DNA of 40,847 nt, taken from a virus. Location of the stretch: the UHGV virus genome UHGV-0390358, one strand, 5' to 3'. The notes beneath the pieces are model-generated. The model did not search any database. It had not been told where the DNA came from and saw only the letters and a list, made by a program, of their open reading frames with translations. How positions within the stretch are numbered: the stretch's first letter is position 1; every line of letters starts with the position of its first letter. Made by a program: the position numbers and the translations under genes. Of the stretch, positions 1 to 40,847 are shown one piece after another.

Positions 1-1
1 G

Positions 2-166
2 CCTGGTGCGAATCTCTGGTACTTGAAGGCGGCTCTCGATCACATGATCTTTAACCAGATGCAGGAGTATTTTTCACCAGGCTATTTGCGTAAAATGGAG
101 CAACGTTCGAAGAAAGAGTTTAACCAGACATACTGGTGGCGACCACAGGATGTCACTCCGCAATAA
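2..166 (+). CDS. 3' end of a CDS truncated by the window start; function unknown
   Basis: Open frame from position 2 to TAA at 164-166 (...YLRKMEQRSKKEFNQTYWWRPQDVTPQ*); no start codon in window. Confidence 0.3.
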   Translation, partial: PGANLWYLKAALDHMIFNQMQEYFSPGYLRKMEQRSKKEFNQTYWWRPQDVTPQ

Positions 167-177
167 AAGGAGATATG

Positions 178-300
178 ATGGTTCAAATAACTTTTATTGT
201 ACTAATATGTGCAGCGTTTTTATGCTATTCATACATTTTGATAAAAATGGGTTTCAATTGGAATCTCTGTTGCGTGCAGCGGCATGGTTCGGCTTTGTAG
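178..300 (+). CDS. Small hydrophobic peptide (40 aa), unknown
   Basis: AGGAG at 168-172 then ATG at 178; MVQITFIVLICAAFLCYSYILIK... ; preferred over the overlapping 150..338 frame, which has no ribosome-binding site. Confidence 0.3.
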   Translation: MVQITFIVLICAAFLCYSYILIKMGFNWNLCCVQRHGSAL

Positions 301-385
301 TATTCGGAATTGTATTGTTCGGAAGAATAATAAAATAACTAGTTAATTTGTGGATTGGTGCTGTTTTTCCATGATAGGGGTAATT

Positions 386-766
386 ATGAGAAAAGTATTT
401 TTGATTTTTGGATTTATGCTTCTCGTTGGATGCCAGTCAGCTGCACAGTTTGAAAGAAATATGCTTACGTGGCGCGGGCAGAGTATAGACGCAATGGTTC
501 AGCAGTGGGGGTATCCTCAGGGAGAGCTTACATCTCCAGATGGAAACAGAGTGTATGTTTACTCAAGCTCTGGTAGTTATAACGTACCACAAACCACAAC
601 GTATAATACTACGTCTAATCTAATTGGTAATACTATATATTCAAACACATACGCAACAACTGATGGCGGTTATACACTCCATTTCAGTTGCTCTGTTTAC
701 GTTGAGTTTGGTGCTGATAAGATTATTAAAAATGTTACATGGCGCGGTAATAATTGCGTTGCGTGA
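386..766 (+). CDS. Phage-encoded lipoprotein (signal peptide + lipobox LLVGC), unknown function
   Basis: ATG at 386 preceded by AGGGG; N-terminus MRKVFLIFGFMLLVGCQS; AT-rich; followed by terminator. Confidence 0.6.
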   Translation: MRKVFLIFGFMLLVGCQSAAQFERNMLTWRGQSIDAMVQQWGYPQGELTSPDGNRVYVYSSSGSYNVPQTTTYNTTSNLIGNTIYSNTYATTDGGYTLHFSCSVYVEFGADKIIKNVTWRGNNCVA

Positions 767-774
767 CATGTCAC

Positions 775-800
775 AGGCCGCTTTCGCGGCCTTGTTTTTA
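775..800 (+). terminator. Rho-independent terminator after lipoprotein gene
   Basis: AGGCCGC-tttc-GCGGCCT stem-loop followed by TGTTTTTA. Confidence 0.5.
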
Positions 801-1012
801 ACGAATGCCACCGCCACCCGGGCGGGAATCCGCAGAACGCCCACCGCAGCGGGAGCCGTCAGCAGCAGTGTCGCTGTCGTGCTGACAACGACCGGCAAAG
901 GCCTGAGTTGAAGCTACCAGAGACAACAAAACGAACAGTGCAGCAAATGCTTATTTCCATCTATAAGCCACCTCAATGTGGCGTCAATGAGTGTAGCACT
1001 GACTTTTGTTTC

Positions 1013-1040
1013 GTCCATAAAAAAGCCCTCAGTGCGGGCT
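1013..1040 (-). terminator. Rho-independent terminator of the two-gene minus-strand operon
   Basis: On minus strand AAGCCC-gcactga-GGGCTT followed by TTTTTAT, immediately after the TAA stop at 1040-1042. Confidence 0.5.
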
Positions 1041-1417
1041 TAATTAACTTCGAGGATAATAGAATCTTTAGACTTGAATCCCACTTTCCTCATGGCTGTA
1101 ATGACGTTTTGGATAACCCACGTTTTCCCAAACTCTCTTTCGTGTACAATGGCGCAAGGAAAATGAAGGGCGCTTTTGTTGCACTTTATGGTGAAAGTTG
1201 TACCTTCAGCAAAATCCAAAACAGTCTGCAGATGTGCAGATATAAACGATTTAAACACATCTTCAAGCTCAGCAAGAGTAATTGGCGGTTTGTTCCTCTC
1301 GTCGTTCAGGCGTTCATATGCTGCGTGAAATGAAAAGTGAATTCTTGCCGCATCTTCTTGCAAGATCTCGTTAATCTCATCCTCAAGATCAATGAGTTGT
1401 TGTTCTGTTATAGACAT
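1040..1417 (-). CDS. Hypothetical protein, 125 aa, acidic N-terminus; second gene of a two-gene operon
   Basis: ATG at 1417 overlaps the upstream gene stop (ATGTCTATAA), indicating translational coupling; ends at terminator. Confidence 0.5.
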   Translation of the reverse strand: MSITEQQLIDLEDEINEILQEDAARIHFSFHAAYERLNDERNKPPITLAELEDVFKSFISAHLQTVLDFAEGTTFTIKCNKSALHFPCAIVHEREFGKTWVIQNVITAMRKVGFKSKDSIILEVN

Positions 1418-1626
1418 AGATAACGGGAGGTCGCCTCACTTATTTTTTGATTTAATTCATCATCATTGGATGCACGTACAGTAGCAACATGCTTACTTTG
1501 GCGTAGGGTCCCAATTCTGATATCAAATTCTTCATTATCGAAAGAGTCAACGAAAACAGCTTTACCAGTTTCTGGATGGTAAAAAGAGGCATAGTTTTGG
1601 TTGAGTTGCATATCAAATTTAAACAT
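1408..1626 (-). CDS. Hypothetical protein, 72 aa; first gene of a two-gene operon
   Basis: Strong ribosome-binding site GGGAGGA 5 nt before ATG at 1626; operator-like palindrome upstream at 1744-1758. Confidence 0.55.
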   Translation of the reverse strand: MFKFDMQLNQNYASFYHPETGKAVFVDSFDNEEFDIRIGTLRQSKHVATVRASNDDELNQKISEATSRYLCL

Positions 1627-1824
1627 ATCATCCTCCCATACGGGAACAGACGTGACTTACATACGGTGTGATTTTGACTAGTTAACTTTCTGCAGCAAAA
1701 CCATCACGGTAACTACAAACTAAAATGTTACAAATCAACTTTCTTACCTTTGGGGTAATAGTACGCTATTCACCTGCAATCTGTACAGAATTATTTAAAG
1801 GCACATCCCTGTGCCGCCGTTCTG

Positions 1825-2511
1825 TCAGAAGACCCCTGCCTTGTCGTTGATGTATTCCGCGTGGGTCTGGATATCACGCAGGCATTTACTCACACCGACG
1901 ATGTAGCAGAACATGGTGGTCAGTTCCGCCGCCGCGCCCGATACGTCGTGCCCGTCTTCCTGTAACTGGTTCAGCAGATTCATCAGCAGTGAGTTCTCCG
2001 TCAGGCCGAGAACACCAGACGGCGAGTGAATCAAACTGCGGTAGCCGGGCTTCAGCGGGGCGCTGTAGGTGTTGTTCTCTATCTTCATTGCCTGCATCAC
2101 TGCTGACGCCGTGGCGTTGGCTACCTGGTCGGCAACCATCTTTATGCGTTCTTCCTGCGGGAGCGAGTTTTTAATGTAACTTCCGGTGCGGCGGATCTGA
2201 GGAAGAACCTCACCCGTAACCCATTTACGAAAGCGGTAGGGGATAGTGCCTGGTGTCACCGCATCGCGGCAGCGGAGGATCAGTGTGTAGAGGCCTGACT
2301 CGTTGATAATATTGGTTTCGCCTTGACGGCCTAAGTTAAATTTAGCCCTTTCATCATCATCAAGAGATTTTATTGACATAGTGGGGTTTGTCAGTTGAAG
2401 AGCTTTAATAACGTCTTTGGCAACAAACCAAGGATTTCCATCAATAACAATGGCTCGAATGGTTGCCTCTGATTCAAAATGAAAAACAGATGGGGTTACG
2501 TTAGCAGTCAT
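1825..2511 (-). CDS. Bro-N domain + KilA-C (phage antirepressor-type) domain protein
   Basis: N-terminal FHFESEATIRAIVIDGNPWFVAKDVIKAL matches the Bro-N signature; C-terminal domain is paralogous to the 3657..3914 protein; start taken at internal ATG 2511 (MTANV...) rather than the ORF-track start 2664. Confidence 0.65.
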   Translation of the reverse strand: MTANVTPSVFHFESEATIRAIVIDGNPWFVAKDVIKALQLTNPTMSIKSLDDDERAKFNLGRQGETNIINESGLYTLILRCRDAVTPGTIPYRFRKWVTGEVLPQIRRTGSYIKNSLPQEERIKMVADQVANATASAVMQAMKIENNTYSAPLKPGYRSLIHSPSGVLGLTENSLLMNLLNQLQEDGHDVSGAAAELTTMFCYIVGVSKCLRDIQTHAEYINDKAGVF

Positions 2512-2905
2512 AGTGATCACCTTTGTAGTTAGGTTAATCACCACTACCGACGCCAATCGGTTGGTGGTGAACTGTGCAGGGTTGGCGTAACCGGCTACAA
2601 AGGACCCGGCGCACCTTTCGGTGCCCCCACACAGCCCACCATAGAATAGGTGCGCTTTACACATAAAAAAACCGCTTATGCGGCATATGTGCCTCTGTAG
2701 TAACCCGGGACGCCAATCCCGGCACTGGATTTTGCCAGTGCCCGATTACTATGGCACAAGAGGAGTGCGATGTAAATTTACCGCAAAGGTAATGATAAGC
2801 GCGAAGAAATATTAAAATCAACCGTATTTGGTTGATTGCGTTTAACGCTTGATCACCTGAAAGCAAGATATTACCTTTAAGGTAATGTTATTGTGAGGAA
2901 AAGCA

Positions 2906-3634
2906 ATGGAAGTTTTCTGGATAGTTGTTGGTGTGGTTGCGGTGATTATTTACGTTATCAACCAGAACAAGACTAAGATCTCTGATCGTACGGTCGTTAA
3001 TCAGAACAAAACGATAAAGACCGAAGATGGGGAGGTAACGATTAGTCGTACACAGGTGATAGAACACACATCTACTCAGTTTCAAAAAACTGGAGGTAAC
3101 GCGCCTGATATTTCCGTACCTCCTGCTTATGATAGTGCGGTAATCCAGACATATTATAAACAGCAGGAGTTTGCAAAAGAGAGGCAACTGATTCAGCCAA
3201 AGCCGTTTACAGCTGAGCTTCCACCTGGAGTGTCAACGCGTCCGGCATATCATGGAAGATTCCCTGGTGATGACATATCGTCTCAGTCATCTAAAAAAGC
3301 ACCTCAGGCAGTATCAGAGCCAGCAAGAATACCTTCTGTATCGCCGCCAAAAGAAGAATCAGCTAACAGAGTTTCAAGTGGCCGCAAGCAGTGTTTGCGA
3401 TGCAGAATAAACCTTCCATATGACAAATTCCGGAAATCGTCAAAAAATCCAGATGGATTGACTAAGTGGTGTGCAAGGTGTCTCGATGGCCCAAAGAATA
3501 CACGCCATATGAAGTGGTGCCCAATTTGTAATGTCCGCAGAAAACGGACCAGCTTTTACCCTAATAATCAAAATGCGGACGGCTTAATGGCATGGTGCAA
3601 AACGTGCTGGGACGAGCACAAAGCGAAACGATAG
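2906..3634 (+). CDS. Membrane-anchored protein with two C-terminal CxxC...CxxC zinc-ribbon-like repeats, unknown function
   Basis: ATG at 2906 with GAGGA ribosome-binding site; N-terminal TM helix; repeats CLRC..DGLTKWCARC and CPIC..DGLMAWCKTC; operator palindrome 2871-2885 immediately upstream. Confidence 0.6.
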   Translation: MEVFWIVVGVVAVIIYVINQNKTKISDRTVVNQNKTIKTEDGEVTISRTQVIEHTSTQFQKTGGNAPDISVPPAYDSAVIQTYYKQQEFAKERQLIQPKPFTAELPPGVSTRPAYHGRFPGDDISSQSSKKAPQAVSEPARIPSVSPPKEESANRVSSGRKQCLRCRINLPYDKFRKSSKNPDGLTKWCARCLDGPKNTRHMKWCPICNVRRKRTSFYPNNQNADGLMAWCKTCWDEHKAKR

Positions 3635-3656
3635 GCCGCTCTTGCGGCCTTTAAAT

Positions 3657-3914
3657 TTACCGGGTTTGTTTTCGTAATTGTTCGGCACAATAGTCGAGAT
3701 GTGTTTGCAGATCCTGCATAGACATCTGTGAGCTGGTGACGTAGTTAATCAGTGCAGTCAGTTCGGCAAGTGGGCCATCGACATTAAATCCATCCTTATC
3801 GAGATCTCGGAGTAATTTCATCAAGTGCGATCCCTCCACCAGTGACCTGACGCCTCCCGGCGTGTGAATCCTTTCGGTAAATCCGTTTTCCAGTGGATAG
3901 TGATACTGCTGCAT
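3657..3914 (-). CDS. Stand-alone KilA-C-like small protein; candidate SOS-inducible antirepressor
   Basis: Paralogous to the C-terminus of the 1825..2511 protein (HTPGGVRSLVEGSHLMKLLRDL... versus HSPSGVLGLTENSLLMNLLNQL...); GGAG ribosome-binding site favours the ATG at 3914 over 3929; LexA box 6 bp upstream. Confidence 0.6.
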   Translation of the reverse strand: MQQYHYPLENGFTERIHTPGGVRSLVEGSHLMKLLRDLDKDGFNVDGPLAELTALINYVTSSQMSMQDLQTHLDYCAEQLRKQTR

Positions 3915-3934
3915 CTTAATCTTCTCCATGCAAT

Positions 3935-3954
3935 AACTGTATATTTATACAGTA
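3935..3954. promoter_or_regulatory. LexA (SOS) box
   Basis: AACTGTATATTTATACAGTA, CTGT-N8-ACAG with AT-rich spacer, 15 of 16 core positions matching the E. coli consensus; overlaps a TATAAA -10-like hexamer of the leftward promoter. Confidence 0.7.
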
Positions 3955-4110
3955 GCAAATAATTTGTTTGCTATCCAGCACGTTTTGCAAATTACCTGAA
4001 AGGTAATATCTATTCGTATTTACAGCCTTTCTATCCATATGTGGTTTTTCAGGTAATAGAATAACCAGATATGCGGCGCAACGGGTGCTGCGACTATCTG
4101 GAGATTTAAC

Positions 4111-7100
4111 ATGACGGTCTCAACCGAAGTTGACCACAACGAATACACCGGTAACGGCGTTACGACATCGTTTCCGTATACTTTTCGAATTTTCAGAAAA
4201 TCAGACCTGGTTGTTCAGGTGTCTGACCTGAACGGGAACGTAACAGAATTGGTTCTGGATACCGGTTATACGGTAACTGGGGCGGGCACTTATAGTGGCG
4301 GTTCTGTGGTTCTTCCGTCTCCGCTTGCTACTGGATGGCGAATTACGATAGATCGTGTGCTTGATGTAGTGCAGGAGACAGACCTTCGCAATCAGGGAAA
4401 ATTTTTCCCCGAAGTGCATGAAGATGCCTTTGACTACCTGACGATGCTGATCCAGCAATGTTTTGGGTGGTTCAGACGTGCATTGATGAAACCATCTTTG
4501 CTTGCAAAATATTACGATGCAAAGCAAAACAAAATTTCTAACCTTGCAGATCCATCATTTGAGCAGGACGCTGTAAATAATCGCTCAATGCGTAATTATG
4601 TCGATGCTGCAATCGCCGGGGTTGTTGGTGGTTTTGGTTGGTTTATTCAGTATGGTTCTGGGGCTGTGTACCGAACGTTCCAGGATAAAATGCGTGATGC
4701 TATTAGCCCCAAAGATTTTGGAGCTGTTGGTGATGGTATAAATGACGATTCCACTGCAATAAGCGCGTGCCTTGAAGCCTCATCTCCAGTTTATAAAATT
4801 GACGGATTAGGGCTTACTTTTAAAGTATCAACTCTTCCGGATGTCAGTCGATTTAAAAATGCTCGTTTTTTATTTGAGAGAATACCGGGTCAGCCTCTTT
4901 TTTATGCTTCTGAAGATTTTATCCAGGGAGAGTTATTTAAAATTACAGATACACCGTGGTACAACGCCTGGACGCAGGATAAAACGTTTGTATATGACAA
5001 TGTCATCTATGCGCCTTTTATGGCTGGAGACCGCCATGGTGTAAATAACCTCCATGTTGCATGGGTTCGCTCAGGAGATGACGGGAAGACCTGGACAACG
5101 CCGGAATGGCTTACAGATTTACATGAAAACTATCCCACAGTTAACTATCACTGCATGTGTATGGGGGTTGTCAGAAATCGCCTTTTTGCTGTAATTGAGA
5201 CGCGGACCGTGAGCGGAAATAAACTGCAGGTTGCAGAGTTGTGGGATCGCCCAATGAGTCGCAGCCTTCGCGTTTATGGTGGTATAACGAAAGCAGCAAA
5301 TCAGCAAGTCGCTTATATTCGCATTACTGATCACGGATTATTTGCTGGTGATTTTGTCAACTTCTCAAACTCTGGTGTTACAGGTGTTACCGGGAATATG
5401 ACGGTGACTACTGTTATTGATAAAAATACTTTTACAGTTACGACGCAAAATACCCAGGATGTGGATCAGAATAACGAGGGTAGATACTGGAGTTTTGGTA
5501 CATCATTTCACTCTTCACCATGGAGAAAAACCAGTCTTGGAACTATTCCTTCTTTTGTTGACGGAAGCACTCCTGTTACTGAGATTCACAGTTTTGCGAC
5601 GATTAGCGATAACAGTTTTGCTGTTGGCTACCATAATGGTGATATTGGTCCACGCGAGCTTGGGATACTCTATTTCTCTGATGCTTTCGGTTCTCCTGGT
5701 AGCTTTGTTCGCAGACGCATACCTGCAGAATATGAGGCGAATGCATCTGAGCCATGTGTAAAATATTATGATGGCATTCTGTATCTGACGACCAGGGGGA
5801 CATTAAGTACTCAACCCGGTAGTTCATTGCACAGAAGCTCTGATTTAGGTACATCATGGAATTCTCTTCGCTTCCCAAATAATGTTCATCACTCAAACCT
5901 TCCTTTTGCCAAAGTTGGCGATGAGCTGATTATTTTTGGCAGTGAGCGCGCATTTGGTGAGTGGGAAGGAGGAGAGCCTGATAACCGTTATGCAGGAAAT
6001 TATCCAAGAACATTTATGACCAGAGTTAACGTCAATGAGTGGAGTCTGGATAATGTAGAGTGGGTTAATGTTACTGATCAGATTTATCAGGGCGGAATAG
6101 TTAACTCTGCGGTTGGTGTTGGTTCAGTTTGTATCAAAGACAACTGGCTGTACTACATTTTCGGTGGGGAAGACTTTCTAAACCCATGGAGCATAGGGGA
6201 TAACAACAGAAAATATCCTTATGTTCACGATGGTCACCCGGCTGATTTGTATTGTTTCAGGGTGAAAATTAAACAGGAAGAATTTGTTTCAAGGGATTTT
6301 GTCTACGGAGCCACTCCTAACAGAACGCTTCCTACTTTTATGTCGACGTCAGGCGTGAGGACGGTTCCTGTACCCGTTGATTTCACAGATGATGTTGCCG
6401 TCCAGTCACTGACTGTCCATGCAGGTACATCAGGACAAGTTCGCGCGGAAGTCAAACTTGAGGGTAATTACGCCATTATTGCGAAGAAAGTACCGTCTGA
6501 TGATGTTACCGCTCAGAGATTAATCGTTAGCGGCGGTGAAACAACGTCTTCAGCAGATGGTGCAATGATAACGTTGCATGGTTCCGGAAGCAGTACTCCA
6601 CGTCGCGCGGTATATAACGCACTCGAACATCTTTTTGAGAACGGAGATGTTAAACCTTATCTTGATAATGTAAATGCTCTTGGTGGTCCGGGAAACAGGT
6701 TCTCGACAGTTTATCTTGGCTCCAATCCTGTGGTTACCAGTGACGGAACATTAAAGACAGAGCCGGTCTCTCCTGACGAAGCATTGCTGGATGCCTGGGG
6801 TGACGTCAGGTATATCGCTTATAAATGGCTGAACGCTGTCGCTATAAAGGGGGAAGAAGGGGCGAGGATACATCATGGTGTAATCGCGCAGCAACTTCGT
6901 GATGTTCTTATTTCTCACGGACTCATGGAAGAAGAAAGCACAACATGCCGCTATGCCTTTCTTTGCTATGACGATTATCCCGCAGTATATGATGACGTCA
7001 TTACTGGCCAAAGGGAAATGCCGCTGACTGATAATGACGGGAGCATCATTGTTGATGAGGATGATAATCCAGTGATGGTAATGGAAGACATCATTGAGCG

Positions 7101-7230
7101 CGTTGAAATAACGCCAGCAGGATCTAGATGGGGGGTCAGACCTGATCTCTTATTCTATATCGAGGCAGCATGGCAGCGCAGAGAAATGGATAAGATAAAA
7201 GAGCGGATTCAGTCTCTGGAAGAACGTTAA
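4111..7230 (+). CDS. Tailspike endosialidase (endo-N-acetylneuraminidase) with C-terminal intramolecular chaperone domain
   Basis: 1039 aa; conserved podovirus tailspike N-terminal head-binding region; sialidase Asp-boxes SGDDGKTW and SSDLGTSW; C-terminal HGVIAQQLRDV... autoproteolytic chaperone-type domain. Confidence 0.85.
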   Translation: MTVSTEVDHNEYTGNGVTTSFPYTFRIFRKSDLVVQVSDLNGNVTELVLDTGYTVTGAGTYSGGSVVLPSPLATGWRITIDRVLDVVQETDLRNQGKFFPEVHEDAFDYLTMLIQQCFGWFRRALMKPSLLAKYYDAKQNKISNLADPSFEQDAVNNRSMRNYVDAAIAGVVGGFGWFIQYGSGAVYRTFQDKMRDAISPKDFGAVGDGINDDSTAISACLEASSPVYKIDGLGLTFKVSTLPDVSRFKNARFLFERIPGQPLFYASEDFIQGELFKITDTPWYNAWTQDKTFVYDNVIYAPFMAGDRHGVNNLHVAWVRSGDDGKTWTTPEWLTDLHENYPTVNYHCMCMGVVRNRLFAVIETRTVSGNKLQVAELWDRPMSRSLRVYGGITKAANQQVAYIRITDHGLFAGDFVNFSNSGVTGVTGNMTVTTVIDKNTFTVTTQNTQDVDQNNEGRYWSFGTSFHSSPWRKTSLGTIPSFVDGSTPVTEIHSFATISDNSFAVGYHNGDIGPRELGILYFSDAFGSPGSFVRRRIPAEYEANASEPCVKYYDGILYLTTRGTLSTQPGSSLHRSSDLGTSWNSLRFPNNVHHSNLPFAKVGDELIIFGSERAFGEWEGGEPDNRYAGNYPRTFMTRVNVNEWSLDNVEWVNVTDQIYQGGIVNSAVGVGSVCIKDNWLYYIFGGEDFLNPWSIGDNNRKYPYVHDGHPADLYCFRVKIKQEEFVSRDFVYGATPNRTLPTFMSTSGVRTVPVPVDFTDDVAVQSLTVHAGTSGQVRAEVKLEGNYAIIAKKVPSDDVTAQRLIVSGGETTSSADGAMITLHGSGSSTPRRAVYNALEHLFENGDVKPYLDNVNALGGPGNRFSTVYLGSNPVVTSDGTLKTEPVSPDEALLDAWGDVRYIAYKWLNAVAIKGEEGARIHHGVIAQQLRDVLISHGLMEEESTTCRYAFLCYDDYPAVYDDVITGQREMPLTDNDGSIIVDEDDNPVMVMEDIIERVEITPAGSRWGVRPDLLFYIEAAWQRREMDKIKERIQSLEER

Positions 7231-7536
7231 AAAAAAGCCCGCAATATTTTGCGGGTATCAAAAACGGAGTTTGTGAAAAGTTATCTTTGAATTCTATCAT
7301 GAATCAGTACGTATTTTAAATACATGTTCAGGTTTATTACACCATAGCATTATTAAATACAAAATTAAGTCTATGGTTCCTGTACAACTGCCCCCACTCT
7401 GCTGGCTCGTTCTGTAAAATCATTAGTACTTTTATTGAGATATATGATATGGAACAATAATGATTCATATATGGTTTACTATGCGGGGTTAGTCATCAAT
7501 AATTGACTGGCTTATAGATAGTAAACAGGAGAAAGT

Positions 7537-7941
7537 ATGTCTGCTCAAGTAACAAGTGAGCAATTAAATCAGTTGCTTAGTTTTGGTTCTCTTGCTGCGG
7601 TTATTGCAGGTGTCCCTCCGGAGGTTGCTTTAGGGGCTTTGGCTGGGGCGGTAATTTTTGTTACCTCTGCAGTAGAGTACCCCATCCGTCGCCGGGTGCT
7701 CCTTTCGATGCTCAGCTTTCTTTGTGGCCTTCTCTTTTACAAACCAGCAGCATCAATTCTTATCGGCATAGCCAGCCTGATCCCTACCATCACGCAGGAC
7801 TCTTTTGAAAAAGGGATTGTTTTCTCTGCAGGCGCATTCGTGTCAGCAATTGTCGCTGTGCGTATTGGTATATGGCTCTATCACCGTTCCGATAATCCAC
7901 GCGAGTTAATTCCGGGGAGAAAAGACGATGGTAACGCATGA
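7537..7941 (+). CDS. Putative holin-like membrane protein
   Basis: AGGAG ribosome-binding site; 134 aa with several predicted TM segments; first gene of a cassette followed by endolysin and spanins. Confidence 0.45.
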   Translation: MSAQVTSEQLNQLLSFGSLAAVIAGVPPEVALGALAGAVIFVTSAVEYPIRRRVLLSMLSFLCGLLFYKPAASILIGIASLIPTITQDSFEKGIVFSAGAFVSAIVAVRIGIWLYHRSDNPRELIPGRKDDGNA

Positions 7942-8236
7942 GTTTTTTTTGCTTATCACCAATGCAGTTATTTGCACTGGCATAGCAATTCGCGTTGTCA
8001 CATTCCGGCGTAACGGCTCTCAACATCGAAGGTGGGGAGGATGGCTTGCTTATTTCCTGATTGTTGCTGCGGCCAGTATTCCTGTTCGAGTCGCCTATGC
8101 AATCTGGTTACGTACGCCAATGGCTGTGGATTTATCTGAGGTCATTATCAACGCTGTCATGCTGGCTGCGGTTATTAAAACGCGCGGTAACGTCGTTCAA
8201 ATTTTTAAAGTATCGAGGTCTAAACATGGAGATTAA
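7928..8236 (+). CDS. Putative holin/antiholin-like small membrane protein
   Basis: 102 aa hydrophobic protein; start overlaps previous gene; immediately upstream of endolysin. Confidence 0.4.
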
Positions 8237-8855
8237 ACAATTCCAGCGAGCTGCTGGTACCAGCGAGGCACTGGCCGCACGCTGGTTCTCGCATATAACT
8301 TCTGCGATGAAAGAGTTTGGTATCAGCAAAGCAGAAGATCAGGCAATGTTTATTGCTCAAGTCGGGCATGAGTCTGGGGGCTTCACCAGGTTGCAGGAGA
8401 ATTTCAACTACAGTGTCAGCGGACTGGCTAACTTCGTTCGGGCTGGGCGTCTCACTCAGGGGCAGGCTAATGCACTGGGGCGCCGTGCTGGTGAACCACC
8501 ATTGCCACTTGAGCGCCAGCGCGCGATCGCAAATCTGGTATACAGCAAACGCATGGGGAACAATGCCCCTGGTGATGGCTGGAATTACCGAGGGCGCGGA
8601 CTTATCCAGATTACCGGTTTGAATAACTATCGTGATTGCGGAAACGGTCTGAAGGTTGACCTGCTGGAGAGCCCTGAACTGCTGGCGCAGGACGAATATG
8701 CGGCTCGTAGCGCGGCGTGGTTCTTCGCCAGCAAAGGATGCATGAAGTATACCGGCGATATTGCACGTGTAACTCTGATTATCAATGGTGGCAGAAACGG
8801 TATCGACGACCGGCGTGCGCGGTACATCACAGCAAGTAAGGTACTGGCGGTATGA
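8226..8855 (+). CDS. Endolysin, glycoside hydrolase family 19 (chitinase-like) type
   Basis: ATG at 8226 (ribosome-binding site GAGG); motifs [12 protein letters not shown] and [12 protein letters not shown] typical of GH19 phage endolysins. Confidence 0.8.
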
Positions 8856-9349
8856 TCTGGGCATTTGTAAAAGCATACCGTAAACAGTTACTTATCGTGG
8901 CGATGCTTGCTGTTCTGGTCATATCAGGAGTTGTTGCCTGGAATGTGCACGGCATCCGTCAGTACGATGCCGGGTATGCGCAGGCGAAGGAAGATCAGAA
9001 ACAGGCTGATGATAAGTTAAGGTCACAGCGTGAGCAGGAGAAAACACAAATTGAACGTGAAGCACAATCCCGTATCGATGCGGCGCGTGCTGATGCTGAG
9101 TATGCTAATTCCGCTGCTGACAGCATGCGCGCCGAGCTTGACAAAACCAGGCGGCTCGCCGAACACTATACCGGATCTTTCCCCCCTGGCACGCCAGCCA
9201 GCAAGGTCATCGGTGTGCTCGCCGACATGCTTGAAGAAAGCAACCGAGTTTACAACGCAACAGCAGCTGAGGCTGAAAAGTATCGTATCGCAGGGGAATT
9301 CTGCGAGCAGCAATACGATTCACTGAAGAAGCAAAAATCGTGGCACTGA
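8852..9349 (+). CDS. Rz-like inner-membrane spanin
   Basis: N-terminal TM helix followed by charged coiled-coil region; directly after endolysin. Confidence 0.65.
9078..9326 (+). CDS. Rz1-like outer-membrane lipoprotein spanin, embedded in the +1 frame of the Rz-like gene
   Basis: Embedded ORF with lipobox LLTAC, Pro/Ser-rich; start codon choice uncertain. Confidence 0.4.
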   Translation: MRRVLMLSMLIPLLTACAPSLTKPGGSPNTIPDLSPLARQPARSSVCSPTCLKKATEFTTQQQLRLKSIVSQGNSASSNTIH

Positions 9350-9354
9350 TTTCC

Positions 9355-9616
9355 GGTGACGGTATATGAAACGGTACGGGAAAAGTTGAGGCTTGGAAAA
9401 GTGTTATCACTCAATTGGTTATGGTTGTCGTAAATAATCGAGTGGGAATGATTAACAGCTAACTCATAGCAACTCATTCCTATTCAGATACCAATTTAAC
9501 CCTCTGTTTTTACAGAGGGTTTTTGTTTTTATGTATTCATTTCTATTCACTCTACACCATATTTTTCGTCGGTACAGGTGACGGTATTACCTTAAAGGTA
9601 TACTCTCATACCGTCA
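9355..9616. repeat. Candidate attP arm region: GGTGACGGTAT repeats upstream of the integrase gene
   Basis: GGTGACGGTAT at 9355-9365 and 9577-9587 (direct), inverted copy ATACCGTCA at 9608-9616; core site not identified. Confidence 0.3.
9499..9530 (+). terminator. Rho-independent terminator downstream of lysis cassette
   Basis: ACCCTCTG-ttttta-CAGAGGGT followed by TTTTTGTTTTT. Confidence 0.6.
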
Positions 9617-9643
9617 TGAAAATGGTTTCTATACGGGTGAATT

Positions 9644-10894
9644 GTGCTTACCGATACAAAATTAAAAAACCTCAAGCCGCAGGACAAACTGTACAAGGTC
9701 TCCGATCGTGACGGGCTGTATGTAGCTGTGCTTACGTCAGGCACGGTCTCGTTTCGCTATGACTACCGTATCAACGGTCGCCGCGAAACACTGGTAATCG
9801 GGCAGTATGGGCGTGACGGTATCAGCCTGGCAGAAGCGCGAGAAGAACTGATTGCTGCAAAGAAGCTGCTTAAAGCAGGCCAGTCACCGGCTGCGGCTAA
9901 ACGTGACGGTATCAAAAAGATTCGTGGTGCCGAGACGTTTGCGGTACATACCGACAGTTATATGAAACACGTCATCCTGGCTGACAGTACCCGCGCAATG
10001 AAACAGGCGGTGATCGACCGTGACATACTTCCGGTTCTTGGCAATAAAATGATGGCTGAAATTACCACATCGATGGTTCGTGATTTGTGTGACCGGATTG
10101 TCGAACGCGGTGGCCGGGCAACAGCAGTACAGGCCAGGGAGATCATCAGCAGCGTATACCGTCACGCCAATGACCGTGGTCATGGTTTGTTTAATCCTGC
10201 GGCTGACATTAAACCTTCGTCTATCGCCATATTTAAACCACGAGAGCGAACACTGACACCAGAAGAAATTGGCCTGTTCTTCCGCACGCTGGATGCCATT
10301 GGTGCTATGGGCACTATGAAAATGGCTTTAAAGCTGGTGCTTATCACTATGGTTCGTAAAGGCGAATTCACCAATGCAACGTGGGATGAAATAGATTTTA
10401 AAAAATGGACATGGACAATTCCTTCAGACCGCATGAAGGGAAGCCGGGCGCACGTTATTTACCTGCCTAAACAGGCACAGGATATATTGGTTGGGTTGCA
10501 GATGTGCGCTGGTGGAAGTGAATATCTGGTTCCTGGTCGTTACAATTTCCGGAAGCCATTATCTAATGCCGCGCTGAACTCTCTGATCGACAGAACGGTG
10601 AAAATAATAAATGAAGATGGTGAGCATATTCAGGACTTCACCGTACACGATATGCGCCGTACAGCCAGTACGTTGTTGCATGAGGCTGGTTATCCTTCAG
10701 ACTGGATTGAAAAGGCTCTGGCACATGAGCAGAAAGGTGTGCGCGCCGTATATAACAAAGCGGAATACGCCAGACAGCGCGCCTACATGTTGCAGCAGTG
10801 GGCCGATATGATTGATTCCTGGATTAACGGGGAGCATACGGATCTGATTCCGTTCTCCCCGTCGAAGTTTGAGAAGTGGATGGCGGGGGAATAA
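9644..10894 (+). CDS. int: Tyrosine site-specific integrase
   Basis: GTG start at 9644; N-terminal LTDTKLKNLKP...YRINGRRETLVIG arm-binding-type domain; C-terminal catalytic region HDMRRTASTLL...AVYNKAEY. Confidence 0.85.
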   Translation: MLTDTKLKNLKPQDKLYKVSDRDGLYVAVLTSGTVSFRYDYRINGRRETLVIGQYGRDGISLAEAREELIAAKKLLKAGQSPAAAKRDGIKKIRGAETFAVHTDSYMKHVILADSTRAMKQAVIDRDILPVLGNKMMAEITTSMVRDLCDRIVERGGRATAVQAREIISSVYRHANDRGHGLFNPAADIKPSSIAIFKPRERTLTPEEIGLFFRTLDAIGAMGTMKMALKLVLITMVRKGEFTNATWDEIDFKKWTWTIPSDRMKGSRAHVIYLPKQAQDILVGLQMCAGGSEYLVPGRYNFRKPLSNAALNSLIDRTVKIINEDGEHIQDFTVHDMRRTASTLLHEAGYPSDWIEKALAHEQKGVRAVYNKAEYARQRAYMLQQWADMIDSWINGEHTDLIPFSPSKFEKWMAGE

Positions 10895-10897
10895 CGT

Positions 10898-11092
10898 TTA
10901 ATTATTCTGCTGATTTTCTTCCATCTCGGCTTCTGCTGCCAGTGATTCAATTTTGTTTTCGAATATTGCTGACAGTGTTGCAAATTCAGCATCAGTGACA
11001 GCGGGAATTGGAACAAACCTGATCCCGCTGTGTGCAAGCATGTTTGCAGTTTCAAGGCATTTTCTTAAATCTGCTGGTGATGCCCTGTTCAT
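10898..11092 (-). CDS. Small acidic protein (64 aa), translationally coupled to the methyltransferase gene; alternatively a frameshifted methyltransferase C-terminus
   Basis: ATG at 11092 overlaps methyltransferase stop (ATGA); protein-like sequence ...IRFVPIPAVTDAEFATLSAIFENKIESLAAEAEMEENQQNN. Confidence 0.3.
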   Translation of the reverse strand: MNRASPADLRKCLETANMLAHSGIRFVPIPAVTDAEFATLSAIFENKIESLAAEAEMEENQQNN

Positions 11093-11739
11093 GCAGCACG
11101 CTCCCGCCCCTGGTTGTCTGTTGGTGACAGCGGAGCATTGCTGAATGCATTTGTTAATCCGCCAATATCCAACGCGTATCCAGGGTGTAGTTGCACTGCC
11201 GGGTCTTCGCACTGATTACCCCAAACATCGAAGCCATGAGACGTCTGGCGGGCGAACAGTTCAATGCGAGAAACATCGCCTAATAATTGCACAAGTTTTT
11301 CACGAACGATATCTGGCTTTCTTGAATGCTCAAGCCGCGGTGCGGTAAATGACTGAACGATCCCTGCATTAATGCGCGTAGGTAGTTTTCCCTTTACCGC
11401 AAACAGGCAATCTTCACTATTGGCGCGAGTCATGTGTCCCATACCCATAACCAGTTTATCTGGTTGTCGACTACCACATTTTATCCACGTGAAGCCCTTC
11501 ATGGTCATCAGACGGAATCCCCAGGCTTCAACAACTTTTAGCGCTTCGAGTGGTTGTGTTGGCACCCACCACATGGCCAACAGACAGTTTTCATCGGCCA
11601 AATCCCACACAGGAAGGCGGCAGATATCCATCACACTCATAACCGGATATTTAAAACTGGCACCGCGATTACCATCTGCGGCTTTGTCCCGGTATACCCA
11701 GGGTGGATCTGCATAGATTAGTGTGTATTTCTTAGTCAT
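11089..11739 (-). CDS. DNA N6-adenine methyltransferase, MT-A70 family (orphan methylase)
   Basis: Motif IYADPPW near N-terminus; ribosome-binding site GGGGTGG. Confidence 0.8.
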   Translation of the reverse strand: MTKKYTLIYADPPWVYRDKAADGNRGASFKYPVMSVMDICRLPVWDLADENCLLAMWWVPTQPLEALKVVEAWGFRLMTMKGFTWIKCGSRQPDKLVMGMGHMTRANSEDCLFAVKGKLPTRINAGIVQSFTAPRLEHSRKPDIVREKLVQLLGDVSRIELFARQTSHGFDVWGNQCEDPAVQLHPGYALDIGGLTNAFSNAPLSPTDNQGRERAA

Positions 11740-12031
11740 AAACCACCCCGCAACATCCTATACCGCTATAGTCTCCACGGCGAAGGCCGTTACCTTTTGT
11801 GATACATTGGTCCCTGCGAACCGCGATCCTTGCACGCTCAACATCACCAGAAGCAACATCCATACACTGAAGCCAAAGGTGAGCGGCAATGCGGAACTGC
11901 CCTTTTTTCTCTCTTTCAATCGCGCGTTTTTCGATCTCTATCGCCGCAGGAGTAACGGCGACAATCTTTGACGGACTGCGCATTGAAACCTTATTCATGT
12001 GATATTTTTCAAGTCGGCTTAACTTTCTCAC
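11732..12031 (-). CDS. Hypothetical protein
   Basis: ORF between AlpA-like and methyltransferase genes; GTG start with AGAGGG upstream; no recognisable motif. Confidence 0.3.
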   Translation of the reverse strand: MRKLSRLEKYHMNKVSMRSPSKIVAVTPAAIEIEKRAIEREKKGQFRIAAHLWLQCMDVASGDVERARIAVRRDQCITKGNGLRRGDYSGIGCCGVVYD

Positions 12032-12140
12032 TTAATCCAACCCTCTCTGAAAATTAATGCCAGCAGATAAAGCCATGCTGAAACAGAGGCCAGGAATAAG
12101 TACCATCCTGACCATTTGATCCAGTGCCTTAGCAGCGCAC

Positions 12141-12389
12141 TCATGCAGCGTTGCTCACGGGACGATATACACGTTGCTGAACAGGAGGTTTTTTACCCTG
12201 GAACTCTGCCGGGCTTGCTGCCTGACGTTCATCAAGCCAACGCTCAACTTCGTCACGGTTCCATGCGCAGCGTTTGTCAGTGATATACCAGCGTTTAGGA
12301 AATTCCCCTGCGCGCTCCATACGGTCGATAGTGCTCCATGACAGTGGCACCACCGCCAGGAGTTCCTTCTTACCTAATGCACCTTTCAT
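12141..12389 (-). CDS. AlpA-family DNA-binding protein (excisionase / transcriptional regulator-like)
   Basis: 82 aa; ...LSWSTIDRMERAGEFPKRWYITDKRCAWNRDEVERWLDE resembles the AlpA family HTH. Confidence 0.55.
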   Translation of the reverse strand: MKGALGKKELLAVVPLSWSTIDRMERAGEFPKRWYITDKRCAWNRDEVERWLDERQAASPAEFQGKKPPVQQRVYRPVSNAA

Positions 12390-12438
12390 AAATACCTCTC
12401 TTGGTTGCAGTGCGGCGCGTGTGGCACCGCGGTGGTGG

Positions 12439-13461
12439 TTACTCGAATTCTGGACGCATATCGTTAAGCGTCATCATGAATTTTTGGTGATATTCATCAC
12501 CGAGCTTTTCAGCCATGGTGTTAATCTCATTTTCAGCGCTCTTGAACATCGTTTTTGCATCTTCAGCAGATGGATCCAGGCTATTAAGTATCGCGATGAT
12601 ATATTCTCGAGCTTCTTCTCGTTCTGAATCTGAAATTGGCGACAGGTGTTGACGCTCATCGTCAACTACGGAATATTCACCAGTGATAACAGCTGCGTTA
12701 TCTTGGCTAAGTCCAGCTTCAGCGCGCTCATCCATAACAACAGCCTTCTGCATTTCAATAGAAACAGGAAGATATTTGAATAGTCGGCGAATTACTGTTT
12801 TTTTAGCCATCTCATCGAAGTGATCAACCCATGGGCCACTGCTACCGGCTTTGCTCAGTGCACGAACTTTCTCAATGTCTGCCCGGCTCATAACTTCAAA
12901 TTGGACTCCGCCATCTTTCAGTCGTGCAACGGCGTAAACGTGCGTTAATTCTCCGCGGTCACCTGTTTCGCAAGGTAAATGCTCGAGCGTTTCTTCCAGG
13001 CCGTATGAGTAGCTGAATTTGTCGTTTGTATGTACGGTACGAGCCGAGATACTCAGGATCTGCCCAGAGCGGCGGGCAAGGTCAATCATTCCGCGATAGC
13101 CGATAATCAGCTGTGCTTCTGTAGATACGGTTTCCCATCTTCCATTTACTTTCTGGCGTTTGTCGAACGGTATCAGGTAAGCGTGTCCAAGAGCTCCGCC
13201 TGGTTCAAGACCCAATTGGGCACATTGCATAATTGCCCCCAGGAAGCTGGCTTGGTCGCATGATGCAAGTTTTGGAACCTTTCGGATCTCTGTGGTTGCT
13301 ATGCGCGCCAGACGGTCTGCTGTCATGTGCTTTGGAAGTGCCAAAGCCATCTGAGCTTTAATTTTTGGGTCTGCCAGAAGTCCGGCCAGAGTTGTTGGTT
13401 TCTCATTATGATGTGCAACTTGGTTACCGGCAGCCGCTGCCTTAAGTGCATTGATAGACAT
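12439..13461 (-). CDS. recT: RecT-family single-strand annealing recombinase
   Basis: Strong similarity by eye to Rac RecT (ADRLARIATTEIRKVP...GYRGMIDLARRSGQI...HVYAVARLKDGG.QFEVM...KTVIRRLFKYLPVSIE); AAGGAG ribosome-binding site. Confidence 0.85.
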   Translation of the reverse strand: MSINALKAAAAGNQVAHHNEKPTTLAGLLADPKIKAQMALALPKHMTADRLARIATTEIRKVPKLASCDQASFLGAIMQCAQLGLEPGGALGHAYLIPFDKRQKVNGRWETVSTEAQLIIGYRGMIDLARRSGQILSISARTVHTNDKFSYSYGLEETLEHLPCETGDRGELTHVYAVARLKDGGVQFEVMSRADIEKVRALSKAGSSGPWVDHFDEMAKKTVIRRLFKYLPVSIEMQKAVVMDERAEAGLSQDNAAVITGEYSVVDDERQHLSPISDSEREEAREYIIAILNSLDPSAEDAKTMFKSAENEINTMAEKLGDEYHQKFMMTLNDMRPEFE

Positions 13462-13470
13462 TTTTTCTCC

Positions 13471-14370
13471 TTACTTCATTCTGAAGACGCGTTGTGTCGT
13501 TGTTGTTTTGAATTTTTCGAATAACTCAGGGTGTACTGACTGGAATAGCTTCTGGTCGAATCTGTTGCTGATCTGAGATTTCCATGTGCAGAGCGGCTTT
13601 CCGTCCAGGGTCAGGACTGAGTGCTCTTGCATGTACATCTTCAGCTTCTCTTCTGATATAGCTATTTCTTCTTCCAGTGATTTTCTGCGTGACTTCATGT
13701 CTCGTAGATCGTTGAATAGTGCGAGTGCCTTTCCGTCAGCCTCGATACTTGTCCCGGCATCTTTCTCAAACATCAGCGATACATCGCTTACGCTGGTAGC
13801 TTCCGGCGGGTTAAGATTTTTCACTCGGTCCCAGAAAGCGATTTCTTTTTCTAAGATCGCCTGGATAGTTTCTTCATCACGCTCAACCCGATAGATTCGG
13901 AAGTCGTCGCCACCGATAAGCACACCGAAAACGCATACCTGTTTGTTTGTAACCATCAACCCGTGCATGGCCTGGGCCGTGTAATGCACAGGAATTGCAT
14001 CTGTCTGGATTTCTCCCCATTCTTTGGCTTTGAACGGACTAACTGTTTTGATCTCAATGTTCTCGCCTGACGCTGCTTCTGCATCGATCTCAGCTGCAAT
14101 AAAATCGTAATCACGGTGGATATAGCGGTTTCCGCGATGAACGATTTCCATCCCTGTTTCCTCAGAAAGCAGGTCTATTACGTATGGCTCCATACGCTGG
14201 CCACGCGTGAAAACTTTCTGCTTGCTTGGGTCTACTGGTTTGACACGTGGCTGGACCTTATCCAGATAAACCTCAAGCGGGGTGCGCCATGGGCTAATTC
14301 CAAGAATCCCTGCAACATCGCTTCCTCCGATGTATTTTGTTCTATCCATGATTCCAGCGTTCTGCATCAT
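13471..14370 (-). CDS. YqaJ-like recombination exonuclease (partner of RecT)
   Basis: N-terminal KYIGGSDVAGILG and IEIKT motifs; ATGA overlap with upstream gene stop. Confidence 0.7.
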   Translation of the reverse strand: MMQNAGIMDRTKYIGGSDVAGILGISPWRTPLEVYLDKVQPRVKPVDPSKQKVFTRGQRMEPYVIDLLSEETGMEIVHRGNRYIHRDYDFIAAEIDAEAASGENIEIKTVSPFKAKEWGEIQTDAIPVHYTAQAMHGLMVTNKQVCVFGVLIGGDDFRIYRVERDEETIQAILEKEIAFWDRVKNLNPPEATSVSDVSLMFEKDAGTSIEADGKALALFNDLRDMKSRRKSLEEEIAISEEKLKMYMQEHSVLTLDGKPLCTWKSQISNRFDQKLFQSVHPELFEKFKTTTTQRVFRMK

Positions 14371-14666
14371 GCCGCTTCCCTCTGCCCATCAATCCGATCC
14401 GCCAGATCCCAGCGGGCGATAATTGCCATTGCCTCGCGCCGGTAGGAATCCATCAGTTCTTCGAACTCAGGGCTGTCTTTAGCAGCCTCCAGCACTTCCT
14501 GACGAACGCCTTTGCCTGTTACAACGTCGAAAGTTGAGGACAGTTGATGAAGTCGGATGCTCTCAATCAGTTCAACTTGTCGGTCATATAGCTGTTCTGA
14601 CAGGCGGTAGTCCTTGTCGAATGCCAGCATGATTTTTTGAAGATTTTTCTGCTGATTAACGTTCAT
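14367..14666 (-). CDS. Hypothetical early protein (99 aa)
   Basis: ATG at 14666 with GGAGG ribosome-binding site; in leftward early operon; unassigned. Confidence 0.45.
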   Translation of the reverse strand: MNVNQQKNLQKIMLAFDKDYRLSEQLYDRQVELIESIRLHQLSSTFDVVTGKGVRQEVLEAAKDSPEFEELMDSYRREAMAIIARWDLADRIDGQREAA

Positions 14667-14668
14667 TA

Positions 14669-14821
14669 TCAGCCCTCCCATATCTCGTTATCGTTGGCTA
14701 CATCGCGAGCTTCTTTGCTGACGAAAGCCCACTTAATGCCTTCCTGTAAGGTGCGGAACTTCCAGCTCATGAATCCGCATGCAGTAACGCAGTACCAACC
14801 GTTGATGATTTTCCACTGCAT
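14669..14821 (-). CDS. Small Cys-containing protein (50 aa), first ORF of leftward early operon
   Basis: ATG at 14821 with GAGG ribosome-binding site; below the ORF-track size cut-off; MQWKIINGWYCVTACGF... Confidence 0.3.
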   Translation of the reverse strand: MQWKIINGWYCVTACGFMSWKFRTLQEGIKWAFVSKEARDVANDNEIWEG

Positions 14822-14840
14822 AACTTGTTACCTCGGTCTG

Positions 14841-14917
14841 TTACCGTTAAGGTAATAATTATGCTTATTTGGTTTGGTGTCAATAGATATGAGTTAAAAA
14901 AATTACCCGTAAGGTAA
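14841..14917. promoter_or_regulatory. Leftward early promoter region with two TTACC-N5-GGTAA operator palindromes
   Basis: TTACCgttaaGGTAA at 14841-14855 and TTACCcgtaaGGTAA at 14903-14917, between repressor terminator and first leftward gene. Confidence 0.55.
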
Positions 14918-14928
14918 TCTATCTGGCA

Positions 14929-14952
14929 ATAAAAAAGCCGCCATGAGGCGGC
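14929..14952 (-). terminator. Rho-independent terminator after repressor gene
   Basis: Minus strand GCCGCC-tcat-GGCGGC followed by TTTTTTATT. Confidence 0.5.
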
Positions 14953-14974
14953 TTACTTACTGAAAACTATAGTT

Positions 14975-15559
14975 TTATTGTTTGCTTTTTTCGTTCTGGT
15001 TGATGACAAATTCAATGTAACTTTCGATCTTTGCTTTCTCGGTTTCGGGTAACAATGCGTAGCGTGAGCGGTCATAGTTGATAGTCGCAGGGTCGTGCGG
15101 GTGAATCAGTAGTTCATATCCGTGACGCCCGAATGCGGATGCAACATTCTCCAGGGTGGAAATGGAAACGCTGACCTCATTGTTTAACAGGCGGCTGATT
15201 GTCACCTGGGCGACGCCGGATGCGCGGTGAAGTTTTCCCTGTGTTGAAAGGTCGCGGCTTTCGCTCATCCAGCGTTCCAGGTTGTGAGCCGCCAGCTGAC
15301 CTATATCGCTCGGGCCGACAGGCTGAAAACCCTCCTGAGAAAGCGAACGATCAATATCAAGCCAGTTACGGGGTTTATTGGCGGCAGCTTCAATTTTTCG
15401 TGCAACCTGGTCGCCGATAACCTTCTTGCCAAGAGCCCAGCGGTTTACCAGATTTGCCTGAGTTCCAAGTTTTTCTGCCATCCGCGTCTGAACACCATTG
15501 AATTCACGGTCGATCAAGTCGTTGAGATTTTGCCTGCGGACGTCCTGGATACTTTTCAT
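14975..15559 (-). CDS. Prophage repressor with two tandem XRE-type HTH domains and no peptidase S24 autocleavage domain
   Basis: 194 aa; HTH-like segments QTRMAEKLGTQANLVNRWALGK and VAQVTISRLLNNEVSVSISTLENVASAFG; divergent from Cro-like gene across an operator-containing region. Confidence 0.7.
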   Translation of the reverse strand: MKSIQDVRRQNLNDLIDREFNGVQTRMAEKLGTQANLVNRWALGKKVIGDQVARKIEAAANKPRNWLDIDRSLSQEGFQPVGPSDIGQLAAHNLERWMSESRDLSTQGKLHRASGVAQVTISRLLNNEVSVSISTLENVASAFGRHGYELLIHPHDPATINYDRSRYALLPETEKAKIESYIEFVINQNEKSKQ

Positions 15560-15614
15560 TTTCTGGAAAATCGCCTCATATATGAATCAGTAGATGATTC
15601 AATTTAAAGCAATA

Positions 15615-15677
15615 TTACCCAACAGGTAAATGCACCTCATAGGTAACTATCCTTGATTTTTGTTACCTTATGGGTGA
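15615..15677. promoter_or_regulatory. Divergent immunity-region operators (three TTACC-N5-GGTAA-type sites)
   Basis: TTACCcaacaGGTAA 15615-15629; gCACCtcataGGTAA 15632-15646; TTACCttatgGGTgA 15663-15677 overlapping a TTGTTA-N17-TATTAT promoter candidate for the Cro-like gene. Confidence 0.6.
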
Positions 15678-15713
15678 ATATTTATTATCTGAAATAAATA
15701 TCAGGCAATAGCT

Positions 15714-15944
15714 ATGAGCGATAACGGACATTTCGATTTCAAAAAGCACTGGCTTGCACTTACTCCGGATGAGCGTGAAGCCTTCGCACAGGAAGCCGGA
15801 ACGACGAGTCACTATATCCAGACTCACTTAACAGGCAAGCGCAAAATGCCAGGTAAAGTATTGATGAATGGGCTTTTTAAAGCCTGTAAAACAAGACAAT
15901 GGCTGCGCTCAAAAGCAGAACTGGCATACTTCTTCTACTCATGA
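15714..15944 (+). CDS. Cro-like small HTH regulator
   Basis: 76 aa, divergent from repressor; HTH-like EREAFAQEAGTTSHYIQTHLTGKRKM. Confidence 0.5.
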   Translation: MSDNGHFDFKKHWLALTPDEREAFAQEAGTTSHYIQTHLTGKRKMPGKVLMNGLFKACKTRQWLRSKAELAYFFYS

Positions 15945-15965
15945 TATCCAGCTACAACCCTCTGT

Positions 15966-15990
15966 AGACCGCCACCCGGCGGTCTTTTCA
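15966..15990 (+). terminator. Rho-independent terminator after Cro-like gene
   Basis: GACCGCC-accc-GGCGGTC followed by TTTTCA. Confidence 0.55.
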
Positions 15991-16092
15991 TATCTATTCG
16001 TACCTCAAAGGTAATAAAAAACCAAATCTGGTTGATCAAATTTTCCAATTGTGCAAAATAGCCAATATCAATAACAAAAAGGGGCGGAAAAA

Positions 16093-16305
16093 TTGAAGAT
16101 AGTAACCAGAATGGAGGCCGCAAAAGCCGGGTTAAATCGCTATTTCACAGGAAAGCAGTGCCGTCACGGCCATCTCTCTGAAAGGTATGTTCTGAACGGA
16201 ACATGTGTTGAATGTGCAATGAATAGCGCCAACCGCCATCGTAATGAATTTGCTTGTGCACTAAAGAGTGCAAGAGGGGAAACCTATGGCAAGCAGCTGG
16301 ATTAA
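16093..16305 (+). CDS. Small zinc-finger protein (CxHxH...CxxC), possible regulator
   Basis: TTG start with AGGGG ribosome-binding site; motif GKQCRHGHLSERYVLNGTCVEC; start uncertain (alternative ATG at 16111). Confidence 0.35.
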   Translation: MKIVTRMEAAKAGLNRYFTGKQCRHGHLSERYVLNGTCVECAMNSANRHRNEFACALKSARGETYGKQLD

Positions 16306-17122
16306 GGTTGAAGTTATCACTCCTGATAAACCTGAAATTTTTCAGATAGCAGAAATTCTGGGTATTGATCCAGATGCTGTTCTTGGAAAGCTGGTTCGTA
16401 TATGGGCATGGGCTGACCAGCAAACAATAGACGGTAACGCTGGCAGCGTTACAAAAGGAGTACTTGATAGACTCGCTTTTATTACAGGATTTGCTGACGC
16501 CCTCATTAGCGTCGGATGGCTTGCTTATCATGACGGCAAACTAATTCTTCCAAACTTTGAGCGACACAATGGAGAATCATCGAAAAAACGTGCACTTACG
16601 AATAGAAGAGTGGCAGAGCATCGAAAACGAGTAACGCAAAAAGTAACGCCAACAGCGTTACAAAAGGAGTTACCAGAGGAAGAGGAAGAGGAAGAGGAAG
16701 ATATATATAAAACCCCACACATAGCGCACGTGCGCGAGGGTGCTCCGACCAGTGAAGCGAACAGTACGCCGTTGCAGGTGGCAGAACCTGAATTTCTGGA
16801 TGGCCTGAGTGAACCCATCGGGAAATTTCCGATGACAGATGGCTGGCTACCGTCGCCAGATTTTCGGCGGCGTGCTGCGCTGTGGGGAACGGCCCTGCCG
16901 GAACCTGAATTTACACCTGCTGAACTTGCTGCATTCCGGGATTACTGGATGGCTGAGGGCAAAGTGTTCACGCAGGTTCAGTGGGAACAAAAATTCGCCA
17001 GGCACGTAAATCATATCAGGGGAAAATCAAAAAATGCCGGGAAAAGCGATGAGCTTGACTGGAATAACACTGACTGGATAGAAGGGGTGTGGGATGAAAT
17101 CAACTCCAGAACTTCTCAATGA
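16286..17122 (+). CDS. Replication initiation / replisome organiser protein (lambda O-like role, DnaT-like C-terminal domain)
   Basis: Position immediately upstream of the P-like gene; poly-Glu linker; internal repeated DNA motifs (candidate origin); C-terminal ...AELAAFRDYWMAEGKVFTQVQWEQKFARHV. Confidence 0.55.
   Translation: MASSWIKVEVITPDKPEIFQIAEILGIDPDAVLGKLVRIWAWADQQTIDGNAGSVTKGVLDRLAFITGFADALISVGWLAYHDGKLILPNFERHNGESSKKRALTNRRVAEHRKRVTQKVTPTALQKELPEEEEEEEEDIYKTPHIAHVREGAPTSEANSTPLQVAEPEFLDGLSEPIGKFPMTDGWLPSPDFRRRAALWGTALPEPEFTPAELAAFRDYWMAEGKVFTQVQWEQKFARHVNHIRGKSKNAGKSDELDWNNTDWIEGVWDEINSRTSQ
16430..16712. repeat. Iteron-like repeats, (GAGGAA)4 and AT-rich tract inside the O-like gene: candidate replication origin
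   Basis: AGCGTTACAAAAGGAGT exact at 16445-16461 and 16654-16670 in different reading frames; GTAACGC at 16434, 16631, 16643; (GAGGAA)4 at 16676-16699 followed by ATATATATAAAA. Confidence 0.35.
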
Positions 17123-17870
17123 GTACGATCGCTTACGTGAGCATGGTGTTGCTGTGCATGAAGAGCGGCGTGACAGCAATGGCAAAAAGGAGCAGGTTGC
17201 TAGAATTTTCAATGAACTATTTGTCCAGTTACAGGCTGCATTTCCTGCAAGCGTTTCGACCATAAGGGAGCAGAACAAACTTAATGAATTCCGTAAGCAA
17301 TGGATGCTTGCGTTTCTGGAGAATGGGATCACTACAATGGAACAGGTTAACGCTGGTATGCGCCACGCCCGCGCCAGTGAATCTCCGTTCTGGCCGTCGC
17401 CAGGGCAATTCATCAAGTGGTGCAAAGACAGCAAGATGGTTCTTGGCGTCACCATTGACGATGTGATGGCGGAGTTTCACCGGTACAGCAAGGAAAAAAG
17501 TTTATATCCTGGTGGTCCCGAAAGATTCCCGTGGCGGCATCCGGTTATGTACTGGGTCGTATGTGATACCCGCCGTGCAATGTATCAGCGCCAGCTTAGC
17601 GAGATTGAGGTTGAGAAACACGCGCGCAGGCTGCTCGATGATTGGGCGAAAAAGGTGGCTTCCGGACAGCAGATACCCGATCCGGTGATCAGCATACAGG
17701 CAAAGCCAGAGCCCATGAGTACACCTCCGGACACAGGGAGAGACGTTTACCATCCACCAGGGCGAAGTTTCGGGTGCATGCCTAACGCCGCCACCCTTGG
17801 GGGAATAACACCGGCGCAGTGGCTGATGGAGGAATACAGGCGGGGAAAGGCGGCAGGATTTATCAAGTAA
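17094..17870 (+). CDS. Replication protein P-like (DnaB helicase loader)
   Basis: Clear similarity by eye to lambda P: ...AAFPAS...QWMLAFLENGITTMEQVNAGMRHAR...PSPGQFIKWC. Confidence 0.8.
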   Translation: MKSTPELLNEYDRLREHGVAVHEERRDSNGKKEQVARIFNELFVQLQAAFPASVSTIREQNKLNEFRKQWMLAFLENGITTMEQVNAGMRHARASESPFWPSPGQFIKWCKDSKMVLGVTIDDVMAEFHRYSKEKSLYPGGPERFPWRHPVMYWVVCDTRRAMYQRQLSEIEVEKHARRLLDDWAKKVASGQQIPDPVISIQAKPEPMSTPPDTGRDVYHPPGRSFGCMPNAATLGGITPAQWLMEEYRRGKAAGFIK

Positions 17871-17987
17871 TACCAGCGCGATAGCGCATTTTTTTACGCC
17901 TCAATAATTACCTATAAGGTAACAAAATATTCTAAGCTCTATTGATTTCGTGTCTTATGTGGTTTTTAATTACCTTAGAGGTAAATC

Positions 17988-18335
17988 ATGAGAAAACAGA
18001 TACAGGCTCTTGGTCGACTCAAAACAGGCCAGATGAACAAAACAGAATCTGCGTATTGCCAGCACCTTGAGCAGCGTAAACGTGCAGGGGAAATCGCCTG
18101 GTATCGATTCGAGGGTATTAAGCTGCGGTTAGCAGACAACACGTTCTATACGCCCGATTTCGCTGTGATGCTCGCCACCGGAGAGATGGAACTGCACGAA
18201 GTGAAAGGGGGATTCTGGACCGACGACGCCAGGGTGAAAACCAAAGTAGCCGCAGATCAGTATCCGTTCCGAATCATCGGGGTAACGGTTAAACCAAAGA
18301 AAGCAGGTGGCGGCTGGAACATCGAAGAGTTCTGA
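17988..18335 (+). CDS. Putative PD-(D/E)XK-type nuclease (possible Holliday-junction resolvase role)
   Basis: 115 aa; motif YTPDF...ELHEVKG; follows replication genes as resolvases do in lambdoid nin regions; operator palindromes immediately upstream. Confidence 0.4.
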   Translation: MRKQIQALGRLKTGQMNKTESAYCQHLEQRKRAGEIAWYRFEGIKLRLADNTFYTPDFAVMLATGEMELHEVKGGFWTDDARVKTKVAADQYPFRIIGVTVKPKKAGGGWNIEEF

Positions 18336-18396
18336 ATCGACGATCTTTTTAGTTATCAATGTAATCAATAAGTTATGTGGATAAGCGAGGGTAAAG

Positions 18397-18957
18397 ATGG
18401 AAAGTAATATCAAAGGGTTAGTTTCCGCCGGGCATGAGATGGCTTCGGAACTGAAAGCAGAATGTGGTGCCGTTGATATGCGCAGTGTGGCAAAGCTGAT
18501 CAGCGATTTGGCAACGCAACTGGAAGTGCAACTGGTGCGTGCTAATGCGCTGGCCGAAGACCACCAGAGAGCGACTGAGTCAATTAAGCAGGCTGATTCG
18601 GCTGTTAAGTTGGCGCACGAGAAGTTTTCGGTGCTGGCGGCGGAGAATGAGCTGGCTCGTAAGGCAGTTCAGGCATTCTGCGATGTTGTTGGCGACAACA
18701 CCGAGGTTATCGCTGAGGTGGTTGGGCGAGATGGCGTTCTGGTTATTTTGGAGGCCATGAAGGCAACAGGAAATATGCCAGCCACCGATGCTTTCCTGGC
18801 TGAAGTCCGGGCGCAGGGGGTGGATATGGCTCGTAACGCGATGATTGATTTTGTTGATGGTGAAGTTGGGCCAAACAAGAACGTTCCGGGGCTGATTAGA
18901 GGCGCAGAGATATGCGTAAGTATTGCTGAACAGCTTCGCAAAGGAGGCAACCAGTGA
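18397..18957 (+). CDS. Hypothetical protein
   Basis: 186 aa ORF with start overlapped to neighbours; unassigned. Confidence 0.45.
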   Translation: MESNIKGLVSAGHEMASELKAECGAVDMRSVAKLISDLATQLEVQLVRANALAEDHQRATESIKQADSAVKLAHEKFSVLAAENELARKAVQAFCDVVGDNTEVIAEVVGRDGVLVILEAMKATGNMPATDAFLAEVRAQGVDMARNAMIDFVDGEVGPNKNVPGLIRGAEICVSIAEQLRKGGNQ

Positions 18958-19490
18958 GCGAAATTAATTACCAGGCACTGCGTGAGGCGGCGGAACGTGC
19001 AATTCCGGCAATGGAACGCCTGTTAATGTTGCCAGTTGATGATGATCTGATAAGTGAACAGGAACTTAAAGATTACGGTGTGGATATTGATGCGCTCAAC
19101 GCCTTCAAATTTCTGGCCGGACCAGAAACCGTGCTGGCGCTTCTGGATGAACGGGAAAGAAACCAGCAATACATCAAACGCCGCGACCAGGAGAACGAGG
19201 AGATTGCGCTAACGGTAGGGAAGCTGCGCGTTGAGCTTGAAGCAGCAAAATCAAAACTCAACGAGCAGCGCGAGTATTACGAGGGAGTTATCTCTGATGG
19301 GTGCAAGCGTATTGCTGAACTGGAAGCGCGGGAAGTTCAATTACCGACTCGCTACGACCTTCGATATGGACACCCGATAAATGCAGATGAGCGACAAGTC
19401 ATGATACCTAAAGAAAATGGCAGTTGGCTTTACCTGATTGACCTAGAACACGCATTACGCGTCGCTGACATTCGCATCAAAGGAGAGTGA
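18954..19490 (+). CDS. Ead/Ea22-like protein
   Basis: N-terminal MSEINYQALREAAERA... resembles lambdoid Ead/Ea22-like N-termini; coiled-coil middle. Confidence 0.45.
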   Translation: MSEINYQALREAAERAIPAMERLLMLPVDDDLISEQELKDYGVDIDALNAFKFLAGPETVLALLDERERNQQYIKRRDQENEEIALTVGKLRVELEAAKSKLNEQREYYEGVISDGCKRIAELEAREVQLPTRYDLRYGHPINADERQVMIPKENGSWLYLIDLEHALRVADIRIKGE

Positions 19491-19491
19491 T

Positions 19492-20670
19492 ATGACCACT
19501 TTTACCGACAAAGAACTGATTAAAGAAATCAAAGAGCGCATCAGCAGCCTGGACGTGCGAGACAATATTGAGCGCCGTGCTTATGAAATTGCTCTGGCAT
19601 CGCTGGAAGCAGAACCGGTGGCGTGGGAATGCGGTGAAAACATAATTTTGTTTAACCCTGACACAGTTGAAGCATACGCAAAACGTGCGGAGATAACACC
19701 TAAGCCACTATTCTCCGCGCCGCCAGCGCCGATGGCTGCGCCGGAGAAATGCCCGGCAGAAATTCGAGAGCTGATGTCGTCGCATTCTGACGATCTCTTC
19801 AACGATGAAGACGCTCAGGAGATTTGGAACACCTGCCGCGCCGCTATGCTTCAGTCCGGAAACTTTCGGGAAAACAAGAATTCGTCAACCAATAATTTTC
19901 GAGAAATCGCGGAAACGTCAACCAACTATCCGGCAATTCCTAGTGAGGTGTTGTCCGCAATCCTGAAGGTTGCCAGGATTCGTGCCGATTTCGATGATTT
20001 TGACGGTGACAGGCGAGGTATCGGTGATTGTCTGGATGAGGCTGAGCAAGAGCTTATCGTTACCATTAACAAATATGCCAGTCAGTTGGCAGTAGTACCT
20101 GTTGGGCTTGATGAACGTGCAGCTTTCAATGCCTGGAATAACGACGAGAACCTCCCCATAGCTGGTGTTGGCGCAAAAAACGCTGCCTGGTTAGCCTGGC
20201 AAGCCCGCGCTGAGTTGGGTCGCTCGTTAGCCGTAAACTCTCCGGTAATTCCGGATGGTTTATCCACGGTATGCGCTGAGGCTTATCAGGTTGTAGGAGT
20301 TATGGCAGATGCGCTTGGTGTATTCGGTGATGCAGCAGTACAGAAAGTTCTGGATAACCTGTCACAGCAAAAACTTGTTCACAGAGATGTGCTGCCGTTC
20401 TCGCTTCCGGTAACTCCGGATGGTTGGGTTATAGTGCCGAAGAAACTAACCGCTGAGAACGGCGCTAAGGGTGTGCTATCCGGTGAATTTTCAGAAACTA
20501 CGTTTATAAGCTGCCCGGAATGCTTTGGCGATGATGATTGCGATACCTGTGACGGGAGCGGACGAATTGAAATTAAAGTACCAGTCACGTGGACGACCAT
20601 AAAATCCATCTGGGATAAAGGTATTGCGCATTTTGCAGCAAAACCGCCGCAGGAGGTTAACCGTGGCTAA
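19492..20670 (+). CDS. Hypothetical protein with C-terminal DnaJ-type CxxCxGxG zinc-finger motif
   Basis: 392 aa; C-terminal CPECFGDDDCDTCDGSG. Confidence 0.45.
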   Translation: MTTFTDKELIKEIKERISSLDVRDNIERRAYEIALASLEAEPVAWECGENIILFNPDTVEAYAKRAEITPKPLFSAPPAPMAAPEKCPAEIRELMSSHSDDLFNDEDAQEIWNTCRAAMLQSGNFRENKNSSTNNFREIAETSTNYPAIPSEVLSAILKVARIRADFDDFDGDRRGIGDCLDEAEQELIVTINKYASQLAVVPVGLDERAAFNAWNNDENLPIAGVGAKNAAWLAWQARAELGRSLAVNSPVIPDGLSTVCAEAYQVVGVMADALGVFGDAAVQKVLDNLSQQKLVHRDVLPFSLPVTPDGWVIVPKKLTAENGAKGVLSGEFSETTFISCPECFGDDDCDTCDGSGRIEIKVPVTWTTIKSIWDKGIAHFAAKPPQEVNRG

Positions 20671-20944
20671 CCTGCAACTTGCCGTCAAAGGTGAATACTT
20701 CGATGCCATGATTCGCGGGGAGAAAACGGAAGAGTATCGCCTGTGTAATGACTACTGGAAAAAGCGCCTCGTTAACCGTAAGCATGACCGCCTGATTATC
20801 ACAAAGGGATATCCGAAGCGCGACGATTCCAGCCGCAGAATAGACGTCCCGTATGAAGGGTATGAAATCAAGACAATCACACATCCGCACTTCGGCGATA
20901 AACCGGTAAAGGTGTTCGCGATAAAGGTAAATATTGATGGCTAA
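20663..20944 (+). CDS. Small protein, possibly ASCH/PUA-like fold
   Basis: GTG start overlapping previous stop; ...YFDAMIRGEKTEEYRL...; weak assignment. Confidence 0.35.
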   Translation: MANLQLAVKGEYFDAMIRGEKTEEYRLCNDYWKKRLVNRKHDRLIITKGYPKRDDSSRRIDVPYEGYEIKTITHPHFGDKPVKVFAIKVNIDG

Positions 20945-21275
20945 ATCAGCAGCAGAGCGCAAAGCCGCTCAGAGAGCCAGACAAGCTGCATCTGGTGTGC
21001 GTAAACTGGAGATTGTGCTTGATGCTCAGGAAATTGAAATGCTGGAGCGTAACTGTGCCACGCGTCGCCCCGGGCGTGCGCCTTACGAATTTGGTGAGTA
21101 TATAGCGTTACTGATCCGCCAGGATGATGCACGCGTGCGCGGGCGTATAAAATCGATCAGCAGAAAACGTTGCGGTAAGTGCGGCGAGAGAGTTCCAGTT
21201 AATTCATGCCCGTGTAATGGTGACTCGCAATGCTGGGTGACTAAAGGCTGGCATGAAACGAAATTAATAGTGTGA
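20937..21275 (+). CDS. Hypothetical protein with C-terminal Cys cluster
   Basis: ATG at 20937; C-terminal CGKCGERVPVNSCPCNGDSQC; stop lies inside the GTGACATGTCAC palindrome. Confidence 0.4.
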   Translation: MAKSAAERKAAQRARQAASGVRKLEIVLDAQEIEMLERNCATRRPGRAPYEFGEYIALLIRQDDARVRGRIKSISRKRCGKCGERVPVNSCPCNGDSQCWVTKGWHETKLIV

Positions 21276-21323
21276 CATGTCACGAGTAGATTATGCATGA
21301 TGAATTTGATGGTTTTGAATACT

Positions 21324-21349
21324 GCCGCCAACTATGGCGGCTTTATTTT
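21324..21349 (+). terminator. Rho-independent terminator between early-right genes and terminase operon
   Basis: GCCGCC-aactat-GGCGGC followed by TTTATTTT. Confidence 0.5.
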
Positions 21350-21392
21350 GCATGGTACTATTACCACAACGGTAACTATTACCACGGTGGTT

Positions 21393-21989
21393 ATGATGCC
21401 TGCTGAACCTAAAACCTATAAACGCAAATCAACGCAATTTAAGCCACTAACAGCAATGCAGGAGGCTTATTGCCAGTCATACATCAAAACGCCTGAAAAC
21501 CAGACTCAGGCAGCGATTAATGCAGGATTCTCCCCAAATACAGCGGCAGTTAAAGCCAGTGTCATGATGCGCGATGAACGCATTCAAAAACGGATTGCCG
21601 AGTTGATGGAGGAGCGCAACAAACGAATGCGCGTCAGTGCTGATTACGTTCTCATGCGCCTGGTGGAGATCGACCAGATGGACGTGATCGACATCCTCAA
21701 CGACGATGGGAGCCTTAAACCAATCCGTGAGTGGCCGAAAATCTGGCGCACTACGCTTAGTGGCTTTGATCTGTCATCGATCATCATGAACATGAACGAG
21801 GATTCGATAGAGACAATCCTCAAAAAAATTAAATGGCCTGACAAGGTGAAGAACCTTGAGCTGATTGGTAAGCATGTTGATGTCAACGCGTTCAAAGAAC
21901 GTCTGGATGTTAATGTGAATGTGACAATTGCTGATCGCATAGCAGCAGCCAGGAAGCGACTCAAAGAACGTCAGGATGGTAATCAGTGA
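21393..21989 (+). CDS. Terminase small subunit
   Basis: HTH-like ...QAAINAGFSPNTAAVKASVMMRDERIQKRIAEL; immediately upstream of and overlapping TerL; start taken at internal ATG 21393. Confidence 0.6.
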   Translation: MMPAEPKTYKRKSTQFKPLTAMQEAYCQSYIKTPENQTQAAINAGFSPNTAAVKASVMMRDERIQKRIAELMEERNKRMRVSADYVLMRLVEIDQMDVIDILNDDGSLKPIREWPKIWRTTLSGFDLSSIIMNMNEDSIETILKKIKWPDKVKNLELIGKHVDVNAFKERLDVNVNVTIADRIAAARKRLKERQDGNQ

Positions 21990-23455
21990 CAGATACATCG
22001 TTATCTCCTGAAGAGCAGTTGATCGAGGATATTGCAGGGTTCACTCACGATCCGCTTGGCTATGCCCTCTATGCGTTCCCGTGGGGGGAAGAGGGGACTG
22101 AACTGGCACATGCCACCGGCCCACGTCAATGGCAGGCTGATGCGTTCCGAGAGATACGTGATCACCTGCAGAATCCAGAGACGCGCTATCAGCCGCTTAT
22201 GCTGGCACGCGCTTCTGGTCACGGTATTGGTAAATCCGCATTTATCTCAATGCTGATCAACTGGGGCATGTCCACTTGCGAGGATTGTAAGGTCGTGGTG
22301 ACCGCCAACACCGACAACCAGCTACGAACGAAGACCTGGCCGGAAATTATCAAGTGGTCGAACCTTGCTATCACGAAAGACTGGTTTACCTGTACCGCTA
22401 CCGCGATGTACAGCAATGACCCTGGGCACGACAAGCGGTGGCGAGCTGACGCAATCCCTTGGTCTGAGCACAACACTGAGGCATTCGCCGGACTACACAA
22501 CGAGCGCAAACGCATCATCGTGGTATTCGATGAAGCGTCGAACATTGCGGATCTGGTGTGGGAAGTTGCCGAGGGTGCGCTAACGGACGAAGACACTGAG
22601 ATTATCTGGGTGGCGTTCGGAAACCCGACGCGTAATACCGGACGTTTCCGCGAATGTTTCCGCAAATATAAACACCGCTGGAAAACTGCGCAGATTGACA
22701 GCCGGACGGTGGAAGGCACCAACAAACAGCAGTTGCAGAAATGGGTTGATGACTACGGGGAAGACAGCGACTTCGTTAAAATCCGTGTGCGTGGAATATT
22801 CCCTGATGCATCTGAATTGCAGTTTATCCCTACCGGTCTTACTGACGAGGCAATGAAACGGGTGGTAACCGCTGCGCAGGTTGCACATGCTCCGGTGATA
22901 ATTGGCGTTGACCCGGCATACTCCGGCGTTGATGACGCTGTGATATACCTGCGGCAGGGGCTACACAGTAAGGTGCTGTGGACTGGCAACAAGACCACTG
23001 ACGATCTGATAATGGCGAAGCGTATCGCTGACTTTGAAGACCAGTACCAGGCTGACGCAGTGTTCATCGACTTCGGTTACGGAACTGGTCTGAAGTCAAT
23101 CGGTGACGGCTGGGGTCGTACATGGCAACTTGTTCCGTTTGGTGGCGCGTCTACTGACCCGCAGATGCTCAACAAGCGTGGGGAGATGTTCAACTCATGC
23201 AAGACATGGCTGAGGCTGGGCGGCATGCTTGATGACCAGGAAACAGCGGACGACCTGTCGGCGGCAGAGTACAAAGTTCGAGTGGACGGTAAAATCGTTA
23301 TCGAACCGAAGGAAGATATCAAGGAGCGGCTTGGGCGTTCTCCTGGTAAAGGCGATGCGCTACTGCTGACGTTTGCGTTCCCGGTAGCCAAGAAAACTAA
23401 TGACCCACGGCAGCAGCAGGGCAGGGCTATAACAGACTATGACCCATTTGAATGA
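21986..23455 (+). CDS. Terminase large subunit
   Basis: GTG start overlapping TerS stop; Walker A-like ARASGHGIGKSAF and Walker B-like IIVVFDEAS; 489 aa. Confidence 0.85.
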   Translation: MTDTSLSPEEQLIEDIAGFTHDPLGYALYAFPWGEEGTELAHATGPRQWQADAFREIRDHLQNPETRYQPLMLARASGHGIGKSAFISMLINWGMSTCEDCKVVVTANTDNQLRTKTWPEIIKWSNLAITKDWFTCTATAMYSNDPGHDKRWRADAIPWSEHNTEAFAGLHNERKRIIVVFDEASNIADLVWEVAEGALTDEDTEIIWVAFGNPTRNTGRFRECFRKYKHRWKTAQIDSRTVEGTNKQQLQKWVDDYGEDSDFVKIRVRGIFPDASELQFIPTGLTDEAMKRVVTAAQVAHAPVIIGVDPAYSGVDDAVIYLRQGLHSKVLWTGNKTTDDLIMAKRIADFEDQYQADAVFIDFGYGTGLKSIGDGWGRTWQLVPFGGASTDPQMLNKRGEMFNSCKTWLRLGGMLDDQETADDLSAAEYKVRVDGKIVIEPKEDIKERLGRSPGKGDALLLTFAFPVAKKTNDPRQQQGRAITDYDPFE

Positions 23456-23458
23456 TTT

Positions 23459-24283
23459 TTACTTTTGTGTTTTTGATTTTCTTTGATAGGTGGAATTTAA
23501 ATCACCATTTATATTTACTAGAGGATTATTCAATAATGTACTGATTTCTGGATTGTTAATTCCAGTAACGCCAAGTTTCTTTACGGACTCATTAAAGTCT
23601 TGTAATGATTTTAGACCTACAAGCCCATTAGCAATTGTATTATTTGTTGCCAAAGGAATGTTTTTCTTATAGGACTCATATTCGTTTTTTAAATTTTTGT
23701 GAGTTTTTTCTAGATTTTCTAGTTTAGATGTTGTTTCATCAATAACCTTAGATAATTCTAAAATACGAGCTTGTGCTGCGCGCAGTTCTGTCTCCCTCTC
23801 TTTCAATTCAGATGTGAGTTGTCCCATTCTGTCTTTTGAAAGAATTATTTCCTCTTTCATGTCTTGAATGTTTTTTTCAGCGCCTGTTTTTACTTTTTCG
23901 TAAGTAATGTCTTTTTTAGCCAGCAATCTCTGTAGCCGTGTTTCACGTTGTATTTTTCTTGCCTTCCGGTGGTTTTCGATTGAGTCATTATTATCAAGAG
24001 GTTTTGCTTGCCATACGTTAATGATATTGTTTACCCATGGTAATAGGCAGCAGATAGTAATTACAGATAAGCATGGATAAAACATAACAGTTTTCCATGT
24101 GCTGTTATCTGAGATGTATGAAATTTTATCTATTATATTTGATTTGCTAAAAAACAGATAAAGAAGTGATTTCCAGTTGAAGGCGCACCAGGACATAACA
24201 AAAGCACCAAGCACAGGGTTTTTAGCTCGATGCACGGCAGTATTGGCAGTAGATAAAAACAGCTCTTTGAACGATTCGAACAT
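23459..24283 (-). CDS. AT-rich accessory protein: N-terminal membrane segments + long coiled-coil; unknown function
   Basis: Opposite strand to flanking late genes; AT-rich composition unlike neighbours; consensus TATAAT -10 at 24309-24314 overlapping an operator palindrome; in-frame alternative starts at 24307 and 24337. Confidence 0.5.
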   Translation of the reverse strand: MFESFKELFLSTANTAVHRAKNPVLGAFVMSWCAFNWKSLLYLFFSKSNIIDKISYISDNSTWKTVMFYPCLSVITICCLLPWVNNIINVWQAKPLDNNDSIENHRKARKIQRETRLQRLLAKKDITYEKVKTGAEKNIQDMKEEIILSKDRMGQLTSELKERETELRAAQARILELSKVIDETTSKLENLEKTHKNLKNEYESYKKNIPLATNNTIANGLVGLKSLQDFNESVKKLGVTGINNPEISTLLNNPLVNINGDLNSTYQRKSKTQK

Positions 24284-24342
24284 ACTAATTACCTTAAAGT
24301 TTTTCATGATTATACCTTTAAGGTAATTTGTGGTCATCAGGC

Positions 24343-24367
24343 AAAAAAAATGCCCGGCGAACCGGGC
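24343..24367 (-). terminator. Rho-independent terminator downstream of the tRNA
   Basis: Minus strand GCCCGG-ttcg-CCGGGC followed by a run of 8 T. Confidence 0.45.
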
Positions 24368-24530
24368 GAACTGGAAGCAATGAGTTATGCCTTCCGTGGC
24401 TGTACGGGTTTACAGCATGAAGTCATCGCAATGGCGTCCTGCTGTAAAAAGGGCGGTGATAGGCCTTCAAGGGAAACCATCACCGCCAAGCCCCTGGAAC
24501 TTCTGGCATCACGGTCCTCAGGCGTGATTC

Positions 24531-24607
24531 TGGCGTGGCATGCAGGATTCGAACCTGCGACCAACCGCTTAGAAGGCGGTTGCTCTGTCCAACTGAGCTA
24601 ATGCCAC
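24531..24607 (-). tRNA. tRNA-Arg (anticodon UCU)
   Basis: Reverse complement folds as a 77-nt cloverleaf: 7-bp acceptor stem GTGGCAT/ATGCCAC, D-arm GCTC..GAGC, anticodon loop CTTCTAA, T-arm GCAGG-TTCGAAT-CCTGC, 3' CCA; differs from E. coli argU in the acceptor stem. Confidence 0.9.
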
Positions 24608-25034
24608 AACGCTGAGAGCACTTAGCCTGTTAAGGCGCCACACTTTGTCTCGGCTCCATAAATGCTCTCATCGTTGTACCCTCGTCTCTTCCGAGGCGTC
24701 ACACCGAATCGCCGGGATGGTGAATCCCCGTGCGCGGAATAAAACCGCTCGACTTGCACATTCCGGCTACCTGGTTCGTTTGCCCGAGCAAGGGAGGGTG
24801 CCCCTTAAACGTATCCAGACCGCTATCGGCGCATGTGCCATACGCCGTACTGCTCAAAATAAAAGCTCACTCCACCTGTTCAATTTAACGACAAGCCAGT
24901 CAGGTTAGTAACCGGAATGAACTCTTTGGTTACCTGAAAGGTAATAATTTGTGCGTTAAATGTCAACTATCTACGATAAATAAATCATATGTGGTTAAAT
25001 TGGTAATAATTTAATTGCGTACGGAGTCATTGAT

Positions 25035-25241
25035 ATGTGCATGGGTAGCTCACCATCAGTGCCTGCAACACCAGAAGTTCAGGCAGCACCACAGGAGCAG
25101 GATGCCGCCGTTGTTGATGCCCGCGACGAAGAAACACGTCGCCGTCGCGCTGCTGCTGGTCGTAGTTCTACGCTGCTTACCGGTTCTCAGGGCGACACAT
25201 CAACCGCTAATACCAGCGGTAAAACGCTGCTTGGTCAGTAA
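25035..25241 (+). CDS. Small low-complexity virion protein (T7 gp7.3-like composition)
   Basis: GGAG ribosome-binding site; 68 aa, Ala/Arg/Ser/Thr-rich; immediately upstream of portal. Confidence 0.45.
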   Translation: MCMGSSPSVPATPEVQAAPQEQDAAVVDARDEETRRRRAAAGRSSTLLTGSQGDTSTANTSGKTLLGQ

Positions 25242-25255
25242 CCGGAGTCATTGAA

Positions 25256-26935
25256 ATGGCGGAAACAACTAAAGAGCGATTGAACAAACAGTTCGCACAA
25301 CTTGAAAGCGAGCGTCAGTCGTTCGAGCCGCACTGGCGCGAGTTGAGTGATTACATCAACCCGCGTGGTTCCCGCTTTCTGACTTCTGAGGTTAACCGTA
25401 ACGATCGACGCAATACACGCATTATTGATTCGACCGGGACTATGGCGGCGCGCACTCTTGCCAGCGGCATGATGTCAGGCATAACAAGCCCCGCCCGTCC
25501 GTGGTTTCGCCTGGCTACGCCAGATCCTGAAATGATGGATTATGGCCCTGTTAAGTTGTGGCTTGAGGCGGTGCAGAACCGCATGAACGATATGTTCAAT
25601 AAGTCGAATCTCTATCAGTCGCTGCCGCAGTTATACGGAAGCCTCGGCACATACAGCACTGGTGCAATGGCAGTGCTGGAGGATGACGAGGACATCATTC
25701 GCACAATGCCATTCCCGATAGGCAGTTACTACCTGGCTAACTCACCTCGTGGCAGTGTGGACACCTGTTTTCGCAAGTTCTCTATGACTGTTCGTCAGCT
25801 TGTTCAGGAGTTCGGGCTAAATAACGTCAGCGAATCCGTAAAAAGCATGTGGGAAAGCGGCACCTACGAGAAGTGGATTGAAGTGATGCATTCGGTTTAC
25901 CCGAACATTGACCGCGATACATCGAAGCTGGATAGCAAGAACAAGCCATTCAAATCGGTTTATTACGAGGTTGGTGGCGATAACGACAAGTTGTTGCGTG
26001 AGTCCGGATTCGATGAGTTTCCAATTATGGCTCCGCGCTGGGAAGTTAACGGCGAAGATGTTTATGGATCATCATGCCCGGGTATGCTGGCGCTTGGACC
26101 TGTTAAGGCATTGCAGCTTCTCCAGAAGCGCAAGTCGCAGTTGATTGATAAAGCCACCAATCCGCCGATGGTTGCTCCGACTTCCCTCAAGAATCAGCGT
26201 GCCTCCCTTCTTCCTGGCGACATCACGTATATCGATCAGATTACTGGTCAGGATGGTTTCAGGCCTGCTTATCTGGTTAACCCCAGTACAGCAGATTTGG
26301 TGGCAGACATTCAGGACACTCGTCAAATCATTAACAGCGCCTACTTTGTCGATCTGTTCATGATGTTGCAGAACATCAATACCCGCTCGATGCCTGTTGA
26401 AGCGGTGATCGAAATGAAAGAAGAAAAACTTCTGATGTTGGGGCCGGTTCTGGAGCGTCTGAACGACGAATGTCTTAATCCTCTCATTGACCGCTCTTTC
26501 TCGATGATGGTGCGTAAAAACATGCTGCCGCCACCGCCAGACGTGATGGAAGGTATGCCCCTGAAGGTCGAATACATTTCCGTCATGGCTCAGGCGCAGA
26601 AGTCTATCGGCCTGTCCAGTCTGGCGTCCACGGTTAACTTCATTGGTCAACTTGCGCAAGCGAAACCAGAAGCTCTCGACAAACTCAACGTTGATCAGGC
26701 GATCGATGCATTCGCTGATATGTCCGGAGTGTCTCCAACCGTCATTGTTCCGCAGGAACAGGTTGAGCAGGCTCGCCAGCAACGGGCACAGCAACAACAG
26801 CAGCAACAAATGATGGCGATGGGGATGGCGGCGGCACAGGGTGCCAAGACGCTAAGCGAAGCTAAAACTTCGGATCCGAGTGTTTTGTCAGCTATGGCGA
26901 ATGCAGTTAGTGGTCAGGGTGGGCAATCACAATGA
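25256..26935 (+). CDS. Portal (head-to-tail connector) protein, T7 gp8-like
   Basis: 559 aa; position after terminase; Gln/Met/Ala-rich C-terminus QQQQQQMMAMGMAAAQG as in T7-type portals. Confidence 0.8.
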   Translation: MAETTKERLNKQFAQLESERQSFEPHWRELSDYINPRGSRFLTSEVNRNDRRNTRIIDSTGTMAARTLASGMMSGITSPARPWFRLATPDPEMMDYGPVKLWLEAVQNRMNDMFNKSNLYQSLPQLYGSLGTYSTGAMAVLEDDEDIIRTMPFPIGSYYLANSPRGSVDTCFRKFSMTVRQLVQEFGLNNVSESVKSMWESGTYEKWIEVMHSVYPNIDRDTSKLDSKNKPFKSVYYEVGGDNDKLLRESGFDEFPIMAPRWEVNGEDVYGSSCPGMLALGPVKALQLLQKRKSQLIDKATNPPMVAPTSLKNQRASLLPGDITYIDQITGQDGFRPAYLVNPSTADLVADIQDTRQIINSAYFVDLFMMLQNINTRSMPVEAVIEMKEEKLLMLGPVLERLNDECLNPLIDRSFSMMVRKNMLPPPPDVMEGMPLKVEYISVMAQAQKSIGLSSLASTVNFIGQLAQAKPEALDKLNVDQAIDAFADMSGVSPTVIVPQEQVEQARQQRAQQQQQQQMMAMGMAAAQGAKTLSEAKTSDPSVLSAMANAVSGQGGQSQ

Positions 26936-27228
26936 CAGATTACGAAGATGATCAACTGAAAGAAGAAAACGCCCGTAAGCAACGTGACATGGCACAGCGT
27001 GAAATTGATGACATTCGCTTTGTCATGAGCAGTGAACAGGGGCGTCGCGTTGTCTGGTCGGTGCTGGAGAAAGGCCGTGTGTTTTCCGCTATCTCACCGA
27101 TGGACGCTATGGCAATGGCATTTAATGAGGGGCAACGCAATCTGGCGCTGGAACTGTTTCAGCGCGTTATGGCGCATTGCCCTGAACAGTATTTGAAGAT
27201 GGCCAAAGAGGCCAGTGAACAGGAGTGA
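26932..27228 (+). CDS. Hypothetical protein (98 aa) between portal and scaffold
   Basis: ATG overlaps portal stop; unassigned. Confidence 0.4.
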   Translation: MTDYEDDQLKEENARKQRDMAQREIDDIRFVMSSEQGRRVVWSVLEKGRVFSAISPMDAMAMAFNEGQRNLALELFQRVMAHCPEQYLKMAKEASEQE

Positions 27229-27230
27229 TC

Positions 27231-27926
27231 ATGAATTTATTTGAGCGTTTGATGTATCGCCGTCTTTGCAATGAGCAACCAGTCGATGGTGGAGCAGCTC
27301 CGGCTGCGTCAGAACCGTCAGCGCCTGCAGGTGATAACCCTGCTCCAGTTGGTGATCCATCACAACAGGAAGGTGATAAGCCACAACCTGTTGCTGATGG
27401 CGATAAACCTGCTGATGACAAAAAGCCTGAAAACGATAAGCAGGATGAAAAAAAGGACGGCGATAAACCAGAGGGGGCGCCTGAAAAGTACGAGTTTCAG
27501 GCTGCCGAAGGCGTAGAGCTGGATACAGAAGCGTTGAAGGAATTCGAGCCGGTGGCGCGAGAACTAAACCTGACCAACGAGCAAGCGCAAAAGCTGGTTG
27601 ATGCTTATCCGAAGATTCTGGCAGGTGTGCAGCAGCGCCAGGAAGAAGCCTGGCAGAAAACAACCGAGCAGTGGGCTGCTGATGTAAAAGCTGACAAAGA
27701 AATCGGTGGCGACAAGTTGATTTCTAACCTTAGCGCCGCACAGCGTGCGCTTGAACAGTTCGGGACACCCGAGCTCAAAGAATATCTGAACACCACCGGA
27801 CTGGGTAATCACCCTGATCTGGTCAAAACGTTCGTGAAAATCGGAAAGGCGATGTCTGAAGATGGCATGGTCACCGGTGGTAATGAAGGCCAGCGTAGTG
27901 CGGCCGAAGTGCTCTATGGCAAATAA
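27231..27926 (+). CDS. Scaffolding protein
   Basis: AGGAG ribosome-binding site; acidic, low-complexity Pro/Asp/Lys-rich N-terminus and helical C-terminus; directly upstream of major capsid gene. Confidence 0.6.
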   Translation: MNLFERLMYRRLCNEQPVDGGAAPAASEPSAPAGDNPAPVGDPSQQEGDKPQPVADGDKPADDKKPENDKQDEKKDGDKPEGAPEKYEFQAAEGVELDTEALKEFEPVARELNLTNEQAQKLVDAYPKILAGVQQRQEEAWQKTTEQWAADVKADKEIGGDKLISNLSAAQRALEQFGTPELKEYLNTTGLGNHPDLVKTFVKIGKAMSEDGMVTGGNEGQRSAAEVLYGK

Positions 27927-27940
27927 GAGAGGAAATGACA

Positions 27941-28927
27941 ATGGCTGTTAAAGGCTTAATTGCGCTGACGCTGGCAGACTGGGGTAAGCGCGTCGATCCT
28001 AATGGGAAAATCGATAAAATTACCGAACTTCTCAGTCAAACGAATCCGATTCTGGAAGACATGCTGATTGTTGAAGGCAACCTTCCAACCGGACACCGCA
28101 CCACCATTCGTTCTGGTTTACCTTCAGCTACCTGGCGTTTGCTGAACTATGGCGTACAGCCAAGCAAATCAACCACAGTGCAGGTAACCGATTCCGTGGG
28201 CATGCTGGAAACCTATGCTGAAGTCGATAAGTCACTGGCTGATCTGAACGGCAATACCGCCGAATTCCGCCTGTCTGAAGACCGCGCATTTATTGAAGCG
28301 ATGAATCAGCAGATGGCGCAGACGCTGTTTTATGGTGATTCCAGCGTTAACCCTCAGCAGTTTATGGGACTGTCCTCCCGCTATTCCAGCCTGTCTGCGG
28401 GTAATGCTCAGAACATCATTGATGCTGGTGGCACGGGTACAGATAACACCTCAATCTGGTTAGTGGTGTGGGGCGAAAACACCGTGCATGGCATCTTCCC
28501 GAAAGGGCAGAAGGCTGGCATCCAGATGGAAGATAAAGGCCAGGTGACACTGGAAGATGCTAATGGCGGCAAGTACGAAGGCTATCGCACCCATTACAAA
28601 TGGGATAACGGACTTGCTCTGCGTGACTGGCGTTATGTTGTTCGCATTGCAAACATCGATGTCAGCAATCTTTCAGAACCATCCTCTGCCGCAAATATTG
28701 CGAAGTTGATGGTTAAAGCACTACATCGCATTCCAAACCGTGGCATGGGCCGCCCGGTGTTCTACATGAACCGCACTGTAGGCCAGGCTCTTGATCTGCA
28801 GTCTCTGGAGAAAACATCTCTGGCTATCAGCGTAAAAGAGACAGAAGGCGAGTGGTGGACTTCATTCCGTGGTGTACCAATCCGTGAAACTGATGCGCTT
28901 CTGGAAACAGAAGCCCGCGTGGTGTAA
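27941..28927 (+). CDS. Major capsid protein
   Basis: About 329 aa following scaffold, GAGAGG ribosome-binding site; position and size; alternative start at 27935. Confidence 0.7.
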   Translation: MAVKGLIALTLADWGKRVDPNGKIDKITELLSQTNPILEDMLIVEGNLPTGHRTTIRSGLPSATWRLLNYGVQPSKSTTVQVTDSVGMLETYAEVDKSLADLNGNTAEFRLSEDRAFIEAMNQQMAQTLFYGDSSVNPQQFMGLSSRYSSLSAGNAQNIIDAGGTGTDNTSIWLVVWGENTVHGIFPKGQKAGIQMEDKGQVTLEDANGGKYEGYRTHYKWDNGLALRDWRYVVRIANIDVSNLSEPSSAANIAKLMVKALHRIPNRGMGRPVFYMNRTVGQALDLQSLEKTSLAISVKETEGEWWTSFRGVPIRETDALLETEARVV

Positions 28928-28978
28928 CGCCTGTTATTAACCTGTGGGTCGTAACAGACCCACTAATGGAGAAAGAAG

Positions 28979-29416
28979 ATGATCACCGACAAACTGTTGA
29001 TGTTCTCCGAAGCTCAGGCGGTTACGAATACCGCGGCTTCTACTGACGTAATCGATCTCGGTCCAATTGACGGAAAACGTCGTGATATCGGCGTGGGTTA
29101 CCCGCTTGAGTTTTGGGCGCTGGTTAACACAGCCGCCGCAGCAAGCGGTGATGCAACTGTAAACATCCAGTTGCAGACGAGTGAGAATAACAGCTCATGG
29201 ACCACTATTTATGATAGTGGCGCACTGGCAAAGACCGCCCTGACAGCAGGTAAACGAGTTGTTTCTGCAAAGGTGCCTGCCGGTGTTCAGCGATATCTGC
29301 GTGTTAACTACTCCGTCGCAACTGGCCCACTAACGGCTGGCGAATTCACTGCTGGTATCAGTCTTGATGTTGATGCCAATACGCCGTATCCGATCCGCTC
29401 AAAAGTAACTGGTTAA
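28979..29416 (+). CDS. Hypothetical virion protein (possible capsid decoration or head-tail protein)
   Basis: Ribosome-binding site GGAGAAAG; 145 aa; follows a strong hairpin after the capsid gene. Confidence 0.4.
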   Translation: MITDKLLMFSEAQAVTNTAASTDVIDLGPIDGKRRDIGVGYPLEFWALVNTAAAASGDATVNIQLQTSENNSSWTTIYDSGALAKTALTAGKRVVSAKVPAGVQRYLRVNYSVATGPLTAGEFTAGISLDVDANTPYPIRSKVTG

Positions 29417-29426
29417 GGTGATATCG

Positions 29427-29762
29427 ATGTCAGGTGAGAAACCAAGATACCGCGTTCTGCGCCTCTCTCATATCCATAACACTCTGTGGCCGGAGGGGGC
29501 AGAAATCGAATACGAAGGTGAGCCTGGTAGCGCACTGGAACCTGTTAACGATGCAGCCAGACAGGCAAAAGCAAAAGTTGCAGGAAAGGTGTCAATGGCA
29601 GCAACCAGCACCAAAATCATCAACGACGTGTCAGATGATGGTGAACTGGATAAGCTCCGTGAAGAGTACGAATTGCTCTTTAACGAGAAGCCACACCATA
29701 ACGCCAAAGCCGAAACGCTCCGCGAGAAGATCGCAGATAAGCGTAAAGAACTGGGCGTGTAA
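29427..29762 (+). CDS. Hypothetical structural-module protein
   Basis: ATG at 29427 after AAGG; 111 aa. Confidence 0.4.
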   Translation: MSGEKPRYRVLRLSHIHNTLWPEGAEIEYEGEPGSALEPVNDAARQAKAKVAGKVSMAATSTKIINDVSDDGELDKLREEYELLFNEKPHHNAKAETLREKIADKRKELGV

Positions 29763-29779
29763 GCCTCGCGGATCAGACA

Positions 29780-29800
29780 AGGGGCTTCGGCCCCTTTATT
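29780..29800 (+). terminator. Rho-independent terminator within structural module
   Basis: AGGGGC-ttcg-GCCCCT followed by TTATT. Confidence 0.5.
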
Positions 29801-29812
29801 GCAGGAGTGTAT

Positions 29813-30136
29813 ATGGAACTCGTAAACCTCAAAACCGGCACTGACAGCTACCAGGATGAGAGCGGAGAAACCAGAACTCGCGATGAATACCCGTGGGGGC
29901 TGTGCATCACTCTTAATAACGACACATTGAATAAGCTGAAGGCGCAACCTCAGGGCGTCGGAACAGAAGTGATGATAACTGCAAAGGCTGTTATTCGAGG
30001 CCTGTCTGCCAGAGAAACTGACGATGGTGTTAATCGCAGCGCCGATCTGCAGATCACTGATATGGCGATCGCTCCTGTTTCCGGGGATGTAGAAAAATCA
30101 GCGGCTGAAACTCTGTACGGTAACGGAGGTGAGTGA
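29813..30136 (+). CDS. Hypothetical structural-module protein
   Basis: AGGAG ribosome-binding site 5 nt upstream of ATG 29813. Confidence 0.4.
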   Translation: MELVNLKTGTDSYQDESGETRTRDEYPWGLCITLNNDTLNKLKAQPQGVGTEVMITAKAVIRGLSARETDDGVNRSADLQITDMAIAPVSGDVEKSAAETLYGNGGE

Positions 30137-30741
30137 TGGCCTCTGTAGTAGAGATCTGTAATCGTGCGCTGTCCAATATTGGCAACAGCCGCAGCATTAA
30201 CAGCCTGACGGAAGCCAGCAAGGAAGCGGGGGAATGTTCGCTGCACTTTGAGGCCTGCCGTGATGCTGTGCTTTCTGATTTTGACTGGAACTTTGCTACC
30301 AAACGCGTGGCGCTTGCAGATACGAGCAATCCACCGCCTGACTGGGAATATGCGTACCAGTACCCGTCAGATTGTCTGCGCATTACTGAAATTATGCTTC
30401 CTGGTGTACGCAATCCAACAGCAGCAATGCGCGTTCAGTACGAAGTTGGTGCAGACACCAACGGAACAGGAAAGTTGATCTACACAGACCAGCCTCAGGC
30501 ATGGCTCAAGTATGTCTCTCGCGTTACAGATGTGAACATGTTTGATGCCATTTTTATGGAGGCGCTGGCCTGGCGTCTTGCGGCAGCTATTAACATGGCG
30601 CTGACTGGGAATGCAGACCTCGGTACGTTTGCCCTCAATATGTACAATCGCGTGATTCTTAGTGCTGGCTCGCATAGCCAGAATGAATCACAGGAACCAC
30701 AGCCACCGGTTGATGAGTTTACCATTGCGAGGTTGTCCTGA
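30136..30741 (+). CDS. Head-tail adaptor / tail tubular protein A (T7 gp11-like)
   Basis: About 201 aa; N-terminal ...VEICNRALSNIG... resembles gp11-type adaptor N-termini; immediately upstream of the gp12-like gene. Confidence 0.5.
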   Translation: MASVVEICNRALSNIGNSRSINSLTEASKEAGECSLHFEACRDAVLSDFDWNFATKRVALADTSNPPPDWEYAYQYPSDCLRITEIMLPGVRNPTAAMRVQYEVGADTNGTGKLIYTDQPQAWLKYVSRVTDVNMFDAIFMEALAWRLAAAINMALTGNADLGTFALNMYNRVILSAGSHSQNESQEPQPPVDEFTIARLS

Positions 30742-33212
30742 TGGCTATCAGTTGGATCCAGCCCAGCTTTGCTGGTGGTGAGATTGGACCGTCGTTGTAC
30801 GGACGTATCGACATGGCGAAGTACCAGGTGGCATTGCGCAAGTGCGATAATTTTATCGTGCGGCAGTATGGCGGCGTTGAGAATCGACCTGGTACGCGTT
30901 TTGTCGGTGCCGCCAAATACCCAAATCGGAAATGCCGTCTGATCCCGTTCCAGTTCTCGACGGTTCAGACTTATGCTCTGGAGTTCGGACACCAGTACAT
31001 GCGCGTTATCAAAGATGGTGCGTTGGTGCTGAACAGCAGCAATGTTATTTATGAAATTGCCACGCCATATACTGAAGCCGATCTGTTCCGAATTAAATTC
31101 ACGCAAAGTGCCGACGTGCTTACGCTGGTTCACCCGGCATACCCGCCGAAAGAGTTGCGCCGATATGCTCATGACAACTGGCAACTGGTTGATGTGGTAA
31201 CGAAGAACGGGCCATTTGAAGATATCAATATTGACGAGTCAGTGACGGTTTATGCCAGCGCCAGCACCGGGACAATTACGTTAACGGCAAGCGCCTCTAT
31301 TTTTGGCGCGGAGCAGGTAGGCAAATTGTTCTATCTGGAACAGCCTGCAGTGGATTCAGTGCCGGTATGGGAAACCAGTAAGAGTACGTCGATTGGCGAT
31401 ATTCGCCGTGCAGACAGTAACTACTATCGCGCCGTTACAGCAGGCAAAACAGGCACTTTGCGCCCTTCGCATACAGAAGGCACATCATGGGATGGCTGGG
31501 GCGGATCCGGTGATGATGATACCGGCATTGAGTGGGAGTATCTGCACAGTGGTTTTGGCATTGCCCGTATCTCTGCTGCAAATGGAACTACTGCAACTGC
31601 CGAGGTGATTTCCTATATCCCTTCGCAGGTAGTTGGCGAGGATAATGCCAGCTATAAATGGGCTAAATATGCCTGGAACAGTATTAACGGTTATCCTGGC
31701 ACTGTTGTTTATTATCAACAACGTCTTTACTTCGCCGCATCGACTGCGTTCCCTCAGACTATCTGGGCCAGCCGTACTGGGGATTATAAGGATTTTGGCA
31801 AAAGCAATCCTACGCAGGATGACGACAGAATTATCTACACCTATGCCGGGCGTCAGGTTAATGAGATCCGCCACCTGATTGATGTCGGTTCGCTGGTGGC
31901 GCTGACTTCCGGAGGTGAGTACGTCATCACCGGCGACCAGAACAAAGTGTTAACCCCATCATCATTTGCATTCAGCTCTCAGGGATCAAATGGCTCGAGC
32001 AATGTCCCACCAATTGCCGTGGCGAATATTGCTCTGTTCGTCCAGGAGAAAGGCAGTGTTGTCCGTGATCTGGCCTACTCATTCGATGTTGACGGCTATC
32101 AGGGGAACGACCTGACCATCCTTGCCAATCATCTTTTTCAGAAGCACAGCATTGTTGACTGGTGCTTCTCGATAGTCCCTTACTCCAGCGCCTTCTGCAT
32201 TCGTGATGACGGTAAATTACTGGTGATGACCTATTTGCGTGATCAGCAGGTTTTTGCATGGGCACCACAATCCAGTACTGGAAAATATGAAAGCACATGC
32301 AGTATCAGCGAAGGCAATGAAGATGCGGTGTATTTCGTCGTTAACCGAACCGTTAACGGGCAAACAGTGAGATACATCGAGCGACTGTCCAGCCGTTTAT
32401 TTACCAGCGATGAAGATGCTTTCTTTGTTGATTCTGGCCTTAGCTATGATGGAAGAAATACGTCTGACAGAACGATGATCATCACTGGTGGTTCTGGCGA
32501 ATGGGATTACCGCGCGGAATATACAATCAGTGTTTCTGGTGGTGCGTACTTCACCAGTAGTGATGTCGGCGCGCAACTACAGTTCCCTTATACCGGAACT
32601 GATCCTGATACTGGCGATGAGGTGTCAAAAGAATTACGTTGCGACATTATTTCTGTAACCAGCAATACCGCTGTAGTGGTTCGTGCTAACAGGAACGTCC
32701 CGCCATCCCTCAGGAATGTGGCCACCACGAACTGGCAGATGGCGCGCCGGACATTTGGAGGCCTGTCTCATCTTGAAGGCCAGACCGTAAACATTCTCTC
32801 TGATGCGAACGTGGAACCACAGAAAGTGGTTTCCGGAGGTGCCGTCACGCTGGAATCTCCGGGGGCTGTAGTGCACATCGGCCTGCCAATAACTGCTGAA
32901 TTCGAAACACTGGATATCAACATTAACGGACAGGAAACGCTACTGGACAAAAAACAGGTGATCCCCTCCGTTACTCTGGTTGTGAATGCCAGTCGCGGCA
33001 TCTGGGCGACTACGCCCGGCGGTAAATGGTACGAATATCCACAGCGTGAATTCGAGTTCTACGATGATCCTGTTGATGATGCTACCGGAAAAGTAGAAGT
33101 GAAACTGGACAGTAACTGGGGCAAAAACGGACGTGCAAAAATCCGTCAGCTTGATCCGTTGCCGCTGTCTGTTCTTGCCGTTATTCCTCGCCTTACTGTT
33201 GGGGGGTTCTGA
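30741..33212 (+). CDS. Tail tubular protein B / nozzle (T7 gp12-like)
   Basis: 823 aa; N-terminus MAISWIQPSFAGGEIGP resembles T7 gp12 start; position. Confidence 0.6.
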   Translation: MAISWIQPSFAGGEIGPSLYGRIDMAKYQVALRKCDNFIVRQYGGVENRPGTRFVGAAKYPNRKCRLIPFQFSTVQTYALEFGHQYMRVIKDGALVLNSSNVIYEIATPYTEADLFRIKFTQSADVLTLVHPAYPPKELRRYAHDNWQLVDVVTKNGPFEDINIDESVTVYASASTGTITLTASASIFGAEQVGKLFYLEQPAVDSVPVWETSKSTSIGDIRRADSNYYRAVTAGKTGTLRPSHTEGTSWDGWGGSGDDDTGIEWEYLHSGFGIARISAANGTTATAEVISYIPSQVVGEDNASYKWAKYAWNSINGYPGTVVYYQQRLYFAASTAFPQTIWASRTGDYKDFGKSNPTQDDDRIIYTYAGRQVNEIRHLIDVGSLVALTSGGEYVITGDQNKVLTPSSFAFSSQGSNGSSNVPPIAVANIALFVQEKGSVVRDLAYSFDVDGYQGNDLTILANHLFQKHSIVDWCFSIVPYSSAFCIRDDGKLLVMTYLRDQQVFAWAPQSSTGKYESTCSISEGNEDAVYFVVNRTVNGQTVRYIERLSSRLFTSDEDAFFVDSGLSYDGRNTSDRTMIITGGSGEWDYRAEYTISVSGGAYFTSSDVGAQLQFPYTGTDPDTGDEVSKELRCDIISVTSNTAVVVRANRNVPPSLRNVATTNWQMARRTFGGLSHLEGQTVNILSDANVEPQKVVSGGAVTLESPGAVVHIGLPITAEFETLDININGQETLLDKKQVIPSVTLVVNASRGIWATTPGGKWYEYPQREFEFYDDPVDDATGKVEVKLDSNWGKNGRAKIRQLDPLPLSVLAVIPRLTVGGF

Positions 33213-33676
33213 TGATCGATGTTCAAATTATTCCCGCAACCGAAGAGCATCTTCAGATGATTTTGCCGGATGTTCGTCAGGCTGATATTGACGAACTGTA
33301 TGCGGTATCACTGATGACTACCGAAGATGCGCTGCGTGTTGGTCTGCGTACTGCGACTATGGCCTGGTCAGGATTTGCGAACGGAGAACTGGTAACCATG
33401 TTTGGCGTATCTCCGGCGTCAATGATCGGTGGCAATGGTACGCCCTGGCTGGTCGGAACCAGCCGTATCGAAAAATATCAGAAGACATTTCTTCGCCACT
33501 GCCGCCCTGTATTGCAGCAGATGCTGGCAGTTTATCCGCGCCTGGAAAACTATGTCGATGAGCGAAACCATGTTGCCAAAGCATGGCTGCACTGGCTTGG
33601 ATTCAGGCTTGAAGAAGCCGCGCCTTATGGTGCTCTTGGTCTTAATTTCCACAGATTTCACATGGAGAGAAAATAA
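33212..33676 (+). CDS. Internal virion protein (gp13-like position)
   Basis: 154 aa, start overlaps previous stop. Confidence 0.4.
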   Translation: MIDVQIIPATEEHLQMILPDVRQADIDELYAVSLMTTEDALRVGLRTATMAWSGFANGELVTMFGVSPASMIGGNGTPWLVGTSRIEKYQKTFLRHCRPVLQQMLAVYPRLENYVDERNHVAKAWLHWLGFRLEEAAPYGALGLNFHRFHMERK

Positions 33677-34221
33677 TGTGCGATCCGGTTATTGCTGGTG
33701 GCGCAATGCTCGCCATGAGTGGCATTCAGGCATACACCCAGTACCAACAGGGAAAGTATGCCTCGAAGGTTGCAGAAGCGAACGCAGATATAGCCACAGC
33801 TCAGGCAAATGATGCAATAAACAGAGGTAACGCTGAAGCTGAGCAACGGCGCAGAGAGACCCGACAGCGGCTTGGTACACAGGCGGCGACAATGGGGGCT
33901 ACCGGCGCTGATTTATCTACAGGTAACGCGCTGGATATATTTGGCGACACTGCCCAGTTTGGCGCTCTTGATTCTCTGACGACGGTGAATAACGCGCAAC
34001 GCGAGGCTTACGGTTATCAGGTTCAGGCTGCCAACTATAAAGCAGAAGCCAGTTCAGCCCGTAAACAGGGGAATGTGGGAGCAGCAACAACATTGCTCAC
34101 TGCGCCTCTGAAGGCATACGGTGCGTACCAGATGTTTGGTGGGACGTGGAGTCCGTTTACTCAAAGCACCCCTGCGCCAATCGGGGCAGCAGCAGGAACC
34201 AGATTACCCGGAGGATTATAA
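33676..34221 (+). CDS. Internal virion protein (gp14-like position)
   Basis: 181 aa, Ala/Gln-rich. Confidence 0.4.
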   Translation: MCDPVIAGGAMLAMSGIQAYTQYQQGKYASKVAEANADIATAQANDAINRGNAEAEQRRRETRQRLGTQAATMGATGADLSTGNALDIFGDTAQFGALDSLTTVNNAQREAYGYQVQAANYKAEASSARKQGNVGAATTLLTAPLKAYGAYQMFGGTWSPFTQSTPAPIGAAAGTRLPGGL

Positions 34222-36734
34222 TGCCAGTCGTACCAACAGTATCCGGCCGTCAGGTTCAGAGCCGTGGAGTTCAGTCAGCAGGCTTGCAGACGTTTTCTCA
34301 GCCAGGTATTGGTGATGCTTTTGTTCGGGCAGGGACAGAGGCAATTGATGTTTTTGGTCAGGCAAAACAGCGTGCCAATATCGCTCTGGCTCAGGAGGCA
34401 TCTCTTAACCTCAGTCAGATAAGCAGTGATCTGCTGAATAATCCTGAAACAGGATTGCTTAACCTGAAAGGGAAAAATGCTATTGGAAAAGGTCAGGAGT
34501 ATACGCAGCAGTTTGATGCTCAGGTCGAACAACTGGCTATGTCGCTGCCGGATGAACAGGCTCGTAATGCTTTCATGCAGCAGGCGCAGCAGCAGCGCAT
34601 TCAGTTCACTACGCAGGCAGGGCGGCACGAGATAGGGCAAATAAATGCCTACGAAGAAGGCCAGTTTCAGGCTACGCTGCTGAACAATGGTAAAAATGCC
34701 GCAGCATTGTATGGCGACAACGCCGCATACGTATTGGCTAATAAGCAAACTTTCCAGCAAATTGAGGATTACGGCATTGCACATGGCTGGAGTGACGAGC
34801 AAATCCAGGCCAAGAAAATCGAGTTTAAAGAGAAGGTTGCTGATGCTGCATTGTCCCAGTGGTCGGCAAACAATGCGACCGCATTCATCCAAAGTAATGG
34901 CGAGTTAAGTGATACTGCTGCTGGAGCTCGCCGTGCTGTAGCAGATAGTGACTCTTCCGAGCGTGCCCGTGGCATACGCAACAATAACCCAGGAAATCTC
35001 GAATACAGCAAAACTAATCCGTGGGTAGGCCAGACCGGTGATGATGGTCGATTTGCTAAATTCGAAACACCTGAACACGGGATTCGTGCATTAGGGCGGA
35101 ACCTGATGTCGTATCAGAGGCAGGGTATTGATACCGTCAGCGAGATAATTAATCGCTGGGCACCGCCTACTGATAAAAATGACACTATGTCGTATATCAA
35201 AGCAGTGTGCGAACAACTTGGCGTTTCTGCTGATGAGCCTCTCGATGCATCTAATCCTGATACCCTGAAGGCGCTTTGTGCAGCCATTATCCATCATGAG
35301 AACGGTAGCCAGCCATACAGTGATCAGCAGTTAACTGCTGGTGTCAGTGCAGCACTTGGTTTATCAACAATTCCAACCAACACCAAACGCTATACCGGTA
35401 ATGCAGCATTCGATGCGGCATCTCCTGAGGCGCAGGCAAGTTTTATGCGACAGGCGGATCAACTGCGTCGGCAGCAGCAGGCTGAATATAAAACGATGAT
35501 TGACAGCAAGGTTCGCGATGCGACAGCTGCGTATATGCGGGGCGTTGAATTTCCTAACCCACCTGGTGAGGCTGATTTTATTGCAGCTTATGGAGTCAGA
35601 GAAGGAAACCTGCGATATACCGAGTTCAGAAATACGCAAATCGCCGGACAGTATATAGGCTCTTTCCGCAACATGCCGACAAGCAGCATTACAGCATATG
35701 TTGAGCAATTACGCCCGGATACTGGTGAGACAGGGGAGGGTTATGCGGCACGAGCCGCTCTTTATGACAACGTTGTGTCGGCTGCAAGTCAGGTGATAAA
35801 GCAGCGACAGGCTGATCCTGTACAGTTCTCTCTTGCCGCCGGACAGGCAAAGCCTATCGACATGAGCAATAAGGATAACTTTGGACAGAGCGTTGCCTTG
35901 CGTGCTGCTCAGGTCAGTGACCTTGCTAAGTCATATGGCACTCCACTGACGTTCTTTTCCAAAGACGAGGCCAATCAGATCGGTGTTTTCTTTCGTGATG
36001 CTCCAGTTTCCCAACAGGCAGCATATCTCGATACCATCAGGCAGAGCACTGGTGGTGGGCAGGTGTATATGTCAGCACTACAGCAGATCAGTGCCAACGC
36101 TCCATCTGCTGCCGTTGCCGGGATACTGATGGACAAGCCTGGTGGTATTTTGGCAGAAAAAAACTGGTTTAATCCGGATGTTTCCGTGTCTCCTGAAACC
36201 GCTGCGCAGACAATTCTTACTGGCGCGGCGGCTCGTAAAGGTACTGATGATGCGAAAGGTATTCCGATGCCTAAAGATGCTGATCTTCGCCTTGAGTTTT
36301 CTGACATGGTGAAGGATGCATTTGCTGGTGATGCTCAGGGGGCATCAATGGCATACGAGATCGCAAAGGACTATTACGCTGGTGTGATGGCGAAAAAAGG
36401 CGTGATATCAGGCGAAATTGACACTGATATCTGGAAGCAGGCTGTTAACGTAGCTACAGGTGGCGTGCATGACTATAACGGAATGGGGAATGTCCTTTTG
36501 CCGTGGGGAATGTCTGCAGAGCAATTCGATAAGCAGGTTAATCAGGCTTGGAATGAACAAGTGGTCGGCACCGGGATAAAAACACCGCCTGGTCAGTATG
36601 GTTTGCAAAGTTACGGCGATAGTCAGTACCTGGTGAAACTTGGTACTGGTTATCTGCTGAAAGATGATGGTTCTCCTGTTGTTCTTGATCTGACACAGAA
36701 GCGTCAGAGATTCTCCGGAGATATTCCGCAATGA
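34221..36734 (+). CDS. Large internal (ejected) virion protein with conserved central domain; possible virion-associated peptidoglycan hydrolase
   Basis: ATG at 34221 with GGAGGA ribosome-binding site, overlapping previous stop; conserved-looking block RGIRNNNPGNLEYSKTNPWVGQ... that I cannot assign by eye. Confidence 0.5.
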   Translation: MPVVPTVSGRQVQSRGVQSAGLQTFSQPGIGDAFVRAGTEAIDVFGQAKQRANIALAQEASLNLSQISSDLLNNPETGLLNLKGKNAIGKGQEYTQQFDAQVEQLAMSLPDEQARNAFMQQAQQQRIQFTTQAGRHEIGQINAYEEGQFQATLLNNGKNAAALYGDNAAYVLANKQTFQQIEDYGIAHGWSDEQIQAKKIEFKEKVADAALSQWSANNATAFIQSNGELSDTAAGARRAVADSDSSERARGIRNNNPGNLEYSKTNPWVGQTGDDGRFAKFETPEHGIRALGRNLMSYQRQGIDTVSEIINRWAPPTDKNDTMSYIKAVCEQLGVSADEPLDASNPDTLKALCAAIIHHENGSQPYSDQQLTAGVSAALGLSTIPTNTKRYTGNAAFDAASPEAQASFMRQADQLRRQQQAEYKTMIDSKVRDATAAYMRGVEFPNPPGEADFIAAYGVREGNLRYTEFRNTQIAGQYIGSFRNMPTSSITAYVEQLRPDTGETGEGYAARAALYDNVVSAASQVIKQRQADPVQFSLAAGQAKPIDMSNKDNFGQSVALRAAQVSDLAKSYGTPLTFFSKDEANQIGVFFRDAPVSQQAAYLDTIRQSTGGGQVYMSALQQISANAPSAAVAGILMDKPGGILAEKNWFNPDVSVSPETAAQTILTGAAARKGTDDAKGIPMPKDADLRLEFSDMVKDAFAGDAQGASMAYEIAKDYYAGVMAKKGVISGEIDTDIWKQAVNVATGGVHDYNGMGNVLLPWGMSAEQFDKQVNQAWNEQVVGTGIKTPPGQYGLQSYGDSQYLVKLGTGYLLKDDGSPVVLDLTQKRQRFSGDIPQ

Positions 36735-38533
36735 GTTACTTTGGCCTTAATCCAGTAAACCAGAATCAGCAACTTGACGAAGCAGCATCAAATCCAGCGG
36801 GCTTTAACAGCGATGTTGGTTTTTTCGACAATGCTGTAGGAGCGGCATTGTCTGGTTTGTACTCCGGGCTGGTGGCAAAGCCAGATCAGTTGCTATGGGC
36901 AGGGATGGATAAAATCGTATCCCCGATTGCTCAGTTTATTAACGAAAACACCTCGCTCAATGATACTTCAGTTTCATACATTGCCGAGCAGAGAAAACTA
37001 GCAGAGCAGCAGGTTAAGCGGCTGACGCCTGATGCCGCGACAACCGGAACCGCCGGGCAGGTTCTTTATGGGTTGTTCGATATGGGCGGGCAGGCTGTTG
37101 TCGGTACAACGCTCGGTGGTCCTGTCGGAGGTGCAGCGGCGGTAACTTCGCTACAGGGTTTTTCTGAGTTTGAACGGTTGACAGCACAGGGTGTTGATTT
37201 CAGGACGGCGCAGGAAGCGGGATTAGTGCAGGGCATTACTGCTGGTGCCGGAACACTGATCCCTATGAGCCTCGGGTTACGTGCTGGTGGTGCGCTGGCG
37301 GAAGGTGTGGCGGCTCAGCTTGCGCGGACGGGTGAGAGTTCAGTGCGACGCGCCGCAGCAACAGCAGTACGTGCAACGCCAGATATTGCCTATGCCGCAG
37401 GTACAAATATTGCGTTCGGTATGGCACAGCGTGGGCTTACTGCAAAAACACTTCGTGATGGTGGCTATAGCGAAATGGCTAACCAATATGATGTGTTGGA
37501 TCGACAGGCAATTGCTATTGATGCTGTTCTTGGGGTGGCGTTTGGTGGTGTCGGCAGATTTATTAACTCTCGCGGCGAGTCTACAAACGCACCAAATTTT
37601 TCACCAGTTGATATCGATGCTGCACTGGCGGCGAATGCCGCTCATCATGCTGAAATTGATATTGCGCCCGGCGTGCCGATCAACGTGCTTTCGCGCAATT
37701 CTCACATTCAGGCTCTGCGAAAAGCTATGTCTGATGTTAGCCAGGGGAGACCTGTAGACGTTGCCAGCATTGTTGAGTCTGCATCTTTCAGTGAAATTCC
37801 TGGGCGCAAGAGTCTGCTGTCTCAGGCAGTTAATGAGGCTCTGTCATCTGTAGATGATGGAGTAACGGCGCGCGCTATAGAAAATCGGTTGCTTGAAGAA
37901 CAGGCCGCGCAGCTTTTGCCGCGTGGAGATAGACAGGTTTACCAGTCTGAAATCGCTAATAGCCAACGAATTATTGAAAATCTCACTGAACAGCGTGCAC
38001 AAATTCTTGCAGAAGAGCCAACCGGTAGCGGTAAAGCTTTGTCTCGTGCTCGATCAGATAAACAGGCCAGACTTCGCGATATTGATCAACGAATCCGGCA
38101 GGCACAAGAACGCCTGGAATTTTCCCGTAACGCGTTGGCACCGCACGAGCCTGGCGGTCAGCTTTTTGAAGCTCGAGCAGAACTGGCTCGGAGACAGCAG
38201 GCAGAAAGTGAACTTAATGCTCAGGCTGTTTCATTCTATAAAACAGCAGAGGTCAGGACGCCAGACGAAGTAGCTCCTTTTGAGCCTGATAAAATATTGC
38301 AACAGGCAGAACAAAAAATGCTGTCAGATAAGGCAGGAGATATTGATCTGCGCATAGCTGAAGACTCGCTGCTTGAATCACCTGACATGATAATCACCGT
38401 GCTGGATGATGATGGTAATCCACAATCGCGCAGTGCGCGTGAAGTACTGGATGAAGCGAACAGGGAAAGTGAGCAGGCAATACAGGATTCCAGCCTGTTT
38501 GATGTCGCTGTGGCGTGTTTCTTGAGAGGTTAA
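36731..38533 (+). CDS. Internal virion protein
   Basis: 600 aa, Gly/Ala-rich, overlapping start. Confidence 0.45.
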   Translation: MSYFGLNPVNQNQQLDEAASNPAGFNSDVGFFDNAVGAALSGLYSGLVAKPDQLLWAGMDKIVSPIAQFINENTSLNDTSVSYIAEQRKLAEQQVKRLTPDAATTGTAGQVLYGLFDMGGQAVVGTTLGGPVGGAAAVTSLQGFSEFERLTAQGVDFRTAQEAGLVQGITAGAGTLIPMSLGLRAGGALAEGVAAQLARTGESSVRRAAATAVRATPDIAYAAGTNIAFGMAQRGLTAKTLRDGGYSEMANQYDVLDRQAIAIDAVLGVAFGGVGRFINSRGESTNAPNFSPVDIDAALAANAAHHAEIDIAPGVPINVLSRNSHIQALRKAMSDVSQGRPVDVASIVESASFSEIPGRKSLLSQAVNEALSSVDDGVTARAIENRLLEEQAAQLLPRGDRQVYQSEIANSQRIIENLTEQRAQILAEEPTGSGKALSRARSDKQARLRDIDQRIRQAQERLEFSRNALAPHEPGGQLFEARAELARRQQAESELNAQAVSFYKTAEVRTPDEVAPFEPDKILQQAEQKMLSDKAGDIDLRIAEDSLLESPDMIITVLDDDGNPQSRSAREVLDEANRESEQAIQDSSLFDVAVACFLRG

Positions 38534-38538
38534 ATTAA

Positions 38539-40847
38539 ATGAGACAGGAATGTATACAAGCGGTCCAGCAGGCGGCGCAGCGCACTTTAACGGCGCGAGA
38601 AATACAGAACATTGAAGACCGCATTTATCGAAATATGCGCTCCATTGCTCGTGATGACCCGATCTCGTGGCGACAACTTTCCGAATCAGAGCGGCTATAT
38701 CGAGCAGCACAATTGGCATCTGAAGAATTACAGCGAGAAGCGGCATTAAAGAAACGTCGTGTGGCTCTCACTATAGCCGCGCGTCAGAGATTGGATAAAT
38801 TTATCAATAGCTATCAAGGGGCTGATGGGAAACTTGGTGCTCTTAACCGTACTATAGCTTTTAATGCAGACGGTAAATCTAATTTCCTCTCTGTTGAATC
38901 CAGAACAAAAGCCACCCGTGATTATGCATTGAGTCAATTGCAGGAGGCATTCGAAGCAGTTGATCCTCGCTTTTTTGGTCTGTTTGAAGATGAAGCGGGC
39001 GTACGTGACCTGGTATATGAAATGCGGGGGCAAAATACTGGCAATGCTAAAGCAAGGAAAGGTGCTAAGGCGTGGAGAGAAGTTACAGAGCTGCTGCGCC
39101 GCCGGTTTAATGATGCTGGTGGGGACATTGGCTATCTCGAAAACTGGGGGATCCCTCAACATCATTCTATGGAAAAGGTTGGGGCGGTATCAAAGGATAA
39201 GTGGGTTAGCGATGTTATAGGTAAGCTGGATCGCAAATATTATACCCGAGCCGATGGACAACTGATGAACGATGCCGAGTTGTCTGAATTTCTTGGAGAG
39301 GCTTATAACACGATCGCTACTGGTGGGCTGAATAAGCTTACTGATACCGGAATGCGAATTTCCGGCGCACGTGCTAACCGTGGTAATGCATCACGACAGA
39401 TACATTTCAAAGATGCAGATTCCTATCTGCAATATCAGCAACTTTATGGCGATCGCTCTCTATGGGAAATCATGGTCGGTCACCTGGAAGGTATCAGTAA
39501 AGATATTGCACTGGTGGAAACATATGGCCCAAACCCCGATCATGTTTTCCGCTCTCTTCTTGATCAGGTGAAGGCAGAAACGGCAACAGCTAACCCGAGT
39601 AAAACCGGTAAAGTCGAGCGGCTGGCGAACAACACAGAGAATCTGTACAACTTTATTTCCGGAAAGACACAGCCTGTAGCGAATCCGCACATCGCGCGAT
39701 GGTCTGACAATATCCGCAACTGGCTGGTTGCCAGCAGACTCGGATCCGCGTTGCTGTCATCGTTCTCTGATCTTGGAACCATGTATCTGTCTGCGAAGGT
39801 TACCAACCTTCCAATGAACCAGTTATTCCGCAACCAGCTTGAAGCTATGGACCCAACGAACCGTACAGAACTTGCGCGGGCGCGCCGCGCTGGTCTGGCG
39901 ATGGAATCTCTACTTGGCAGCGTTAACCGCTGGGCGATGGATAATATGGGGCCGTCAGTGTCTCGTTGGGCGGCAACGGCGGTAATGCGTGCCAGTGGGC
40001 TTACAGCATGGTCAGATGCGCACAAGCGCGCCTATGGCGTAACCATGATGGGAAGCCTGGGAGAAGTAGTGTCACGGACACCAGACCTTCGTAGCCTCGA
40101 TGACTCTGATTTTCGTATCCTGAAAAGCAAAGGGATTACTGACACAGACTGGAGCGTATGGAAGCTGGCGAAACAGGAGGACTGGGGGAACGGTAATAAT
40201 ACGATGCTGACACCGGAAAGCATTATGCGTATCCCTGATTCAGCAGTTAAACATCTTGGTGAGCCTGAACGCGTGAAATTTGAGGCAATGCGTAAACTGC
40301 TCGGTGCCGTAACTGAAGAAGTTGATATGGCTGTTATTACACCGGGAGCACGTGAGCAACTGATAACCGGTTCTGGTATTCAGCGTGGAACATGGAAAGG
40401 TGAATTAACGAGAAGTGTTTTCCTGTTTAAATCGTTCCCTATCTCGGTTGTTATGCGTCACTGGTCACGCGCTATGGGTATGCCGTCTGCTGGTGGGCGT
40501 GCGGCATATATTGCGACGTTTATTGCCAGTACGACCATTCTTGGCGCTTTGTCGCAGCAACTTAACGACCTTGCGTCTGGTCGTAATCCTCGAGAGATGA
40601 CAGGAGAAGATGCCGCAAAATTCTGGCTTGGTGCTTTACTGAAAGGTGGTGGTCTTGGCCTTTACGGTGACTTTTTATTGTCAGATCACACTAGGTACGG
40701 AAGCGGCGCGCTGGCGTCGATGCTTGGCCCGGTAGCTGGTCTGGTTGATGACGTAGTGAAGATTGCTCAGGGCATACCGTTAAATGCTGTGGAAGGGAAG
40801 AGTGAGCAGACTGGTGGTGATCTGGTGAAGCTGGGGAAAGGTTTGAT
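38539..40847 (+). CDS. Large internal virion / DNA-injection protein (gp16-like), 3'-truncated by window end
   Basis: ATG at 38539; frame appears open to the window end (inferred partly from absence of long alternative-frame ORFs in the track). Confidence 0.5.
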   Translation, partial: MRQECIQAVQQAAQRTLTAREIQNIEDRIYRNMRSIARDDPISWRQLSESERLYRAAQLASEELQREAALKKRRVALTIAARQRLDKFINSYQGADGKLGALNRTIAFNADGKSNFLSVESRTKATRDYALSQLQEAFEAVDPRFFGLFEDEAGVRDLVYEMRGQNTGNAKARKGAKAWREVTELLRRRFNDAGGDIGYLENWGIPQHHSMEKVGAVSKDKWVSDVIGKLDRKYYTRADGQLMNDAELSEFLGEAYNTIATGGLNKLTDTGMRISGARANRGNASRQIHFKDADSYLQYQQLYGDRSLWEIMVGHLEGISKDIALVETYGPNPDHVFRSLLDQVKAETATANPSKTGKVERLANNTENLYNFISGKTQPVANPHIARWSDNIRNWLVASRLGSALLSSFSDLGTMYLSAKVTNLPMNQLFRNQLEAMDPTNRTELARARRAGLAMESLLGSVNRWAMDNMGPSVSRWAATAVMRASGLTAWSDAHKRAYGVTMMGSLGEVVSRTPDLRSLDDSDFRILKSKGITDTDWSVWKLAKQEDWGNGNNTMLTPESIMRIPDSAVKHLGEPERVKFEAMRKLLGAVTEEVDMAVITPGAREQLITGSGIQRGTWKGELTRSVFLFKSFPISVVMRHWSRAMGMPSAGGRAAYIATFIASTTILGALSQQLNDLASGRNPREMTGEDAAKFWLGALLKGGGLGLYGDFLLSDHTRYGSGALASMLGPVAGLVDDVVKIAQGIPLNAVEGKSEQTGGDLVKLGKGL

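What the first reader, a model, noticed from the sequence alone, without database searches (positions are those of the whole stretch)
9350..9643. Candidate attP between lysis cassette and integrase
Two direct copies and one inverted copy of GGTGACGGTAT flank a strong terminator just upstream of the integrase gene, as expected for arm-type integrase sites. Lysis genes abut this region with no host DNA, so the window shows the phage (attP) arrangement rather than an integrated junction.
Basis: inference. Interest (0 to 1): 0.4.

Follow-up and report, generated by a model that had tools for sequence, protein, structure and literature searches.

The report
Phage attachment site at guaA end
This stretch is the attachment site (attP) that an epsilon15/phiV10-like E. 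coli phage uses to insert itself at the last codons of the host gene guaA, a site already shown by experiment in near-identical phages, so it is real but ordinary.

Summary
The expected target (tRNA/tmRNA) is wrong, and the site is already known.

- **Genome:** the window is a complete 40,847-bp circular permutation of a Uetakevirus (phiV10/epsilon15-like). It is 99.9% identical to a prophage lying between guaA and yfgI in E. coli NZ_CP031215.1.
- **Core:** a four-way attP/attB/attL/attR alignment places the common core at 9437-9453 (ATCGAGTGGGAATGATT). The exact identity block is 9440-9453, which is the last three codons and stop of guaA plus TT.
- **Prior work:** the same core (attgagtgggaatgatt) was shown by PCR and sequencing for phage ZX5, and that paper cites it for phiV10 and epsilon15.
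- **Repeat:** the consensus is TGACGGTAT. The epsilon15 GenBank record already marks four copies as integrase-binding sites.
- **Evidence added here:**
  - In 30 guaA-inserted elements from alpha-, beta- and gamma-proteobacteria the motif sits at fixed distances from the core (+127, +139, inverted +168/179, +204, +274), although the flanks are unrelated.
  - Three more copies lie inside the int coding sequence (9814, 9904, 9948). These are the most synonymously conserved spots of the gene.
  - The "strong terminator" (9498-9530) is a copy of the host guaA terminator. After integration it replaces the original.

Interest is low.

The parts
8852..9349 (+). Last gene of the lysis cassette (DUF2514 / Rz-like spanin); left neighbour of attP
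   Evidence: ORF list. Pfam DUF2514, E = 2e-21. The phiV10 homologue is annotated as an Rz-like spanin.
9357..9365 (+).
   Evidence: Exact copy. The equivalent epsilon15 position is annotated 'protein_bind integrase'. The block GTGACGGTATAT-AAACGGTA is identical in all 8 phage attP sequences aligned, except one G for A in the window at 9368.
9369..9377 (+). Degenerate second P-arm site (AAACGGTAC, 6 of 9), 12 nt after the first
   Evidence: AAACGGTA is conserved in all 8 phages. The 12-nt spacing matches the +127/+139 tandem pair in relatives. That it is a binding site is inferred.
9409..9421 (+). IHF-like site ACTCAATTGGTTA (1 mismatch to WATCAANNNNTTR), 19 nt left of the core
   Evidence: The equivalent epsilon15 position is annotated as an IHF site. 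It is partly conserved. The evidence is weak: there is no exact consensus match in the region.
9437..9453 (+). attP core ATCGAGTGGGAATGATT. The block identical in attP, attB, attL and attR is 9440-9453 (GAG TGG GAA TGA TT = the last 3 codons and stop of guaA, plus TT). Strand exchange must lie inside 9440-9453.
   Evidence: Four-way alignment. BLAST pieces of the window against the prophage overlap exactly here. Position 9439 is C in the phage and attR but T in the host and attL. The published core is attgagtgggaatgatt. GAGTGGGA is the crossover core given for GIsul2, another element inserting at guaA; its integrase was not compared with this one.
9498..9530 (+). Intrinsic terminator, a phage-borne copy of the host guaA terminator. 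In the lysogen it sits directly after guaA. In the phage it ends the lysis transcript before int.
   Evidence: dG -16.2 kcal/mol, z = -5.4. AACCCTCTGTT..TACAGAGGGTTTTT is shared with the MG1655 guaA terminator. It is conserved in all 9 related sequences.
9567..9575 (+). Degenerate P'-arm site (CGTCGGTAC) at core +127
   Evidence: CGGTA is invariant in the 9 relatives. Other guaA elements carry a full TGACGGTAT at the same +127 offset. Inferred.
9579..9587 (+).
   Evidence: Annotated as an integrase site in epsilon15. A site at +137 to +140 is present in 26 of the 30 guaA-adjacent loci from three proteobacterial classes.
9608..9616 (-). Inverted P'-arm arm-type site (ATACCGTCA on the + strand) at core +168
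   Evidence: Most relatives carry an inverted site at +168/169 (enteric) or +178 to +180 (others).
9644..10894 (+). Tyrosine integrase of the epsilon15 cluster (P4-like / IntSXT subgroup), GTG start
   Evidence: Pfam Arm-DNA-bind_3, Phage_int_M and Phage_integrase. The N-terminal domain matches solved CP4-like integrase arm-binding domains 3ju0 and 3jtz. R238, K265, H335, R338, H361 and Y370 are invariant in 25 homologues. The attP-int DNA is 97-98% identical to ZX5 and phiV10; the ZX5 paper gives about 98% for the integrase proteins.
9814..9822 (+). Intragenic TGACGGTAT copy (int codons 57-60), core +374
   Evidence: It is the longest invariant nucleotide run (9 nt) in the first 870 nt of 23 int genes. 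Synonymous diversity is 0.075 against a gene mean of 0.50. Annotated as an integrase site in epsilon15. Distant relatives with the same amino acids use other codons.
9904..9912 (+). Intragenic TGACGGTAT copy (int codons 87-90), core +464
   Evidence: Second-longest invariant run (ACGGTA). Synonymous diversity 0.15. Annotated in epsilon15.
9948..9956 (-). Intragenic inverted copy with one mismatch (ATACCGACA), core +508
   Evidence: The 4-codon window with the lowest synonymous diversity in the gene (0.0) lies at 9944-9955. It is not annotated in epsilon15.
12141..12389 (-). AlpA-family small DNA-binding protein; candidate excision directionality factor
   Evidence: Pfam Phage_AlpA, E = 3e-5. 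GIsul2 also carries an alpA gene. The role is inferred from P4 Vis, which I recall from memory and did not test here.

Best explanation
The interval is the attP of a temperate epsilon15/phiV10-like podophage (genus Uetakevirus).

**Recombination.** The heterobivalent tyrosine integrase encoded just to the right (9644-10894) recombines the core at 9437-9453 with the identical sequence at the very end of the host guaA gene. Exchange occurs within GAGTGGGAATGATT, 9440-9453. Integration rebuilds the last guaA codons (E-W-E-stop), so GMP synthase is unchanged. The prophage lies as guaA - int ... lysis - yfgI.

**Arm sites.** The repeated TGACGGTAT motifs are arm-type sites, bound by the integrase N-terminal Arm-DNA-bind_3 domain:
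- one strong and one weak site in the P arm (9357, 9369);
- weak, strong and inverted sites in the P' arm (9567, 9579, 9608);
- three more copies inside the int coding sequence (9814, 9904, 9948).
With a host bending protein (IHF-like site at 9409-9421) they would fold attP into an intasome of the lambda type. The AlpA-like protein (12141-12389) probably directs excision.

**Terminator.** The element at 9498-9530 is a copy of the guaA terminator. After integration it terminates guaBA transcription before int, while the original host terminator ends the lysis transcript at the other junction.

**Shown versus inferred.** Shown here: the core, the hybrid junctions, the gene order, the motif enrichment and its conservation. 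Inferred: Int binding to the motifs, the IHF and AlpA roles, and the terminator's function.
For: - **Circular permutation:** the window matches prophage L004 in two pieces that overlap only at 9437-9453, at 99.85-99.98% identity.
- **Hybrid junctions:** the four-way alignment shows attL = host left plus phage right and attR = phage left plus host right. They share GAGTGGGAATGATT. The 9439 C/T difference segregates with the left flank.
- **Prevalence:** 543 of 5426 complete E. coli genomes match this region, most as a guaA-int junction starting at window 9437.
- **Experiment in a close relative:** ZX5, about 98% identical in this region, integrates at attgagtgggaatgatt at the guaA 3' end by PCR and Sanger sequencing. 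The paper cites the same site for phiV10 and epsilon15.
- **Known family behaviour:** the epsilon15 integrase cluster is known to target the 3' flank of guaA. GIsul2, another element inserting at the guaA 3' end, uses the core GAGTGGGA.
- **Integrase:** it has the arm-binding, core-binding and catalytic domains and intact catalytic residues.
- **Motif:** enrichment P about 2e-10. Four copies are annotated as integrase sites in epsilon15.
- **Motif positions:** offsets from the core are fixed in 30 loci that all have GuaA ...TIEWE* upstream, while the flanks are unconserved. The consensus is TGACGGTA(T/A).
- **Intragenic copies:** they are the synonymous-conservation minima of the gene, and this is not forced by the protein sequence.
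- **Terminator:** fold and homology to the host guaA terminator.
Against: - No binding or recombination experiment exists for this exact phage.
- No exact IHF consensus occurs in the region, only one-mismatch sites.
- No sigma-70 promoter for int passes the default scan. The single lenient candidate has a 15-nt spacer.
- The intragenic copies lie 374-516 nt from the core, far beyond the arms of well-studied attP sites. They may therefore serve regulation rather than recombination, or nothing that can be detected here.
- The copy at 10156-10165 is not conserved in relatives.
- The phage core differs from E. coli attB at one position (9439, C versus T).
Confidence: 0.9

Rival explanations
1. The window is not a free phage genome. 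It is the internal junction of two prophages inserted in tandem at guaA, which also gives a lysis-core-int arrangement inside a chromosome.
For: Such junctions exist. E. coli GPEC1186 carries lysis genes, a full attP-like region and int contiguously in its chromosome, with three matching places in the record.
Against: The window is 40,847 bases, exactly one genome unit. Its two ends are contiguous in the prophage (L004 32287/32288), and no host gene is present. In either case the sequence at 9350-9643 would still be attP.
Confidence: 0.05
2. The TGACGGTAT repeats are bound by another protein, not by the integrase. Candidates are the AlpA-like directionality factor or a phage repressor. The copies inside int would then be conserved only because of the protein they encode.
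For: No binding data exist. The two direct intragenic copies both encode R-D-G-I. An AlpA-family gene is present nearby.
Against: The motif lies on both sides of the core, in both orientations and at fixed offsets across three proteobacterial classes. That is the pattern of arm-type integrase sites, not of directionality-factor sites, which usually cluster on one arm (the general rule is from my own knowledge). Every element carrying it encodes an integrase with an arm-binding domain. Relatives with the same D-G-I residues use other codons. The residue before D varies (R, A, P, S, C, I), yet its third base stays T. The third intragenic copy is on the opposite strand.
Confidence: 0.08
3. Recombination uses the longer homology that includes the terminator (9498-9524, 25 of 27 identical to the host guaA terminator). 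On this view the terminator is part of an extended or second core.
For: Phage and host share AACCCTCTGTT..TACAGAGGGTTTTT downstream of the 17-bp core.
Against: In the lysogen the spacer between core and terminator is phage-type at the guaA-int junction and host-type at the lysis-yfgI junction. The terminator variants (TT versus AC in the loop) also stay with their own side. The crossover is therefore left of 9454. Other guaA-targeting elements carry unrelated terminators at the same place.
Confidence: 0.03

Closest known systems
attP of Escherichia phages vB_EcoP_ZX5 and phiV10 and Salmonella phage epsilon15 (genus Uetakevirus), integrating at the 3' end of guaA
   Same: - Same gene order (lysis cassette, attP, int).
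- Same core, same terminator and same TGACGGTAT repeats at the same positions.
- 97-98% (ZX5, phiV10) and 83% (epsilon15) nucleotide identity over 9340-10250.
- The core was shown experimentally for ZX5.
   Different: - One base in the core (ATC instead of ATT at 9437-9439).
- A different tailspike (K1 endosialidase) elsewhere in the genome.
- Nothing differs in mechanism.
Other guaA-targeting elements: the epsilon15 cluster of the IntSXT tyrosine recombinase subgroup (e.g. CMGI-3), and genomic island GIsul2 (guaA 3' end, core GAGTGGGA)
   Same: - Same target, the last codons of guaA, with GAGTGGGA inside the core.
- Thirty guaA-adjacent loci with 47-91% identical integrases share the TGACGGTAW arm motif at the same offsets.
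- GIsul2 also carries an alpA gene.
   Different: - Many of those elements are genomic islands, not phages.
- In the distant ones all P' sites lie upstream of int (+127 to +274) and none is inside the gene.
- I did not compare the GIsul2 integrase sequence directly, so I cannot say that it belongs to the epsilon15 cluster.
Bacteriophage lambda attP (heterobivalent Int, arm-type sites P1, P2, P'1-3, IHF, Xis)
   Same: - A short core flanked by arms that carry a repeated motif different from the core.
- An integrase with a separate arm-binding domain.
- The span from the outermost intergenic sites is about 260 bp (9357-9616), similar to lambda's roughly 240 bp (the lambda figure is from my own knowledge).
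   Different: - The integrase is only distantly related (E about 1e-3 to lambda Int structures), with a different arm-binding fold family (Arm-DNA-bind_3).
- The target is the end of a protein-coding gene.
- int is transcribed away from attP.
- Extra motif copies lie inside int.
- The element carries a replacement terminator.
Satellite phage P4 and KplE1/HK620 IntS systems (P4-type integrases whose attP/attL arm sites overlap the int promoter)
   Same: - A P4-like integrase directly downstream of attP.
- Arm sites lie within 70 nt upstream of the int start, where the only promoter-like hexamers are found.
- An AlpA/Vis-type small protein is encoded nearby.
   Different: - Those elements target tRNA genes.
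- Autoregulation is shown there (from my own knowledge) but is only an inference here.

Membership tests
Uetakevirus (epsilon15/phiV10-type) attP at guaA | A core sequence identical to the 3' end of host guaA (attgagtgggaatgatt) | tested here: met
   Window 9437-9453 is ATCGAGTGGGAATGATT, 16 of 17 identical to MG1655 attB. The 14 bases 9440-9453 are identical in attP, attB, attL and attR. The published core is given.
Uetakevirus (epsilon15/phiV10-type) attP at guaA | Lysogens carry hybrid attL/attR junctions at that core, with the prophage being a circular permutation of the phage | tested here: met
   NZ_CP031215.1 has guaA-core-int and lysis-core-yfgI junctions. The BLAST pieces overlap at 9437-9453.
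Uetakevirus (epsilon15/phiV10-type) attP at guaA | An adjacent integrase of the epsilon15 cluster and genus-typical gene order (tailspike, lysis, attP, int) | tested here: met
   The phiV10, ZX5 and epsilon15 records match over the whole attP-int region.
Uetakevirus (epsilon15/phiV10-type) attP at guaA | Integration at this site demonstrated for this phage | not testable with these tools
   It is shown only for relatives (ZX5 by PCR and Sanger sequencing). Here it is inferred from a 99.9% identical prophage already sitting in the site.
Complex (lambda-type) attP with arm-type integrase sites | The integrase has a separate N-terminal arm-DNA-binding domain | tested here: met
   Pfam Arm-DNA-bind_3, residues 2-87, E = 4e-20. 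It matches the solved CP4-like integrase N-terminal domains 3ju0 and 3jtz.
Complex (lambda-type) attP with arm-type integrase sites | A repeated motif, different from the core, on both sides of the core and conserved in relatives | tested here: met
   TGACGGTAT lies at core -83, +139 and +168 (inverted), with weaker copies as well. The phage copies are conserved. Offsets are fixed in 30 loci.
Complex (lambda-type) attP with arm-type integrase sites | The integrase physically binds the arm motif | not testable with these tools
   This needs EMSA or footprinting. The epsilon15 'protein_bind' features appear to be predictions.
Complex (lambda-type) attP with arm-type integrase sites | Sites for a host bending protein (IHF) between the arm sites and the core | tested here: inconclusive
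   There is no exact WATCAANNNNTTR match in the region. Two overlapping one-mismatch matches lie at 9405-9421. IHF sites are annotated at the equivalent epsilon15 positions.
Complex (lambda-type) attP with arm-type integrase sites | A recombination directionality factor is encoded by the element | tested here: inconclusive
   An AlpA-family gene lies at 12141-12389. Its role in excision was not tested.
   The core matches the guaA coding end. The only tRNA gene in the window is tRNA-Arg at 24531-24607, far from the site.

The most novel reading that the evidence does not exclude
The three TGACGGTAT-type copies inside the integrase coding sequence (9814, 9904, 9948) are functional integrase-binding sites. 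They lie within the part of the gene that encodes the arm-binding domain itself. Two consequences are possible: the working attP of enteric epsilon15-cluster elements extends about 600 bp into int, or Int bound there (and at 9567-9616 over the promoter-like hexamers) controls its own synthesis. More distant relatives keep all sites upstream of int. The enteric lineage would then have moved arm sites into the coding sequence when its intergenic region shrank.
Probability: 0.5. Interest if true: 0.35.

Novelty: already known. Interest (0 to 1): 0.15.

Why it matters
The finding has practical value only. It fixes the prophage boundaries (guaA/yfgI) and the attP core for this K1-specific Uetakevirus. 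About one in ten complete E. coli genomes carries a related integrase region at this site.

The comparative results add modest detail to a known system:
- a conserved arm-site layout (TGACGGTAW at fixed offsets) for the whole guaA-targeting integrase cluster; whether resistance islands such as GIsul2, which use the same target, share it was not tested;
- arm-like sites under DNA-level selection inside int;
- the habit of these elements of bringing a replacement terminator for guaA.

These could guide the design of minimal attP/Int integration tools, but they do not change current understanding.

Tried and rejected
- **Kropinski 2007 (epsilon15 paper):** I tried to read it by DOI and by PMC id. 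It is not held, so what it says about attP rests on the GenBank features and on the citation in the ZX5 paper.
- **Literature searches:** 'arm-type' with 'guaA', and the motif string itself, gave nothing on the arm sites. The hits were only unrelated primers and the recombinase classification paper.
- **Catalytic domain against solved structures:** the search was swamped by spurious WD40-repeat hits. I used invariant residues in 25 homologues instead. A first attempt failed because a truncated and a frameshifted homologue were included.
- **Promoter and IHF scans:** the default promoter scan found no sigma-70 promoter. The exact IHF consensus is absent from the region.
- **tRNA target:** rejected.
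- **Terminator homology as crossover site:** rejected.
- **Copy at 10156-10165:** rejected as a conserved site.
- **GIsul2 integrase:** the plasmid protein search did not let me identify it, so no direct identity value is given.

Full report
**What is in the sequence.**
- The 11-mer GGTGACGGTAT occurs exactly at 9355-9365 and 9577-9587.
- The inverted copy at 9608-9616 matches 9 of the 11 bases (ATACCGTCA).
- Between the copies lies a hairpin with a 10-bp stem and a T-run at 9498-9530. It folds at -16.2 kcal/mol, z = -5.4.
- The DUF2514/Rz-like spanin gene ends at 9349 and a 416-residue integrase gene starts with GTG at 9644.
- The repeats are far beyond chance. With one mismatch allowed there are 8 matches against 0.48 expected, and no shuffle reaches 8.
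- The 10-mer GTGACGGTAT has five exact copies in the 40.8-kb window, all between 9356 and 10165.
- The 9-mer is enriched in 9350-9960 with Poisson P about 2e-10.

**What the window is.**
- The region matches phages of the genus Uetakevirus: 97-98% to vB_EcoP_ZX5 and phiV10, and 77-85% to epsilon15, SPN1S, Tyrion, PAT1 and Klebsiella relatives.
- The gene order is tailspike, holins, endolysin, spanin, attP region, int, as in phiV10.
- The whole window is a circular permutation of a prophage in E. coli NZ_CP031215.1. Window 1-9453 aligns to L004 32288-41753, and window 9437-40847 aligns to L004 884-32287, at 99.85-99.98% identity.
- The two window ends are contiguous in the prophage.

**The core.**
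- I aligned attP (window), attB (MG1655 guaA 3' end), and the two junctions of the lysogen.
- The guaA-int junction is host on the left and phage on the right. The lysis-yfgI junction is phage on the left and host on the right.
- All four share GAGTGGGAATGATT (window 9440-9453), preceded by AT and one polymorphic base (9439: C in phage and attR, T in host and attL). Exchange therefore happens inside 9440-9453.
- These bases are the last three sense codons and the stop codon of guaA (E-W-E-stop) plus TT, so integration rebuilds an unchanged guaA.
- Of 5426 complete E. coli genomes, 543 match this region, most as a guaA-int junction that begins at window 9437.
The only tRNA gene in the window is tRNA-Arg at 24531-24607.

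**Already known.**
- The ZX5 paper (PMC9782041) reports the core attgagtgggaatgatt about 190 bp upstream of int and at the guaA 3' end, verified by PCR and Sanger sequencing of attB, attL and attR. It states that the same sequence had been proved for phiV10 and epsilon15.
- TL-2011b is reported to be inserted in guaA.
- GIsul2 integrates at the guaA 3' end with the core GAGTGGGA, shown experimentally.
- The epsilon15 GenBank record marks four 'integrase' binding sites, which I verified are GTGACGGTAT at positions equivalent to window 9356, 9578, 9813 and 9903. It also marks three IHF sites and the terminator.

**Evidence that the repeats are arm-type sites.**
- The integrase has Arm-DNA-bind_3, Phage_int_M and Phage_integrase domains.
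- Its N-terminus matches solved arm-binding domains of CP4-like integrases.
- R238, K265, H335, R338, H361 and Y370 are invariant in 25 homologues.
- In eight phage attP regions at 77-98% identity the block GTGACGGTATAT-AAACGGTA in the P arm is essentially invariant, as are CGGTA...TGACGGTATTACC...GGTATA in the P' arm, while the neighbouring sequence drifts.
- A scan of one genome per species returned 47 loci with related integrases.
- In 30 of these the gene upstream ends in GuaA ...TIEWE*. The hosts range from Enterobacteriaceae to Chromobacterium, Rhodocyclaceae, Cupriavidus and Caulobacter.
- These loci carry TGACGGTA(T/A) at nearly fixed distances from the core start: +127 and +139 (direct), +168/169 or +178 to +180 (inverted), about +204 and about +274. 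The bases around each site show no conservation.
- In the window the +139 and +168 sites are 9579 and 9608. The +127 position holds a degenerate copy (9567, CGTCGGTAC).
- Motif copies on both arms, in both orientations and at fixed offsets, always next to an integrase with an arm-binding domain, are the pattern expected of arm-type sites. Binding itself is inferred.

**Copies inside int.**
- I built a codon alignment of 23 integrase genes (59-100% protein identity).
- The three longest invariant nucleotide runs in the first 870 nt are TGACGGTAT (9814-9822), ACGGTA (9906-9911) and TACCG (9949-9953).
- The 4-codon windows with the lowest synonymous diversity are the same three places (0.0-0.15 against a gene mean of 0.50).
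- The amino acid before D varies (R, A, P, S, C, I), yet its last base stays T.
- Distant relatives that keep D-G-I use other codons (GAT GGC ATT; GAC GGC ATA) and have no intragenic motif.
- The constraint is therefore on the DNA, not on the protein.
- These sites lie 374-516 nt from the core, within the sequence that encodes the arm-binding domain. Whether they belong to attP or act in regulation cannot be decided here.
- The copy at 10156-10165 is not conserved.
- The only promoter-like hexamer pair upstream of int (GTGACG, 15 nt, TATACT at 9578-9604) lies inside the P' site cluster. That would fit autoregulation as in P4 and KplE1 (from my own knowledge), but this is weak.

**The terminator.**
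- The hairpin at 9498-9530 is about 93% identical to the guaA terminator of E. coli, which sits 24 nt after the stop codon in the empty site.
- In the lysogen the phage copy follows guaA, and the host copy follows the lysis genes.
- The spacer and loop variants stay with their own side, so the crossover is not in the terminator.
- Several unrelated guaA-targeting elements carry their own hairpin with a T-run at the same place (sequences shown).
- I infer that the element supplies a replacement terminator that protects guaBA expression and shields int from read-through.

**Verdict.** The target prediction is wrong (guaA, not a tRNA gene). The feature is already known for near-identical phages. 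What is new here is limited to comparative support for the arm sites, the selection on the intragenic copies, and the replacement terminator. Interest is low.

Noticed in passing
window 4111-7230 (+): The tailspike of this Uetakevirus is an endosialidase (the matching prophage protein is annotated 'endosialidase catalytic beta-propeller domain-containing protein'), so the phage is probably specific for K1-capsulated E. coli. The related ZX5 was isolated on a K1 host.
   Followed up: partly
window 24531-24607 (-): The phage carries a tRNA-Arg (anticodon TCT) gene. It is also present in the matching prophage.
   Followed up: no
L059 (NZ_CM142789.1 4433452-4441852), locus 3553-5595: A chicken E. 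coli chromosome holds lysis genes, a complete attP-like region and int contiguously, with three matching places in the record. This looks like two related prophages inserted in tandem at guaA.
   Followed up: partly
plasmid records NZ_CP079771.1 and NZ_CP079768.1 (41,027 bp, duck E. coli): Two records deposited as plasmids encode a 99% identical integrase and have the size of this phage genome. They are probably circular phage genomes assembled as plasmids.
   Followed up: no
window 9439: The phage core has C where E. coli guaA has T (Ile codon ATC versus ATT). ZX5 and phiV10 have T. In the lysogen the C stays with the lysis-side junction.
   Followed up: yes
window 10156-10165 (-): A fifth exact GTGACGGTAT copy lies inside int, and 16 nt here are complementary to 9807-9822. 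Unlike the other copies it is not conserved in epsilon15, PAT1 or the Klebsiella relatives.
   Followed up: yes
L024, L027, L035, L036 (first 100 nt after the guaA stop): Unrelated guaA-inserted elements from Morganella, Chromobacterium, an unclassified Proteobacteria MAG and Cupriavidus each carry their own GC-rich hairpin with a T-run about 45-60 nt after the guaA stop. A replacement terminator seems to be a general feature of this element family.
   Followed up: partly
L025 (Edwardsiella piscicida) and L043: The integrase reading frame is cut short in L025 (338 residues). In L043 it is out of frame from the start I assumed. These may be decayed elements or wrong start coordinates on my side.
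   Followed up: no
window 11089-11739 (-) and 11732-12031 (-): Downstream of int, on the opposite strand, lie an MT-A70 family DNA methyltransferase gene and a PerC-family regulator gene, as in phiV10.
   Followed up: no

What the first reader, a model, noticed from the sequence alone, without database searches (positions are those of the whole stretch)
10898..11739. Orphan MT-A70 methyltransferase coupled to a small acidic ORF, or a frameshifted C-terminus
The methylase has no cognate restriction gene in the window, consistent with an anti-restriction role. Its stop overlaps (ATGA) the start of a 64-aa acidic protein in another frame that looks more protein-like than the methylase's own last 40 residues, so this is either a coupled partner or a frameshift.
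Basis: partly seen in the sequence, partly recalled or inferred. Interest (0 to 1): 0.35.

Follow-up and report, generated by a model that had tools for sequence, protein, structure and literature searches.

The report
Phage methylase and Orf63 gene, not frameshifted
These are two ordinary, separately annotated genes of a phiV10-like temperate E. coli phage, an MT-A70 adenine methyltransferase and a homologue of lambda Orf63, which merely abut at a 4-base overlap; there is no frameshift and no sign of a dedicated partnership.

Summary
On the minus strand, a 216-aa MT-A70 methyltransferase (11089-11739) ends in an ATGA that starts a 64-aa acidic ORF (10898-11092).

- Near-identical phages carry the same 216-aa methylase ending at the same ATGA, followed by three unrelated genes: Orf63-like, a NinI-like phosphatase, or an 82-aa protein.
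- Enterobacter phage Tyrion keeps the same C-terminal tail in front of a fourth unrelated gene.
- Substitution patterns show the tail is translated in the methylase frame.

The small ORF belongs to DUF1382 and is a homologue of lambda Orf63 (PDB 8DSB), a dimeric pro-lytic protein of the exo-xis region. It occurs without any methylase in lambda, and in one near-identical E. coli prophage.

"Coupling" is therefore at most translational, as it is at most junctions of this operon. The ATGA is a mosaic cassette boundary.

The methylase is an orphan, but an anti-restriction role is untested. Its 83%-identical Stx-phage relative (M.EcoGV / M.EcoPA8orf6770P) has been reported both as a GATC DNA methylase and, with an upstream partner PNB-2, as a 16S rRNA methylase. 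PNB-2 is absent here.

Both genes are already annotated this way in phiV10 and in RefSeq. Low interest.

The parts
11089..11739 (-). MT-A70 family N6-adenine methyltransferase gene, 216 aa, DPPW motif at residues 11-14. Equivalent to phiV10 p33.
   Evidence: Pfam PF05063 E=1.1e-22. PADLOC MTase_II E=6e-78. 97% identical to phiV10 YP_512288. AlphaFold model with mean pLDDT 83. Foldseek best matches are METTL3 and Tetrahymena MTA1. RefSeq annotates it as WP_000163470.1.
11092..11211 (-). Last 40 codons of the methylase (residues 177-216): a conserved beta-hairpin, a short helix, then a disordered end ...SNAPLSPTDNQGRERAA. This variable tail is genuinely coding in the methylase frame.
   Evidence: Polymorphisms among 60 unique alleles: synonymous/non-synonymous 15/14 in the methylase frame, 6/23 in the small ORF's frame, 5/24 in the third frame. 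Window against Tyrion: 22 identical codons, 11 synonymous, 7 non-synonymous. The same tail is present in relatives of 60-80% identity, P0007 and P0064. pLDDT profile. No slippery heptamer.
10898..11092 (-). DUF1382 / lambda Orf63 homologue, 64 aa, acidic. Last cistron of the early-left operon. Equivalent to phiV10 p32.
   Evidence: Pfam PF07131 E=1.8e-30, covering 1-60/60 and starting at this Met. PDB 8DSB (lambda Orf63) E=8e-13 over residues 2-62, with the RFVPIP strand conserved. RefSeq annotates it as WP_001077942.1.
11089..11092 (-). ATGA stop/start overlap. A probable translational-coupling junction and a mosaic cassette boundary.
   Evidence: Sequence read directly. Similarity between relatives breaks at this point in E. 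coli genomes, at query positions 188-192, and in phage PAS61. Three alternative downstream genes sit at the same junction.
11101..11105 (-). GGGAG Shine-Dalgarno-like motif, 8 nt upstream of the small ORF's ATG, embedded in the methylase codons for G-R-E.
   Evidence: Junction sequence AACCAGGGGCGGGAGCGTGCTGCATGA. A purine-rich SD-like tetramer lies in the last ~20 nt of the methylase gene in 28/37 diverse homologous loci. Consensus match only; function is inferred.
11732..12031 (-). PerC-family small protein gene immediately upstream, overlapping the methylase start by 8 nt. RefSeq starts it at 11983.
   Evidence: Pfam PF06069 E=6e-07. RefSeq annotation. No similarity to PNB-2.
9644..10894 (+). 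Tyrosine integrase, convergent with the operon. Its stop lies 3 nt from the stop of the Orf63-like gene.
   Evidence: ORF list. Annotations.
14855..14883 (-). Promoter-like site (TTGACA-17-AATTAT), the likely start of the early-left operon that ends with the methylase and the Orf63-like gene.
   Evidence: Consensus scan only. No terminator-like site on the minus strand between here and 10898.

Best explanation
Two independent cistrons close the early-left (pL-like) operon of a phiV10-like (Uetakevirus) temperate E. coli phage.

The first is a 216-aa MT-A70 (beta-class) N6-adenine methyltransferase. Its catalytic core runs to about residue 190. It ends in a lineage-specific, partly disordered tail that is really translated in that frame.

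The second is a 64-aa homologue of lambda Orf63 (DUF1382). In lambda and Stx phages Orf63 is a small dimeric protein that favours lytic development.

The ATGA overlap, with a GGGAG motif inside the methylase's last codons, most likely lets ribosomes that terminate on the methylase re-initiate on the Orf63-like gene. This is inferred. The same junction is a recombination boundary at which alternative accessory genes are swapped.

The methylase is an orphan. By homology to M.EcoGV / M.EcoPA8orf6770P it methylates adenine, most likely in GATC in DNA when acting alone. Its physiological target (phage DNA, or host rRNA) has not been shown for this lineage.
For: Shown:
- Family assignments for both genes.
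- Separate annotation in phiV10 and in RefSeq.
- Among 80 viral loci with a methylase 97-100% identical, the same tail and the same ATGA are followed by Orf63-like in 54, a NinI-like phosphatase in 20 and an 82-aa protein in 6.
- 539 of 5426 complete E. coli genomes carry the region. 371 have both genes. In nearly all of the other genomes sampled in the listing, similarity breaks at the ATGA.
- Strain CE0021a has an identical Orf63-like gene with no methylase.
- Lambda has orf63 and no methylase.
- 0 of 40 diverse genomes with a methylase homologue have DUF1382 within 2 kb.
- The tail is under purifying selection in the methylase frame only.
- No MT-A70+DUF1382 fusion appears among the 120 best methylase hits or the 28 DUF1382 hits. 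The Orf63 structure paper also states that Orf63 is never a domain of a larger protein (PMC10869804).
- 30 of 37 diverse homologues have an NTGA overlap at the methylase stop.

From the literature:
- Orf63 is dimeric and pro-lytic (PMC10869804).
- M.EcoGV is listed with GATC specificity (PMC6602927).
- The Stx homologue, together with PNB-2, prefers 16S rRNA (PMC10810198).
Against: - Translational coupling is inferred from geometry only.
- The methylase's target is not established. The purified Stx homologue had almost no DNA activity in vitro (PMC10810198).
- The methylase and a DUF1382 gene are also adjacent in Stx phages such as P13374, so some functional link cannot be formally excluded.
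- The tail is more variable than the core (variable sites 21% against 13%), so its function, if any, is weakly constrained.
Confidence: 0.88

Rival explanations
1. Frameshift or pseudogene. The true product would be a methylase fused to the downstream ORF, or a shorter methylase whose tail is out-of-frame junk created by a sequencing error or mutation.
For: The small ORF's frame stays open for about 40 codons upstream of its ATG, giving the 104-aa ORF 10898-11212. The last 16 residues of the methylase are predicted disordered. Rare database entries with few members are frameshifted here, namely P0086 and P0113.
Against: - The identical 216-aa reading frame and stop are kept in hundreds of genomes and in front of four unrelated downstream genes.
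- Tyrion conserves the tail through 11 synonymous codon changes.
- Synonymous/non-synonymous ratios favour the methylase frame: 15/14 against 6/23.
- The Pfam DUF1382 model and lambda Orf63 both begin at the annotated Met.
- There is no slippery site and no fusion protein.
Confidence: 0.01
2. Functional two-subunit enzyme. The Orf63-like dimer would be a specificity or regulatory partner of the methylase, analogous to METTL3-METTL14 or to the Stx-phage methylase-PNB-2 holoenzyme, and the overlap would ensure matched expression.
For: - MT-A70 enzymes commonly need partners (PMC10810198).
- The pair is adjacent in two phage lineages, phiV10-like and Stx/Oslovirus.
- Orf63 has a hydrophobic cleft that binds amphipathic helices (PMC10869804).
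- The methylase tail contains a short predicted helix at residues 192-200.
Against: - The same methylase allele and tail occur with a NinI-like phosphatase or an 82-aa protein in place of the Orf63-like gene.
- The Orf63-like gene occurs without the methylase in a near-identical prophage, in lambda and in 933W-type phages.
- None of 40 diverse methylase loci has DUF1382 nearby.
- In Stx phages the demonstrated partner is the upstream wHTH protein PNB-2.
Confidence: 0.04
3. The methylase is not an anti-restriction DNA methylase. It would be a regulator of prophage induction acting on host 16S rRNA, as reported for its Stx-phage homologue.
For: 83% identity over residues 1-187 to the P13374 / phiPA8-type enzyme. 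That enzyme raises spontaneous induction and, with PNB-2, prefers 16S rRNA in 30S subunits (PMC10810198). The closest folds include the RNA methylase METTL3.
Against: - There is no PNB-2 homologue anywhere in the window.
- The C-terminal 27-30 residues, which the authors propose bind PNB-2, are different here.
- M.EcoGV is recorded as a GATC DNA methylase (PMC6602927).
- In related prophages the upstream neighbours are DNA-modification or nuclease-type proteins: DndB/DGQHR and PD-(D/E)XK.
Confidence: 0.2

Closest known systems
Escherichia phage phiV10 genes PhiV10p33 (DNA methyltransferase) and PhiV10p32 (DUF1382 family protein), NC_007804
   Same: Same gene order, lengths (216 and 64 aa), 4-nt overlap and convergent integrase. 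DNA is 98% identical. The proteins differ at 6 of 216 and 2 of 64 residues.
   Different: Only a few substitutions. Elsewhere the window phage has a different recombinase module and a different tailspike.
Stx-phage MT-A70 methyltransferase M.EcoPA8orf6770P / M.EcoGV (for example phage P13374 'methylase')
   Same: 83% identical over residues 1-187, with the same DPPW motif. It also lies near the int end of the early-left operon, and there it is also followed by a DUF1382 gene.
   Different: The C-terminal tail is unrelated (208 aa...VKFLEKTNERKNDVDKGITS). The junction with DUF1382 is a 23-nt overlap. The upstream wHTH partner PNB-2, needed for 16S rRNA preference (PMC10810198), is absent here, where the upstream gene is PerC-like.
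Bacteriophage lambda Orf63 (exo-xis region; NMR structure PDB 8DSB)
   Same: Same Pfam family (DUF1382) and same size, with the RFVPIP beta-strand and acidic C-terminal helix conserved. E=8e-13. It is an early-left operon gene close to the int end.
   Different: Only moderately similar in sequence (tblastn 53% over residues 1-49). In lambda it sits between orf60a (DUF1317) and orf61, with no methylase. Its function in a phiV10-like podovirus is untested.
Eukaryotic MT-A70 enzymes: METTL3-METTL14 (RNA m6A) and Tetrahymena MTA1c (DNA 6mA)
   Same: Same catalytic fold and DPPW motif. Foldseek E about 1e-13, TM about 0.65. HMMER hits to 7f4r and 5il0.
   Different: About 20% identity. Those enzymes are obligate heteromers with extra domains. 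This is a minimal 216-aa single-domain phage protein.

Membership tests
MT-A70 (PF05063) beta-class N6-adenine methyltransferases | Full-length match to the family profile above the curated threshold | tested here: met
   81.2 bits against a cut-off of 23.9, model positions 1-172/172.
MT-A70 (PF05063) beta-class N6-adenine methyltransferases | Catalytic DPPW motif and MT-A70 Rossmann-like fold | tested here: met
   DPPW at residues 11-14, conserved among 74 homologues (P12 and W14 invariant; D11 and P13 in at least 90%). AlphaFold pTM 0.81. Foldseek top hits are METTL3 and MTA1.
MT-A70 (PF05063) beta-class N6-adenine methyltransferases | SAM-dependent N6-adenine methylation activity and its target sequence | not testable with these tools
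   Only literature on the 83%-identical Stx homologue is available (PMC10810198, PMC6602927).
DUF1382 / lambda Orf63 family (PF07131) | Full-length profile match, stand-alone protein of about 60-65 aa, conserved central beta-strand (RFVPIP) | tested here: met
   105 bits against a cut-off of 27, model positions 1-60/60. PDB 8DSB E=8e-13. RFVPIP is present. Homologues are 47-102 aa and carry this domain only.
DUF1382 / lambda Orf63 family (PF07131) | Intertwined homodimer; pro-lytic phenotype | not tested
   Known for lambda Orf63 only (PMC10869804).
Stx-phage 16S rRNA methyltransferase holoenzyme (M.EcoPA8orf6770P + PNB-2) | Catalytic subunit of the same clade | tested here: met
   155/187 identical to the P13374 methylase. 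P13374 carries the gp7-gp6 terminator sequence quoted in the paper, and its DPPW-flanking peptide matches the one encoded by the paper's mutagenic primer (primer, translated by hand; P13374 protein).
Stx-phage 16S rRNA methyltransferase holoenzyme (M.EcoPA8orf6770P + PNB-2) | Adjacent upstream gene for the wHTH subunit PNB-2 | tested here: not met
   The upstream gene is PerC-like, with no BLASTP alignment to PNB-2. No tblastn hit for PNB-2 anywhere in the window.
Stx-phage 16S rRNA methyltransferase holoenzyme (M.EcoPA8orf6770P + PNB-2) | STEC-type C-terminal ~27 residues, proposed to be needed for PNB-2 binding | tested here: not met
   The tails are unrelated after residue ~187.
Type II restriction-modification system | Cognate restriction endonuclease gene next to the methylase | tested here: not met
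   The neighbours are PerC-like, Orf63-like and the integrase. No endonuclease is recognisable in the whole phage genome. It is therefore an orphan methylase.
Programmed ribosomal frameshift / fused gene | In-phase slippery site plus a conserved trans-frame product | tested here: not met
   No X XXY YYZ heptamer or homopolymer in the tail. The alternative frame shows no purifying selection, 6 synonymous against 23 non-synonymous. No fusion proteins in the databases.

The most novel reading that the evidence does not exclude
The variable C-terminal tail of this methylase clade could be a docking peptide that recruits a lineage-specific specificity subunit. In phiV10-type phages, which lack PNB-2, the Orf63-like dimer would bind the short amphipathic helix at residues 192-200. 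Orf63 has a hydrophobic cleft known to bind helical peptides. This would link the unexplained pro-lytic phenotype of Orf63 proteins to adenine methylation of DNA or rRNA.
Probability: 0.04. Interest if true: 0.6.

Novelty: already known. Interest (0 to 1): 0.1.

Why it matters
The finding matters little in itself. It confirms the current annotation of a common prophage module, present in about 10% of complete E. coli genomes, and removes a suspected frameshift.

Two things are worth keeping.
- This methylase clade has conflicting published activities: GATC in DNA, or 16S rRNA with PNB-2. The phiV10-type variant is a natural version with no PNB-2 and a different tail, so it could help resolve what the catalytic subunit does alone.
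- The ATGA junction is a clean example of a phage mosaic boundary. At least three accessory cassettes are exchanged there without disturbing either reading frame.

Tried and rejected
- Searched for the published partner PNB-2 in the window and in 40 diverse loci. None found.
- Tested the upstream PerC-like gene against PNB-2. No similarity.
- Looked for slippery heptamers and homopolymers that could support a programmed or accidental frameshift. None in the tail.
- Looked for MT-A70+DUF1382 fusion proteins among the 120 best-scoring of 2155 methylase homologues and among the 28 DUF1382 homologues found. None. A few sparsely populated frameshifted entries look like errors or pseudogenes.
- Considered the 104-aa extended ORF (10898-11212) as the real small gene. 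Rejected for three reasons: the Pfam model and lambda Orf63 start at the internal Met, the extension shows no coding constraint, and a GGGAG motif sits 8 nt before the ATG.
- PADLOC and Pfam scans of the unannotated or unusual ORFs of the phage for a restriction enzyme. Nothing beyond coiled-coil noise.
- Tried to read Fang et al. 2012 (M.EcoGV) directly. It is not held, so the GATC specificity is cited second-hand from PMC6602927 and PMC10810198.
- A literature search for direct work on the phiV10 or epsilon15 methylase found nothing specific.

Full report
**What is there.** The finding's coordinates match two minus-strand ORFs exactly.
- ORF 11089-11739 encodes 216 aa with a DPPW motif. It matches Pfam MT-A70 (PF05063) at E=1.1e-22, covering the whole model with residues 5-176.
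- ORF 10898-11092 encodes 64 aa with pI 4.56.
- Bases 11089-11092 read ATGA on the minus strand, so the methylase's TGA overlaps the small ORF's ATG.
- A GGGAG motif lies 8 nt upstream of that ATG, inside the methylase codons for G-R-E.

**Context.**
- The segment is 98% identical to Escherichia phage phiV10 (Uetakevirus). In phiV10 the two genes are annotated separately, as PhiV10p33 'DNA methyltransferase' (216 aa) and PhiV10p32 'DUF1382 family protein' (64 aa), with the same 4-nt overlap.
- The window is a whole, circularly permuted phiV10-like phage genome. From 9437 to 40847 it is 99.98% identical to a prophage next to guaA in E. coli NZ_CP031215.1. There RefSeq also annotates two separate genes.
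- The two genes are the last cistrons of a minus-strand early-left operon. The order is: promoter-like site at 14855-14883, hypothetical gene, YqaJ exonuclease, RecT, AlpA-like gene, 38-aa membrane protein, PerC-like gene, methylase, Orf63-like gene.
- The operon converges on the integrase gene, with 3 nt between the two stops.
- Four-base or 8-base overlaps are the rule in this operon, so the ATGA says nothing specific about this pair.

**The small ORF is a known protein.**
- It matches Pfam DUF1382 over the full model, starting at its own Met (E=1.8e-30).
- It matches PDB 8DSB, the NMR structure of lambda Orf63, at E=8e-13, with the invariant RFVPIP strand present.
- In lambda-type genomes the DUF1382 gene is orf63 of the exo-xis region.
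- Orf63 is an intertwined dimer. It promotes lytic development in lambda and Stx phages. [quoted passage not shown]

**Frameshift test.** That is what is found.
- Phage PAS61 has the same 216-aa methylase ending in the same ATGA, followed by a NinI-like Ser/Thr phosphatase.
- Among 80 IMG/VR loci whose methylase is 97-100% identical, the gene after the same junction is Orf63-like in 54, the phosphatase in 20 and an unrelated 82-aa protein in 6.
- Of 5426 complete E. coli genomes, 539 carry the region and 371 carry both genes. In nearly all of the other genomes sampled in the listing, similarity stops at query positions 188-192, which is the ATGA.
- Enterobacter phage Tyrion has a methylase only 80% identical. 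It keeps the same tail (...AFSNAPLSPTDNQGRERAA) and is followed by a different 68-aa gene.
- In the last 40 codons, window against Tyrion shows 22 identical codons, 11 synonymous and 7 non-synonymous.
- Among 60 unique alleles, substitutions in the tail are 15 synonymous to 14 non-synonymous in the methylase frame. They are 6:23 in the small ORF's frame and 5:24 in the third frame.
- There is no slippery heptamer or homopolymer run in the tail.
- There is no MT-A70+DUF1382 fusion among the listed homologues of either protein.

The tail is therefore real coding sequence, and the frameshift idea is refuted.

**Why the tail looks odd.**
- Across 74 homologues the conserved core continues through '...FDVWGNQC..PAVQL.PG' to about residue 190. 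After that the sequences diverge into short lineage-specific tails.
- The AlphaFold model has mean pLDDT 83. It is confident up to about residue 191, shows a short helix at 192-200 (pLDDT about 69), and is disordered from 201 to 216.
- Tails in this family often end in 'AA' followed by an NTGA overlap with the next gene. In 37 diverse genomes, 16 end in AA, 30 have the overlap, and 28 have an SD-like tetramer within the last ~20 nt of the methylase gene. The end of the protein is thus partly shaped by the need to encode the next gene's ribosome-binding site.
- In a Kluyvera genome (L092) a 197-aa methylase is followed by a separate 54-aa ORF that ends ...RNAPLAPTDNQGKKK.... This suggests that the phiV10-type tail arose by fusion with part of a downstream small gene. 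I did not pursue this further.

**Partner or neighbour?** The two genes assort independently.
- The methylase occurs without the Orf63-like gene, as shown above.
- The Orf63-like gene occurs without the methylase in a near-identical guaA prophage, strain CE0021a, with the identical protein WP_001077942.1. It also occurs without it in lambda and 933W-type phages.
- None of 40 diverse genomes with a methylase homologue has DUF1382 within 2 kb.
- The pair is also adjacent in Stx/Oslovirus phages such as P13374. There the methylase is 83% identical but the DUF1382 protein only about 53% (tblastn, residues 1-51), and the junction is a different, 23-nt overlap.
- In Salmonella and Enterobacter relatives the methylase is instead flanked by a DUF1317 protein, the Orf60a family.

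This int-proximal end of the operon behaves like lambda's exo-xis region, a zone of interchangeable small accessory genes. Translational coupling through the ATGA is plausible but inferred. A functional partnership is not supported.

**What the methylase does.**
- It is an orphan. No restriction endonuclease is recognisable in the window or in phiV10.
- The closest studied relative is the Stx-phage enzyme M.EcoPA8orf6770P / M.EcoGV.
- I identified the P13374 'methylase' as that type in two ways. The terminator sequence quoted in the paper is present in P13374, and the peptide encoded by the paper's mutagenic primer matches the P13374 protein (primer, translated by hand; protein).
- M.EcoGV is recorded as a GATC methylase (PMC6602927).
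- Gong et al. found that the purified enzyme alone was almost inactive. In a 1:1 complex with PNB-2, the wHTH protein encoded immediately upstream, it preferred 16S rRNA in 30S subunits and raised spontaneous prophage induction. They proposed that the last ~27 residues are needed for PNB-2 binding (PMC10810198).
- The window has no PNB-2 homologue and an unrelated tail, so it fails two defining features of that holoenzyme.
- In related prophages the upstream neighbours are DndB/DGQHR-type or PD-(D/E)XK-type proteins. That leans weakly towards a DNA substrate.

My best estimate is a DNA N6-adenine (probably GATC) methylase made early in lytic growth. Its biological role, whether protection of phage DNA or modulation of induction, is open. 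The anti-restriction reading is plausible but untested.

**Verdict.** The frameshift is refuted. 'Coupled partner' holds only in the trivial translational sense. Both genes are known families already annotated in this way, so the finding is ordinary and of low interest.

Noticed in passing
window 11089-11092; loci L009-L088: The ATGA is a mosaic boundary. The same methylase allele is followed at the identical junction by three alternative cassettes: Orf63-like in 54 loci, a NinI-like phosphatase in 20 and an 82-aa protein beginning MKQIMVAH in 6. The first bases after ATGAA differ. In E. coli 2015C-4944 the 82-aa gene is followed by an antirepressor gene, ant.
   Followed up: partly
L092 2591-2755 (Kluyvera sp.) compared with window 11092-11160: A separate 54-aa ORF downstream of a 197-aa methylase ends in ...RNAPLAPTDNQGKKK. 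This resembles the window methylase's tail SNAPLSPTDNQGRERAA. The long tail may have arisen by fusion with a downstream small gene.
   Followed up: partly
L089-L128 (diverse Enterobacterales and others): The methylase C-terminus is a family-wide coupling junction. 30/37 loci have an ATGA, GTGA or TTGA stop/start overlap, 16/37 proteins end in 'AA', and 28/37 have an SD-like tetramer within the last ~20 nt of the methylase gene. The downstream genes are highly diverse and include RusA-like and LexA-like proteins, judged by eye.
   Followed up: partly
window 10894-10898: The early-left operon and the integrase gene converge with only 3 nt between their stops. No terminator-like site was detected on the minus strand, so early-left transcripts should run antisense into int. 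A possible regulatory consequence was not examined.
   Followed up: no
window 4111-7230 (+): The tailspike is a 1039-aa endosialidase, with End_beta_propel at E=6e-233 plus the other endosialidase domains and the S74 chaperone domain. This replaces phiV10's O157-specific tail fibre. This phiV10-like temperate phage is probably specific for K1 (polysialic acid) capsule.
   Followed up: no
window 23459-24337 (-) and 24531-24607 (-): An insert relative to phiV10 lies between the terminase and portal genes. It carries a 292-aa protein with an N-terminal hydrophobic segment and a coiled-coil region (only weak SMC-like and LmuB-like hits) and a tRNA-Arg(TCT) gene.
   Followed up: partly
window 12439-14370 (-) compared with phiV10 29722-31482: The recombination module differs from phiV10. 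The window has separate YqaJ-like exonuclease and RecT genes with no DNA similarity to phiV10 across 12442-14367, where phiV10 annotates one 'RecE-RecT fusion' gene.
   Followed up: no
L134 1998-2525 (Enterobacter hormaechei); L005 937-2004 (Salmonella phage SPC32N); E. coli M21816 (H175): In some relatives the gene immediately upstream of the methylase is a PD-(D/E)XK-family protein (weak PDDEXK_5 hit) or a DndB/DGQHR protein (DndB E=2e-47). These are possible DNA-modification or nuclease partners of this methylase clade.
   Followed up: no
L003 1784-2011 and 2645-2851 (phage Tyrion): In Tyrion the methylase with the same long tail has a 75-aa winged-HTH protein (HTH_24, E=3e-06) directly upstream, in the position PNB-2 occupies in Stx phages. 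The unrelated 68-aa protein downstream also looks like a winged-HTH protein by eye.
   Followed up: partly
L132 2325-2504; L134 1843-2001: Salmonella and Enterobacter guaA prophages carry a DUF1317 gene (lambda Orf60a family) in the same operon segment: immediately upstream of the methylase in Salmonella, and one gene further upstream in Enterobacter. Lambda exo-xis-type small genes are therefore scattered around this methylase in several lineages.
   Followed up: no
L129 19005-20664 and 30130-30734 (near-identical E. coli prophage; same coordinates in the window to within a few bases): RefSeq flags several pseudogene fragments (ead/Ea22-like, DUF551, DUF550) and a frameshifted structural gene in the 99.98%-identical prophage. 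The element may be partly decayed. I did not check this in the window sequence itself.
   Followed up: no

What the first reader, a model, noticed from the sequence alone, without database searches (positions are those of the whole stretch)
14841..15990. Immunity switch built on a tandem-HTH repressor without an autocleavage domain
The 194-aa repressor carries two XRE-type HTH segments in one chain and no LexA/S24-like C-terminal domain, so RecA-mediated self-cleavage is unlikely. It is divergent from a Cro-like gene across three operator copies, has its own terminator, and is followed by a separate two-operator promoter for the leftward recombination operon. A two-HTH monomer could read both half-sites of the palindrome itself.
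Basis: partly seen in the sequence, partly recalled or inferred. Interest (0 to 1): 0.65.

Follow-up and report, generated by a model that had tools for sequence, protein, structure and literature searches.

The report
Known SPC32H-type phage repressor/antirepressor switch
The region is the immunity switch of an epsilon15/phiV10-like E. coli phage; its non-cleavable repressor with two helix-turn-helix folds belongs to a family already solved and tested in Salmonella phage SPC32H, where a small antirepressor controlled by the host LexA protein switches it off, so the finding is real but ordinary.

Summary
ORF 14975..15559(-) encodes a 194-aa repressor with two HTH folds and no S24 peptidase. 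It sits opposite a Cro-like gene across three TTACC-N5-GGTAA operators, has its own terminator, and lies next to a leftward promoter with two operators.

It is not new. The window is a Uetakevirus. The protein is 99.5% identical to phiV10 p40, whose GenBank note already says "two helix-turn-helix motifs", and to ZX5 ORF21, shown by overexpression to block lytic growth. It matches the solved Salmonella phage SPC32H Rep over its full length (PDB 5D50/5D4Z, E=3.5e-42).

Published work on that family assigns DNA binding to the N-terminal HTH only. The second HTH fold is a dimerisation domain, followed by a tetramerisation/antirepressor-binding tail, so the "one monomer reads both half-sites" idea is not supported.

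Gene 3657..3914(-) is 88% identical to SPC32H Ant and sits behind a near-consensus LexA box (3935..3954).

Other points:
- Rep operators occur at about ten promoter regions across the genome, as already annotated in epsilon15.
- A second, P1-immI-like antirepressor cassette (isrK, C4 RNA, Bro-N/Ant fusion; 1825..2821) is also present.

Verdict: already known; low interest.

The parts
14975..15559 (-). rep: 194-aa repressor. Layout: N-terminal HTH DNA-binding domain (~1-60), linker (~61-82), HTH_3-fold middle domain (~83-155), C-terminal tail (~156-194).
   Evidence: ORF. Pfam results. PDB 5d50_A E=3.5e-42 over residues 1-190. AF2 model. Foldseek top hits are 5d50/5d4z. 99.5% identical to phiV10 p40 and ZX5 ORF21.
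14935..14954 (-). Intrinsic terminator downstream of rep.
   Evidence: phiV10 annotates the same terminator.
14855..14883 (-). Leftward (PL-like) promoter TTGACA-17-AATTAT for the gp37/gp36/exonuclease/RecT operon.
   Evidence: 10 of 12 matches.
14841..14855 (.). Operator OL1 (TTACCGTTAAGGTAA), abutting the -10 element and covering the start site of PL.
   Evidence: The 62-bp spacing to OL2 is conserved in five phages.
14903..14917 (.). Operator OL2 (TTACCCGTAAGGTAA), upstream of the -35 element of PL.
15615..15629 (.). Operator OR3 (perfect), nearest to rep.
15632..15646 (.). Operator OR2 (GCACCTCATAGGTAA, 2 mismatches). It is a perfect site in epsilon15 and BUCT711.
15663..15677 (.). Operator OR1 (TTACCTTATGGGTGA, 1 mismatch), overlapping the -35 element and spacer of the rightward promoter.
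15660..15688 (+). Rightward (PR-like) promoter TTGTTA-17-TATTAT.
   Evidence: The -35 region is invariant in five phages.
15714..15944 (+). Cro-like first gene of the rightward operon (76 aa).
   Evidence: PHROG 35 'transcriptional repressor' E=5.6e-13. Assigned by position. No structural confirmation.
15966..15985 (+). Terminator after the cro-like gene.
16000..16014 (.). Operator (1 mismatch) just after that terminator, ahead of the replication genes.
   Evidence: Equivalent sites occur in ZX5 and Tyrion.
3657..3914 (-). ant: small SPC32H-type antirepressor (85 aa from ATG 3914; the ORF is open from 3929).
   Evidence: PDB 5d50_E 'Anti-repressor protein' E=8e-47. 88% identical to SPC32H ant by tblastn.
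3935..3954 (.). LexA box (TACTGTATAAATATACAGTT on the ant strand), 20 bp upstream of ant.
   Evidence: Exact CTGT-N8-ACAG at 3937-3952. Conserved upstream of ant in SPC32H, epsilon15, Tyrion and ZX5, and with 1 mismatch in BUCT711.
3992..4006 (.). Rep operator between ant and the tailspike gene.
   Evidence: Annotated as a repressor-binding site in epsilon15.
1825..2511 (-). ant2: Bro-N domain plus a C-terminal domain 40% identical to the small Ant.
   Evidence: 81% identical to ZX5 ORF4 'anti-repressor'.
2560..2646 (-). C4 antisense RNA in the ant2 leader. Its loop CCUUUGUAG is complementary to CUACAAAGG (2520-2528), which overlaps the ant2 Shine-Dalgarno sequence.
   Evidence: Rfam RF01695, 79.5 bits. 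Complementarity shown.
2665..2741 (-). isrK-family sRNA element in the ant2 leader.
   Evidence: Rfam RF01394, 74.7 bits.
2778..2792 (.). Rep operator abutting the -10 element of the candidate ant2-leader promoter (TTGATT-18-TATCAT, 2821->2792).
2871..2885 (.). Rep operator 21 bp upstream of ORF 2906..3634(+).
17908..17984 (.). Pair of Rep operators (17908-17922 and 17970-17984), 62 bp apart, ahead of the DUF1064 gene. The second overlaps that gene's ribosome-binding site.
21361..21393 (.). Pair of Rep operators, 18 bp apart, ahead of the small terminase gene.
   Evidence: Annotated in epsilon15.
24930..24944 (.). Rep operator ahead of the gp3-like/portal structural operon.
   Evidence: The epsilon15 equivalent is annotated.
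9587..9601 (.). Operator-like site (1 mismatch) 57 bp upstream of int.
   Evidence: Equivalent 1-mismatch sites lie about 57 bp upstream of int in epsilon15 (26882), ZX5 and Tyrion.
1744..1758 (.). Rep operator between ant2 and the 72-aa ORF 1408..1626(-).
24312..24326 (.). Operator-like site (1 mismatch) at the start of ORF 23459..24337(-).

Best explanation
This is the immunity region of an epsilon15/phiV10-like temperate podovirus (genus Uetakevirus), and it works like the published Rep/Ant/LexA switch of Salmonella phage SPC32H.

**Repression.** Rep (14975..15559) binds the palindrome (A)TTACC-N5-GGTAA(T) through pairs of its N-terminal HTH domain. The second HTH_3-like fold is a dimerisation domain, and the C-terminal tail makes tetramers. 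One tetramer therefore carries two DNA-reading pairs and can occupy two operators at once. I infer that this explains the conserved operator pairs 17-18 bp and 62 bp apart that bracket promoters. In the lysogen Rep shuts PR, PL and about eight further promoter regions across the genome, including those ahead of the terminase, structural, tailspike and ant2 genes.

**Induction.** Rep cannot cleave itself. DNA damage instead inactivates host LexA. That frees the ant promoter at ~3935-3990, and the 85-aa Ant binds the C-terminal part of Rep and pulls it off DNA.

**Second antirepressor (inferred role).** A Bro-N/Ant-domain fusion sits behind isrK and C4 RNAs and a Rep operator. It is expected to come on once Rep is removed.

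**What is shown and what is inferred.** Shown here: homology of Rep and Ant to the solved proteins, the LexA box, the operator set and its conservation, and the absence of an S24 domain. Taken from the literature on homologues: tetramer binding, the domain roles, Ant action and LexA control. Inferred: operator pairing by tetramers and the feed-forward role of ant2.
For: - **Rep homology.** Rep matches PDB 5d50_A (SPC32H Rep) at E=3.5e-42 over residues 1-190, and 5d4z (Rep 92-198) at E=3.6e-20. The AF2 model's best Foldseek hits are the same entries.
- **Ant homology.** ORF 3657..3929(-) matches 5d50_E 'Anti-repressor protein' at E=8e-47. SPC32H annotates the homologue as ant, at the same place next to the tailspike gene.
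- **LexA box.** An exact CTGT-N8-ACAG sits 20 bp upstream of ant. It is conserved in SPC32H, epsilon15, Tyrion, ZX5 and BUCT711.
- **No autocleavage domain.** No S24 domain in Rep or anywhere else in the window.
- **Function of near-identical proteins.** ZX5 ORF21 is 99.5% identical, and its overexpression abolishes free phage and cuts lysin/holin transcripts by >99.9% (PMC9782041). phiV10 p40 is annotated as a repressor with two HTH motifs.
- **Operators.** 11 exact sites against 0.04 expected. The same consensus is annotated as 'protein_bind: repressor' at equivalent places in epsilon15. It is conserved in five genomes with conserved 62-bp and 17-18-bp spacings.
- **Which domain reads DNA.** The N-terminal recognition helix is conserved while the second HTH is not.
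- **Literature.** Rep binds DNA as a tetramer, the DNA-binding pairs come from different dimers, and an Ant tetramer binds two Rep dimers (PMC9638917). The domain order is DNA-binding, dimerisation, then tetramerisation/Ant-binding (PMC9986798). Ant is made after LexA self-cleavage (PMC7380047, PMC9437464, citing Kim & Ryu 2013).
Against: - Rep here is only 41-43% identical to SPC32H/epsilon15 Rep, so oligomeric state and Ant binding are extrapolated.
- The primary SPC32H papers were not held in the library. The mechanistic details come from later papers that cite them and from my recollection of the abstracts.
- The C-terminal tail of the AF2 monomer model is partly low-confidence (residues 157-166).
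- The middle HTH_3 domain keeps invariant residues at positions that contact DNA in classical XRE proteins (Q107, Q118, R123). A residual DNA contact is therefore not excluded.
- The promoter for rep itself could not be assigned with confidence.
- The ZX5 authors attributed antirepression to the Bro-N protein and did not test the small Ant.
Confidence: 0.9

Rival explanations
1. One reading: a single Rep chain places its two HTH domains on the two arms of one palindrome and so acts as a monomeric 'pseudo-dimer'.
For: Two HTH folds sit in one chain, joined by a ~20-residue flexible linker. The middle domain scores above the Pfam HTH_3 threshold and keeps Q107, Q118 and R123 invariant in 26 homologues.
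Against: The operator arms are identical and dyad-symmetric, whereas the two domains show no detectable similarity to each other. Phages that share the TTACC half-site keep the N-terminal recognition helix but not the second one. In the solved homologue the second domain is a dimerisation domain and the protein binds DNA as a tetramer (PMC9986798, PMC9638917).
Confidence: 0.04
2. Rep works as in SPC32H, but in this phiV10-like phage the main physiological inducer is the larger Bro-N/Ant-domain protein (ant2, 1825..2511) under C4 RNA control, not the small LexA-controlled Ant.
For: The C-terminal domain of Ant2 is 40% identical to the small Ant. The 81%-identical ZX5 ORF4, whose C-terminal ~150 residues are nearly identical, lowered lysogeny about 1000-fold when overexpressed (PMC9782041). 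Ant-like domains occur in the same phage genera that carry Rep.
Against: ant2 has no LexA box. It sits behind a Rep operator and a C4 RNA that pairs with its ribosome-binding site, so it is doubly silenced in a lysogen and needs a prior trigger. SPC32H and epsilon15 lack this cassette yet carry the same switch. The small ant with its LexA box is conserved in every genome examined.
Confidence: 0.05
3. Rep is inactivated by some non-canonical proteolysis (RecA-dependent or by a host protease), with the antirepressors playing only an accessory part.
For: None from this window. ZX5 lysogens release phage spontaneously at a high rate (PMC9782041).
Against: There is no S24 fold and no Ala-Gly or Cys-Gly site. 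Reviews of the SPC32H work describe induction through LexA self-cleavage followed by antirepressor synthesis rather than repressor cleavage (PMC7380047). From my recollection of the Kim & Ryu 2013 abstract, Rep itself is not cleaved in the SOS response.
Confidence: 0.01

Closest known systems
Salmonella phage SPC32H Rep-Ant-LexA antirepression switch (Kim & Ryu 2013, J Virol 87:11775; Kim et al. 2016, PNAS; PDB 5D4Z and 5D50)
   Same: Rep aligns over its full length with the same three-part layout. Ant is 88% identical and sits at the same position beside the tailspike gene. The LexA box lies ahead of ant with a Rep operator next to it. Neither Rep has an S24 domain. Both phages are in the genus Uetakevirus.
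   Different: Rep is only ~41-43% identical (NTD 54%, middle domain 33%, tail 51%). This phage also carries the isrK-C4-ant2 cassette, which was not seen in the stretch of SPC32H read here (between the last structural gene and ant).
phiV10 p40, vB_EcoP_ZX5 ORF21 and TL-2011b repressors
   Same: 99-100% identical protein with the same flanking DNA (97-98% nucleotide identity). The phiV10 GenBank note already records two HTH motifs. ZX5 ORF21 was tested by overexpression.
   Different: Essentially nothing in the switch itself. The moron region 1-3650 differs between these phages.
epsilon15 gp38 repressor and its annotated binding sites (Kropinski et al. 2007; RefSeq NC_004775.2)
   Same: Same operator consensus ATTACC-N5-GGTAAT. 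The sites are spread over the same promoter regions: terminase, gp3, ant/tail fibre, PL and the post-replication promoter.
   Different: Rep is 43% identical. epsilon15 has three PL sites against two here. The record does not annotate the three sites between gp38 and gp39, although they are present.
Phage P1/P7 immunity (C1 repressor with many dispersed operators; immI = c4 RNA-icd-ant)
   Same: The logic is shared: a non-cleavable repressor, operators scattered over the genome, and an antirepressor held in check by a C4 antisense RNA cut from its own leader.
   Different: C1 is unrelated in sequence and its operators are asymmetric 17-mers. P1 has no LexA-controlled small Ant. Here the C4-ant cassette is an accessory module shared with Stx phages.
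Coliphage 186 CI/Tum and the Gifsy prophage antirepressors
   Same: An SOS signal is relayed through a LexA-repressed antirepressor to a repressor that is not cleaved.
   Different: The repressor and antirepressor folds are unrelated.
Lambda CI, P22 C2 and LexA (HTH plus S24 autopeptidase)
   Same: Divergent repressor/cro layout with three operators, and an N-terminal HTH that reads a palindrome.
   Different: There is no S24 domain and no cleavage site. Oligomerisation uses an HTH_3-like domain plus a p53-like tail.

Membership tests
SPC32H-type Rep/Ant/LexA antirepression switch | Repressor homologous to SPC32H Rep over its whole length | tested here: met
   5d50_A E=3.5e-42, residues 1-190 of 194. 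Foldseek top hits are 5d50/5d4z.
SPC32H-type Rep/Ant/LexA antirepression switch | Layout: N-terminal DNA-binding HTH, middle dimerisation domain, C-terminal tetramerisation/Ant-binding tail | tested here: met
   The gap-poor alignment spans all three parts. The AF2 model has helices 4-59, 83-151 and 172-193. Domain roles are taken from PMC9986798. The tail is partly low-confidence in the monomer model.
SPC32H-type Rep/Ant/LexA antirepression switch | Small Ant protein homologous to SPC32H Ant | tested here: met
   5d50_E E=8e-47. 88% identity to KC911856 ant.
SPC32H-type Rep/Ant/LexA antirepression switch | LexA-binding site at the ant promoter | tested here: met
   TACTGTATAAATATACAGTT at 3935-3954, 20 bp before ant. 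It aligns with the box in SPC32H.
SPC32H-type Rep/Ant/LexA antirepression switch | Rep is not cleaved in the SOS response; Ant binds Rep and releases it from DNA; Rep binds DNA as a tetramer | not testable with these tools
   These are biochemical properties, known only for the SPC32H homologue (PMC9638917, PMC7380047).
LexA/lambda CI-type autocleaving repressors (Peptidase S24) | C-terminal S24 serine-lysine autopeptidase domain and an Ala-Gly (or Cys-Gly) cleavage site | tested here: not met
   No S24 hit at E<=1.
XRE / Cro-C1 HTH_3 family (PF01381) | Match to HTH_3 above the Pfam gathering score | tested here: met
   38.5 bits against a cut-off of 23, residues 106-147. The N-terminal HTH is only sub-threshold in Pfam (YdaS-like, 20.9 against 30 bits) but matches PHROG repressor families at E~1e-10 to 1e-11.
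P1/P7 immI-type C4 RNA-antirepressor cassette (second module, 1825-2821) | C4 antisense RNA upstream of an ant gene, with loop complementarity to the ribosome-binding region of the downstream gene | tested here: met
   RF01695, 79.5 bits against a gathering score of 45. A 9-nt and a 7-nt complementarity lie in the leader, the first overlapping the ant2 Shine-Dalgarno sequence. A Bro-N Ant gene lies downstream.

The most novel reading that the evidence does not exclude
The phiV10-type switch may be a two-stage latch not described for SPC32H.

- **Stage 1.** The LexA-controlled small Ant strips Rep from DNA.
- **Stage 2.** That de-represses a second, Rep-operated and C4-RNA-gated antirepressor (Bro-N fused to an Ant-like domain), which makes induction irreversible.

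All Uetakeviruses examined keep the same operator sequence even though Rep is only 43% identical. The repressor specificity may therefore be frozen by having ~15 dispersed operators, as in P1/P7. Differences in immunity would then lie in the antirepressor/C4 layer rather than in Rep.

A weaker variant, also not excluded, is that the middle HTH_3 domain still touches DNA.
Probability: 0.25. Interest if true: 0.4.

Novelty: already known. Interest (0 to 1): 0.12.

Why it matters
As posed, it matters little. The repressor family, its lack of autocleavage, its partner antirepressor, its LexA control and its crystal structures were published in 2013-2016. The near-identical E. coli phage proteins are annotated, and one has been tested.

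The useful outcomes are corrections:
- The second HTH fold should not be read as a second DNA-reading head.
- The SOS input lies 11 kb from the immunity region, in a gene that most phiV10-like records, including ZX5, still call hypothetical.
- phiV10-like phages carry a second antirepressor under C4-RNA control, and the ZX5 study took it to be the only one.

Tried and rejected
- **Primary papers not held.** Kim & Ryu 2013, Kim et al. 2016 and Kropinski et al. 2007 could not be fetched. I relied on later papers that summarise them and on GenBank/PDB records.
- **Internal duplication.** BLASTP of the N-terminal against the middle domain gave no alignment, so a recent tandem duplication is rejected.
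- **S24 search.** Pfam at E<=1 and tblastn of E. coli LexA and lambda CI against the window found nothing.
- **Cro-like gene.** Pfam, PDB and NCBIfam gave nothing. Only PHROG 35 supports a regulator role. I ran no further search on it.
- **Promoters at every operator.** A simple -35/-10 scan gave clear calls for PL, PR and the ant2 leader. The rest, including the promoter of rep itself, gave only weak or ambiguous matches, so no PRM is claimed.
- **Other LexA-like sites.** Exact CTGT-N8-ACAG matches at 24400 and 28942 are G+C-rich in the spacer and lie inside ORFs. The overall count is no higher than chance, so they are treated as chance.
- **NCBIfam on Rep, Ant and Ant2.** Nothing above the cut-offs.
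Full report
**What the window is.** Positions 14000-17000 are 97-98% identical at the nucleotide level to Escherichia phages HEMP4, vB_EcoP_ZX5, TL-2011b and Phi05_1387 B. Over about half that stretch (368-2038 of the 3001-base query, which includes the switch) they are also ~97% identical to phiV10. Similarity to Enterobacter phage Tyrion is ~78%. All are epsilon15-like podoviruses of the genus Uetakevirus. The gene order matches: RecT/exonuclease operon, repressor, cro-like gene, DnaT/P-like replication genes, terminase, structural genes, tailspike, lysis genes and integrase.

**Checking the observation.**
- ORF 14975..15559(-) encodes 194 aa.
- Pfam finds HTH_3 at residues 106-147 (E=1.2e-9, above threshold) and a Cro/YdaS-like HTH at 21-61 (E=3e-4, below threshold). 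There is no Peptidase_S24 hit even at E<=1.
- The protein has no Ala-Gly or Cys-Gly dipeptide, and nothing in the six-frame translation of the window resembles the LexA or lambda CI catalytic domains.
- An AlphaFold2 model built on 26 homologues (mean pLDDT 76) shows two separate helical bundles, helices 4-59 and 83-151. They are joined by a low-confidence linker and followed by a long C-terminal helix at 172-193.
- The divergent 76-aa gene 15714..15944(+) matches PHROG 35 'transcriptional repressor' (E=5.6e-13), but nothing in Pfam, PDB or NCBIfam. 'Cro-like' therefore rests on position and that one profile.
- Three copies of TTACC-N5-GGTAA lie between the two genes: 15615 (perfect), 15632 (2 mismatches) and 15663 (1 mismatch).
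- A terminator follows rep at 14935-14954.
- A strong leftward promoter (TTGACA-17-AATTAT, 14883->14855) has one operator abutting its -10 element (14841-14855) and one upstream of its -35 element (14903-14917).
- The motif is not a chance pattern: 11 exact copies in the window against 0.04 expected.

One detail needs correcting. The arms are 10 bp apart centre to centre, one helical turn, not 15 bp.

**What it is.** The protein is 99.5% identical to phiV10 p40, whose GenBank note already reads 'two helix-turn-helix motifs (PF01381); similar to putative repressor epsilon15p38'. It is also 99.5% identical to ZX5 ORF21. Overexpressing ORF21 reduced free phage to zero and cut endolysin and holin transcripts by >99.9% (PMC9782041).

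Against solved structures, the protein aligns over residues 1-190 with chain A of 5D50, 'Repressor' of Salmonella phage SPC32H (E=3.5e-42), and with 5D4Z, Rep 92-198. Foldseek on the model returns the same entries first.

Later papers summarise the SPC32H work as follows.
- Rep has an N-terminal DNA-binding domain, a middle dimerisation domain and a C-terminal domain that tetramerises and binds the antirepressor Ant (PMC9986798).
- Rep binds DNA as a tetramer, dimers bind poorly, and the two N-terminal domains that read one palindrome come from different dimers (PMC9638917).
- A tetrameric Ant binds two Rep dimers and breaks the tetramer (PMC9638917).

The middle dimerisation domain is the stretch that Pfam calls HTH_3.

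ORF 3657..3929(-) lies eleven kilobases away, next to the tailspike gene. Its likely start is ATG 3914, giving 85 aa. It matches chain E of 5D50, 'Anti-repressor protein', at E=8e-47, and is 88% identical to the gene annotated ant in SPC32H.

Twenty base pairs upstream is TACTGTATAAATATACAGTT, a near-consensus LexA box (exact CTGT-N8-ACAG; sequence). A Rep operator lies 40 bp further on (3992-4006). An alignment of this intergenic region from the window, SPC32H, epsilon15, Tyrion and BUCT711 shows the operator and the LexA box conserved in all five. ZX5, checked by pattern scan, has the identical box.

Reviews state that in these Salmonella phages an antirepressor is made after LexA self-cleavage and inhibits the repressor by protein-protein contact (PMC7380047; PMC9437464; both citing Kim & Ryu 2013). 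Ant homologues occur in 35 phage records and Rep homologues in 37, from the same genera.

**Why the one-chain, two-half-site idea fails.**
- The symmetrised matrix of 17 sites shows both arms equally and identically conserved: A-TTACC-T...A-GGTAA-T. That is the signature of two identical heads related by a dyad.
- The two HTH domains of Rep have no detectable similarity to each other.
- Five genomes whose repressors are 43-99% identical to this one all use the same half-site at equivalent positions. Against SPC32H Rep, the N-terminal domain is 54% identical with the recognition helix NLVNRW intact. The middle domain is 33% identical and its helices 2-3 only 26%.
- The structural literature agrees (see above).

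One caveat remains. The middle domain keeps Q107, Q118 and R123 invariant across 26 homologues. Those positions often contact DNA in XRE proteins, so some residual DNA contact cannot be ruled out from sequence alone.

**Operators beyond the immunity region.** Sites with 0-1 mismatch occur at 1744, 2778, 2871, 3992, 9587, 14841, 14903, 15615, 15663, 16000, 17908, 17970, 21361, 21379, 24312 and 24930. Nearly all are intergenic and lie ahead of transcription units: ant2, ant/tailspike, int, PL, PR, the replication genes, the DUF1064 gene, terminase and the structural genes.

The epsilon15 RefSeq record already annotates equivalent sites as 'protein_bind: repressor'. Two spacings recur in all five genomes:
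- 62 bp at PL and at the promoter after the replication genes;
- 17-18 bp at the rep-proximal operator pair (OR3/OR2) and ahead of terminase.

Because a Rep tetramer carries two DNA-reading pairs, I infer that these pairs are bridged by one tetramer. This is an inference and was not tested.

**A second antirepressor cassette.** ORF 1825..2664(-) probably starts at ATG 2511, behind the Shine-Dalgarno sequence AAGGTGA. It has a Bro-N domain and a C-terminal 80 residues 40% identical to the small Ant (PHROG 450).
- Its leader contains an isrK-family element (2665-2741) and a C4 antisense RNA (2560-2646), both well above the Rfam gathering scores.
- The C4 loop CCUUUGUAG is complementary to CUACAAAGG, which overlaps the ant2 Shine-Dalgarno sequence. 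A second 7-nt match lies just upstream. This is the arrangement known from the immI region of phage P1 (my knowledge).
- The candidate promoter TTGATT-18-TATCAT abuts operator 2778-2792.
- The protein is 81% identical to ZX5 ORF4 and nearly identical over the C-terminal ~150 residues. The ZX5 authors called ORF4 'the' anti-repressor, and it lowered lysogeny on overexpression.
- Parts of the cassette are shared with more than 160 phage records, mostly Stx phages. It was not seen in the stretch of SPC32H read here, between the last structural gene and ant, and no Bro-N antirepressor is annotated in epsilon15.

**Mechanism, with status of each step.**
1. Rep tetramers bind paired palindromes through N-terminal HTH pairs and silence PR, PL and the dispersed promoters. 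Operators and their conservation are shown here. Binding mode comes from the homologue's literature. Pairing by tetramers is inferred.
2. DNA damage leads to LexA cleavage, then ant transcription. The LexA box is shown here. Control is known for the homologue.
3. Ant binds the Rep C-terminal region and releases it from DNA. This is known for the homologue. Here Ant is 88% identical and the Rep tail 51% identical.
4. Loss of Rep opens the ant2 promoter, and Ant2 reinforces the switch once it escapes C4 control. This is inferred.

**Verdict.** It is wrong on how the palindrome is read, and it omits the real trigger. The system is a member of a published, structurally solved family, and near-identical genes are already annotated and tested. 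Novelty: already known. Interest: low.

Noticed in passing
window 2560-2741 (-), with ant2 at 1825-2511 (-): isrK (RF01394) and C4 antisense RNA (RF01695) lie in the leader of a Bro-N antirepressor gene. The C4 loop is complementary to that gene's ribosome-binding site. This is a P1-immI-like cassette, shared in part with more than 160 phage records, mostly Stx phages.
   Followed up: partly
window 1825-2511 (-), residues ~143-224 of the 228-aa protein: The C-terminal domain of the Bro-N protein is 40% identical to the small SPC32H-type Ant, so the phage encodes two proteins with the Rep-binding antirepressor fold. In phage records the Ant-like domain was found only in the genera that also carry Rep.
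   Followed up: partly
L003 (ZX5, MW722083.1) 2089-2346 (-) and 2366-2385: The ZX5 record and paper call the Bro-N protein the anti-repressor. The 98.8%-identical SPC32H-type Ant is left as 'hypothetical protein', with an unnoticed LexA box just upstream. phiV10, TL-2011b and epsilon15 records also call it hypothetical.
   Followed up: yes
window, L002, L003, L004, L005 (operator maps): Five Uetakeviruses whose repressors are 43-99% identical to this one (the two most distant from it, epsilon15 and BUCT711, were not compared with each other) all use the same operator TTACC-N5-GGTAA, at 13-16 equivalent sites with conserved 62-bp and 17-18-bp pair spacings. This suggests shared repressor specificity across the genus and possible cross-immunity.
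   Followed up: partly
L002 (epsilon15 NC_004775.2) 33341-33402: The three operators between gp38 and gp39 of epsilon15 are present but are not among the 'protein_bind: repressor' features annotated in the RefSeq record.
   Followed up: yes
window 17970-17984: This Rep operator (TTACCTTAGAGGTAA) ends 3 bp before the ATG of the DUF1064 gene (17988), so its GAGGTAA arm doubles as the ribosome-binding site.
   Followed up: no
window 24531-24607 (-): A tRNA-Arg (anticodon TCT) overlaps ORF 24350..24601(+). The equivalent ORF is annotated as a hypothetical protein in ZX5 and is therefore probably not a real gene.
   Followed up: partly
window 9587-9601: An operator-like site with the same single mismatch as in epsilon15 (final A to T; TTACCTTAAAGGTAT here, TTACCCTAAAGGTAT there) lies 57 bp upstream of int in both phages. 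ZX5 and Tyrion also have a 1-mismatch site about 57 bp upstream of int. Rep may therefore also affect integrase expression.
   Followed up: no
window 2906-3634 (+): A 242-aa ORF (PHROG 6762) has C-terminal zinc-ribbon/HNH/Lar-like matches. It is wedged between the two antirepressor genes, with a perfect Rep operator 21 bp before its start. Its function is unknown.
   Followed up: no
window 3657-3914 versus 14975-15559: Mosaic conservation relative to SPC32H: Ant is 88% identical while its target Rep is only ~41-43% identical (C-terminal Ant-binding tail 51%). Antirepressors of this genus may therefore act across repressor types.
   Followed up: no

What the first reader, a model, noticed from the sequence alone, without database searches (positions are those of the whole stretch)
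16430..16712. Iteron-like repeats and a (GAGGAA)4/AT-rich tract inside the O-like gene: candidate origin
A 17-bp exact repeat AGCGTTACAAAAGGAGT occurs twice in different reading frames, which argues for conservation at the DNA rather than protein level. It is accompanied by direct and inverted GTAACGC copies, a GAGGAA tetramer and an AT-rich stretch, the same arrangement as ori-lambda inside gene O.
Basis: partly seen in the sequence, partly recalled or inferred. Interest (0 to 1): 0.45.

Follow-up and report, generated by a model that had tools for sequence, protein, structure and literature searches.

The report
Phage replication origin inside initiator gene
The repeats are real and very probably mark the replication origin of this epsilon15/phiV10-like temperate phage: binding sites for the initiator protein, followed by a purine-rich stretch that probably melts easily, all sitting inside the initiator's own gene as in phage lambda, but built from an unrelated, undescribed DNA-binding domain and site.

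Summary
The 17-mer is part of a 28-nt repeat (16434-16461 and 16643-16670). Its core is a 19-bp palindrome, GTAACGC-N5-GCGTTAC, the same 7-5-7 geometry as a lambda iteron. The second copy belongs to a four-half-site array (>> <<, 12-bp spacing). That array runs straight into (GAGGAA)4, a 12-nt A/T run and a GC palindrome.

The host gene (16286-17122) encodes a winged-helix-like N-domain with no Pfam family, a disordered linker and a DnaT-type ssDNA-binding C-domain. A lambda-P homologue follows it.

About 100 relatives with the same N-domain (100% to 50% identity, Enterobacterales to Burkholderiales) all keep both palindromes. Arms are invariant, spacers vary freely, synonymous positions are frozen, and reading frames sometimes differ. 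Remoter subfamilies keep the architecture and the GA tract but use other half-sites (GTCCGC, GTAGAC, GTCAC). So the site co-varies with the N-domain.

phiV10 has another N-domain and carries lambda-like iterons at the same place.

Verdict: a lambda-style origin of an uncharacterised family. No experimental proof exists, and the "AT-rich" part is short.

The parts
16286..17122 (+). Replication initiator gene, the functional analogue of lambda O. It encodes an N-terminal winged-helix-like domain (aa 1-~90), a basic helix (aa ~90-118), a disordered linker (aa ~120-175) and a DnaT-type ssDNA-binding domain (aa ~177-251).
16434..16461 (.). Site cluster A: the 19-bp palindrome GTAACGC-TGGCA-GCGTTAC (16434-16452) plus AAAAGGAGT. 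It lies inside the coding sequence of the N-domain (codons 50-56, G-N-A-G-S-V-T), in a lower-confidence stretch between helices.
   Evidence: Kept in all relatives with a free spacer. Third-codon positions inside the arms are 96-100% conserved, against about 55% typically. Read in another frame in L018.
16631..16673 (.). Site cluster B: four half-sites at 12-bp spacing, arranged > > < <. They are GTAACGC (16631), GTAACGC (16643), GCGTTAC (16655) and GAGTTAC (16667). The cluster includes the second 19-bp palindrome at 16643-16661 and encodes the end of the basic helix and the start of the disordered linker.
   Evidence: Spacing statistics: 12 bp in 71 of 87 neighbouring pairs. The protein over it is variable and is read in two different frames among lineages.
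16675..16701 (+). Polypurine tract AGAGGAAGAGGAAGAGGAAGAGGAAGA, i.e. (GAGGAA)4, which encodes poly-Glu. It directly abuts the last half-site and is the candidate unwinding or loading element.
   Evidence: this is the most purine-rich part of the window. The same position holds the most purine-skewed 50-nt window of the whole locus in 23 of 25 related loci. Distant subfamilies carry (GAGAA)4-5 there, a 5-nt unit read as REEKRRE, so the purine run rather than the peptide is what is kept. Copy number varies among close relatives.
16701..16712 (.). Short A/T run ATATATATAAAA. It is the least stable segment of the region.
   Evidence: the enclosing 15-mer ranks third least stable among non-overlapping 15-mers in 40.8 kb. 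Relatives have GATATAAAAGATAAAA-like A-rich sequence here.
16724..16735 (.). Perfect 12-bp GC-rich palindrome GCGCACGTGCGC on the right flank. Its role is unknown.
   Evidence: Relatives carry CGCGCG-rich sequence or C-runs followed by G-runs at this place.
17094..17870 (+). Lambda P-like helicase loader. It overlaps the end of the initiator gene.
   Evidence: Pfam Phage_lambda_P PF06992, 1.7e-55. 39% identity to lambda P, E 2e-49.

Best explanation
This is the phage's origin of replication, embedded in the gene of its own initiator.

Proposed mechanism:
1. Dimers of the initiator's N-terminal winged-helix-like domain bind the GTAACGC-N5-GCGTTAC palindromes. They also bind the flanking half-sites of cluster B and the separate cluster A 209 bp upstream (palindrome start to palindrome start). 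Together these form a nucleoprotein complex comparable to the lambda O-some.
2. Under negative supercoiling, and with rightward transcription passing through the gene, that complex destabilises the adjoining polypurine (GAGGAA)4 plus A/T segment.
3. The C-terminal DnaT-type ssDNA-binding domain, together with a lambda-O-like C-terminal tail, then brings in the lambda-P-like loader with host DnaB.

Shown here: the sites are under selection at the DNA level; they are always inherited together with this N-domain; and the half-site sequence changes when the N-domain diverges.

Inferred, not shown: that the N-domain is the binder, that melting occurs in the GA/AT tract, and that replication starts here.
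For: 1. The repeats are non-random.

2. Conservation is at the DNA level.
- In 26 non-redundant loci (88 kb), 141 of 174 exact half-sites fall in gene nt 100-500.
- Arms are invariant while the 5-bp spacers vary freely.
- The four synonymous third positions inside the cluster A arms are 96-100% conserved against a background of about 55%. The chance that all four fall in the top 11 of 90 codons is about 1e-4.
- The palindrome is read in frame 1 in 16 loci and frame 0 in 1 locus for cluster A. For cluster B it is frame 1 in 9 loci and frame 0 in 4.

3. The site co-varies with the N-domain. Subfamilies with 32-47% identical N-domains keep two clusters, the > > < < order, 11-13-bp spacing and the GA tract. 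Their half-sites differ: GTCCGC in epsilon15 and phiPSA1, GTAGAC in Raharianne, GTCAC in a Vibrio phage.

4. The unit is modular. phiV10 shares the DnaT-like C-domain and the P gene but has an HTH_36 N-domain. At the same place in the gene it carries six lambda-like CCCAAAAACGGG repeats instead.

5. The gene is always the first gene of a replication module. Its partner varies: lambda-P-like, DnaC/IstB-like AAA+ proteins, a Toprim protein, or DnaB.

6. The layout matches the annotated lambda origin in geometry (7-5-7, 19 bp), in position at the inter-domain linker, and in having a purine-rich tract downstream. Lambda's organisation and the 19-bp inverted-repeat iteron are described in PMC7466680.

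7. The linker encoded by cluster B, the GA tract and the A/T run is predicted to be disordered (pLDDT < 50), so it can tolerate DNA-level constraints.
Against: - There are no experimental data for this phage or for any member of the N-domain family. The vB_EcoP_ZX5 paper does not mention an origin, and literature searches found nothing.
- The A/T-rich tract is only 12 nt, and the region is 54-62% A+T, much less than in lambda. Duplex stability over 25-40 nt is unremarkable.
- Some relatives carry the same palindrome just upstream of the start codon. That shows the sites can also act as operators.
- Cluster A lies in a conserved protein segment, so part of its conservation comes from the protein.
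- The GA tract is always read in the same frame (REEKRRE) in the distant subfamilies, so peptide selection there is not excluded.
Confidence: 0.75

Rival explanations
1. The palindromes are autoregulatory operators or roadblocks. The initiator, or another regulator, binds inside and near its own gene to limit its transcription or translation, and the true origin lies elsewhere.
For: Six relatives (L007, L008, L012, L013, L014, L016) carry a GTAACGC-N5-GCGTTAC palindrome, imperfect in L013 and L016, 25-60 bp upstream of the initiator start codon. That is a typical operator position. The palindrome geometry is the same as for many dimeric repressors.
Against: The window phage has no upstream copy. 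No other repeat cluster that could serve as an origin was seen in the replication module. The invariant pairing of cluster B with a polypurine/A-rich tract (23 of 25 loci) has no obvious role in repression. Autoregulation and origin function are not mutually exclusive.
Confidence: 0.1
2. The sites are bound by a different factor: a host protein, the small Zn-ribbon-like protein encoded at 16093-16305, or a methyltransferase or restriction function. They would then serve a purpose unrelated to the initiator's N-domain.
For: Binding was not tested. epsilon15 and a Vibrio phage have a cytosine methylase gene next to the initiator gene. GTAACGC is also over-represented elsewhere in the window: 12 copies outside the element against about 4 expected for the whole window.
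Against: Neighbouring genes differ widely among loci that keep the sites. Only the N-domain is constant. The half-site changes exactly when the N-domain subfamily changes, across hosts from Vibrio to Ralstonia, which argues against a host factor.
Confidence: 0.08
3. There is no DNA-level function. The repeats would be by-products of coding: an internal peptide duplication and a slippage-prone poly-Glu linker.
For: (GAGGAA)n copy number varies among close relatives, as in a microsatellite. Cluster A encodes a conserved peptide.
Against: The two copies of the 17-mer are in different frames. Synonymous positions in the arms are frozen. The palindromes persist with different peptides and frames. 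The GA tract changes its peptide from REEKRRE to EEEEEE but stays polypurine.
Confidence: 0.02

Closest known systems
The phage lambda origin (four 19-bp iterons plus an AT-rich tract inside gene O, with the P loader downstream)
   Same: - The origin lies inside the initiator gene at the inter-domain linker.
- The binding sites are 19-bp units with 7-bp inverted arms and a 5-bp spacer.
- A purine-rich, less stable tract lies immediately to the right.
- A P homologue follows (39% identity).
- The initiator ends in a similar tail, NTDWI-GV (PMC7466680).
   Different: - The N-terminal DNA-binding domain is unrelated (no Phage_rep_O or any other Pfam hit).
- The C-domain is DnaT-like.
- The sites are half-site arrays at 12-bp spacing in > > < < order, rather than four separate palindromes 20-24 bp apart.
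- There is a second cluster 209 bp upstream, inside the DNA-binding domain's coding sequence.
- The 'DUE' is a GA repeat plus only 12 nt of A/T (54-62% A+T, against 70-72% in lambda).
The phiV10-type Uetakevirus replication module (same genus, alternative allele)
   Same: Same gene order, a DnaT-like C-domain, a P-like loader, and repeats in the middle of the initiator gene.
   Different: The N-domain is HTH_36. The repeats are six lambda-like (AT)CCCAAAAACGGG(AT) units plus three AACCAGTCATAT units. N-domain and repeats are exchanged together as one cassette.
E. coli DnaT (primosomal protein I). Relatives of this gene are annotated under that name.
   Different: No DnaT N-terminal domain. The NCBIfam DnaT equivalog scores 92 bits against a cut-off of 201. 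This is a phage origin-binding protein that has borrowed the DnaT domain, not a restart primosome factor.
Rac prophage oriJ / YdaU-YdaV module of E. coli K-12
   Same: A lambdoid replication module with an initiator-like gene followed by a loader. A Rac-like record (MN652886) labels a protein with a 70% identical N-domain as 'ydaU', and that gene carries the same GTAACGC clusters and GA tract. oriJ is reported to be an active origin (PMC3945230).
   Different: The K-12 YdaU itself has a DUF1376 N-domain with no similarity to this one (E 0.88). It has other mid-gene repeats (GATGTTCAA). So the experimental work on oriJ does not transfer to this family.
SV40/polyomavirus core origin, site II (recalled from memory, not tested here)
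   Same: Four short half-sites arranged as two head-to-head pairs, flanked by an A/T tract. This suggests assembly of two initiator oligomers facing each other.
   Different: A eukaryotic viral helicase-initiator with no sequence or protein relationship. This is an analogy only.

Membership tests
Lambda-type phage origin (iterons plus an unwinding tract inside the initiator gene) | The repeated initiator-binding sites lie inside the initiator's coding sequence, at the linker between its two domains. | tested here: met
   Cluster B, the GA tract and the A/T run span gene nt 346-427 (aa 116-143), at the junction of the basic helix and the predicted disordered linker. The gene fraction is 0.41-0.51, against 0.39-0.53 in lambda.
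Lambda-type phage origin (iterons plus an unwinding tract inside the initiator gene) | Several copies of a roughly 19-bp site with internal dyad symmetry. | tested here: met
   Two perfect 7-5-7 palindromes plus two extra half-sites. The lambda iterons ATCCCTC-N5-GAGGGAT were read from NC_001416.
Lambda-type phage origin (iterons plus an unwinding tract inside the initiator gene) | An adjacent A+T-rich DNA unwinding element of about 40 bp. | tested here: inconclusive
   There is only a 12-nt A/T run, and 50-nt windows are 54-62% A+T against 70-72% in lambda. Purine strand asymmetry is met and is even stronger (82-84% against 78%).
Lambda-type phage origin (iterons plus an unwinding tract inside the initiator gene) | The initiator is homologous to lambda O (Phage_rep_O N-domain). 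| tested here: not met
   No Pfam or NCBIfam family matches the N-domain. BLASTP against lambda O aligns only the last 55 residues (E 0.003).
Lambda-type phage origin (iterons plus an unwinding tract inside the initiator gene) | A cognate helicase loader of the lambda P family is encoded directly downstream. | tested here: met
   PF06992, 1.7e-55; 39% identity to lambda P.
Lambda-type phage origin (iterons plus an unwinding tract inside the initiator gene) | The initiator binds the repeats, and the fragment supports initiator-dependent replication. | not testable with these tools
   This needs EMSA or footprinting and a plasmid replication assay. The only indirect support is the co-variation of half-site with N-domain.
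DnaT (primosomal protein I) | Full-length equivalence to DnaT: an N-terminal PriB-interacting domain plus the C-terminal ssDNA-binding domain. | tested here: not met
   Only the C-domain matches (residues 173-254). NCBIfam NF002770 scores 92.4 bits against a cut-off of 201. PDB hits cover only DnaT residues ~76-157.
YdaU/DUF1376 initiators (Rac oriJ module of E. coli K-12) | Homology to K-12 YdaU (DUF1376 domain). | tested here: not met
   BLASTP E 0.88. There was no DUF1376 hit in the Pfam scans.
Iteron-plasmid origins (RepA/pi/TrfA type) | Tandem direct repeats of 17-22 bp in helical phase, bound by monomers of a double winged-helix Rep protein. | tested here: not met

The most novel reading that the evidence does not exclude
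The element may define a widespread, undescribed class of phage and prophage origins. The class is found in Enterobacterales, Vibrio, Pseudomonas, Xanthomonas, Ralstonia and Burkholderiales, and includes epsilon15, SPN1S, CP2 and phiPSA1. Three features would set it apart.

1. The initiator's DNA-binding domain is encoded partly by its own binding sites. Gain or loss of a 12-bp half-site unit inserts or removes a 'GNAx' peptide unit in a loop of that same domain.

2. Unwinding or helicase loading would depend not on a classical AT-rich DUE but on a near-invariant polypurine repeat, (GAGAA)4-5 or (GAGGAA)n. The 23-nt core is identical in a Hahella prophage, Xanthomonas phage CP2 and Salmonella phage epsilon15, and is extended in phiPSA1 and Raharianne, while the N-domains are only 32-59% identical to the window protein.

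3. That repeat might be recognised as single-stranded or triplex-prone DNA by the equally conserved RHNGxSAKxRA basic helix. It would not be recognised by the C-domain, because the C-domain is exchangeable.
Probability: 0.3. Interest if true: 0.6.

Novelty: new variant of a known kind. Interest (0 to 1): 0.45.

Why it matters
It gives a concrete, testable origin, with coordinates, half-site consensus and partner proteins, for the Uetakevirus (epsilon15/phiV10-like) phages and for a large set of prophages whose initiator is currently mis-annotated as 'primosomal protein I/DnaT' or 'hypothetical'.

The natural series of N-domain and half-site pairs (GTAACGC, GTCCGC, GTAGAC, GTCAC) is a ready-made system for studying how initiator specificity evolves.

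The conserved GA-repeat next to the sites raises the question of how a tract that is not AT-rich can serve as an unwinding or loading site.

Practically, the fragment could be used to build phage-derived replicons. It could also predict replication-module incompatibility and recombination among prophages.

Tried and rejected
- Cumulative GC skew. The only inflection, at about 15-16 kb, coincides with the switch from leftward to rightward genes, so it is not independent evidence.
- Rfam scan of 15500-17900. No RNA family matched.
- DnaA boxes and GATC clustering. Nothing beyond chance in the element. There is a 756-nt GATC-free gap, which is unremarkable.
- Antisense terminator reading. The scan flags the cluster B palindrome plus TTTTT on the minus strand. 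No gene is transcribed leftward into it, cluster A lacks the T-run, and the T-run is simply the A5 spacer between half-sites. Rejected.
- Link to the experimentally known oriJ of Rac. The 'ydaU' label in MN652886 suggested it, but K-12 YdaU is a different (DUF1376) protein with different repeats. Rejected as a source of experimental support.
- Pfam and NCBIfam scans at permissive thresholds found nothing for the N-domain.
- Literature. Searches on phiV10/epsilon15 origin, DnaT plus iterons, the motif strings and oriJ/ydaU found no description of this element. Potrykus et al. 2000 (oriJ plasmids) is not held.
- Helical phasing of clusters A and B. Distances among relatives (198-237 bp) do not keep a constant phase (positions), so a strict looping geometry is not supported.

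Full report
**Context**

The window is a temperate podophage of the genus Uetakevirus (the epsilon15/phiV10 group). The 1.9 kb around the finding is 99.4% identical to Escherichia phage vB_EcoP_ZX5 and 97.8% identical to TL-2011b.

The local gene order is that of a lambdoid early-right operon:
- a CI-like repressor (14975-15559, minus strand);
- a cro-like gene (15714-15944), followed by a terminator-like hairpin at 15966-15985;
- a small ORF (16093-16305);
- the gene that holds the finding (16286-17122);
- a lambda-P homologue (17094-17870; PF06992 1.7e-55; 39% identical to lambda P);
- a DUF1064 gene.

**The observation**

- The 17-mer occurs only at 16445 and 16654, and the two copies are in different reading frames.
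- It is part of a 28-nt repeat, 25/28 identical. The core is a 19-bp palindrome, GTAACGC-N5-GCGTTAC (16434-16452 and 16643-16661). That pattern has 2 hits against 0.09 expected by chance.
- Five of the window's 17 GTAACGC copies lie within 228 nt.
- Around the second palindrome there are two more half-sites at exact 12-bp spacing. The array is GTAACGC-A5-GTAACGC-CAACA-GCGTTAC-AAAAG-GAGTTAC (16631-16673), in the order > > < <.
- The array abuts (GAGGAA)4 (16676-16699), then ATATATATAAAA (16701-16712), and then a perfect palindrome GCGCACGTGCGC (16724-16735).

The 'AT-rich' part is short. At the 15-nt scale it is the third least stable non-overlapping segment in the window, but at 25-40 nt it is unremarkable. 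The outstanding compositional feature is purine asymmetry: 16563-16712 is the most purine-rich stretch of the whole 40.8 kb at every scale tested.

**The gene product**

- The last residues resemble the C-terminal tail of lambda O (NTDWI-GV).
- The N-terminal 120 residues match no Pfam or NCBIfam family.
- Residues ~120-175 are predicted to be disordered. Cluster B, the GA tract and the A/T run (aa 116-143) straddle the end of the basic helix and the start of this linker.

**Comparative test**

Scanning genomes and viral contigs for the N-domain returned 19 + 80 loci, with 100% down to 50% protein identity. Hosts include Escherichia, Klebsiella, Enterobacter, Samsonia, Serratia, Yersinia, Pectobacterium, Pantoea, Erwinia, Hahella, a Xanthomonadales MAG, Pusillimonas, Janthinobacterium and a Phycisphaerales MAG.

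Every one of them keeps palindromes of this type at both places, exact in nearly all, with one or two arm mismatches in a few, mostly the most distant.
- In 26 non-redundant loci, 141 of 174 exact half-sites lie in gene nt 100-500. Neighbouring half-sites are 12 bp apart in 71 of 87 cases.
- The 7-bp arms are essentially invariant, while the 5-bp spacers differ freely.
- The third-codon positions that fall inside the cluster A arms are 96-100% conserved, against a typical value of about 55%. The chance of all four being among the top 11 of 90 codons is about 1e-4.
- The palindrome is translated as GNAxSVT in most loci but as VTLSALL in L018. In cluster B it is translated as V-T-x-x-A-L-Q in the window group and as x-N-A-x-x-V-T in others.
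- Extra half-sites appear as 12-bp insertions, which add 'GNAx'-type peptide units.

These patterns cannot be explained by selection on the protein alone.

**Co-variation**

A tblastn search of phage records showed remoter members of the same N-domain family (32-59% identical to the window protein in the alignment): epsilon15, SPN1S, phiPSA1, Ralstonia phage Raharianne, Xanthomonas CP2, Vibrio phages and a Rac-like prophage.
- CP2 and the Rac-like element keep GTAACGC.
- The others keep the architecture but use a different half-site. They still have two clusters, the > > < < order, 11-13-bp spacing, and cluster B running directly into a GA repeat.
- The half-sites are GTCCGC/GCGGAC in epsilon15 and phiPSA1, GTAGAC/GTCTAC in Raharianne, and GTCAC/GTGAC in the Vibrio phage.

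phiV10 shares the DnaT-like C-domain and the P gene but has an HTH_36 N-domain. At the same gene position it carries six lambda-like CCCAAAAACGGG repeats plus three AACCAGTCATAT repeats.

The C-terminal half of the protein and the downstream partner vary independently: lambda-P-like, DnaC/IstB-like, Toprim or DnaB.

So the N-domain and its sites travel as one cassette at the head of replication modules. That is the expected signature of an origin-binding domain and its origin.

**The GA tract**

In 23 of 25 loci, the most purine-skewed 50-nt window of the entire ~3.4-kb locus lies immediately after cluster B.

The distant subfamilies carry (GAGAA)4-5. The 23-nt string AGAGAAGAGAAGAGAAGAGAAGA is identical in a Hahella prophage, Xanthomonas CP2 and Salmonella epsilon15, and phiPSA1 and Raharianne carry it extended by a few bases. 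It is read as R-E-E-K-R-R-E, using AGA codons. The enteric GTAACGC group has (GAGGAA)n, which encodes poly-Glu.

The peptide changes character completely, but the polypurine nature and the position do not. Copy number also varies among near-identical phages.

I therefore read the GA tract plus the A-rich run as the candidate unwinding or loading element. Because the exchangeable C-domain cannot be its conserved partner, the tract either acts through its intrinsic DNA properties or is contacted by the conserved basic helix (motif RHNGxSAKxRA). This last step is inference.

**Comparison with lambda**

From the annotated lambda record: four iterons ATCCCTC-N5-GAGGGAT (7-5-7) occupy gene fraction 0.39-0.48 of O. 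They are followed by a tract of 78% purine and 70-72% A+T. PMC7466680 describes the same organisation and the 19-bp inverted-repeat iteron.

In the window, cluster B occupies gene fraction 0.41-0.46 and is followed by a tract of 82-84% purine and 54-62% A+T.

What is the same: position in the gene, site geometry, order of elements, P partner and C-terminal tail.

What differs: an unrelated N-domain, a DnaT-like C-domain, half-site arrays at 12-bp spacing, a second cluster inside the DNA-binding domain's own coding sequence, and a GA-repeat in place of a long AT-rich tract.

**What is not known**

- No paper I could search describes an origin for vB_EcoP_ZX5, phiV10, epsilon15 or this N-domain.
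- The active origin oriJ of the K-12 Rac prophage is not informative. K-12 YdaU has a DUF1376 N-domain unrelated to this one and carries other repeats.
- GC skew, Rfam, DnaA boxes and GATC gave nothing.

**Verdict**

The interpretation as a lambda-style origin inside the initiator gene is supported as strongly as sequence comparison allows. My confidence is about 0.75 for 'origin' and above 0.9 for 'protein-binding sites selected at the DNA level'.

It is a new variant of a known kind. The arrangement is classical, but the initiator domain, the site, the bipartite layout and the conserved polypurine repeat are undescribed and turn out to be widespread. Interest is moderate.

Noticed in passing
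L112 2620-3477 (E. coli K-12 MG1655 ydaU, Rac prophage): K-12 YdaU (DUF1376) is unrelated to the window initiator. It has its own mid-gene repeats: five (A)GATGTTCAA-type copies and inverted TGTTCAAACA arms. These are plausible iterons of the experimentally known but apparently never finely mapped oriJ.
   Followed up: partly
L003 1566-1755 (phiV10 replication initiation gene): Six lambda-like (AT)CCCAAAAACGGG(AT) repeats at 18-24-bp spacing, followed by three tandem AACCAGTCATAT units, inside the initiator gene of phiV10. That gene has an HTH_36 N-domain. This is probably the phiV10 origin.
   Followed up: partly
window, 12 sites outside 16434-16661 (e.g. 3096, 14784, 18833, 33827, 33923): GTAACGC is also over-represented outside the element: 12 further copies, against about 4 expected for the whole window. 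Whether these are weak initiator sites or just oligonucleotide bias was not examined.
   Followed up: no
window 16583-16602 (codons 100-105 of the initiator): A patch AAAAAACGnGCACTTAC whose synonymous positions are also almost invariant among GTAACGC-type relatives (K100, K101 and L104 at 95-100%). It is not a canonical half-site, and its function is unknown.
   Followed up: no
window 16724-16735: A perfect 12-bp palindrome GCGCACGTGCGC lies just right of the A/T run. Relatives have CGCGCG-rich sequence or C-runs followed by G-runs (CCCCCC..GGGG) at the same place.
   Followed up: partly
L007, L008, L012, L013, L014, L016, positions -25 to -60 relative to the initiator start: A third GTAACGC-N5-GCGTTAC palindrome (imperfect in L013 and L016) lies in the upstream leader of the initiator gene in several prophages. 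This suggests autoregulation in those elements. It is absent from the window phage.
   Followed up: partly
window 15966-15985 (+): A strong intrinsic-terminator-like hairpin, AGACCGCC-ACCC-GGCGGTCT followed by TTTC, lies after the cro-like gene. It is at the same place as the annotated terminator in phiV10 and is analogous to tR1, so the replication genes probably need antitermination or read-through.
   Followed up: no
window 16093-16305 (+): A small 70-aa ORF with CxxxH...CxxC spacing (PHROG 1081, function unknown) overlaps the start of the initiator gene. It is annotated in BUCT554 and phiV10 but not in vB_EcoP_ZX5.
   Followed up: no
L107 (epsilon15) and L111 (Vibrio phage 1.211.A), gene upstream of the initiator: In these two distant family members a C5-cytosine methyltransferase gene overlaps the start of the initiator gene. 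No link to the origin sites was examined.
   Followed up: no

What the first reader, a model, noticed from the sequence alone, without database searches (positions are those of the whole stretch)
23459..24607. Antisense AT-rich membrane/coiled-coil gene plus tRNA island inserted between TerL and the portal operon
Between two co-directional late genes sits a minus-strand unit: tRNA-Arg(UCU), a terminator, then a promoter with a perfect TATAAT whose spacer and -10 are overlapped by an operator copy, driving a markedly AT-rich gene for a protein with two N-terminal TM segments and a roughly 180-residue coiled coil. Composition and orientation mark it as a horizontally acquired insertion; the architecture suggests a membrane-acting exclusion, abortive-infection or host-takeover factor.
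Basis: partly seen in the sequence, partly recalled or inferred. Interest (0 to 1): 0.55.

Follow-up and report, generated by a model that had tools for sequence, protein, structure and literature searches.

The report
Repressor-wired membrane coiled-coil phage accessory gene
A temperate E. coli phage carries, in a swap-prone slot between its DNA-packaging and portal genes, a backwards-facing AT-rich gene for an uncharacterised membrane-anchored coiled-coil protein whose promoter contains the phage's own repressor binding site; it is probably a weapon in phage–phage or phage–host conflict, but its function is untested.

Summary
The window is an epsilon15-like (Uetakevirus) temperate phage with a K1 endosialidase tailspike.

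**The gene.** It runs 23459..24283(-) and encodes 274 aa, not 292. It has a conserved N-terminal membrane module and one continuous helix, residues 63-208. That leaves about 115 aa of cytoplasmic stalk, not about 180. The C-terminus is hypervariable.

**What is inserted.** Only 23456..24342 is variable. The tRNA-Arg(UCU) unit is conserved in relatives. Related phages fill this slot with at least six alternative minus-strand cassettes. The commonest is an Acb4-family anti-CBASS sponge (PF13876).

**Regulation.** Its promoter spacer holds the palindrome TTACC-N5-GGTAA, which occurs 16 times in the window against 0.67 expected and marks the cI/cro region. This arrangement recurs in 65 of 70 related loci. 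The gene therefore looks wired into the phage repressor regulon.

**The family.** It is large (2,522 representative clusters) and has no Pfam, NCBIfam, PADLOC, PDB or fold match. I found it only in temperate phages, prophages and small phage-like elements. One member sits in the P2 old/tin defence hotspot.

**Verdict.** It is most likely a conflict protein acting at the inner membrane. Whether it serves exclusion, abortive infection or counter-defence is unresolved.

The parts
23456..24342 (.). Variable accessory-gene slot, running from the TerL stop codon to the T-run of the post-tRNA hairpin
   Evidence: Homology with phiV10, TL-2011b and others breaks at these two points. In 82 related loci the slot is 316-1477 bp long and holds at least six alternative minus-strand cassettes or nothing.
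23459..24283 (-). CDS for the 274-aa membrane plus coiled-coil protein (phrog_4780 family). The stop codon lies 3 nt from the TerL stop on the other strand.
   Evidence: ORF. The start was fixed by homologue alignment and by phrog_4780, E 2e-121. AlphaFold2 gave pLDDT 81.9. GC is 0.338.
24292..24295 (-). Shine-Dalgarno-like AAGG, 8 nt upstream of the ATG at 24283
   Evidence: Read directly from the sequence.
24309..24337 (-). Sigma-70-type promoter ATGACC-17-TATAAT
   Evidence: 10 of 12 matches. The same -35 / 17-nt spacer / -10 layout is present in four divergent allele lineages.
24312..24326 (.). Operator palindrome TTACCTTAAAGGTAT (one mismatch to TTACC-N5-GGTAA), filling the promoter spacer and overlapping the -10
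   Evidence: A palindrome lies at -43 to -45 from the ATG in 65 of 70 related loci.
24343..24367 (-). Intrinsic terminator T2 (GCCCGG-TTCG-CCGGGC plus eight T); it is the left boundary of the variable slot
   Evidence: It is conserved in all cassette types.
24446..24487 (-). Terminator-like hairpin T1 directly 3' of the tRNA (an 11-bp stem followed by CTTTTT)
24531..24607 (-). tRNA-Arg(UCU), a conserved resident of the phage lineage
   Evidence: ARAGORN; Rfam RF00005, 73.3 bits. Present at 97-100% identity in 75 of 82 related loci examined (78 of all 85 loci).
24608..24925 (-). About 320 nt of GC-rich sequence between the putative promoter and the tRNA (probable leader)
   Evidence: Conserved at 74-82% in Klebsiella and Salmonella relatives. 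Fold z-score is -2.3. No Rfam family matched.
24930..24966 (-). Putative promoter of the tRNA unit: TTGACA at 24966..24961, then 17 nt, then TACCTT, with a perfect operator TTACCTTTCAGGTAA at 24944..24930
   Evidence: The equivalent site is conserved in phiV10 and in IMG/VR relatives. Which strand's promoter it controls is inferred, not shown.
21986..23455 (+). Large terminase gene (flank, convergent with the cassette)
25256..26935 (+). Portal gene (flank), preceded by the small conserved ORF at 25035..25241
   Evidence: PF12236.

Best explanation
The gene is a facultative conflict cassette of an epsilon15-like temperate phage.

**The protein.** It is an inner-membrane protein, predicted N-in/C-in. 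It has:
- a strongly conserved N-terminal module: an amphipathic helix plus a helical hairpin carrying an invariant SW...NW motif;
- a long helix continuing from TM2, which probably oligomerises as a cytoplasmic coiled-coil stalk;
- a hypervariable distal coil and tail.

**Proposed mechanism.** The conserved membrane module is the working or anchoring part. The variable tip is the specificity determinant that binds a changing partner, either a rival phage protein or a host immune protein. Binding either perturbs the membrane (exclusion or abortive-infection type) or sequesters the partner there.

**Proposed regulation.** The phage's immunity operator fills the promoter spacer. The gene should therefore be shut or throttled by the repressor in the lysogen and fired on infection or induction.

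**Shown versus inferred.**
- Shown: the anatomy, the slot variability, the operator statistics and their conservation, the pattern of conservation along the protein, and the genomic contexts.
- Inferred: which protein binds the operator, the expression timing, the topology, the oligomeric state and the conflict function.
For: **Slot and context**
- The slot is a swap hotspot with at least six cassettes.
- The commonest alternative cassette is PF13876, the Acb4 anti-CBASS sponge family. Acb4 and this gene sit side by side in some loci.
- A distant family member (P0185) lies between gpA and portal gpQ of a P2-like prophage. That is the old/tin defence hotspot defined in PMC9122126.
- Other members are antisense morons in a Klebsiella prophage and in a lambdoid prophage.

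**Pattern along the protein**
- Between allele lineages the N-terminal 160 aa are 42-67% identical and the C-terminus only 26-34%.
- Among near-identical alleles the N-terminus shows 1-4 synonymous and 0-1 nonsynonymous changes. The C-terminus shows 0-1 synonymous and 6-7 nonsynonymous changes (hand-calculated Fisher p about 0.015 for one pair).
- C-termini differ in length and some carry extra domains.
- Polar residues conserved in at least 90% of 81 diverse members lie inside TM1. This argues that the membrane module is more than an anchor.
- The family-wide charge distribution favours an N-in/C-in topology.

**Regulation**
- The operator is enriched 16 against 0.67 expected and marks the cI/cro intergenic region, the leftward early promoter, the antirepressor gene, int and the terS upstream region.
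- The same regulon is present in phiV10.
- The operator-in-spacer layout is conserved in 65 of 70 loci.

**Distribution**
- The family is confined to temperate or integrated elements. Only six of 50,697 phage records hold a relative, none of them a classical virulent phage.
Against: - No homology to any validated defence or counter-defence protein. PADLOC gave only coiled-coil noise, and Pfam, NCBIfam, PDB and fold searches were empty.
- Predicted repression by the immunity repressor does not fit the classical model of a defence gene expressed from the prophage.
- The slot-mate Acb4 is a counter-defence gene, not a defence gene.
- C-terminal variability could reflect relaxed constraint on a spacer-like coiled coil rather than an arms race. 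The substitution counts are small and the pairs compared are not independent.
- TM1 is only marginally hydrophobic, so the topology, and with it the compartment of the coiled coil, is not settled.
- The family's presence at this same slot in very distant epsilon15-type phages could point to a role in the phage's own biology.
Confidence: 0.45

Rival explanations
1. Counter-defence factor. This would be an early lytic protein that neutralises a membrane-associated host immune effector, such as the transmembrane effectors of CBASS or Pycsar, RexAB-, Kiwa-, Zorya- or Tmn-type systems. The variable cytoplasmic tip would bind the target at the membrane.
For: - It shares the slot, and sometimes the locus, with the Acb4 anti-CBASS sponge family.
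- Operator control predicts expression at the onset of lytic growth, which is when counter-defence is needed.
- The variable C-terminus fits an arms race with host proteins.
Against: - The family is nearly absent from sequenced virulent phages, where counter-defence genes abound.
- One member sits in the P2 gpA-gpQ hotspot. According to PMC13586616, anti-defence genes are rare in P2-like prophages.
- No similarity to any known anti-defence protein.
Confidence: 0.22
2. Host-takeover or cell-physiology factor for the phage's own lytic cycle. Possible roles are inhibition of cell division, a membrane tether for replication or packaging, or control of lysis timing.
For: - Predicted early, repressor-controlled expression.
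- Long-standing residence next to TerL in very distant epsilon15-type phages.
- The membrane-anchored cytoplasmic coiled-coil build recalls EzrA-like division regulators and phi29 p16.7 (recalled from my own knowledge, not tested here).
Against: - It is dispensable: absent from most close relatives and replaced by unrelated genes.
- The hypervariable C-terminus argues against a conserved host target.
- The lysis cassette with holin and Rz-like genes lies elsewhere, at 7537..9349.
Confidence: 0.12
3. Classical lysogenic-conversion moron, expressed constitutively from the prophage. It would act as a superinfection-exclusion protein of the SieA, SieB or HK97 gp15 type, or as a host fitness or virulence factor.
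For: - Antisense orientation with its own strong promoter, foreign composition and patchy distribution.
- The layout matches lambda sieB, which is also antisense with its stop codon abutting that of N.
- In the window the operator carries one mismatch and has no cooperative partner site, so repression may be leaky.
- In a heteroimmune Klebsiella prophage the operator is an orphan, so the gene may be constitutive there.
Against: - The operator fills the spacer and overlaps the -10 in nearly all alleles, which predicts repression in the lysogen.
- There is no sequence relationship to SieB (hhalign probability 1.2%).
- AT-rich DNA is also a likely H-NS target in enterobacteria (my own knowledge).
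Confidence: 0.15
4. Not a functional gene: a chance ORF or a decaying remnant.
For: The family is annotated only as 'hypothetical' everywhere. Two of the 70 loci carry truncated copies, L128 and L166.
Against: - Strong purifying selection on the N-terminal 160 aa.
- 2,522 representative clusters at E<=1e-3.
- A confident structure prediction.
- Conserved promoter, operator and ribosome-binding site.
Confidence: 0.02

Closest known systems
Lambda / P22 SieB (superinfection exclusion protein B, PF14163)
   Same: - It is an antisense gene embedded in an operon, with its stop codon abutting the stop of the convergent neighbour: lambda sieB 34482..35036(+) against N 35037..35438(-).
- Here the cassette stop is at 23459 and the TerL stop at 23455.
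- Both proteins have N-terminal membrane segments and a cytoplasmic C-terminal part.
- Both are accessory genes of temperate phages.
   Different: - There is no detectable homology (hhalign probability 1.2%; no PF14163 hit).
- SieB has a globular C-terminal domain, not a long coiled coil.
- SieB acts from the prophage, whereas this gene carries the immunity operator in its promoter.
Accessory genes of prophage diversity hotspots, e.g. old and tin between gpA and gpQ of P2 (Rousset et al. 2022, PMC9122126)
   Same: - It is a sharply bounded slot next to packaging and portal genes that holds many alternative cassettes.
- One distant family member occupies the P2 hotspot itself.
   Different: - This slot lies in a podovirus, faces backwards inside the late operon and is tied to a tRNA gene.
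- It mixes a counter-defence gene (Acb4 family) with genes of unknown function.
- None of its cassettes has been tested.
Acb4 anti-CBASS sponge family (PF13876; bioRxiv 10.1101/2024.12.30.630793)
   Same: - It occupies the same slot, on the same strand, downstream of the same tRNA in relatives (36 of 82 loci).
- It is sometimes adjacent to this gene.
   Different: - It is an unrelated small soluble protein.
- The Acb4-type cassettes have no promoter of their own and start directly after hairpin T2. This gene brings its own operator-bearing promoter.
Membrane effectors of abortive-infection systems (RexB; 2-TM effectors of CBASS and Pycsar) and class II holins or pinholins
   Same: Both have a small helical-hairpin membrane module that could depolarise the membrane on oligomerisation. 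The weakly hydrophobic TM1 next to a stronger TM2 recalls the pinholin S21 (my own knowledge).
   Different: - This would be a single-gene unit with no separate sensor or signal-generating enzyme.
- It has a 115-residue coiled-coil stalk.
- It is not in the lysis cassette.
- No sequence or fold match was found.

Membership tests
phrog_4780 (PHROGs family of unknown function) | Significant full-length match to the family profile | tested here: met
   E 2e-121, residues 19-292 of the long ORF against profile positions 1-269 of 275. The weaker related families are phrog_13369 and phrog_35327.
Moron (independent accessory transcription unit in a phage operon, in the sense of Hendrix and colleagues) | Own promoter upstream of the gene | tested here: met
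   ATGACC-17-TATAAT at 24337..24309(-). The layout is conserved in divergent alleles. This is sequence-level evidence only.
Moron | Own terminator downstream of the gene | tested here: inconclusive
   The stop codon lies 3 nt from the TerL stop. Only a weak hairpin lies inside TerL, at 23420..23404(-). phiV10 has an annotated terminator at the equivalent place, but this window does not.
Moron | Nucleotide composition unlike the neighbours | tested here: met
   GC 0.338 and GC3 0.298, against 0.51-0.54 and 0.58-0.59 for the neighbours. Family members are AT-rich in every context: gene 0.29-0.39 against flanks 0.42-0.57.
Moron | Present in some close relatives and absent in others | tested here: met
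   Present in 20 of 82 related loci. This allele is in 18 of 530 E. coli genomes carrying the region. The N-terminal module is detectable in 62 of 5,426 genomes.
Immunity-repressor (cI/cro-type) regulon of the phage | Operator sequence placed so as to occlude the promoter | tested here: met
   The operator at 24312..24326 fills the spacer and overlaps the -10. 65 of 70 related loci have the same layout.
Immunity-repressor regulon of the phage | Repressor binding, and repression in the lysogen | not testable with these tools
   This needs gel shifts with the product of 14975..15559(-), or reporter or transcript data. The assignment of the motif to cI/cro rests on its position between those two genes.
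SieB (PF14163) | Sequence or profile homology to SieB | tested here: not met
   hhalign probability 1.2%. No Pfam hit at E<=1.
i-spanin (Rz-like) | Single N-terminal TM segment, periplasmic coiled coil, partner o-spanin, location in the lysis cassette | tested here: not met
   The protein has two hydrophobic segments. The charge distribution favours a cytoplasmic C-terminus. The phage's Rz-like gene (DUF2514) is at 8852..9349, next to the holin. No lipoprotein partner gene was seen beside this gene.
Known anti-phage defence systems (PADLOC-DB v2.0) | Significant match to a defence-protein model outside low-complexity or coiled-coil regions | tested here: not met
   The only matches were to coiled-coil parts of LmuB, JetC, DruC and PD-Lambda-1, at E 1e-4 to 0.1.
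'2TM + 1TM + TIR' system of P2-like phage AC1 (PMC9122126) | Homology of its 2-TM protein to this family | tested here: not met
   The start of the cloned AC1 sequence encodes MGKQGKGKGKGNKNQ..., which lacks the family's N-terminal motifs. This was a comparison by eye only.

The most novel reading that the evidence does not exclude
The family would be a new class of single-protein, membrane-anchored sensor-effector that is armed by loss of prophage repression.

- It would be held off by the immunity repressor in the lysogen.
- It would be produced at induction or infection.
- It would use a swappable coiled-coil tip to recognise rival phages that are co-induced or co-infecting, or host immune proteins.
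- The conserved hairpin module would then act on the inner membrane.

That would make it an exclusion device serving the lytic phage rather than the lysogen, distributed across thousands of protein clusters.
Probability: 0.2. Interest if true: 0.7.

Novelty: new variant of a known kind. Interest (0 to 1): 0.45.

Why it matters
**If the reading is right**
- A family with about 2,500 representative clusters and no annotation would gain a role in phage–phage or phage–host conflict.
- The TerL-to-tRNA slot of epsilon15-like phages would join the P2/P4 hotspots as a place to mine for defence and counter-defence genes. Five of its six cassette families have unknown function, and the sixth is the Acb4 sponge family.
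- An accessory gene wired into the immunity regulon would be an unusual design. It raises a directly testable question: do temperate phages arm conflict genes only when they leave lysogeny?

**Practical points**
- The finding corrects public annotation in two ways: the start codon of this gene, and a spurious CDS lying antisense to the tRNA in several phage records.
- It defines a 15-bp operator regulon for this phage genus.

Tried and rejected
**Searches on the protein that found nothing informative**
- Pfam, NCBIfam and PADLOC scans of the protein and of ten distant relatives gave only coiled-coil noise.
- A profile search against PDB sequences found nothing.
- Foldseek against BFVD and PDB had no match with E<=0.001.
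- The afdb50 fold library was not available.

**Specific candidates tested and rejected**
- SieB homology was tested by hhalign and rejected.
- The 2-TM protein of the validated AC1 '2TM+1TM+TIR' system looked promising because of a shared weak UPF0242 hit. Its sequence is unrelated.
- i-spanin and holin readings were rejected on topology, size and location.

**Searches that were uninformative**
- Motif searches for the family in the supplements of PMC9122126 found nothing, but those files were truncated when stored, so this is inconclusive.
- A scan of genome contigs with the N-terminal alignment returned no confirmed relative because the patterns were too strict.
- The diverse alignment A3 was too variable to seed a scan.
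- Rfam found nothing in the region beyond the tRNA.
- Literature searches found no paper on this gene, on the operator, or on the slot.
Full report
**What the window is.**
- The region matches epsilon15-like podophages of the genus Uetakevirus (phiV10, TL-2011b, vB_EcoP_ZX5 and others) at 98-99% in its flanks.
- It is 100% identical to a prophage of E. coli Es_ST80_L1_NDM_10_2017 over the stretch compared.
- The window is permuted relative to that integrated prophage. In the chromosome the integrase gene abuts guaA, whereas in the window it is preceded by tailspike and lysis genes.
- The tailspike (4111..7230) is a K1 endosialidase.

**Check of the observation.**
- tRNA-Arg(tct) at 24531..24607(-);
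- a GC hairpin plus eight T at 24367..24343(-);
- a promoter ATGACC-17-TATAAT at 24337..24309(-);
- a palindrome at 24312..24326 that fills the spacer and overlaps the -10;
- an AT-rich ORF ending 3 nt from the TerL stop.

Composition is far from the neighbours. The gene has GC 0.338 and GC3 0.298, against 0.54/0.59 for TerL and 0.51/0.58 for the portal gene. It uses AGA at 14.5 per 1000 codons, against 0 in TerL, portal and the major capsid gene.

Five corrections are needed:
1. The CDS starts at 24283 and encodes 274 aa. All homologues start at that methionine, and phrog_4780 aligns from residue 19 of the long ORF.
2. The helix runs over residues 63-208. That is TM2 plus about 115 residues, not about 180, and it is followed by a disordered tail.
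3. TM1 is only marginally hydrophobic.
4. A second terminator-like hairpin follows the tRNA directly.
5. The tRNA is not part of the insertion (below).

**The slot.** I fetched 80 IMG/VR loci through the TerL C-terminus and added four phage records and four prophage loci.
- The tRNA is present in 75 of the 82 loci that could be examined across the slot. It is in 78 of all 85 loci fetched; three of those end before the slot.
- The DNA between the TerL stop and the T-run of hairpin T2 varies from 316 to 1477 bp.
- All real genes in the slot lie on the minus strand.

| Cassette | Loci (of 82) |
|---|---|
| PF13876 family | 36 |
| This membrane coiled-coil family | 20 |
| 140-aa family | 14 |
| 115-aa family (TL-2011b type) | 6 |
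| 113-aa family | 5 |
| 99-aa family | 2 |
| No recognised cassette | 3 |

- Four loci carry two cassettes and are counted under both families.
- The sample is biased towards TerL sequences close to the window's.
- In complete E. coli genomes, 530 of 5,426 carry the region and 18 carry this allele. The N-terminal module is detectable at DNA level in 62 genomes.
- PF13876 is the Acb4 family of cyclic-nucleotide sponges that defeat CBASS. The other cassette families have no known function.
- The Acb4-type, 140-aa and 113-aa cassettes begin with a ribosome-binding site directly after hairpin T2 and have no promoter of their own. The membrane coiled-coil cassette always brings a promoter.

**The operator.**
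- TTACC-N5-GGTAA (up to 1 mismatch) occurs 16 times in the window against 0.67 expected.
- The sites lie:
  - between the cI-like HTH gene (14975..15559, minus strand) and the cro-like gene (two sites);
  - at the leftward early promoter (two sites, 62 bp apart);
  - before the BRO-N antirepressor gene, the tailspike gene and int;
  - after cro;
  - before the DUF1064 gene (two sites, 62 bp apart);
  - just upstream of terS;
  - in the promoter of this gene;
  - at 24930..24944, upstream of the tRNA.
- phiV10 has 14 sites at equivalent places.
- The palindrome's location at the immunity region makes the cI/cro pair the likely binders. This is an inference.
- In four divergent allele lineages of the gene the layout is the same: a -35-like xTGACy, 5 nt, the 15-bp palindrome, and a -10 that starts inside the palindrome.
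- Among 70 further IMG/VR loci holding the family, 63 have the gene convergent with an epsilon15-type TerL at a distance of 3-28 bp. 65 have the palindrome at -43 to -45 from the ATG.
- Other operators sit at conserved places in the same loci.
- A heteroimmune Klebsiella prophage carries the cassette with its operator as the only such motif in 12.7 kb. The cassette therefore moves together with its promoter.

**The protein.**
- The alignment shows a strongly conserved N-terminal 160 residues, followed by a region that is unalignable in sequence and variable in length. Some members have extra C-terminal domains.
- Across 81 diverse members, R19, P23, F28, S31, W32, N36, W37, S46, P70 and P82 are at least 90% conserved. 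Polar and aromatic residues inside TM1 are therefore under selection.
- Mean net charges are +0.8 for the N-terminus, -0.9 for the loop and +3.0 for the 35 residues after TM2. This favours an N-in/C-in topology with a cytoplasmic stalk.
- Between slot lineages the N-terminus is 42-67% identical and the C-terminus 26-34%.
- Among near-identical alleles, changes in the N-terminus are synonymous (1-4 against 0-1 nonsynonymous). Changes in the C-terminus are nonsynonymous (6-7 against 0-1 synonymous). The counts are small.
- A profile of the N-terminal module finds 2,522 representative clusters at E<=1e-3 and 386 at E<=1e-10.
- No curated family, solved structure or fold match was found.

**Contexts elsewhere.**
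- A second lineage of the family (starting MLDF...) was found in 55 IMG/VR loci.
  - 28 are again next to an epsilon15-type TerL, with TerL identity down to 32%.
  - One is in a P2-like gpA-gpQ locus.
  - 26 are in other places.
  - All are AT-rich relative to their flanks.
- P0185 lies between gpA and gpQ of a P2-like prophage. This is the old/tin defence hotspot.
- Other members are:
  - antisense between the replication and nin-type genes of a lambdoid prophage;
  - antisense in a Klebsiella prophage;
  - among exonuclease and methylase genes of another phage;
  - next to a ParA-like gene;
  - once in a non-phage context beside a Fic gene.
- Only six of 50,697 phage records hold a relative, none of them a classical virulent phage.

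**Interpretation.**
- The gene is real, under selection and accessory. It sits in a hotspot that hosts conflict genes.
- The split between a conserved membrane module and a diversifying tip, the restriction to temperate and integrated elements, and the P2 hotspot member all favour an exclusion or abortive-type role.
- The Acb4 slot-mate and the operator favour an early lytic, phage-serving role, which could be counter-defence.
- I therefore commit to 'conflict protein acting at the inner membrane, gated by the phage repressor' at 0.45. Counter-defence (0.22), a constitutive exclusion moron (0.15) and host takeover (0.12) are the rivals.
- The long residence of the family at this same slot in distant phages, together with the adapted promoter, shows it is not a naive recent import, although alleles are clearly exchanged.

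**Comparison with what is known.**
- Lambda sieB has a strikingly similar layout: antisense, abutting stop codons, and an N-terminal membrane segment. It is not homologous.
- The slot behaves like the P2/P4 hotspots.
- No paper in the searchable library describes the gene, the slot or the operator.

Noticed in passing
window, 16 sites: 1744, 2778, 2871, 3992, 9587, 14841, 14903, 15615, 15663, 16000, 17908, 17970, 21361, 21379, 24312, 24930: A 15-bp palindrome TTACC-N5-GGTAA marks nearly every intergenic promoter region of the phage: the immunity region, antirepressor, tailspike, int, the terS upstream region and the tRNA unit. Two pairs of sites are spaced exactly 62 bp apart. It looks like a genome-wide repressor regulon. 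It is conserved in phiV10 (14 sites), and I found no paper describing it.
   Followed up: partly
window 4111..7230 (+): The tailspike is a K1-capsule endosialidase (PF12217, E 6e-233, plus the End_tail_spike and Peptidase_S74 chaperone domains) in an epsilon15-like genome. It has lower GC (0.447) and, like the finding's gene, is rich in AGA codons (15.4 per 1000). The phage tRNA-Arg(UCU) may serve these AT-rich acquired genes.
   Followed up: partly
window 24350..24601 (+): An 83-aa plus-strand ORF is annotated as a hypothetical protein in phiV10 (p04), TL-2011b and EC.W1-9. It lies antisense over the tRNA gene and both terminator hairpins, so it is almost certainly a spurious CDS. Some records also omit the tRNA or place it on the wrong strand (phiv142-3).
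   Followed up: partly
window 24446..24487 (-) and 24608..24925 (-): A second strong terminator-like hairpin follows the tRNA directly. About 320 nt of conserved, GC-rich and moderately structured sequence (z = -2.3) separate the tRNA from its putative promoter. No Rfam family matches this stretch. How promoter-less cassettes in relatives, such as Acb4, are transcribed past two hairpins is unexplained.
   Followed up: partly
L001 1753..2124 (-) (phiV10p03) and 36 of 82 related loci: The 'Sf6 gene 66-like' hypothetical protein of phiV10 and many E. coli prophages belongs to PF13876. Recent preprints identify that family as the Acb4 anti-CBASS sponge family. These prophages therefore carry a likely counter-defence gene co-located with a tRNA.
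   Followed up: partly
window 1..9600 versus NZ_CP031215.1 (L005): The window is circularly permuted relative to the integrated prophage, which sits next to guaA. It reads like an excised or assembled phage genome with the attP/int junction near 9587..9644. An operator copy lies just upstream of int.
   Followed up: no
L098 1..513 and 516..1355: In the P2-like prophage that carries the distant family member, a NACHT/STAND NTPase gene sits next to the CI repressor gene. It is probably a second defence locus of that prophage.
   Followed up: no
window 21276..21393: Two tandem operator-like sites (TTACCACAACGGTAA and TTACCACGGTGGTTA) lie after a terminator and immediately before an ATGATG at 21391-21396. 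The RefSeq start of terS (21315) and the longest-ORF start (21297) would place them inside the coding sequence. The true terS start may be downstream of both annotated starts.
   Followed up: no

What the first reader, a model, noticed from the sequence alone, without database searches (positions are those of the whole stretch)
24531..24607. Phage-borne tRNA-Arg(UCU), not a host integration site
The cloverleaf is complete with anticodon UCU, but the acceptor stem differs from what I recall of E. coli argU, and both flanks are phage genes, so this is not an attB-containing host tRNA. AGA/AGG are rare codons in enterobacteria, so a phage copy may support late or accessory gene translation.
Basis: partly seen in the sequence, partly recalled or inferred. 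Interest (0 to 1): 0.4.

Follow-up and report, generated by a model that had tools for sequence, protein, structure and literature searches.

The report
Phage tRNA-Arg embedded in structured RNA
The tRNA-Arg(UCU) gene is real, phage-borne and already annotated in sister phages, but it sits as an exchangeable module inside a conserved, apparently undescribed structured RNA that many temperate phages place right after an early promoter.

Summary
Observation confirmed: ARAGORN and Rfam both call a 77-nt tRNA-Arg(UCU) at 24531-24607 (minus). The window is a complete, permuted phiV10-like (Uetakevirus) genome. attP lies at 9437-9453 beside the integrase, 15 kb away, so the tRNA is not an attachment site. 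It is 64/77 identical to K-12 argU: all loops are identical and the stem differences are compensatory. The tRNA is already annotated in near-identical phages, so on its own it is ordinary. AGA/AGG codons are 3-7x enriched over a host sample, mostly in tailspike and accessory genes. tRNA-less relatives are equally enriched, so codon supply is plausible but not compelling.

The new part is the context. The tRNA abuts a ~180-nt pseudoknotted RNA core (24853-24675) with strong covariation and no Rfam match. I found it in 103 phage records, more than 120 IMG/VR contigs and about 12 enterobacterial genera, usually about 50 nt behind a promoter overlapped by palindromes I read as operators. Downstream of the core is a slot that holds tRNA-Arg, a tRNA-shaped module, or nothing. 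A conserved trailer with two terminators follows, then an accessory gene (sometimes Tad2-like) that can only be reached by read-through. The core's function (antitermination or processing scaffold) is inferred, not shown.

The parts
24930..24966 (-). Promoter-like site: TTGACA (24966-24961), 17-nt spacer, TACCTT (24943-24938). It is overlapped by the palindrome TTACCTTTCAGGTAA (24944-24930), which I read as a repressor operator.
   Evidence: The sequence is shown. The palindrome family gives 29 strand-matches against 0.27 expected. The same TTGACA-N17-TACCTT plus palindrome arrangement is conserved in E. coli, Salmonella, Klebsiella, Enterobacter and Erwinia copies. Promoter and operator function are both inferred.
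24854..24929 (-). Variable 5' leader between the promoter and the conserved core.
   Evidence: Conservation is low outside close relatives. In 46 copies with a good promoter match, the distance from the -10 end to the core has a median of 54 nt.
24675..24853 (-). Conserved structured RNA core: hairpin P1, P2a/P2b with a variable apical hairpin, the invariant stretch GGUAGCCGGAAUGUGCAAG, a variable hairpin, hairpin P4 whose loop (CACC) pairs with a downstream GGUG to form a pseudoknot, and hairpin CCUCG-GAAGAGA-CGAGG (24696-24680).
   Evidence: nhmmer places it at 24853-24675, E 1.2e-37, and it is the only copy in the window. On 39 non-redundant copies, 96.4% of cells are paired against 30-43% in slid controls; 13 of 29 pairs show double changes against 0-5 when slid; 0 of 500 shuffles reach the observed covariation. 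No Rfam family matches at E<=5. It is not coding.
24607..24676 (-). Long closing hairpin CAACGAUGAGAGCAUU...AAGUGCUCUCAGCGUUG with a hypervariable apical insert. Its last base pair uses tRNA nucleotide +1.
   Evidence: It appears as inverted repeat I2, 19-nt arms, 89% complementary. The stem is conserved with compensatory changes, and the insert varies from 30 to 150 nt across copies.
24531..24607 (-). tRNA-Arg(UCU), 77 nt, CCA encoded. It occupies the exchangeable 'slot' of the unit.
   Evidence: Called. It is 64/77 identical to argU, with all loops identical and compensatory stem changes. Among 28 element-linked copies there are 8 sequence variants, and the acceptor-stem changes keep pairing. 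In other copies the slot holds a cloverleaf-like module, or nothing.
24508..24528 (-). Conserved hairpin AUCACG-CCUGAGGAC-CGUGAU immediately 3' of the slot.
   Evidence: It is present after the slot both in tRNA-bearing copies and in at least 25 copies with a tRNA-like module or an empty slot.
24446..24487 (-). Terminator-like hairpin t1: GGCGGUGAUGG...CCUAUCACCGCC followed by CUUUUUA.
   Evidence: The stem covaries across hosts (GAUGG/CUAUC, GGCAG/CUGACC, ACCAG/CUGGU). The equivalent hairpin plus U-tract ends the unit in mEp460. Terminator activity is inferred.
24343..24367 (-). Intrinsic terminator t2: GCCCGG-UUCG-CCGGGC followed by A and eight U.
   Evidence: Found by the terminator scan. 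The stem covaries (GCCCGG/CCGGGC against GCCCAC/GUGGGC). It also marks the boundary beyond which phiV10-type phages differ in cargo.
24312..24326 (.). Second copy of the palindrome (ATACCTTTAAGGTAA), between t2 and the cargo start codon.
   Evidence: Its role is unknown.
23459..24307 (-). Variable accessory ('cargo') gene, 282 aa, GC 0.33, 5 of 11 Arg codons are AGR; unknown function (phrog_4780).
   Evidence: RefSeq CDS in the identical prophage. There is no Pfam family and only weak coiled-coil-type PADLOC hits; PHROG assignment is. Other copies carry Tad2-like, Gp49/66-family, HNH or unknown genes at this position.

Best explanation
This is an intact, almost certainly functional, phage-encoded argU-type tRNA-Arg(UCU). 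It is not transcribed as a lone gene. It is the middle module of a roughly 590-nt minus-strand early transcription unit that sits between the large-terminase and portal genes. The unit runs as follows: a sigma-70-type promoter overlapped by the phage's recurrent palindrome (probably the repressor operator); a short leader; a conserved pseudoknotted RNA core; a long closing hairpin that ends at tRNA position +1; the tRNA; a conserved trailer with two terminator hairpins; and a variable accessory gene. Host RNase P and 3'-end processing enzymes would cut the tRNA out. That would also free the upstream core RNA (inferred). The mature tRNA would add AGA (and some AGG) decoding capacity for the AGR-rich tailspike, tail and low-GC accessory genes once the repressor is lifted. 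The tRNA is optional cargo in a tRNA-shaped slot. Sister phages carry a tRNA-like module there, and one lineage has deleted core and slot altogether. Shown here: the tRNA and its integrity, its phage location away from attP, the AGR enrichment, the conserved structured RNA, the modular slot, and the layout of terminators followed by cargo. Inferred: co-transcription, operator control, processing, decoding benefit, and what the core RNA does.
For: tRNA calls. Comparison with argU: all loops, the D stem and the T arm are identical (including A20, C35, U36, G73 and CCA), and the 3+3 acceptor-stem and 2+2 anticodon-stem differences are compensatory. The 8 variants in 28 copies change stems only to G-U wobble pairs. 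Phage context and attP elsewhere. AGR enrichment (Fisher p about 2e-9 and 9e-10), concentrated in the tailspike (24 of 58 Arg codons), tail and accessory genes. Structured core. Promoter-proximal position: 46 of 83 distinct upstream regions score >=9/12 against 7 of 83 shuffled. Palindrome family. Slot alternatives and the shared downstream hairpin. Conserved, covarying trailer and terminators. The cargo start codon lies 11-16 nt after t2 in 22 of 30 copies, so any transcript reaching it must pass t2.
Against: There are no expression data: the transcription start, the 3' ends, processing and aminoacylation are all untested. The -10 element (TACCTT) is weak, and the sigma-70 scan did not call this promoter. 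tRNA-less relatives (Tyrion, PAT1, an epsilon15-type phage) use AGA/AGG just as much, so the tRNA is not needed to sustain that codon usage. The most highly expressed late genes (portal to capsid) contain 0 AGA and 1 AGG in about 1360 codons. The host baseline is a single 50-kb K-12 region rich in ribosomal-protein genes, which exaggerates the contrast.
Confidence: 0.65

Rival explanations
1. The tRNA's main role is structural. It acts as an RNase P / 3'-processing 'punctuation mark' that releases or shapes the neighbouring core RNA and separates it from the trailer. Decoding would be a secondary benefit.
For: In tRNA-less copies the same slot holds cloverleaf-like modules with an acceptor-like closing stem but without canonical D/T loops or CCA. 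The core's closing hairpin ends exactly at tRNA +1, and the first four tRNA bases (GUGG) belong to a motif (CGUUGUGG) that is conserved even where there is no tRNA. In P1/P7-like phages a tRNA(CAU) sits 14-17 nt 5' of the core instead.
Against: The tRNA keeps every feature needed for charging and decoding, including the encoded CCA, A20 and an anticodon loop identical to argU. A pure processing signal would not need these. Stenotrophomonas-phage copies have an empty slot, so punctuation is not obligatory. This rival is not exclusive of the best explanation.
Confidence: 0.3
2. The tRNA is a counter-defence device. It would be an early-expressed spare tRNA-Arg that replaces or outnumbers host tRNA-Arg(UCU) when this is depleted or cleaved by a host or competitor tRNA-targeting nuclease.
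For: It sits in an early unit that is probably repressor-controlled, and the cargo position of that unit holds Tad2-like anti-Thoeris genes in some phages (PF11195, E 3e-24 and 4e-26). Codon usage does not distinguish carriers from non-carriers. The stems differ from host argU. Published work on phage tRNAs that counter anticodon nucleases gives precedent (my own knowledge, not checked here).
Against: The anticodon loop and stem-loop geometry are identical to host argU, so a nuclease specific for the anticodon loop should cut it equally. I found no defence system here that targets tRNA-Arg(UCU). The cargo in this window has no defence or anti-defence assignment.
Confidence: 0.15
3. The tRNA is, or contains, an attachment site: either the phage's own attP or an attB for a satellite or integrative element.
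For: Many integrases target tRNA genes, and argU itself is the DLP12 attachment site in K-12.
Against: The gene is full length. The published attP core lies at 9437-9453, 190 bp from the integrase. The identical prophage sits next to guaA. No integrase or foreign DNA adjoins the tRNA. The flanks are conserved in more than 25 independent phage copies.
Confidence: 0.02
4. The tRNA is a decaying passenger, captured from a host and no longer functional.
For: It is dispensable: sister phages lack it.
Against: It scores 73 bits against the Rfam tRNA model. The cloverleaf has no mismatches. Divergence from argU is compensatory, and the variants among 28 copies from E. coli, Salmonella and Klebsiella phages preserve pairing.
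Confidence: 0.04

Closest known systems
E. coli argU (dnaY) tRNA-Arg(UCU)
   Same: Same anticodon, and identical D loop (except position 20a), anticodon loop, T arm, D stem, discriminator G73 and CCA. Overall 64/77 identical.
   Different: The acceptor stem differs at 3 pairs, the anticodon stem at 2 pairs and the variable loop at 2 bases. The gene is phage-encoded, embedded in a non-coding unit, and is not an attachment site, whereas argU is the DLP12 attachment site.
tRNA-Arg(UCU) genes of other phages, e.g. argO in the ileZ-argN-argO cluster of Stx phages (933W/VT2-Sakai), and those of T4-like, Felix-O1-like and cyanophages
   Same: These are phage-borne rare-codon tRNAs. BLAST finds many annotated tRNA-Arg genes at 80-91% identity over 55-70 nt. 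The classical interpretation is codon supplementation (my own knowledge).
   Different: In Stx phages the tRNAs lie in the late region upstream of stx (my own knowledge). Here the tRNA is in an early, minus-strand unit, fused to a structured RNA. The sequence is only 82.5% identical to VT2-Sakai argO over 57 nt.
HK022 put RNAs (cis-acting processive antiterminators)
   Same: Both are RNA elements placed just downstream of an early, repressor-controlled promoter in temperate phages that appear to lack an N protein, with terminators downstream that must be read through.
   Different: put is about 70 nt with two stem-loops and is present twice per genome, as putL and putR (PMC9378689). This core is about 165-180 nt, has five or more helices and a pseudoknot, occurs once per genome and shows no sequence similarity to put. 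Antitermination is untested.
GOLLD / ROOL large ornate RNAs
   Same: They are structured non-coding RNAs of unknown function, found in phages and prophages, often next to tRNA genes (PMC12286853; the tRNA adjacency is from my own knowledge).
   Different: There is no Rfam match. This RNA is much smaller. It occurs in Enterobacterales and Xanthomonadales phages, not in Firmicutes or rumen sources. It sits at a defined promoter-proximal position and is followed by terminators and cargo.
tRNA-linked or RNase P-processed regulatory RNAs (P4 CI RNA and P1/P7 C4 RNA; tRNA-spacer sRNAs such as 3'ETS-leuZ)
   Same: In these, a non-coding RNA has ends defined by the tRNA-processing machinery, in temperate-phage regulatory regions (my own knowledge). 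A C4/isrK pair is present elsewhere in this window.
   Different: The structure and sequence are different, and processing of this element is only inferred.

Membership tests
Bacterial elongator tRNA (Rfam RF00005) | A cloverleaf that scores above the family gathering threshold, with 7-bp acceptor, D, anticodon and T arms. | tested here: met
   73.3 bits against a gathering score of 29, over the full model 1-71. ARAGORN also calls it.
tRNA-Arg(UCU), argU type | Anticodon UCU in a 7-nt loop with U33 and A37. | tested here: met
   The loop is CUUCUAA, identical to argU. ARAGORN places anticodon tct at position 35.
tRNA-Arg(UCU), argU type | E. coli ArgRS identity elements A20, C35 and U/G36, plus G/A73 (the list is from my own knowledge of the literature). 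| tested here: met
   The D loop is AGUUGGACA with A20 retained; C35, U36 and G73 are present. Actual charging is not testable with these tools.
tRNA-Arg(UCU), argU type | The tRNA is aminoacylated and used in translation. | not testable with these tools
   This needs acid-gel Northern blots or tRNA-seq during infection.
tRNA-embedded phage attachment site (attP/attB) | Identity between the phage and host tRNA 3' segments, an adjacent integrase, and a host-DNA junction at the tRNA. | tested here: not met
   The attP core is at 9437-9453 beside the integrase at 9644-10894. attB is the 3' end of guaA. The tRNA is flanked by terminase and portal genes. It is only 83% identical to argU.
HK022 put antiterminator RNA | About 70 nt, two stem-loops, with copies downstream of both PL and PR. 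| tested here: not met
   The core is 157-188 nt with six helices. There is a single copy per genome.
HK022 put antiterminator RNA | A promoter-proximal position in an early operon, with terminators downstream. | tested here: met
HK022 put antiterminator RNA | Confers terminator read-through on RNA polymerase in cis without protein factors. | not testable with these tools
   This needs in vitro transcription or reporter fusions.
Any Rfam 15 family (for the core RNA) | A covariance-model match. | tested here: not met
   Nothing overlaps the conserved core (24853-24675) at E<=5 in the window; one chance-level hit (ceN46, 14.4 bits against a gathering score of 50) spans the adjacent leader and grazes the first ~50 nt of the nhmmer envelope. 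Nothing overlaps the core at E<=0.5 in six other loci. Gathering-threshold hits in the window are only C4, isrK and tRNA.
RprA sRNA (for the 3' tail) | An Rfam RF00034 match at the gathering score. | tested here: not met
   The window tail gives no RprA hit. The tail of the Stenotrophomonas-phage copy scores 50.2 bits, below the gathering score of 70, with E 0.001.

The most novel reading that the evidence does not exclude
The ~180-nt pseudoknotted core next to the tRNA is an undescribed class of phage regulatory RNA. It would be a promoter-proximal leader that makes early transcripts read through the terminators that follow it (an RNA-only processive antiterminator, larger than and unrelated to HK022 put) and/or that serves as a processing scaffold. 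Its built-in 'tRNA-shaped' slot can be filled by a real tRNA, a tRNA mimic or an sRNA-like tail. It would then control early accessory and anti-defence genes in phiV10/epsilon15-like, lambdoid (including Stx2c and cdt phages) and P1/P7-like phages.
Probability: 0.3. Interest if true: 0.8.

Novelty: new variant of a known kind. Interest (0 to 1): 0.45.

Why it matters
The tRNA alone matters little. It is a known kind of gene, already annotated in sister phages. The main practical value is correcting reference records: phiV10 RefSeq lacks the tRNA feature and annotates an ORF across it.

The context matters more. A strongly covarying structured RNA with no Rfam family appears in well-studied phage groups (P1/P7, Stx2c- and cdt-converting lambdoids, phiV10/epsilon15 relatives). 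It sits at the very start of transcripts from promoters overlapped by operator-like palindromes, upstream of terminators and of accessory genes that include Tad2-like anti-defence proteins.

If it modifies transcription or RNA processing, it would be a new RNA-based layer of early phage gene control. It would also explain how N-less lambdoid phages read through early terminators. The interchangeable slot that holds either a tRNA or a tRNA mimic suggests one route by which temperate phages acquire and express tRNAs.

Tried and rejected
- **Host attB / attP reading.** Rejected.
- **Protein-coding reading of the region upstream of the tRNA.** The ORFs there look like junk. No frame is open in more than 14 of 39 copies, and indel lengths are not multiples of three.
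- **Rfam identity for the core.** None found at relaxed thresholds.
- **Exact-sequence literature search.** The invariant 19-mer and its 14-mer gave only unrelated C. elegans primer hits.
- **Pas sRNAs (2026 preprint).** They lie in the late/lysis region and are unrelated.
- **HK022 put.** Same position, but different size, structure and copy number.
- **P1 ban-operon literature.** Nothing relevant in the held library.
- **Second copy of the core in the window (a putR analogue).** None found.
- **K-12 CPS-53 as a characterised homologue.** The element is absent there.
- **Defence or anti-defence assignment for the window's cargo gene.** Only weak coiled-coil-type PADLOC hits and no Pfam family.
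- **Far-offset hairpin matches.** A regular-expression search for the post-slot hairpin gave hits at offsets around 1046-1066 nt in lambdoid copies. I judged these spurious, because that offset falls inside the downstream coding genes.
- **Sigma-70 hit ATGACC-17-TATAAT (24337-24309).** This is unlikely to be the cargo promoter, because its -10 ends 2 nt before the annotated ATG.
- **Not done.** I did not build a covariance model or scan metagenomes. Neither the profile HMM nor exact-word scans can reach distant members of the family.

Full report
**1. The observation.** ARAGORN finds one tRNA in the 40,847-nt window: tRNA-Arg, anticodon tct, at 24531-24607 on the minus strand. Rfam's tRNA model matches 24534-24607 at 73.3 bits (gathering score 29, E 2.5e-14) over its full length. 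The gene is 77 nt and encodes its CCA end.

**2. Where it is.** The window is a complete, circularly permuted phiV10-like podovirus genome (genus Uetakevirus).
- phiV10 positions 19170-36792 align to window 1-19334, and phiV10 positions 1-19169 align to window 21276-40847, at 95-98% identity.
- A 2.2-kb query around the tRNA is 100% identical to a prophage inserted next to guaA in an E. coli chromosome. RefSeq annotates that locus as terminase, hypothetical protein, tRNA-Arg, hypothetical protein, portal.
- The portal assignment is solid (Pfam Head-tail_con, E 2.7e-187).
- The ZX5 paper on a 98-99% identical phage reports one tRNA. It places the attP core (attgagtgggaatgatt) 190 bp upstream of the integrase and attB at the 3' end of guaA (PMC9782041).
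- That core, with one mismatch, is at window 9437-9453, just upstream of the integrase ORF at 9644-10894.

The tRNA is therefore 15 kb from the phage's attachment site and has no host DNA next to it. The integration-site reading is excluded.

**3. The tRNA itself.** Against K-12 argU it is 64/77 identical.
- The D stem, the D loop (except position 20a), the anticodon loop (CUUCUAA), the T arm, the discriminator G73 and CCA are identical.
- The acceptor stem differs at three pairs and the anticodon stem at two pairs. Each change is matched on both strands.
- Two variable-loop bases also differ.
- The ArgRS identity elements I know from the literature (A20, C35, U36, G/A73) are all present.
- Among 28 copies linked to the neighbouring RNA element in E. 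coli, Salmonella and Klebsiella phages there are eight sequence variants. They differ in the D loop, the variable loop and the discriminator, or convert G3-C70 and U2-A71 to G-U wobble pairs.

This is how a tRNA kept under selection behaves, not a decaying passenger.

The gene is already annotated in O157 typing phages 9 and 10, phiv142-3, SPN9TCW, SPC32H/N and a Klebsiella prophage. As a feature it is known. The phiV10 RefSeq record lacks the tRNA and annotates a 252-nt plus-strand CDS (PhiV10p04) across it. This corresponds to window ORF 24350-24601 and is probably spurious.

**4. The codon argument.**
- Using greedily chosen ATG ORFs, the phage uses AGA at 7.70 and AGG at 4.37 per 1000 codons.
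- The annotated genes of a 50-kb K-12 region use them at 2.35 and 0.63 per 1000 (Fisher p about 2e-9 and 9e-10). That host sample is rich in ribosomal-protein genes and so overstates the contrast.
- The AGR codons are unevenly spread. The tailspike has 24 of 58 Arg codons as AGR, and a tail/injection gene has 10 of 41. Several low-GC accessory ORFs are rich in them, including the ORF just downstream of the tRNA (5 of 11).
- The portal-protease-capsid block has 0 AGA and 1 AGG in about 1360 codons.

The control weakens the argument. Uetakeviruses without the tRNA use these codons just as much.

| Phage | tRNA-Arg present | AGA per 1000 | AGG per 1000 |
|---|---|---|---|
| This window | yes | 7.70 | 4.37 |
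| SPN9TCW | yes | 5.79 | 4.30 |
| Tyrion | no | 7.09 | 4.41 |
| PAT1 | no | 6.29 | 4.39 |
| VB_ST_E15 (epsilon15-type) | no | 5.02 | 5.11 |

Codon supply is plausible but not demonstrated, and it is clearly not obligatory.

**5. What lies around the tRNA.** The tRNA sits in about 930 nt that RefSeq leaves free of genes. A distant BLAST showed that the ~240 nt immediately 5' of the tRNA (minus-strand sense) recur without the tRNA in 103 phage records:
- all phiV10-type phages;
- lambdoid phages (cdtI, mEp460, Ayreon, 2H10, twelve Stx2c phages and three Stx2-converting phages);
- P7 and other P1-like phages;
- Salmonella, Klebsiella and Enterobacter podoviruses;
- a Stenotrophomonas phage.

It also occurs at 24 loci in species-representative genomes of about a dozen Enterobacterales genera. 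It is absent from K-12 CPS-53.

The element is not coding. The ORFs over it look like junk, no frame is open in more than 14 of 39 copies, and its variable parts change length by non-multiples of three.

It is a structured RNA. I tested an explicit structure on 39 copies sharing less than 93% identity. The structure has a P1 hairpin, P2a/P2b, a P4 hairpin, a pseudoknot between the P4 loop and a downstream segment, and a P5 hairpin.
- 96.4% of cells are paired, against 30-43% when partners are slid by 1-3 columns.
- 13 of 29 pairs carry double compensatory changes, against 0-5 when slid.
- None of 500 column shuffles reaches the observed covariation score.
- The pseudoknot has one covarying pair (C-G to A-U in three sequences) and only two non-pairing cells, both in one apparently degenerate copy.

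Two limits apply. The copies were selected with the 19-mer, and the structure was partly derived from these same sequences. The invariant helices (P2b) say nothing either way.

No Rfam 15 family matches the conserved core in the window at E<=5, or in six other loci at E<=0.5. The window has a single copy, at 24853-24675. None of my literature searches found it.

**6. The unit is modular and the tRNA is one module.** In the RNA sense, the core is followed by a long hairpin (window 24676-24607). The stem of this hairpin is conserved and covaries, and its apical part varies from 30 to 150 nt. The last base pair of the hairpin uses tRNA nucleotide +1.

What follows differs between copies:
- tRNA-Arg(UCU): 30 of 131 copies.
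- A 95-135-nt module closed by GUUGUGGUG...CACCACAAC. It folds like a cloverleaf, with a D-arm-like hairpin after a 3-nt junction, central arm(s), and a T-arm-like 5-bp hairpin abutting the closing stem.
- Nothing at all, in the Stenotrophomonas-type copies.

After this slot, copies with either content share the hairpin AAUCACG-CCUnAGGAC-CGUGAU (window 24528-24508). In P1/P7-like phages the arrangement differs. A tRNA(CAU), annotated tRNA-Ile, lies 14-17 nt 5' of the core, and ban starts about 100 nt after it, all inside the C1-controlled ban operon.

The first four tRNA bases, GUGG, are part of the motif CGUUGUGG, which is conserved whether or not a tRNA follows. This may explain why the acceptor stem departs from argU. 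That link is my inference.

**7. Signals at the two ends.**

*Upstream.* 46 of 83 distinct upstream regions contain a sigma-70-like promoter matching at least 9 of 12 positions, against 7 of 83 after shuffling. The -10 element ends a median of 54 nt before the core.
- These promoters are overlapped by palindromes that differ between phage groups.
- In lambdoid copies they lie just past the terminator of a CI-like repressor gene, which is the PL position.
- In this window the promoter is TTGACA(24966-24961)-N17-TACCTT, overlapped by TTACCTTTCAGGTAA (24944-24930).
- That palindrome type occurs about 15 times in the genome (29 strand-matches against 0.27 expected). It clusters around the HTH repressor gene at 14975-15559.
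- I infer it is the repressor's operator. The ZX5 paper shows that this repressor shuts off lytic genes but does not define its operator.
- The -10 is weak, and the generic promoter scan did not report this site.

*Downstream.* The ~190 nt after the tRNA are conserved in all tRNA-bearing copies and contain two hairpins, each followed by a U-tract.
- t1 (24487-24446) and t2 (24367-24343) both show compensatory changes between E. coli, Salmonella and Klebsiella phages.
- In 22 of 30 copies the next gene's start codon lies only 11-16 nt after t2, preceded by AAGGUGA. Any transcript reaching that gene must read through t2.
- That gene is a rotating cargo: two kinds of Tad2-like (Thoeris anti-defence 2) protein, the N4 Gp49/Sf6 gp66 family, an HNH endonuclease and several unknowns.
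- In this window the cargo is a 282-aa protein of unknown function (phrog_4780) and low GC, and a second palindrome copy sits between t2 and its start codon.
- Sequence similarity to phiV10-type phages with a different cargo begins at about window 24344-24345, the downstream edge of t2's U-tract.

**8. Dispensability.** An epsilon15-type genome keeps the promoter/palindrome, the leader, P1, the start of P2, t2 and a cargo gene. It has lost everything from the P2 apical loop to the t1 loop. The junction lies in a motif (UCCCUUGAUGCU) that both loops share in SPN9TCW-type copies. So the core and the slot are not essential for viability in that lineage.

**9. Interpretation.**

Well supported:
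- a functional-looking, phage-borne argU-type tRNA;
- it is not an attachment site;
- AGR-rich tail and accessory genes;
- a conserved, structured RNA, absent from Rfam, that directly abuts the tRNA;
- a modular slot;
- the layout of terminators followed by cargo.

Inferred:
- the whole unit is one early, repressor-controlled transcript;
- RNase P and 3'-processing enzymes release the tRNA and thereby the core;
- the tRNA helps decode AGA/AGG.

The function of the core is open. Three observations resemble HK022 put: the promoter-proximal position, the obligatory read-through of terminators, and the absence of an obvious N gene in the lambdoid carriers. But put is a 70-nt two-stem RNA present twice per genome, so this would be a different class. 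The alternatives are a binding site for a phage antiterminator protein, a processing or stability scaffold, or an independent regulatory RNA. Some copies end in an RprA-like tail (50 bits, below the gathering score).

**10. Verdict.** As stated, the finding is ordinary and already annotated in relatives. The added value is the composite architecture: a real tRNA occupying the tRNA-shaped slot of a widespread, apparently undescribed phage leader RNA. I rate the tRNA itself as already known and the arrangement as a new variant of a known kind. I give 0.3 probability that the core is a new RNA-based antitermination or processing device.

Noticed in passing
window 1744, 2778, 2871, 3992, 9587, 14841, 14903, 15615, 15663, 16000, 17908, 17970, 24312, 24930 (15-bp sites): A palindrome TTACCTnnnAGGTAA recurs about 15 times (29 strand-matches at <=2 mismatches against 0.27 expected). 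The sites lie mostly between the ORFs and cluster around the HTH repressor gene (14975-15559). It is probably the repressor operator set; two copies bracket the tRNA unit. I found no paper that defines it.
   Followed up: partly
window 2560-2646 (-) and 2665-2741 (-): Rfam finds a C4 antisense RNA (79.5 bits) and an isrK RNA (74.7 bits) upstream of or overlapping the BRO-N anti-repressor ORF (1825-2664). This looks like a P1/P7 immI-like c4-ant module. The same pair occurs in mEp460 and an Stx2c phage near their copies of the RNA element.
   Followed up: no
L010:1855-1974 (-) (Stenotrophomonas phage BUCT709); also L014, L015, L077, L097: In some copies the 3' tail of the unit resembles the sRNA RprA (full-length model match, 50.2 bits, E 0.001, below the gathering score of 70). 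These copies share the motif UGCUGUGUGUAGUCUUKGC followed by a terminator. This suggests an Hfq-type sRNA module can occupy the 3' end.
   Followed up: partly
L094, L105, L009 (first ORF after terminator t2): The cargo gene directly after the unit's second terminator is a Tad2-like (Thoeris anti-defence 2, PF11195) protein in several phages (E 3e-24 and 4e-26). Others carry the Phage_gp49_66 family, HNH or unknown proteins. This position appears to be an early accessory/anti-defence hot spot.
   Followed up: partly
L162 (NC_007804.2 phiV10) 707-958 (+) = window 24350-24601 (+): The phiV10 RefSeq record has no tRNA feature. It annotates a hypothetical protein (PhiV10p04) antisense across the tRNA and its trailer, which is probably a spurious ORF. 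TL-2011b also shows only hypothetical proteins there.
   Followed up: yes
L159:2700-3200 (-) (Salmonella phage VB_ST_E15): The epsilon15-type genome carries an internal deletion of the unit, from the P2 apical loop to the t1 loop. The junction lies in a motif (UCCCUUGAUGCU) shared by the two loops in SPN9TCW-type copies. The recurring UCCCUUG loop motif may itself be functional.
   Followed up: partly
L100:2020-2370 (-), L104:3513-3790 (+), L006:2383-2684 (-): Some hypervariable inserts in the apical part of the long closing hairpin contain T-arm-like sequences (GGTTCGATTCC). This hints at tRNA-derived fragments in a second position of the unit.
   Followed up: no
L016 slot module (101 nt; sequence folded): One tRNA-like slot module folds into a near-perfect cloverleaf with a long variable arm and a 7-nt 'anticodon' loop UUUUAAU, but it lacks canonical D/T loops and CCA. 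I cannot tell whether it is a tRNA mimic or a degenerate tRNA.
   Followed up: no
window 9437-9453 (+): The attP core differs by one base (ATCGAGTGGGAATGATT) from the sequence published for phiV10, epsilon15 and ZX5 (ATTGAGTGGGAATGATT).
   Followed up: no
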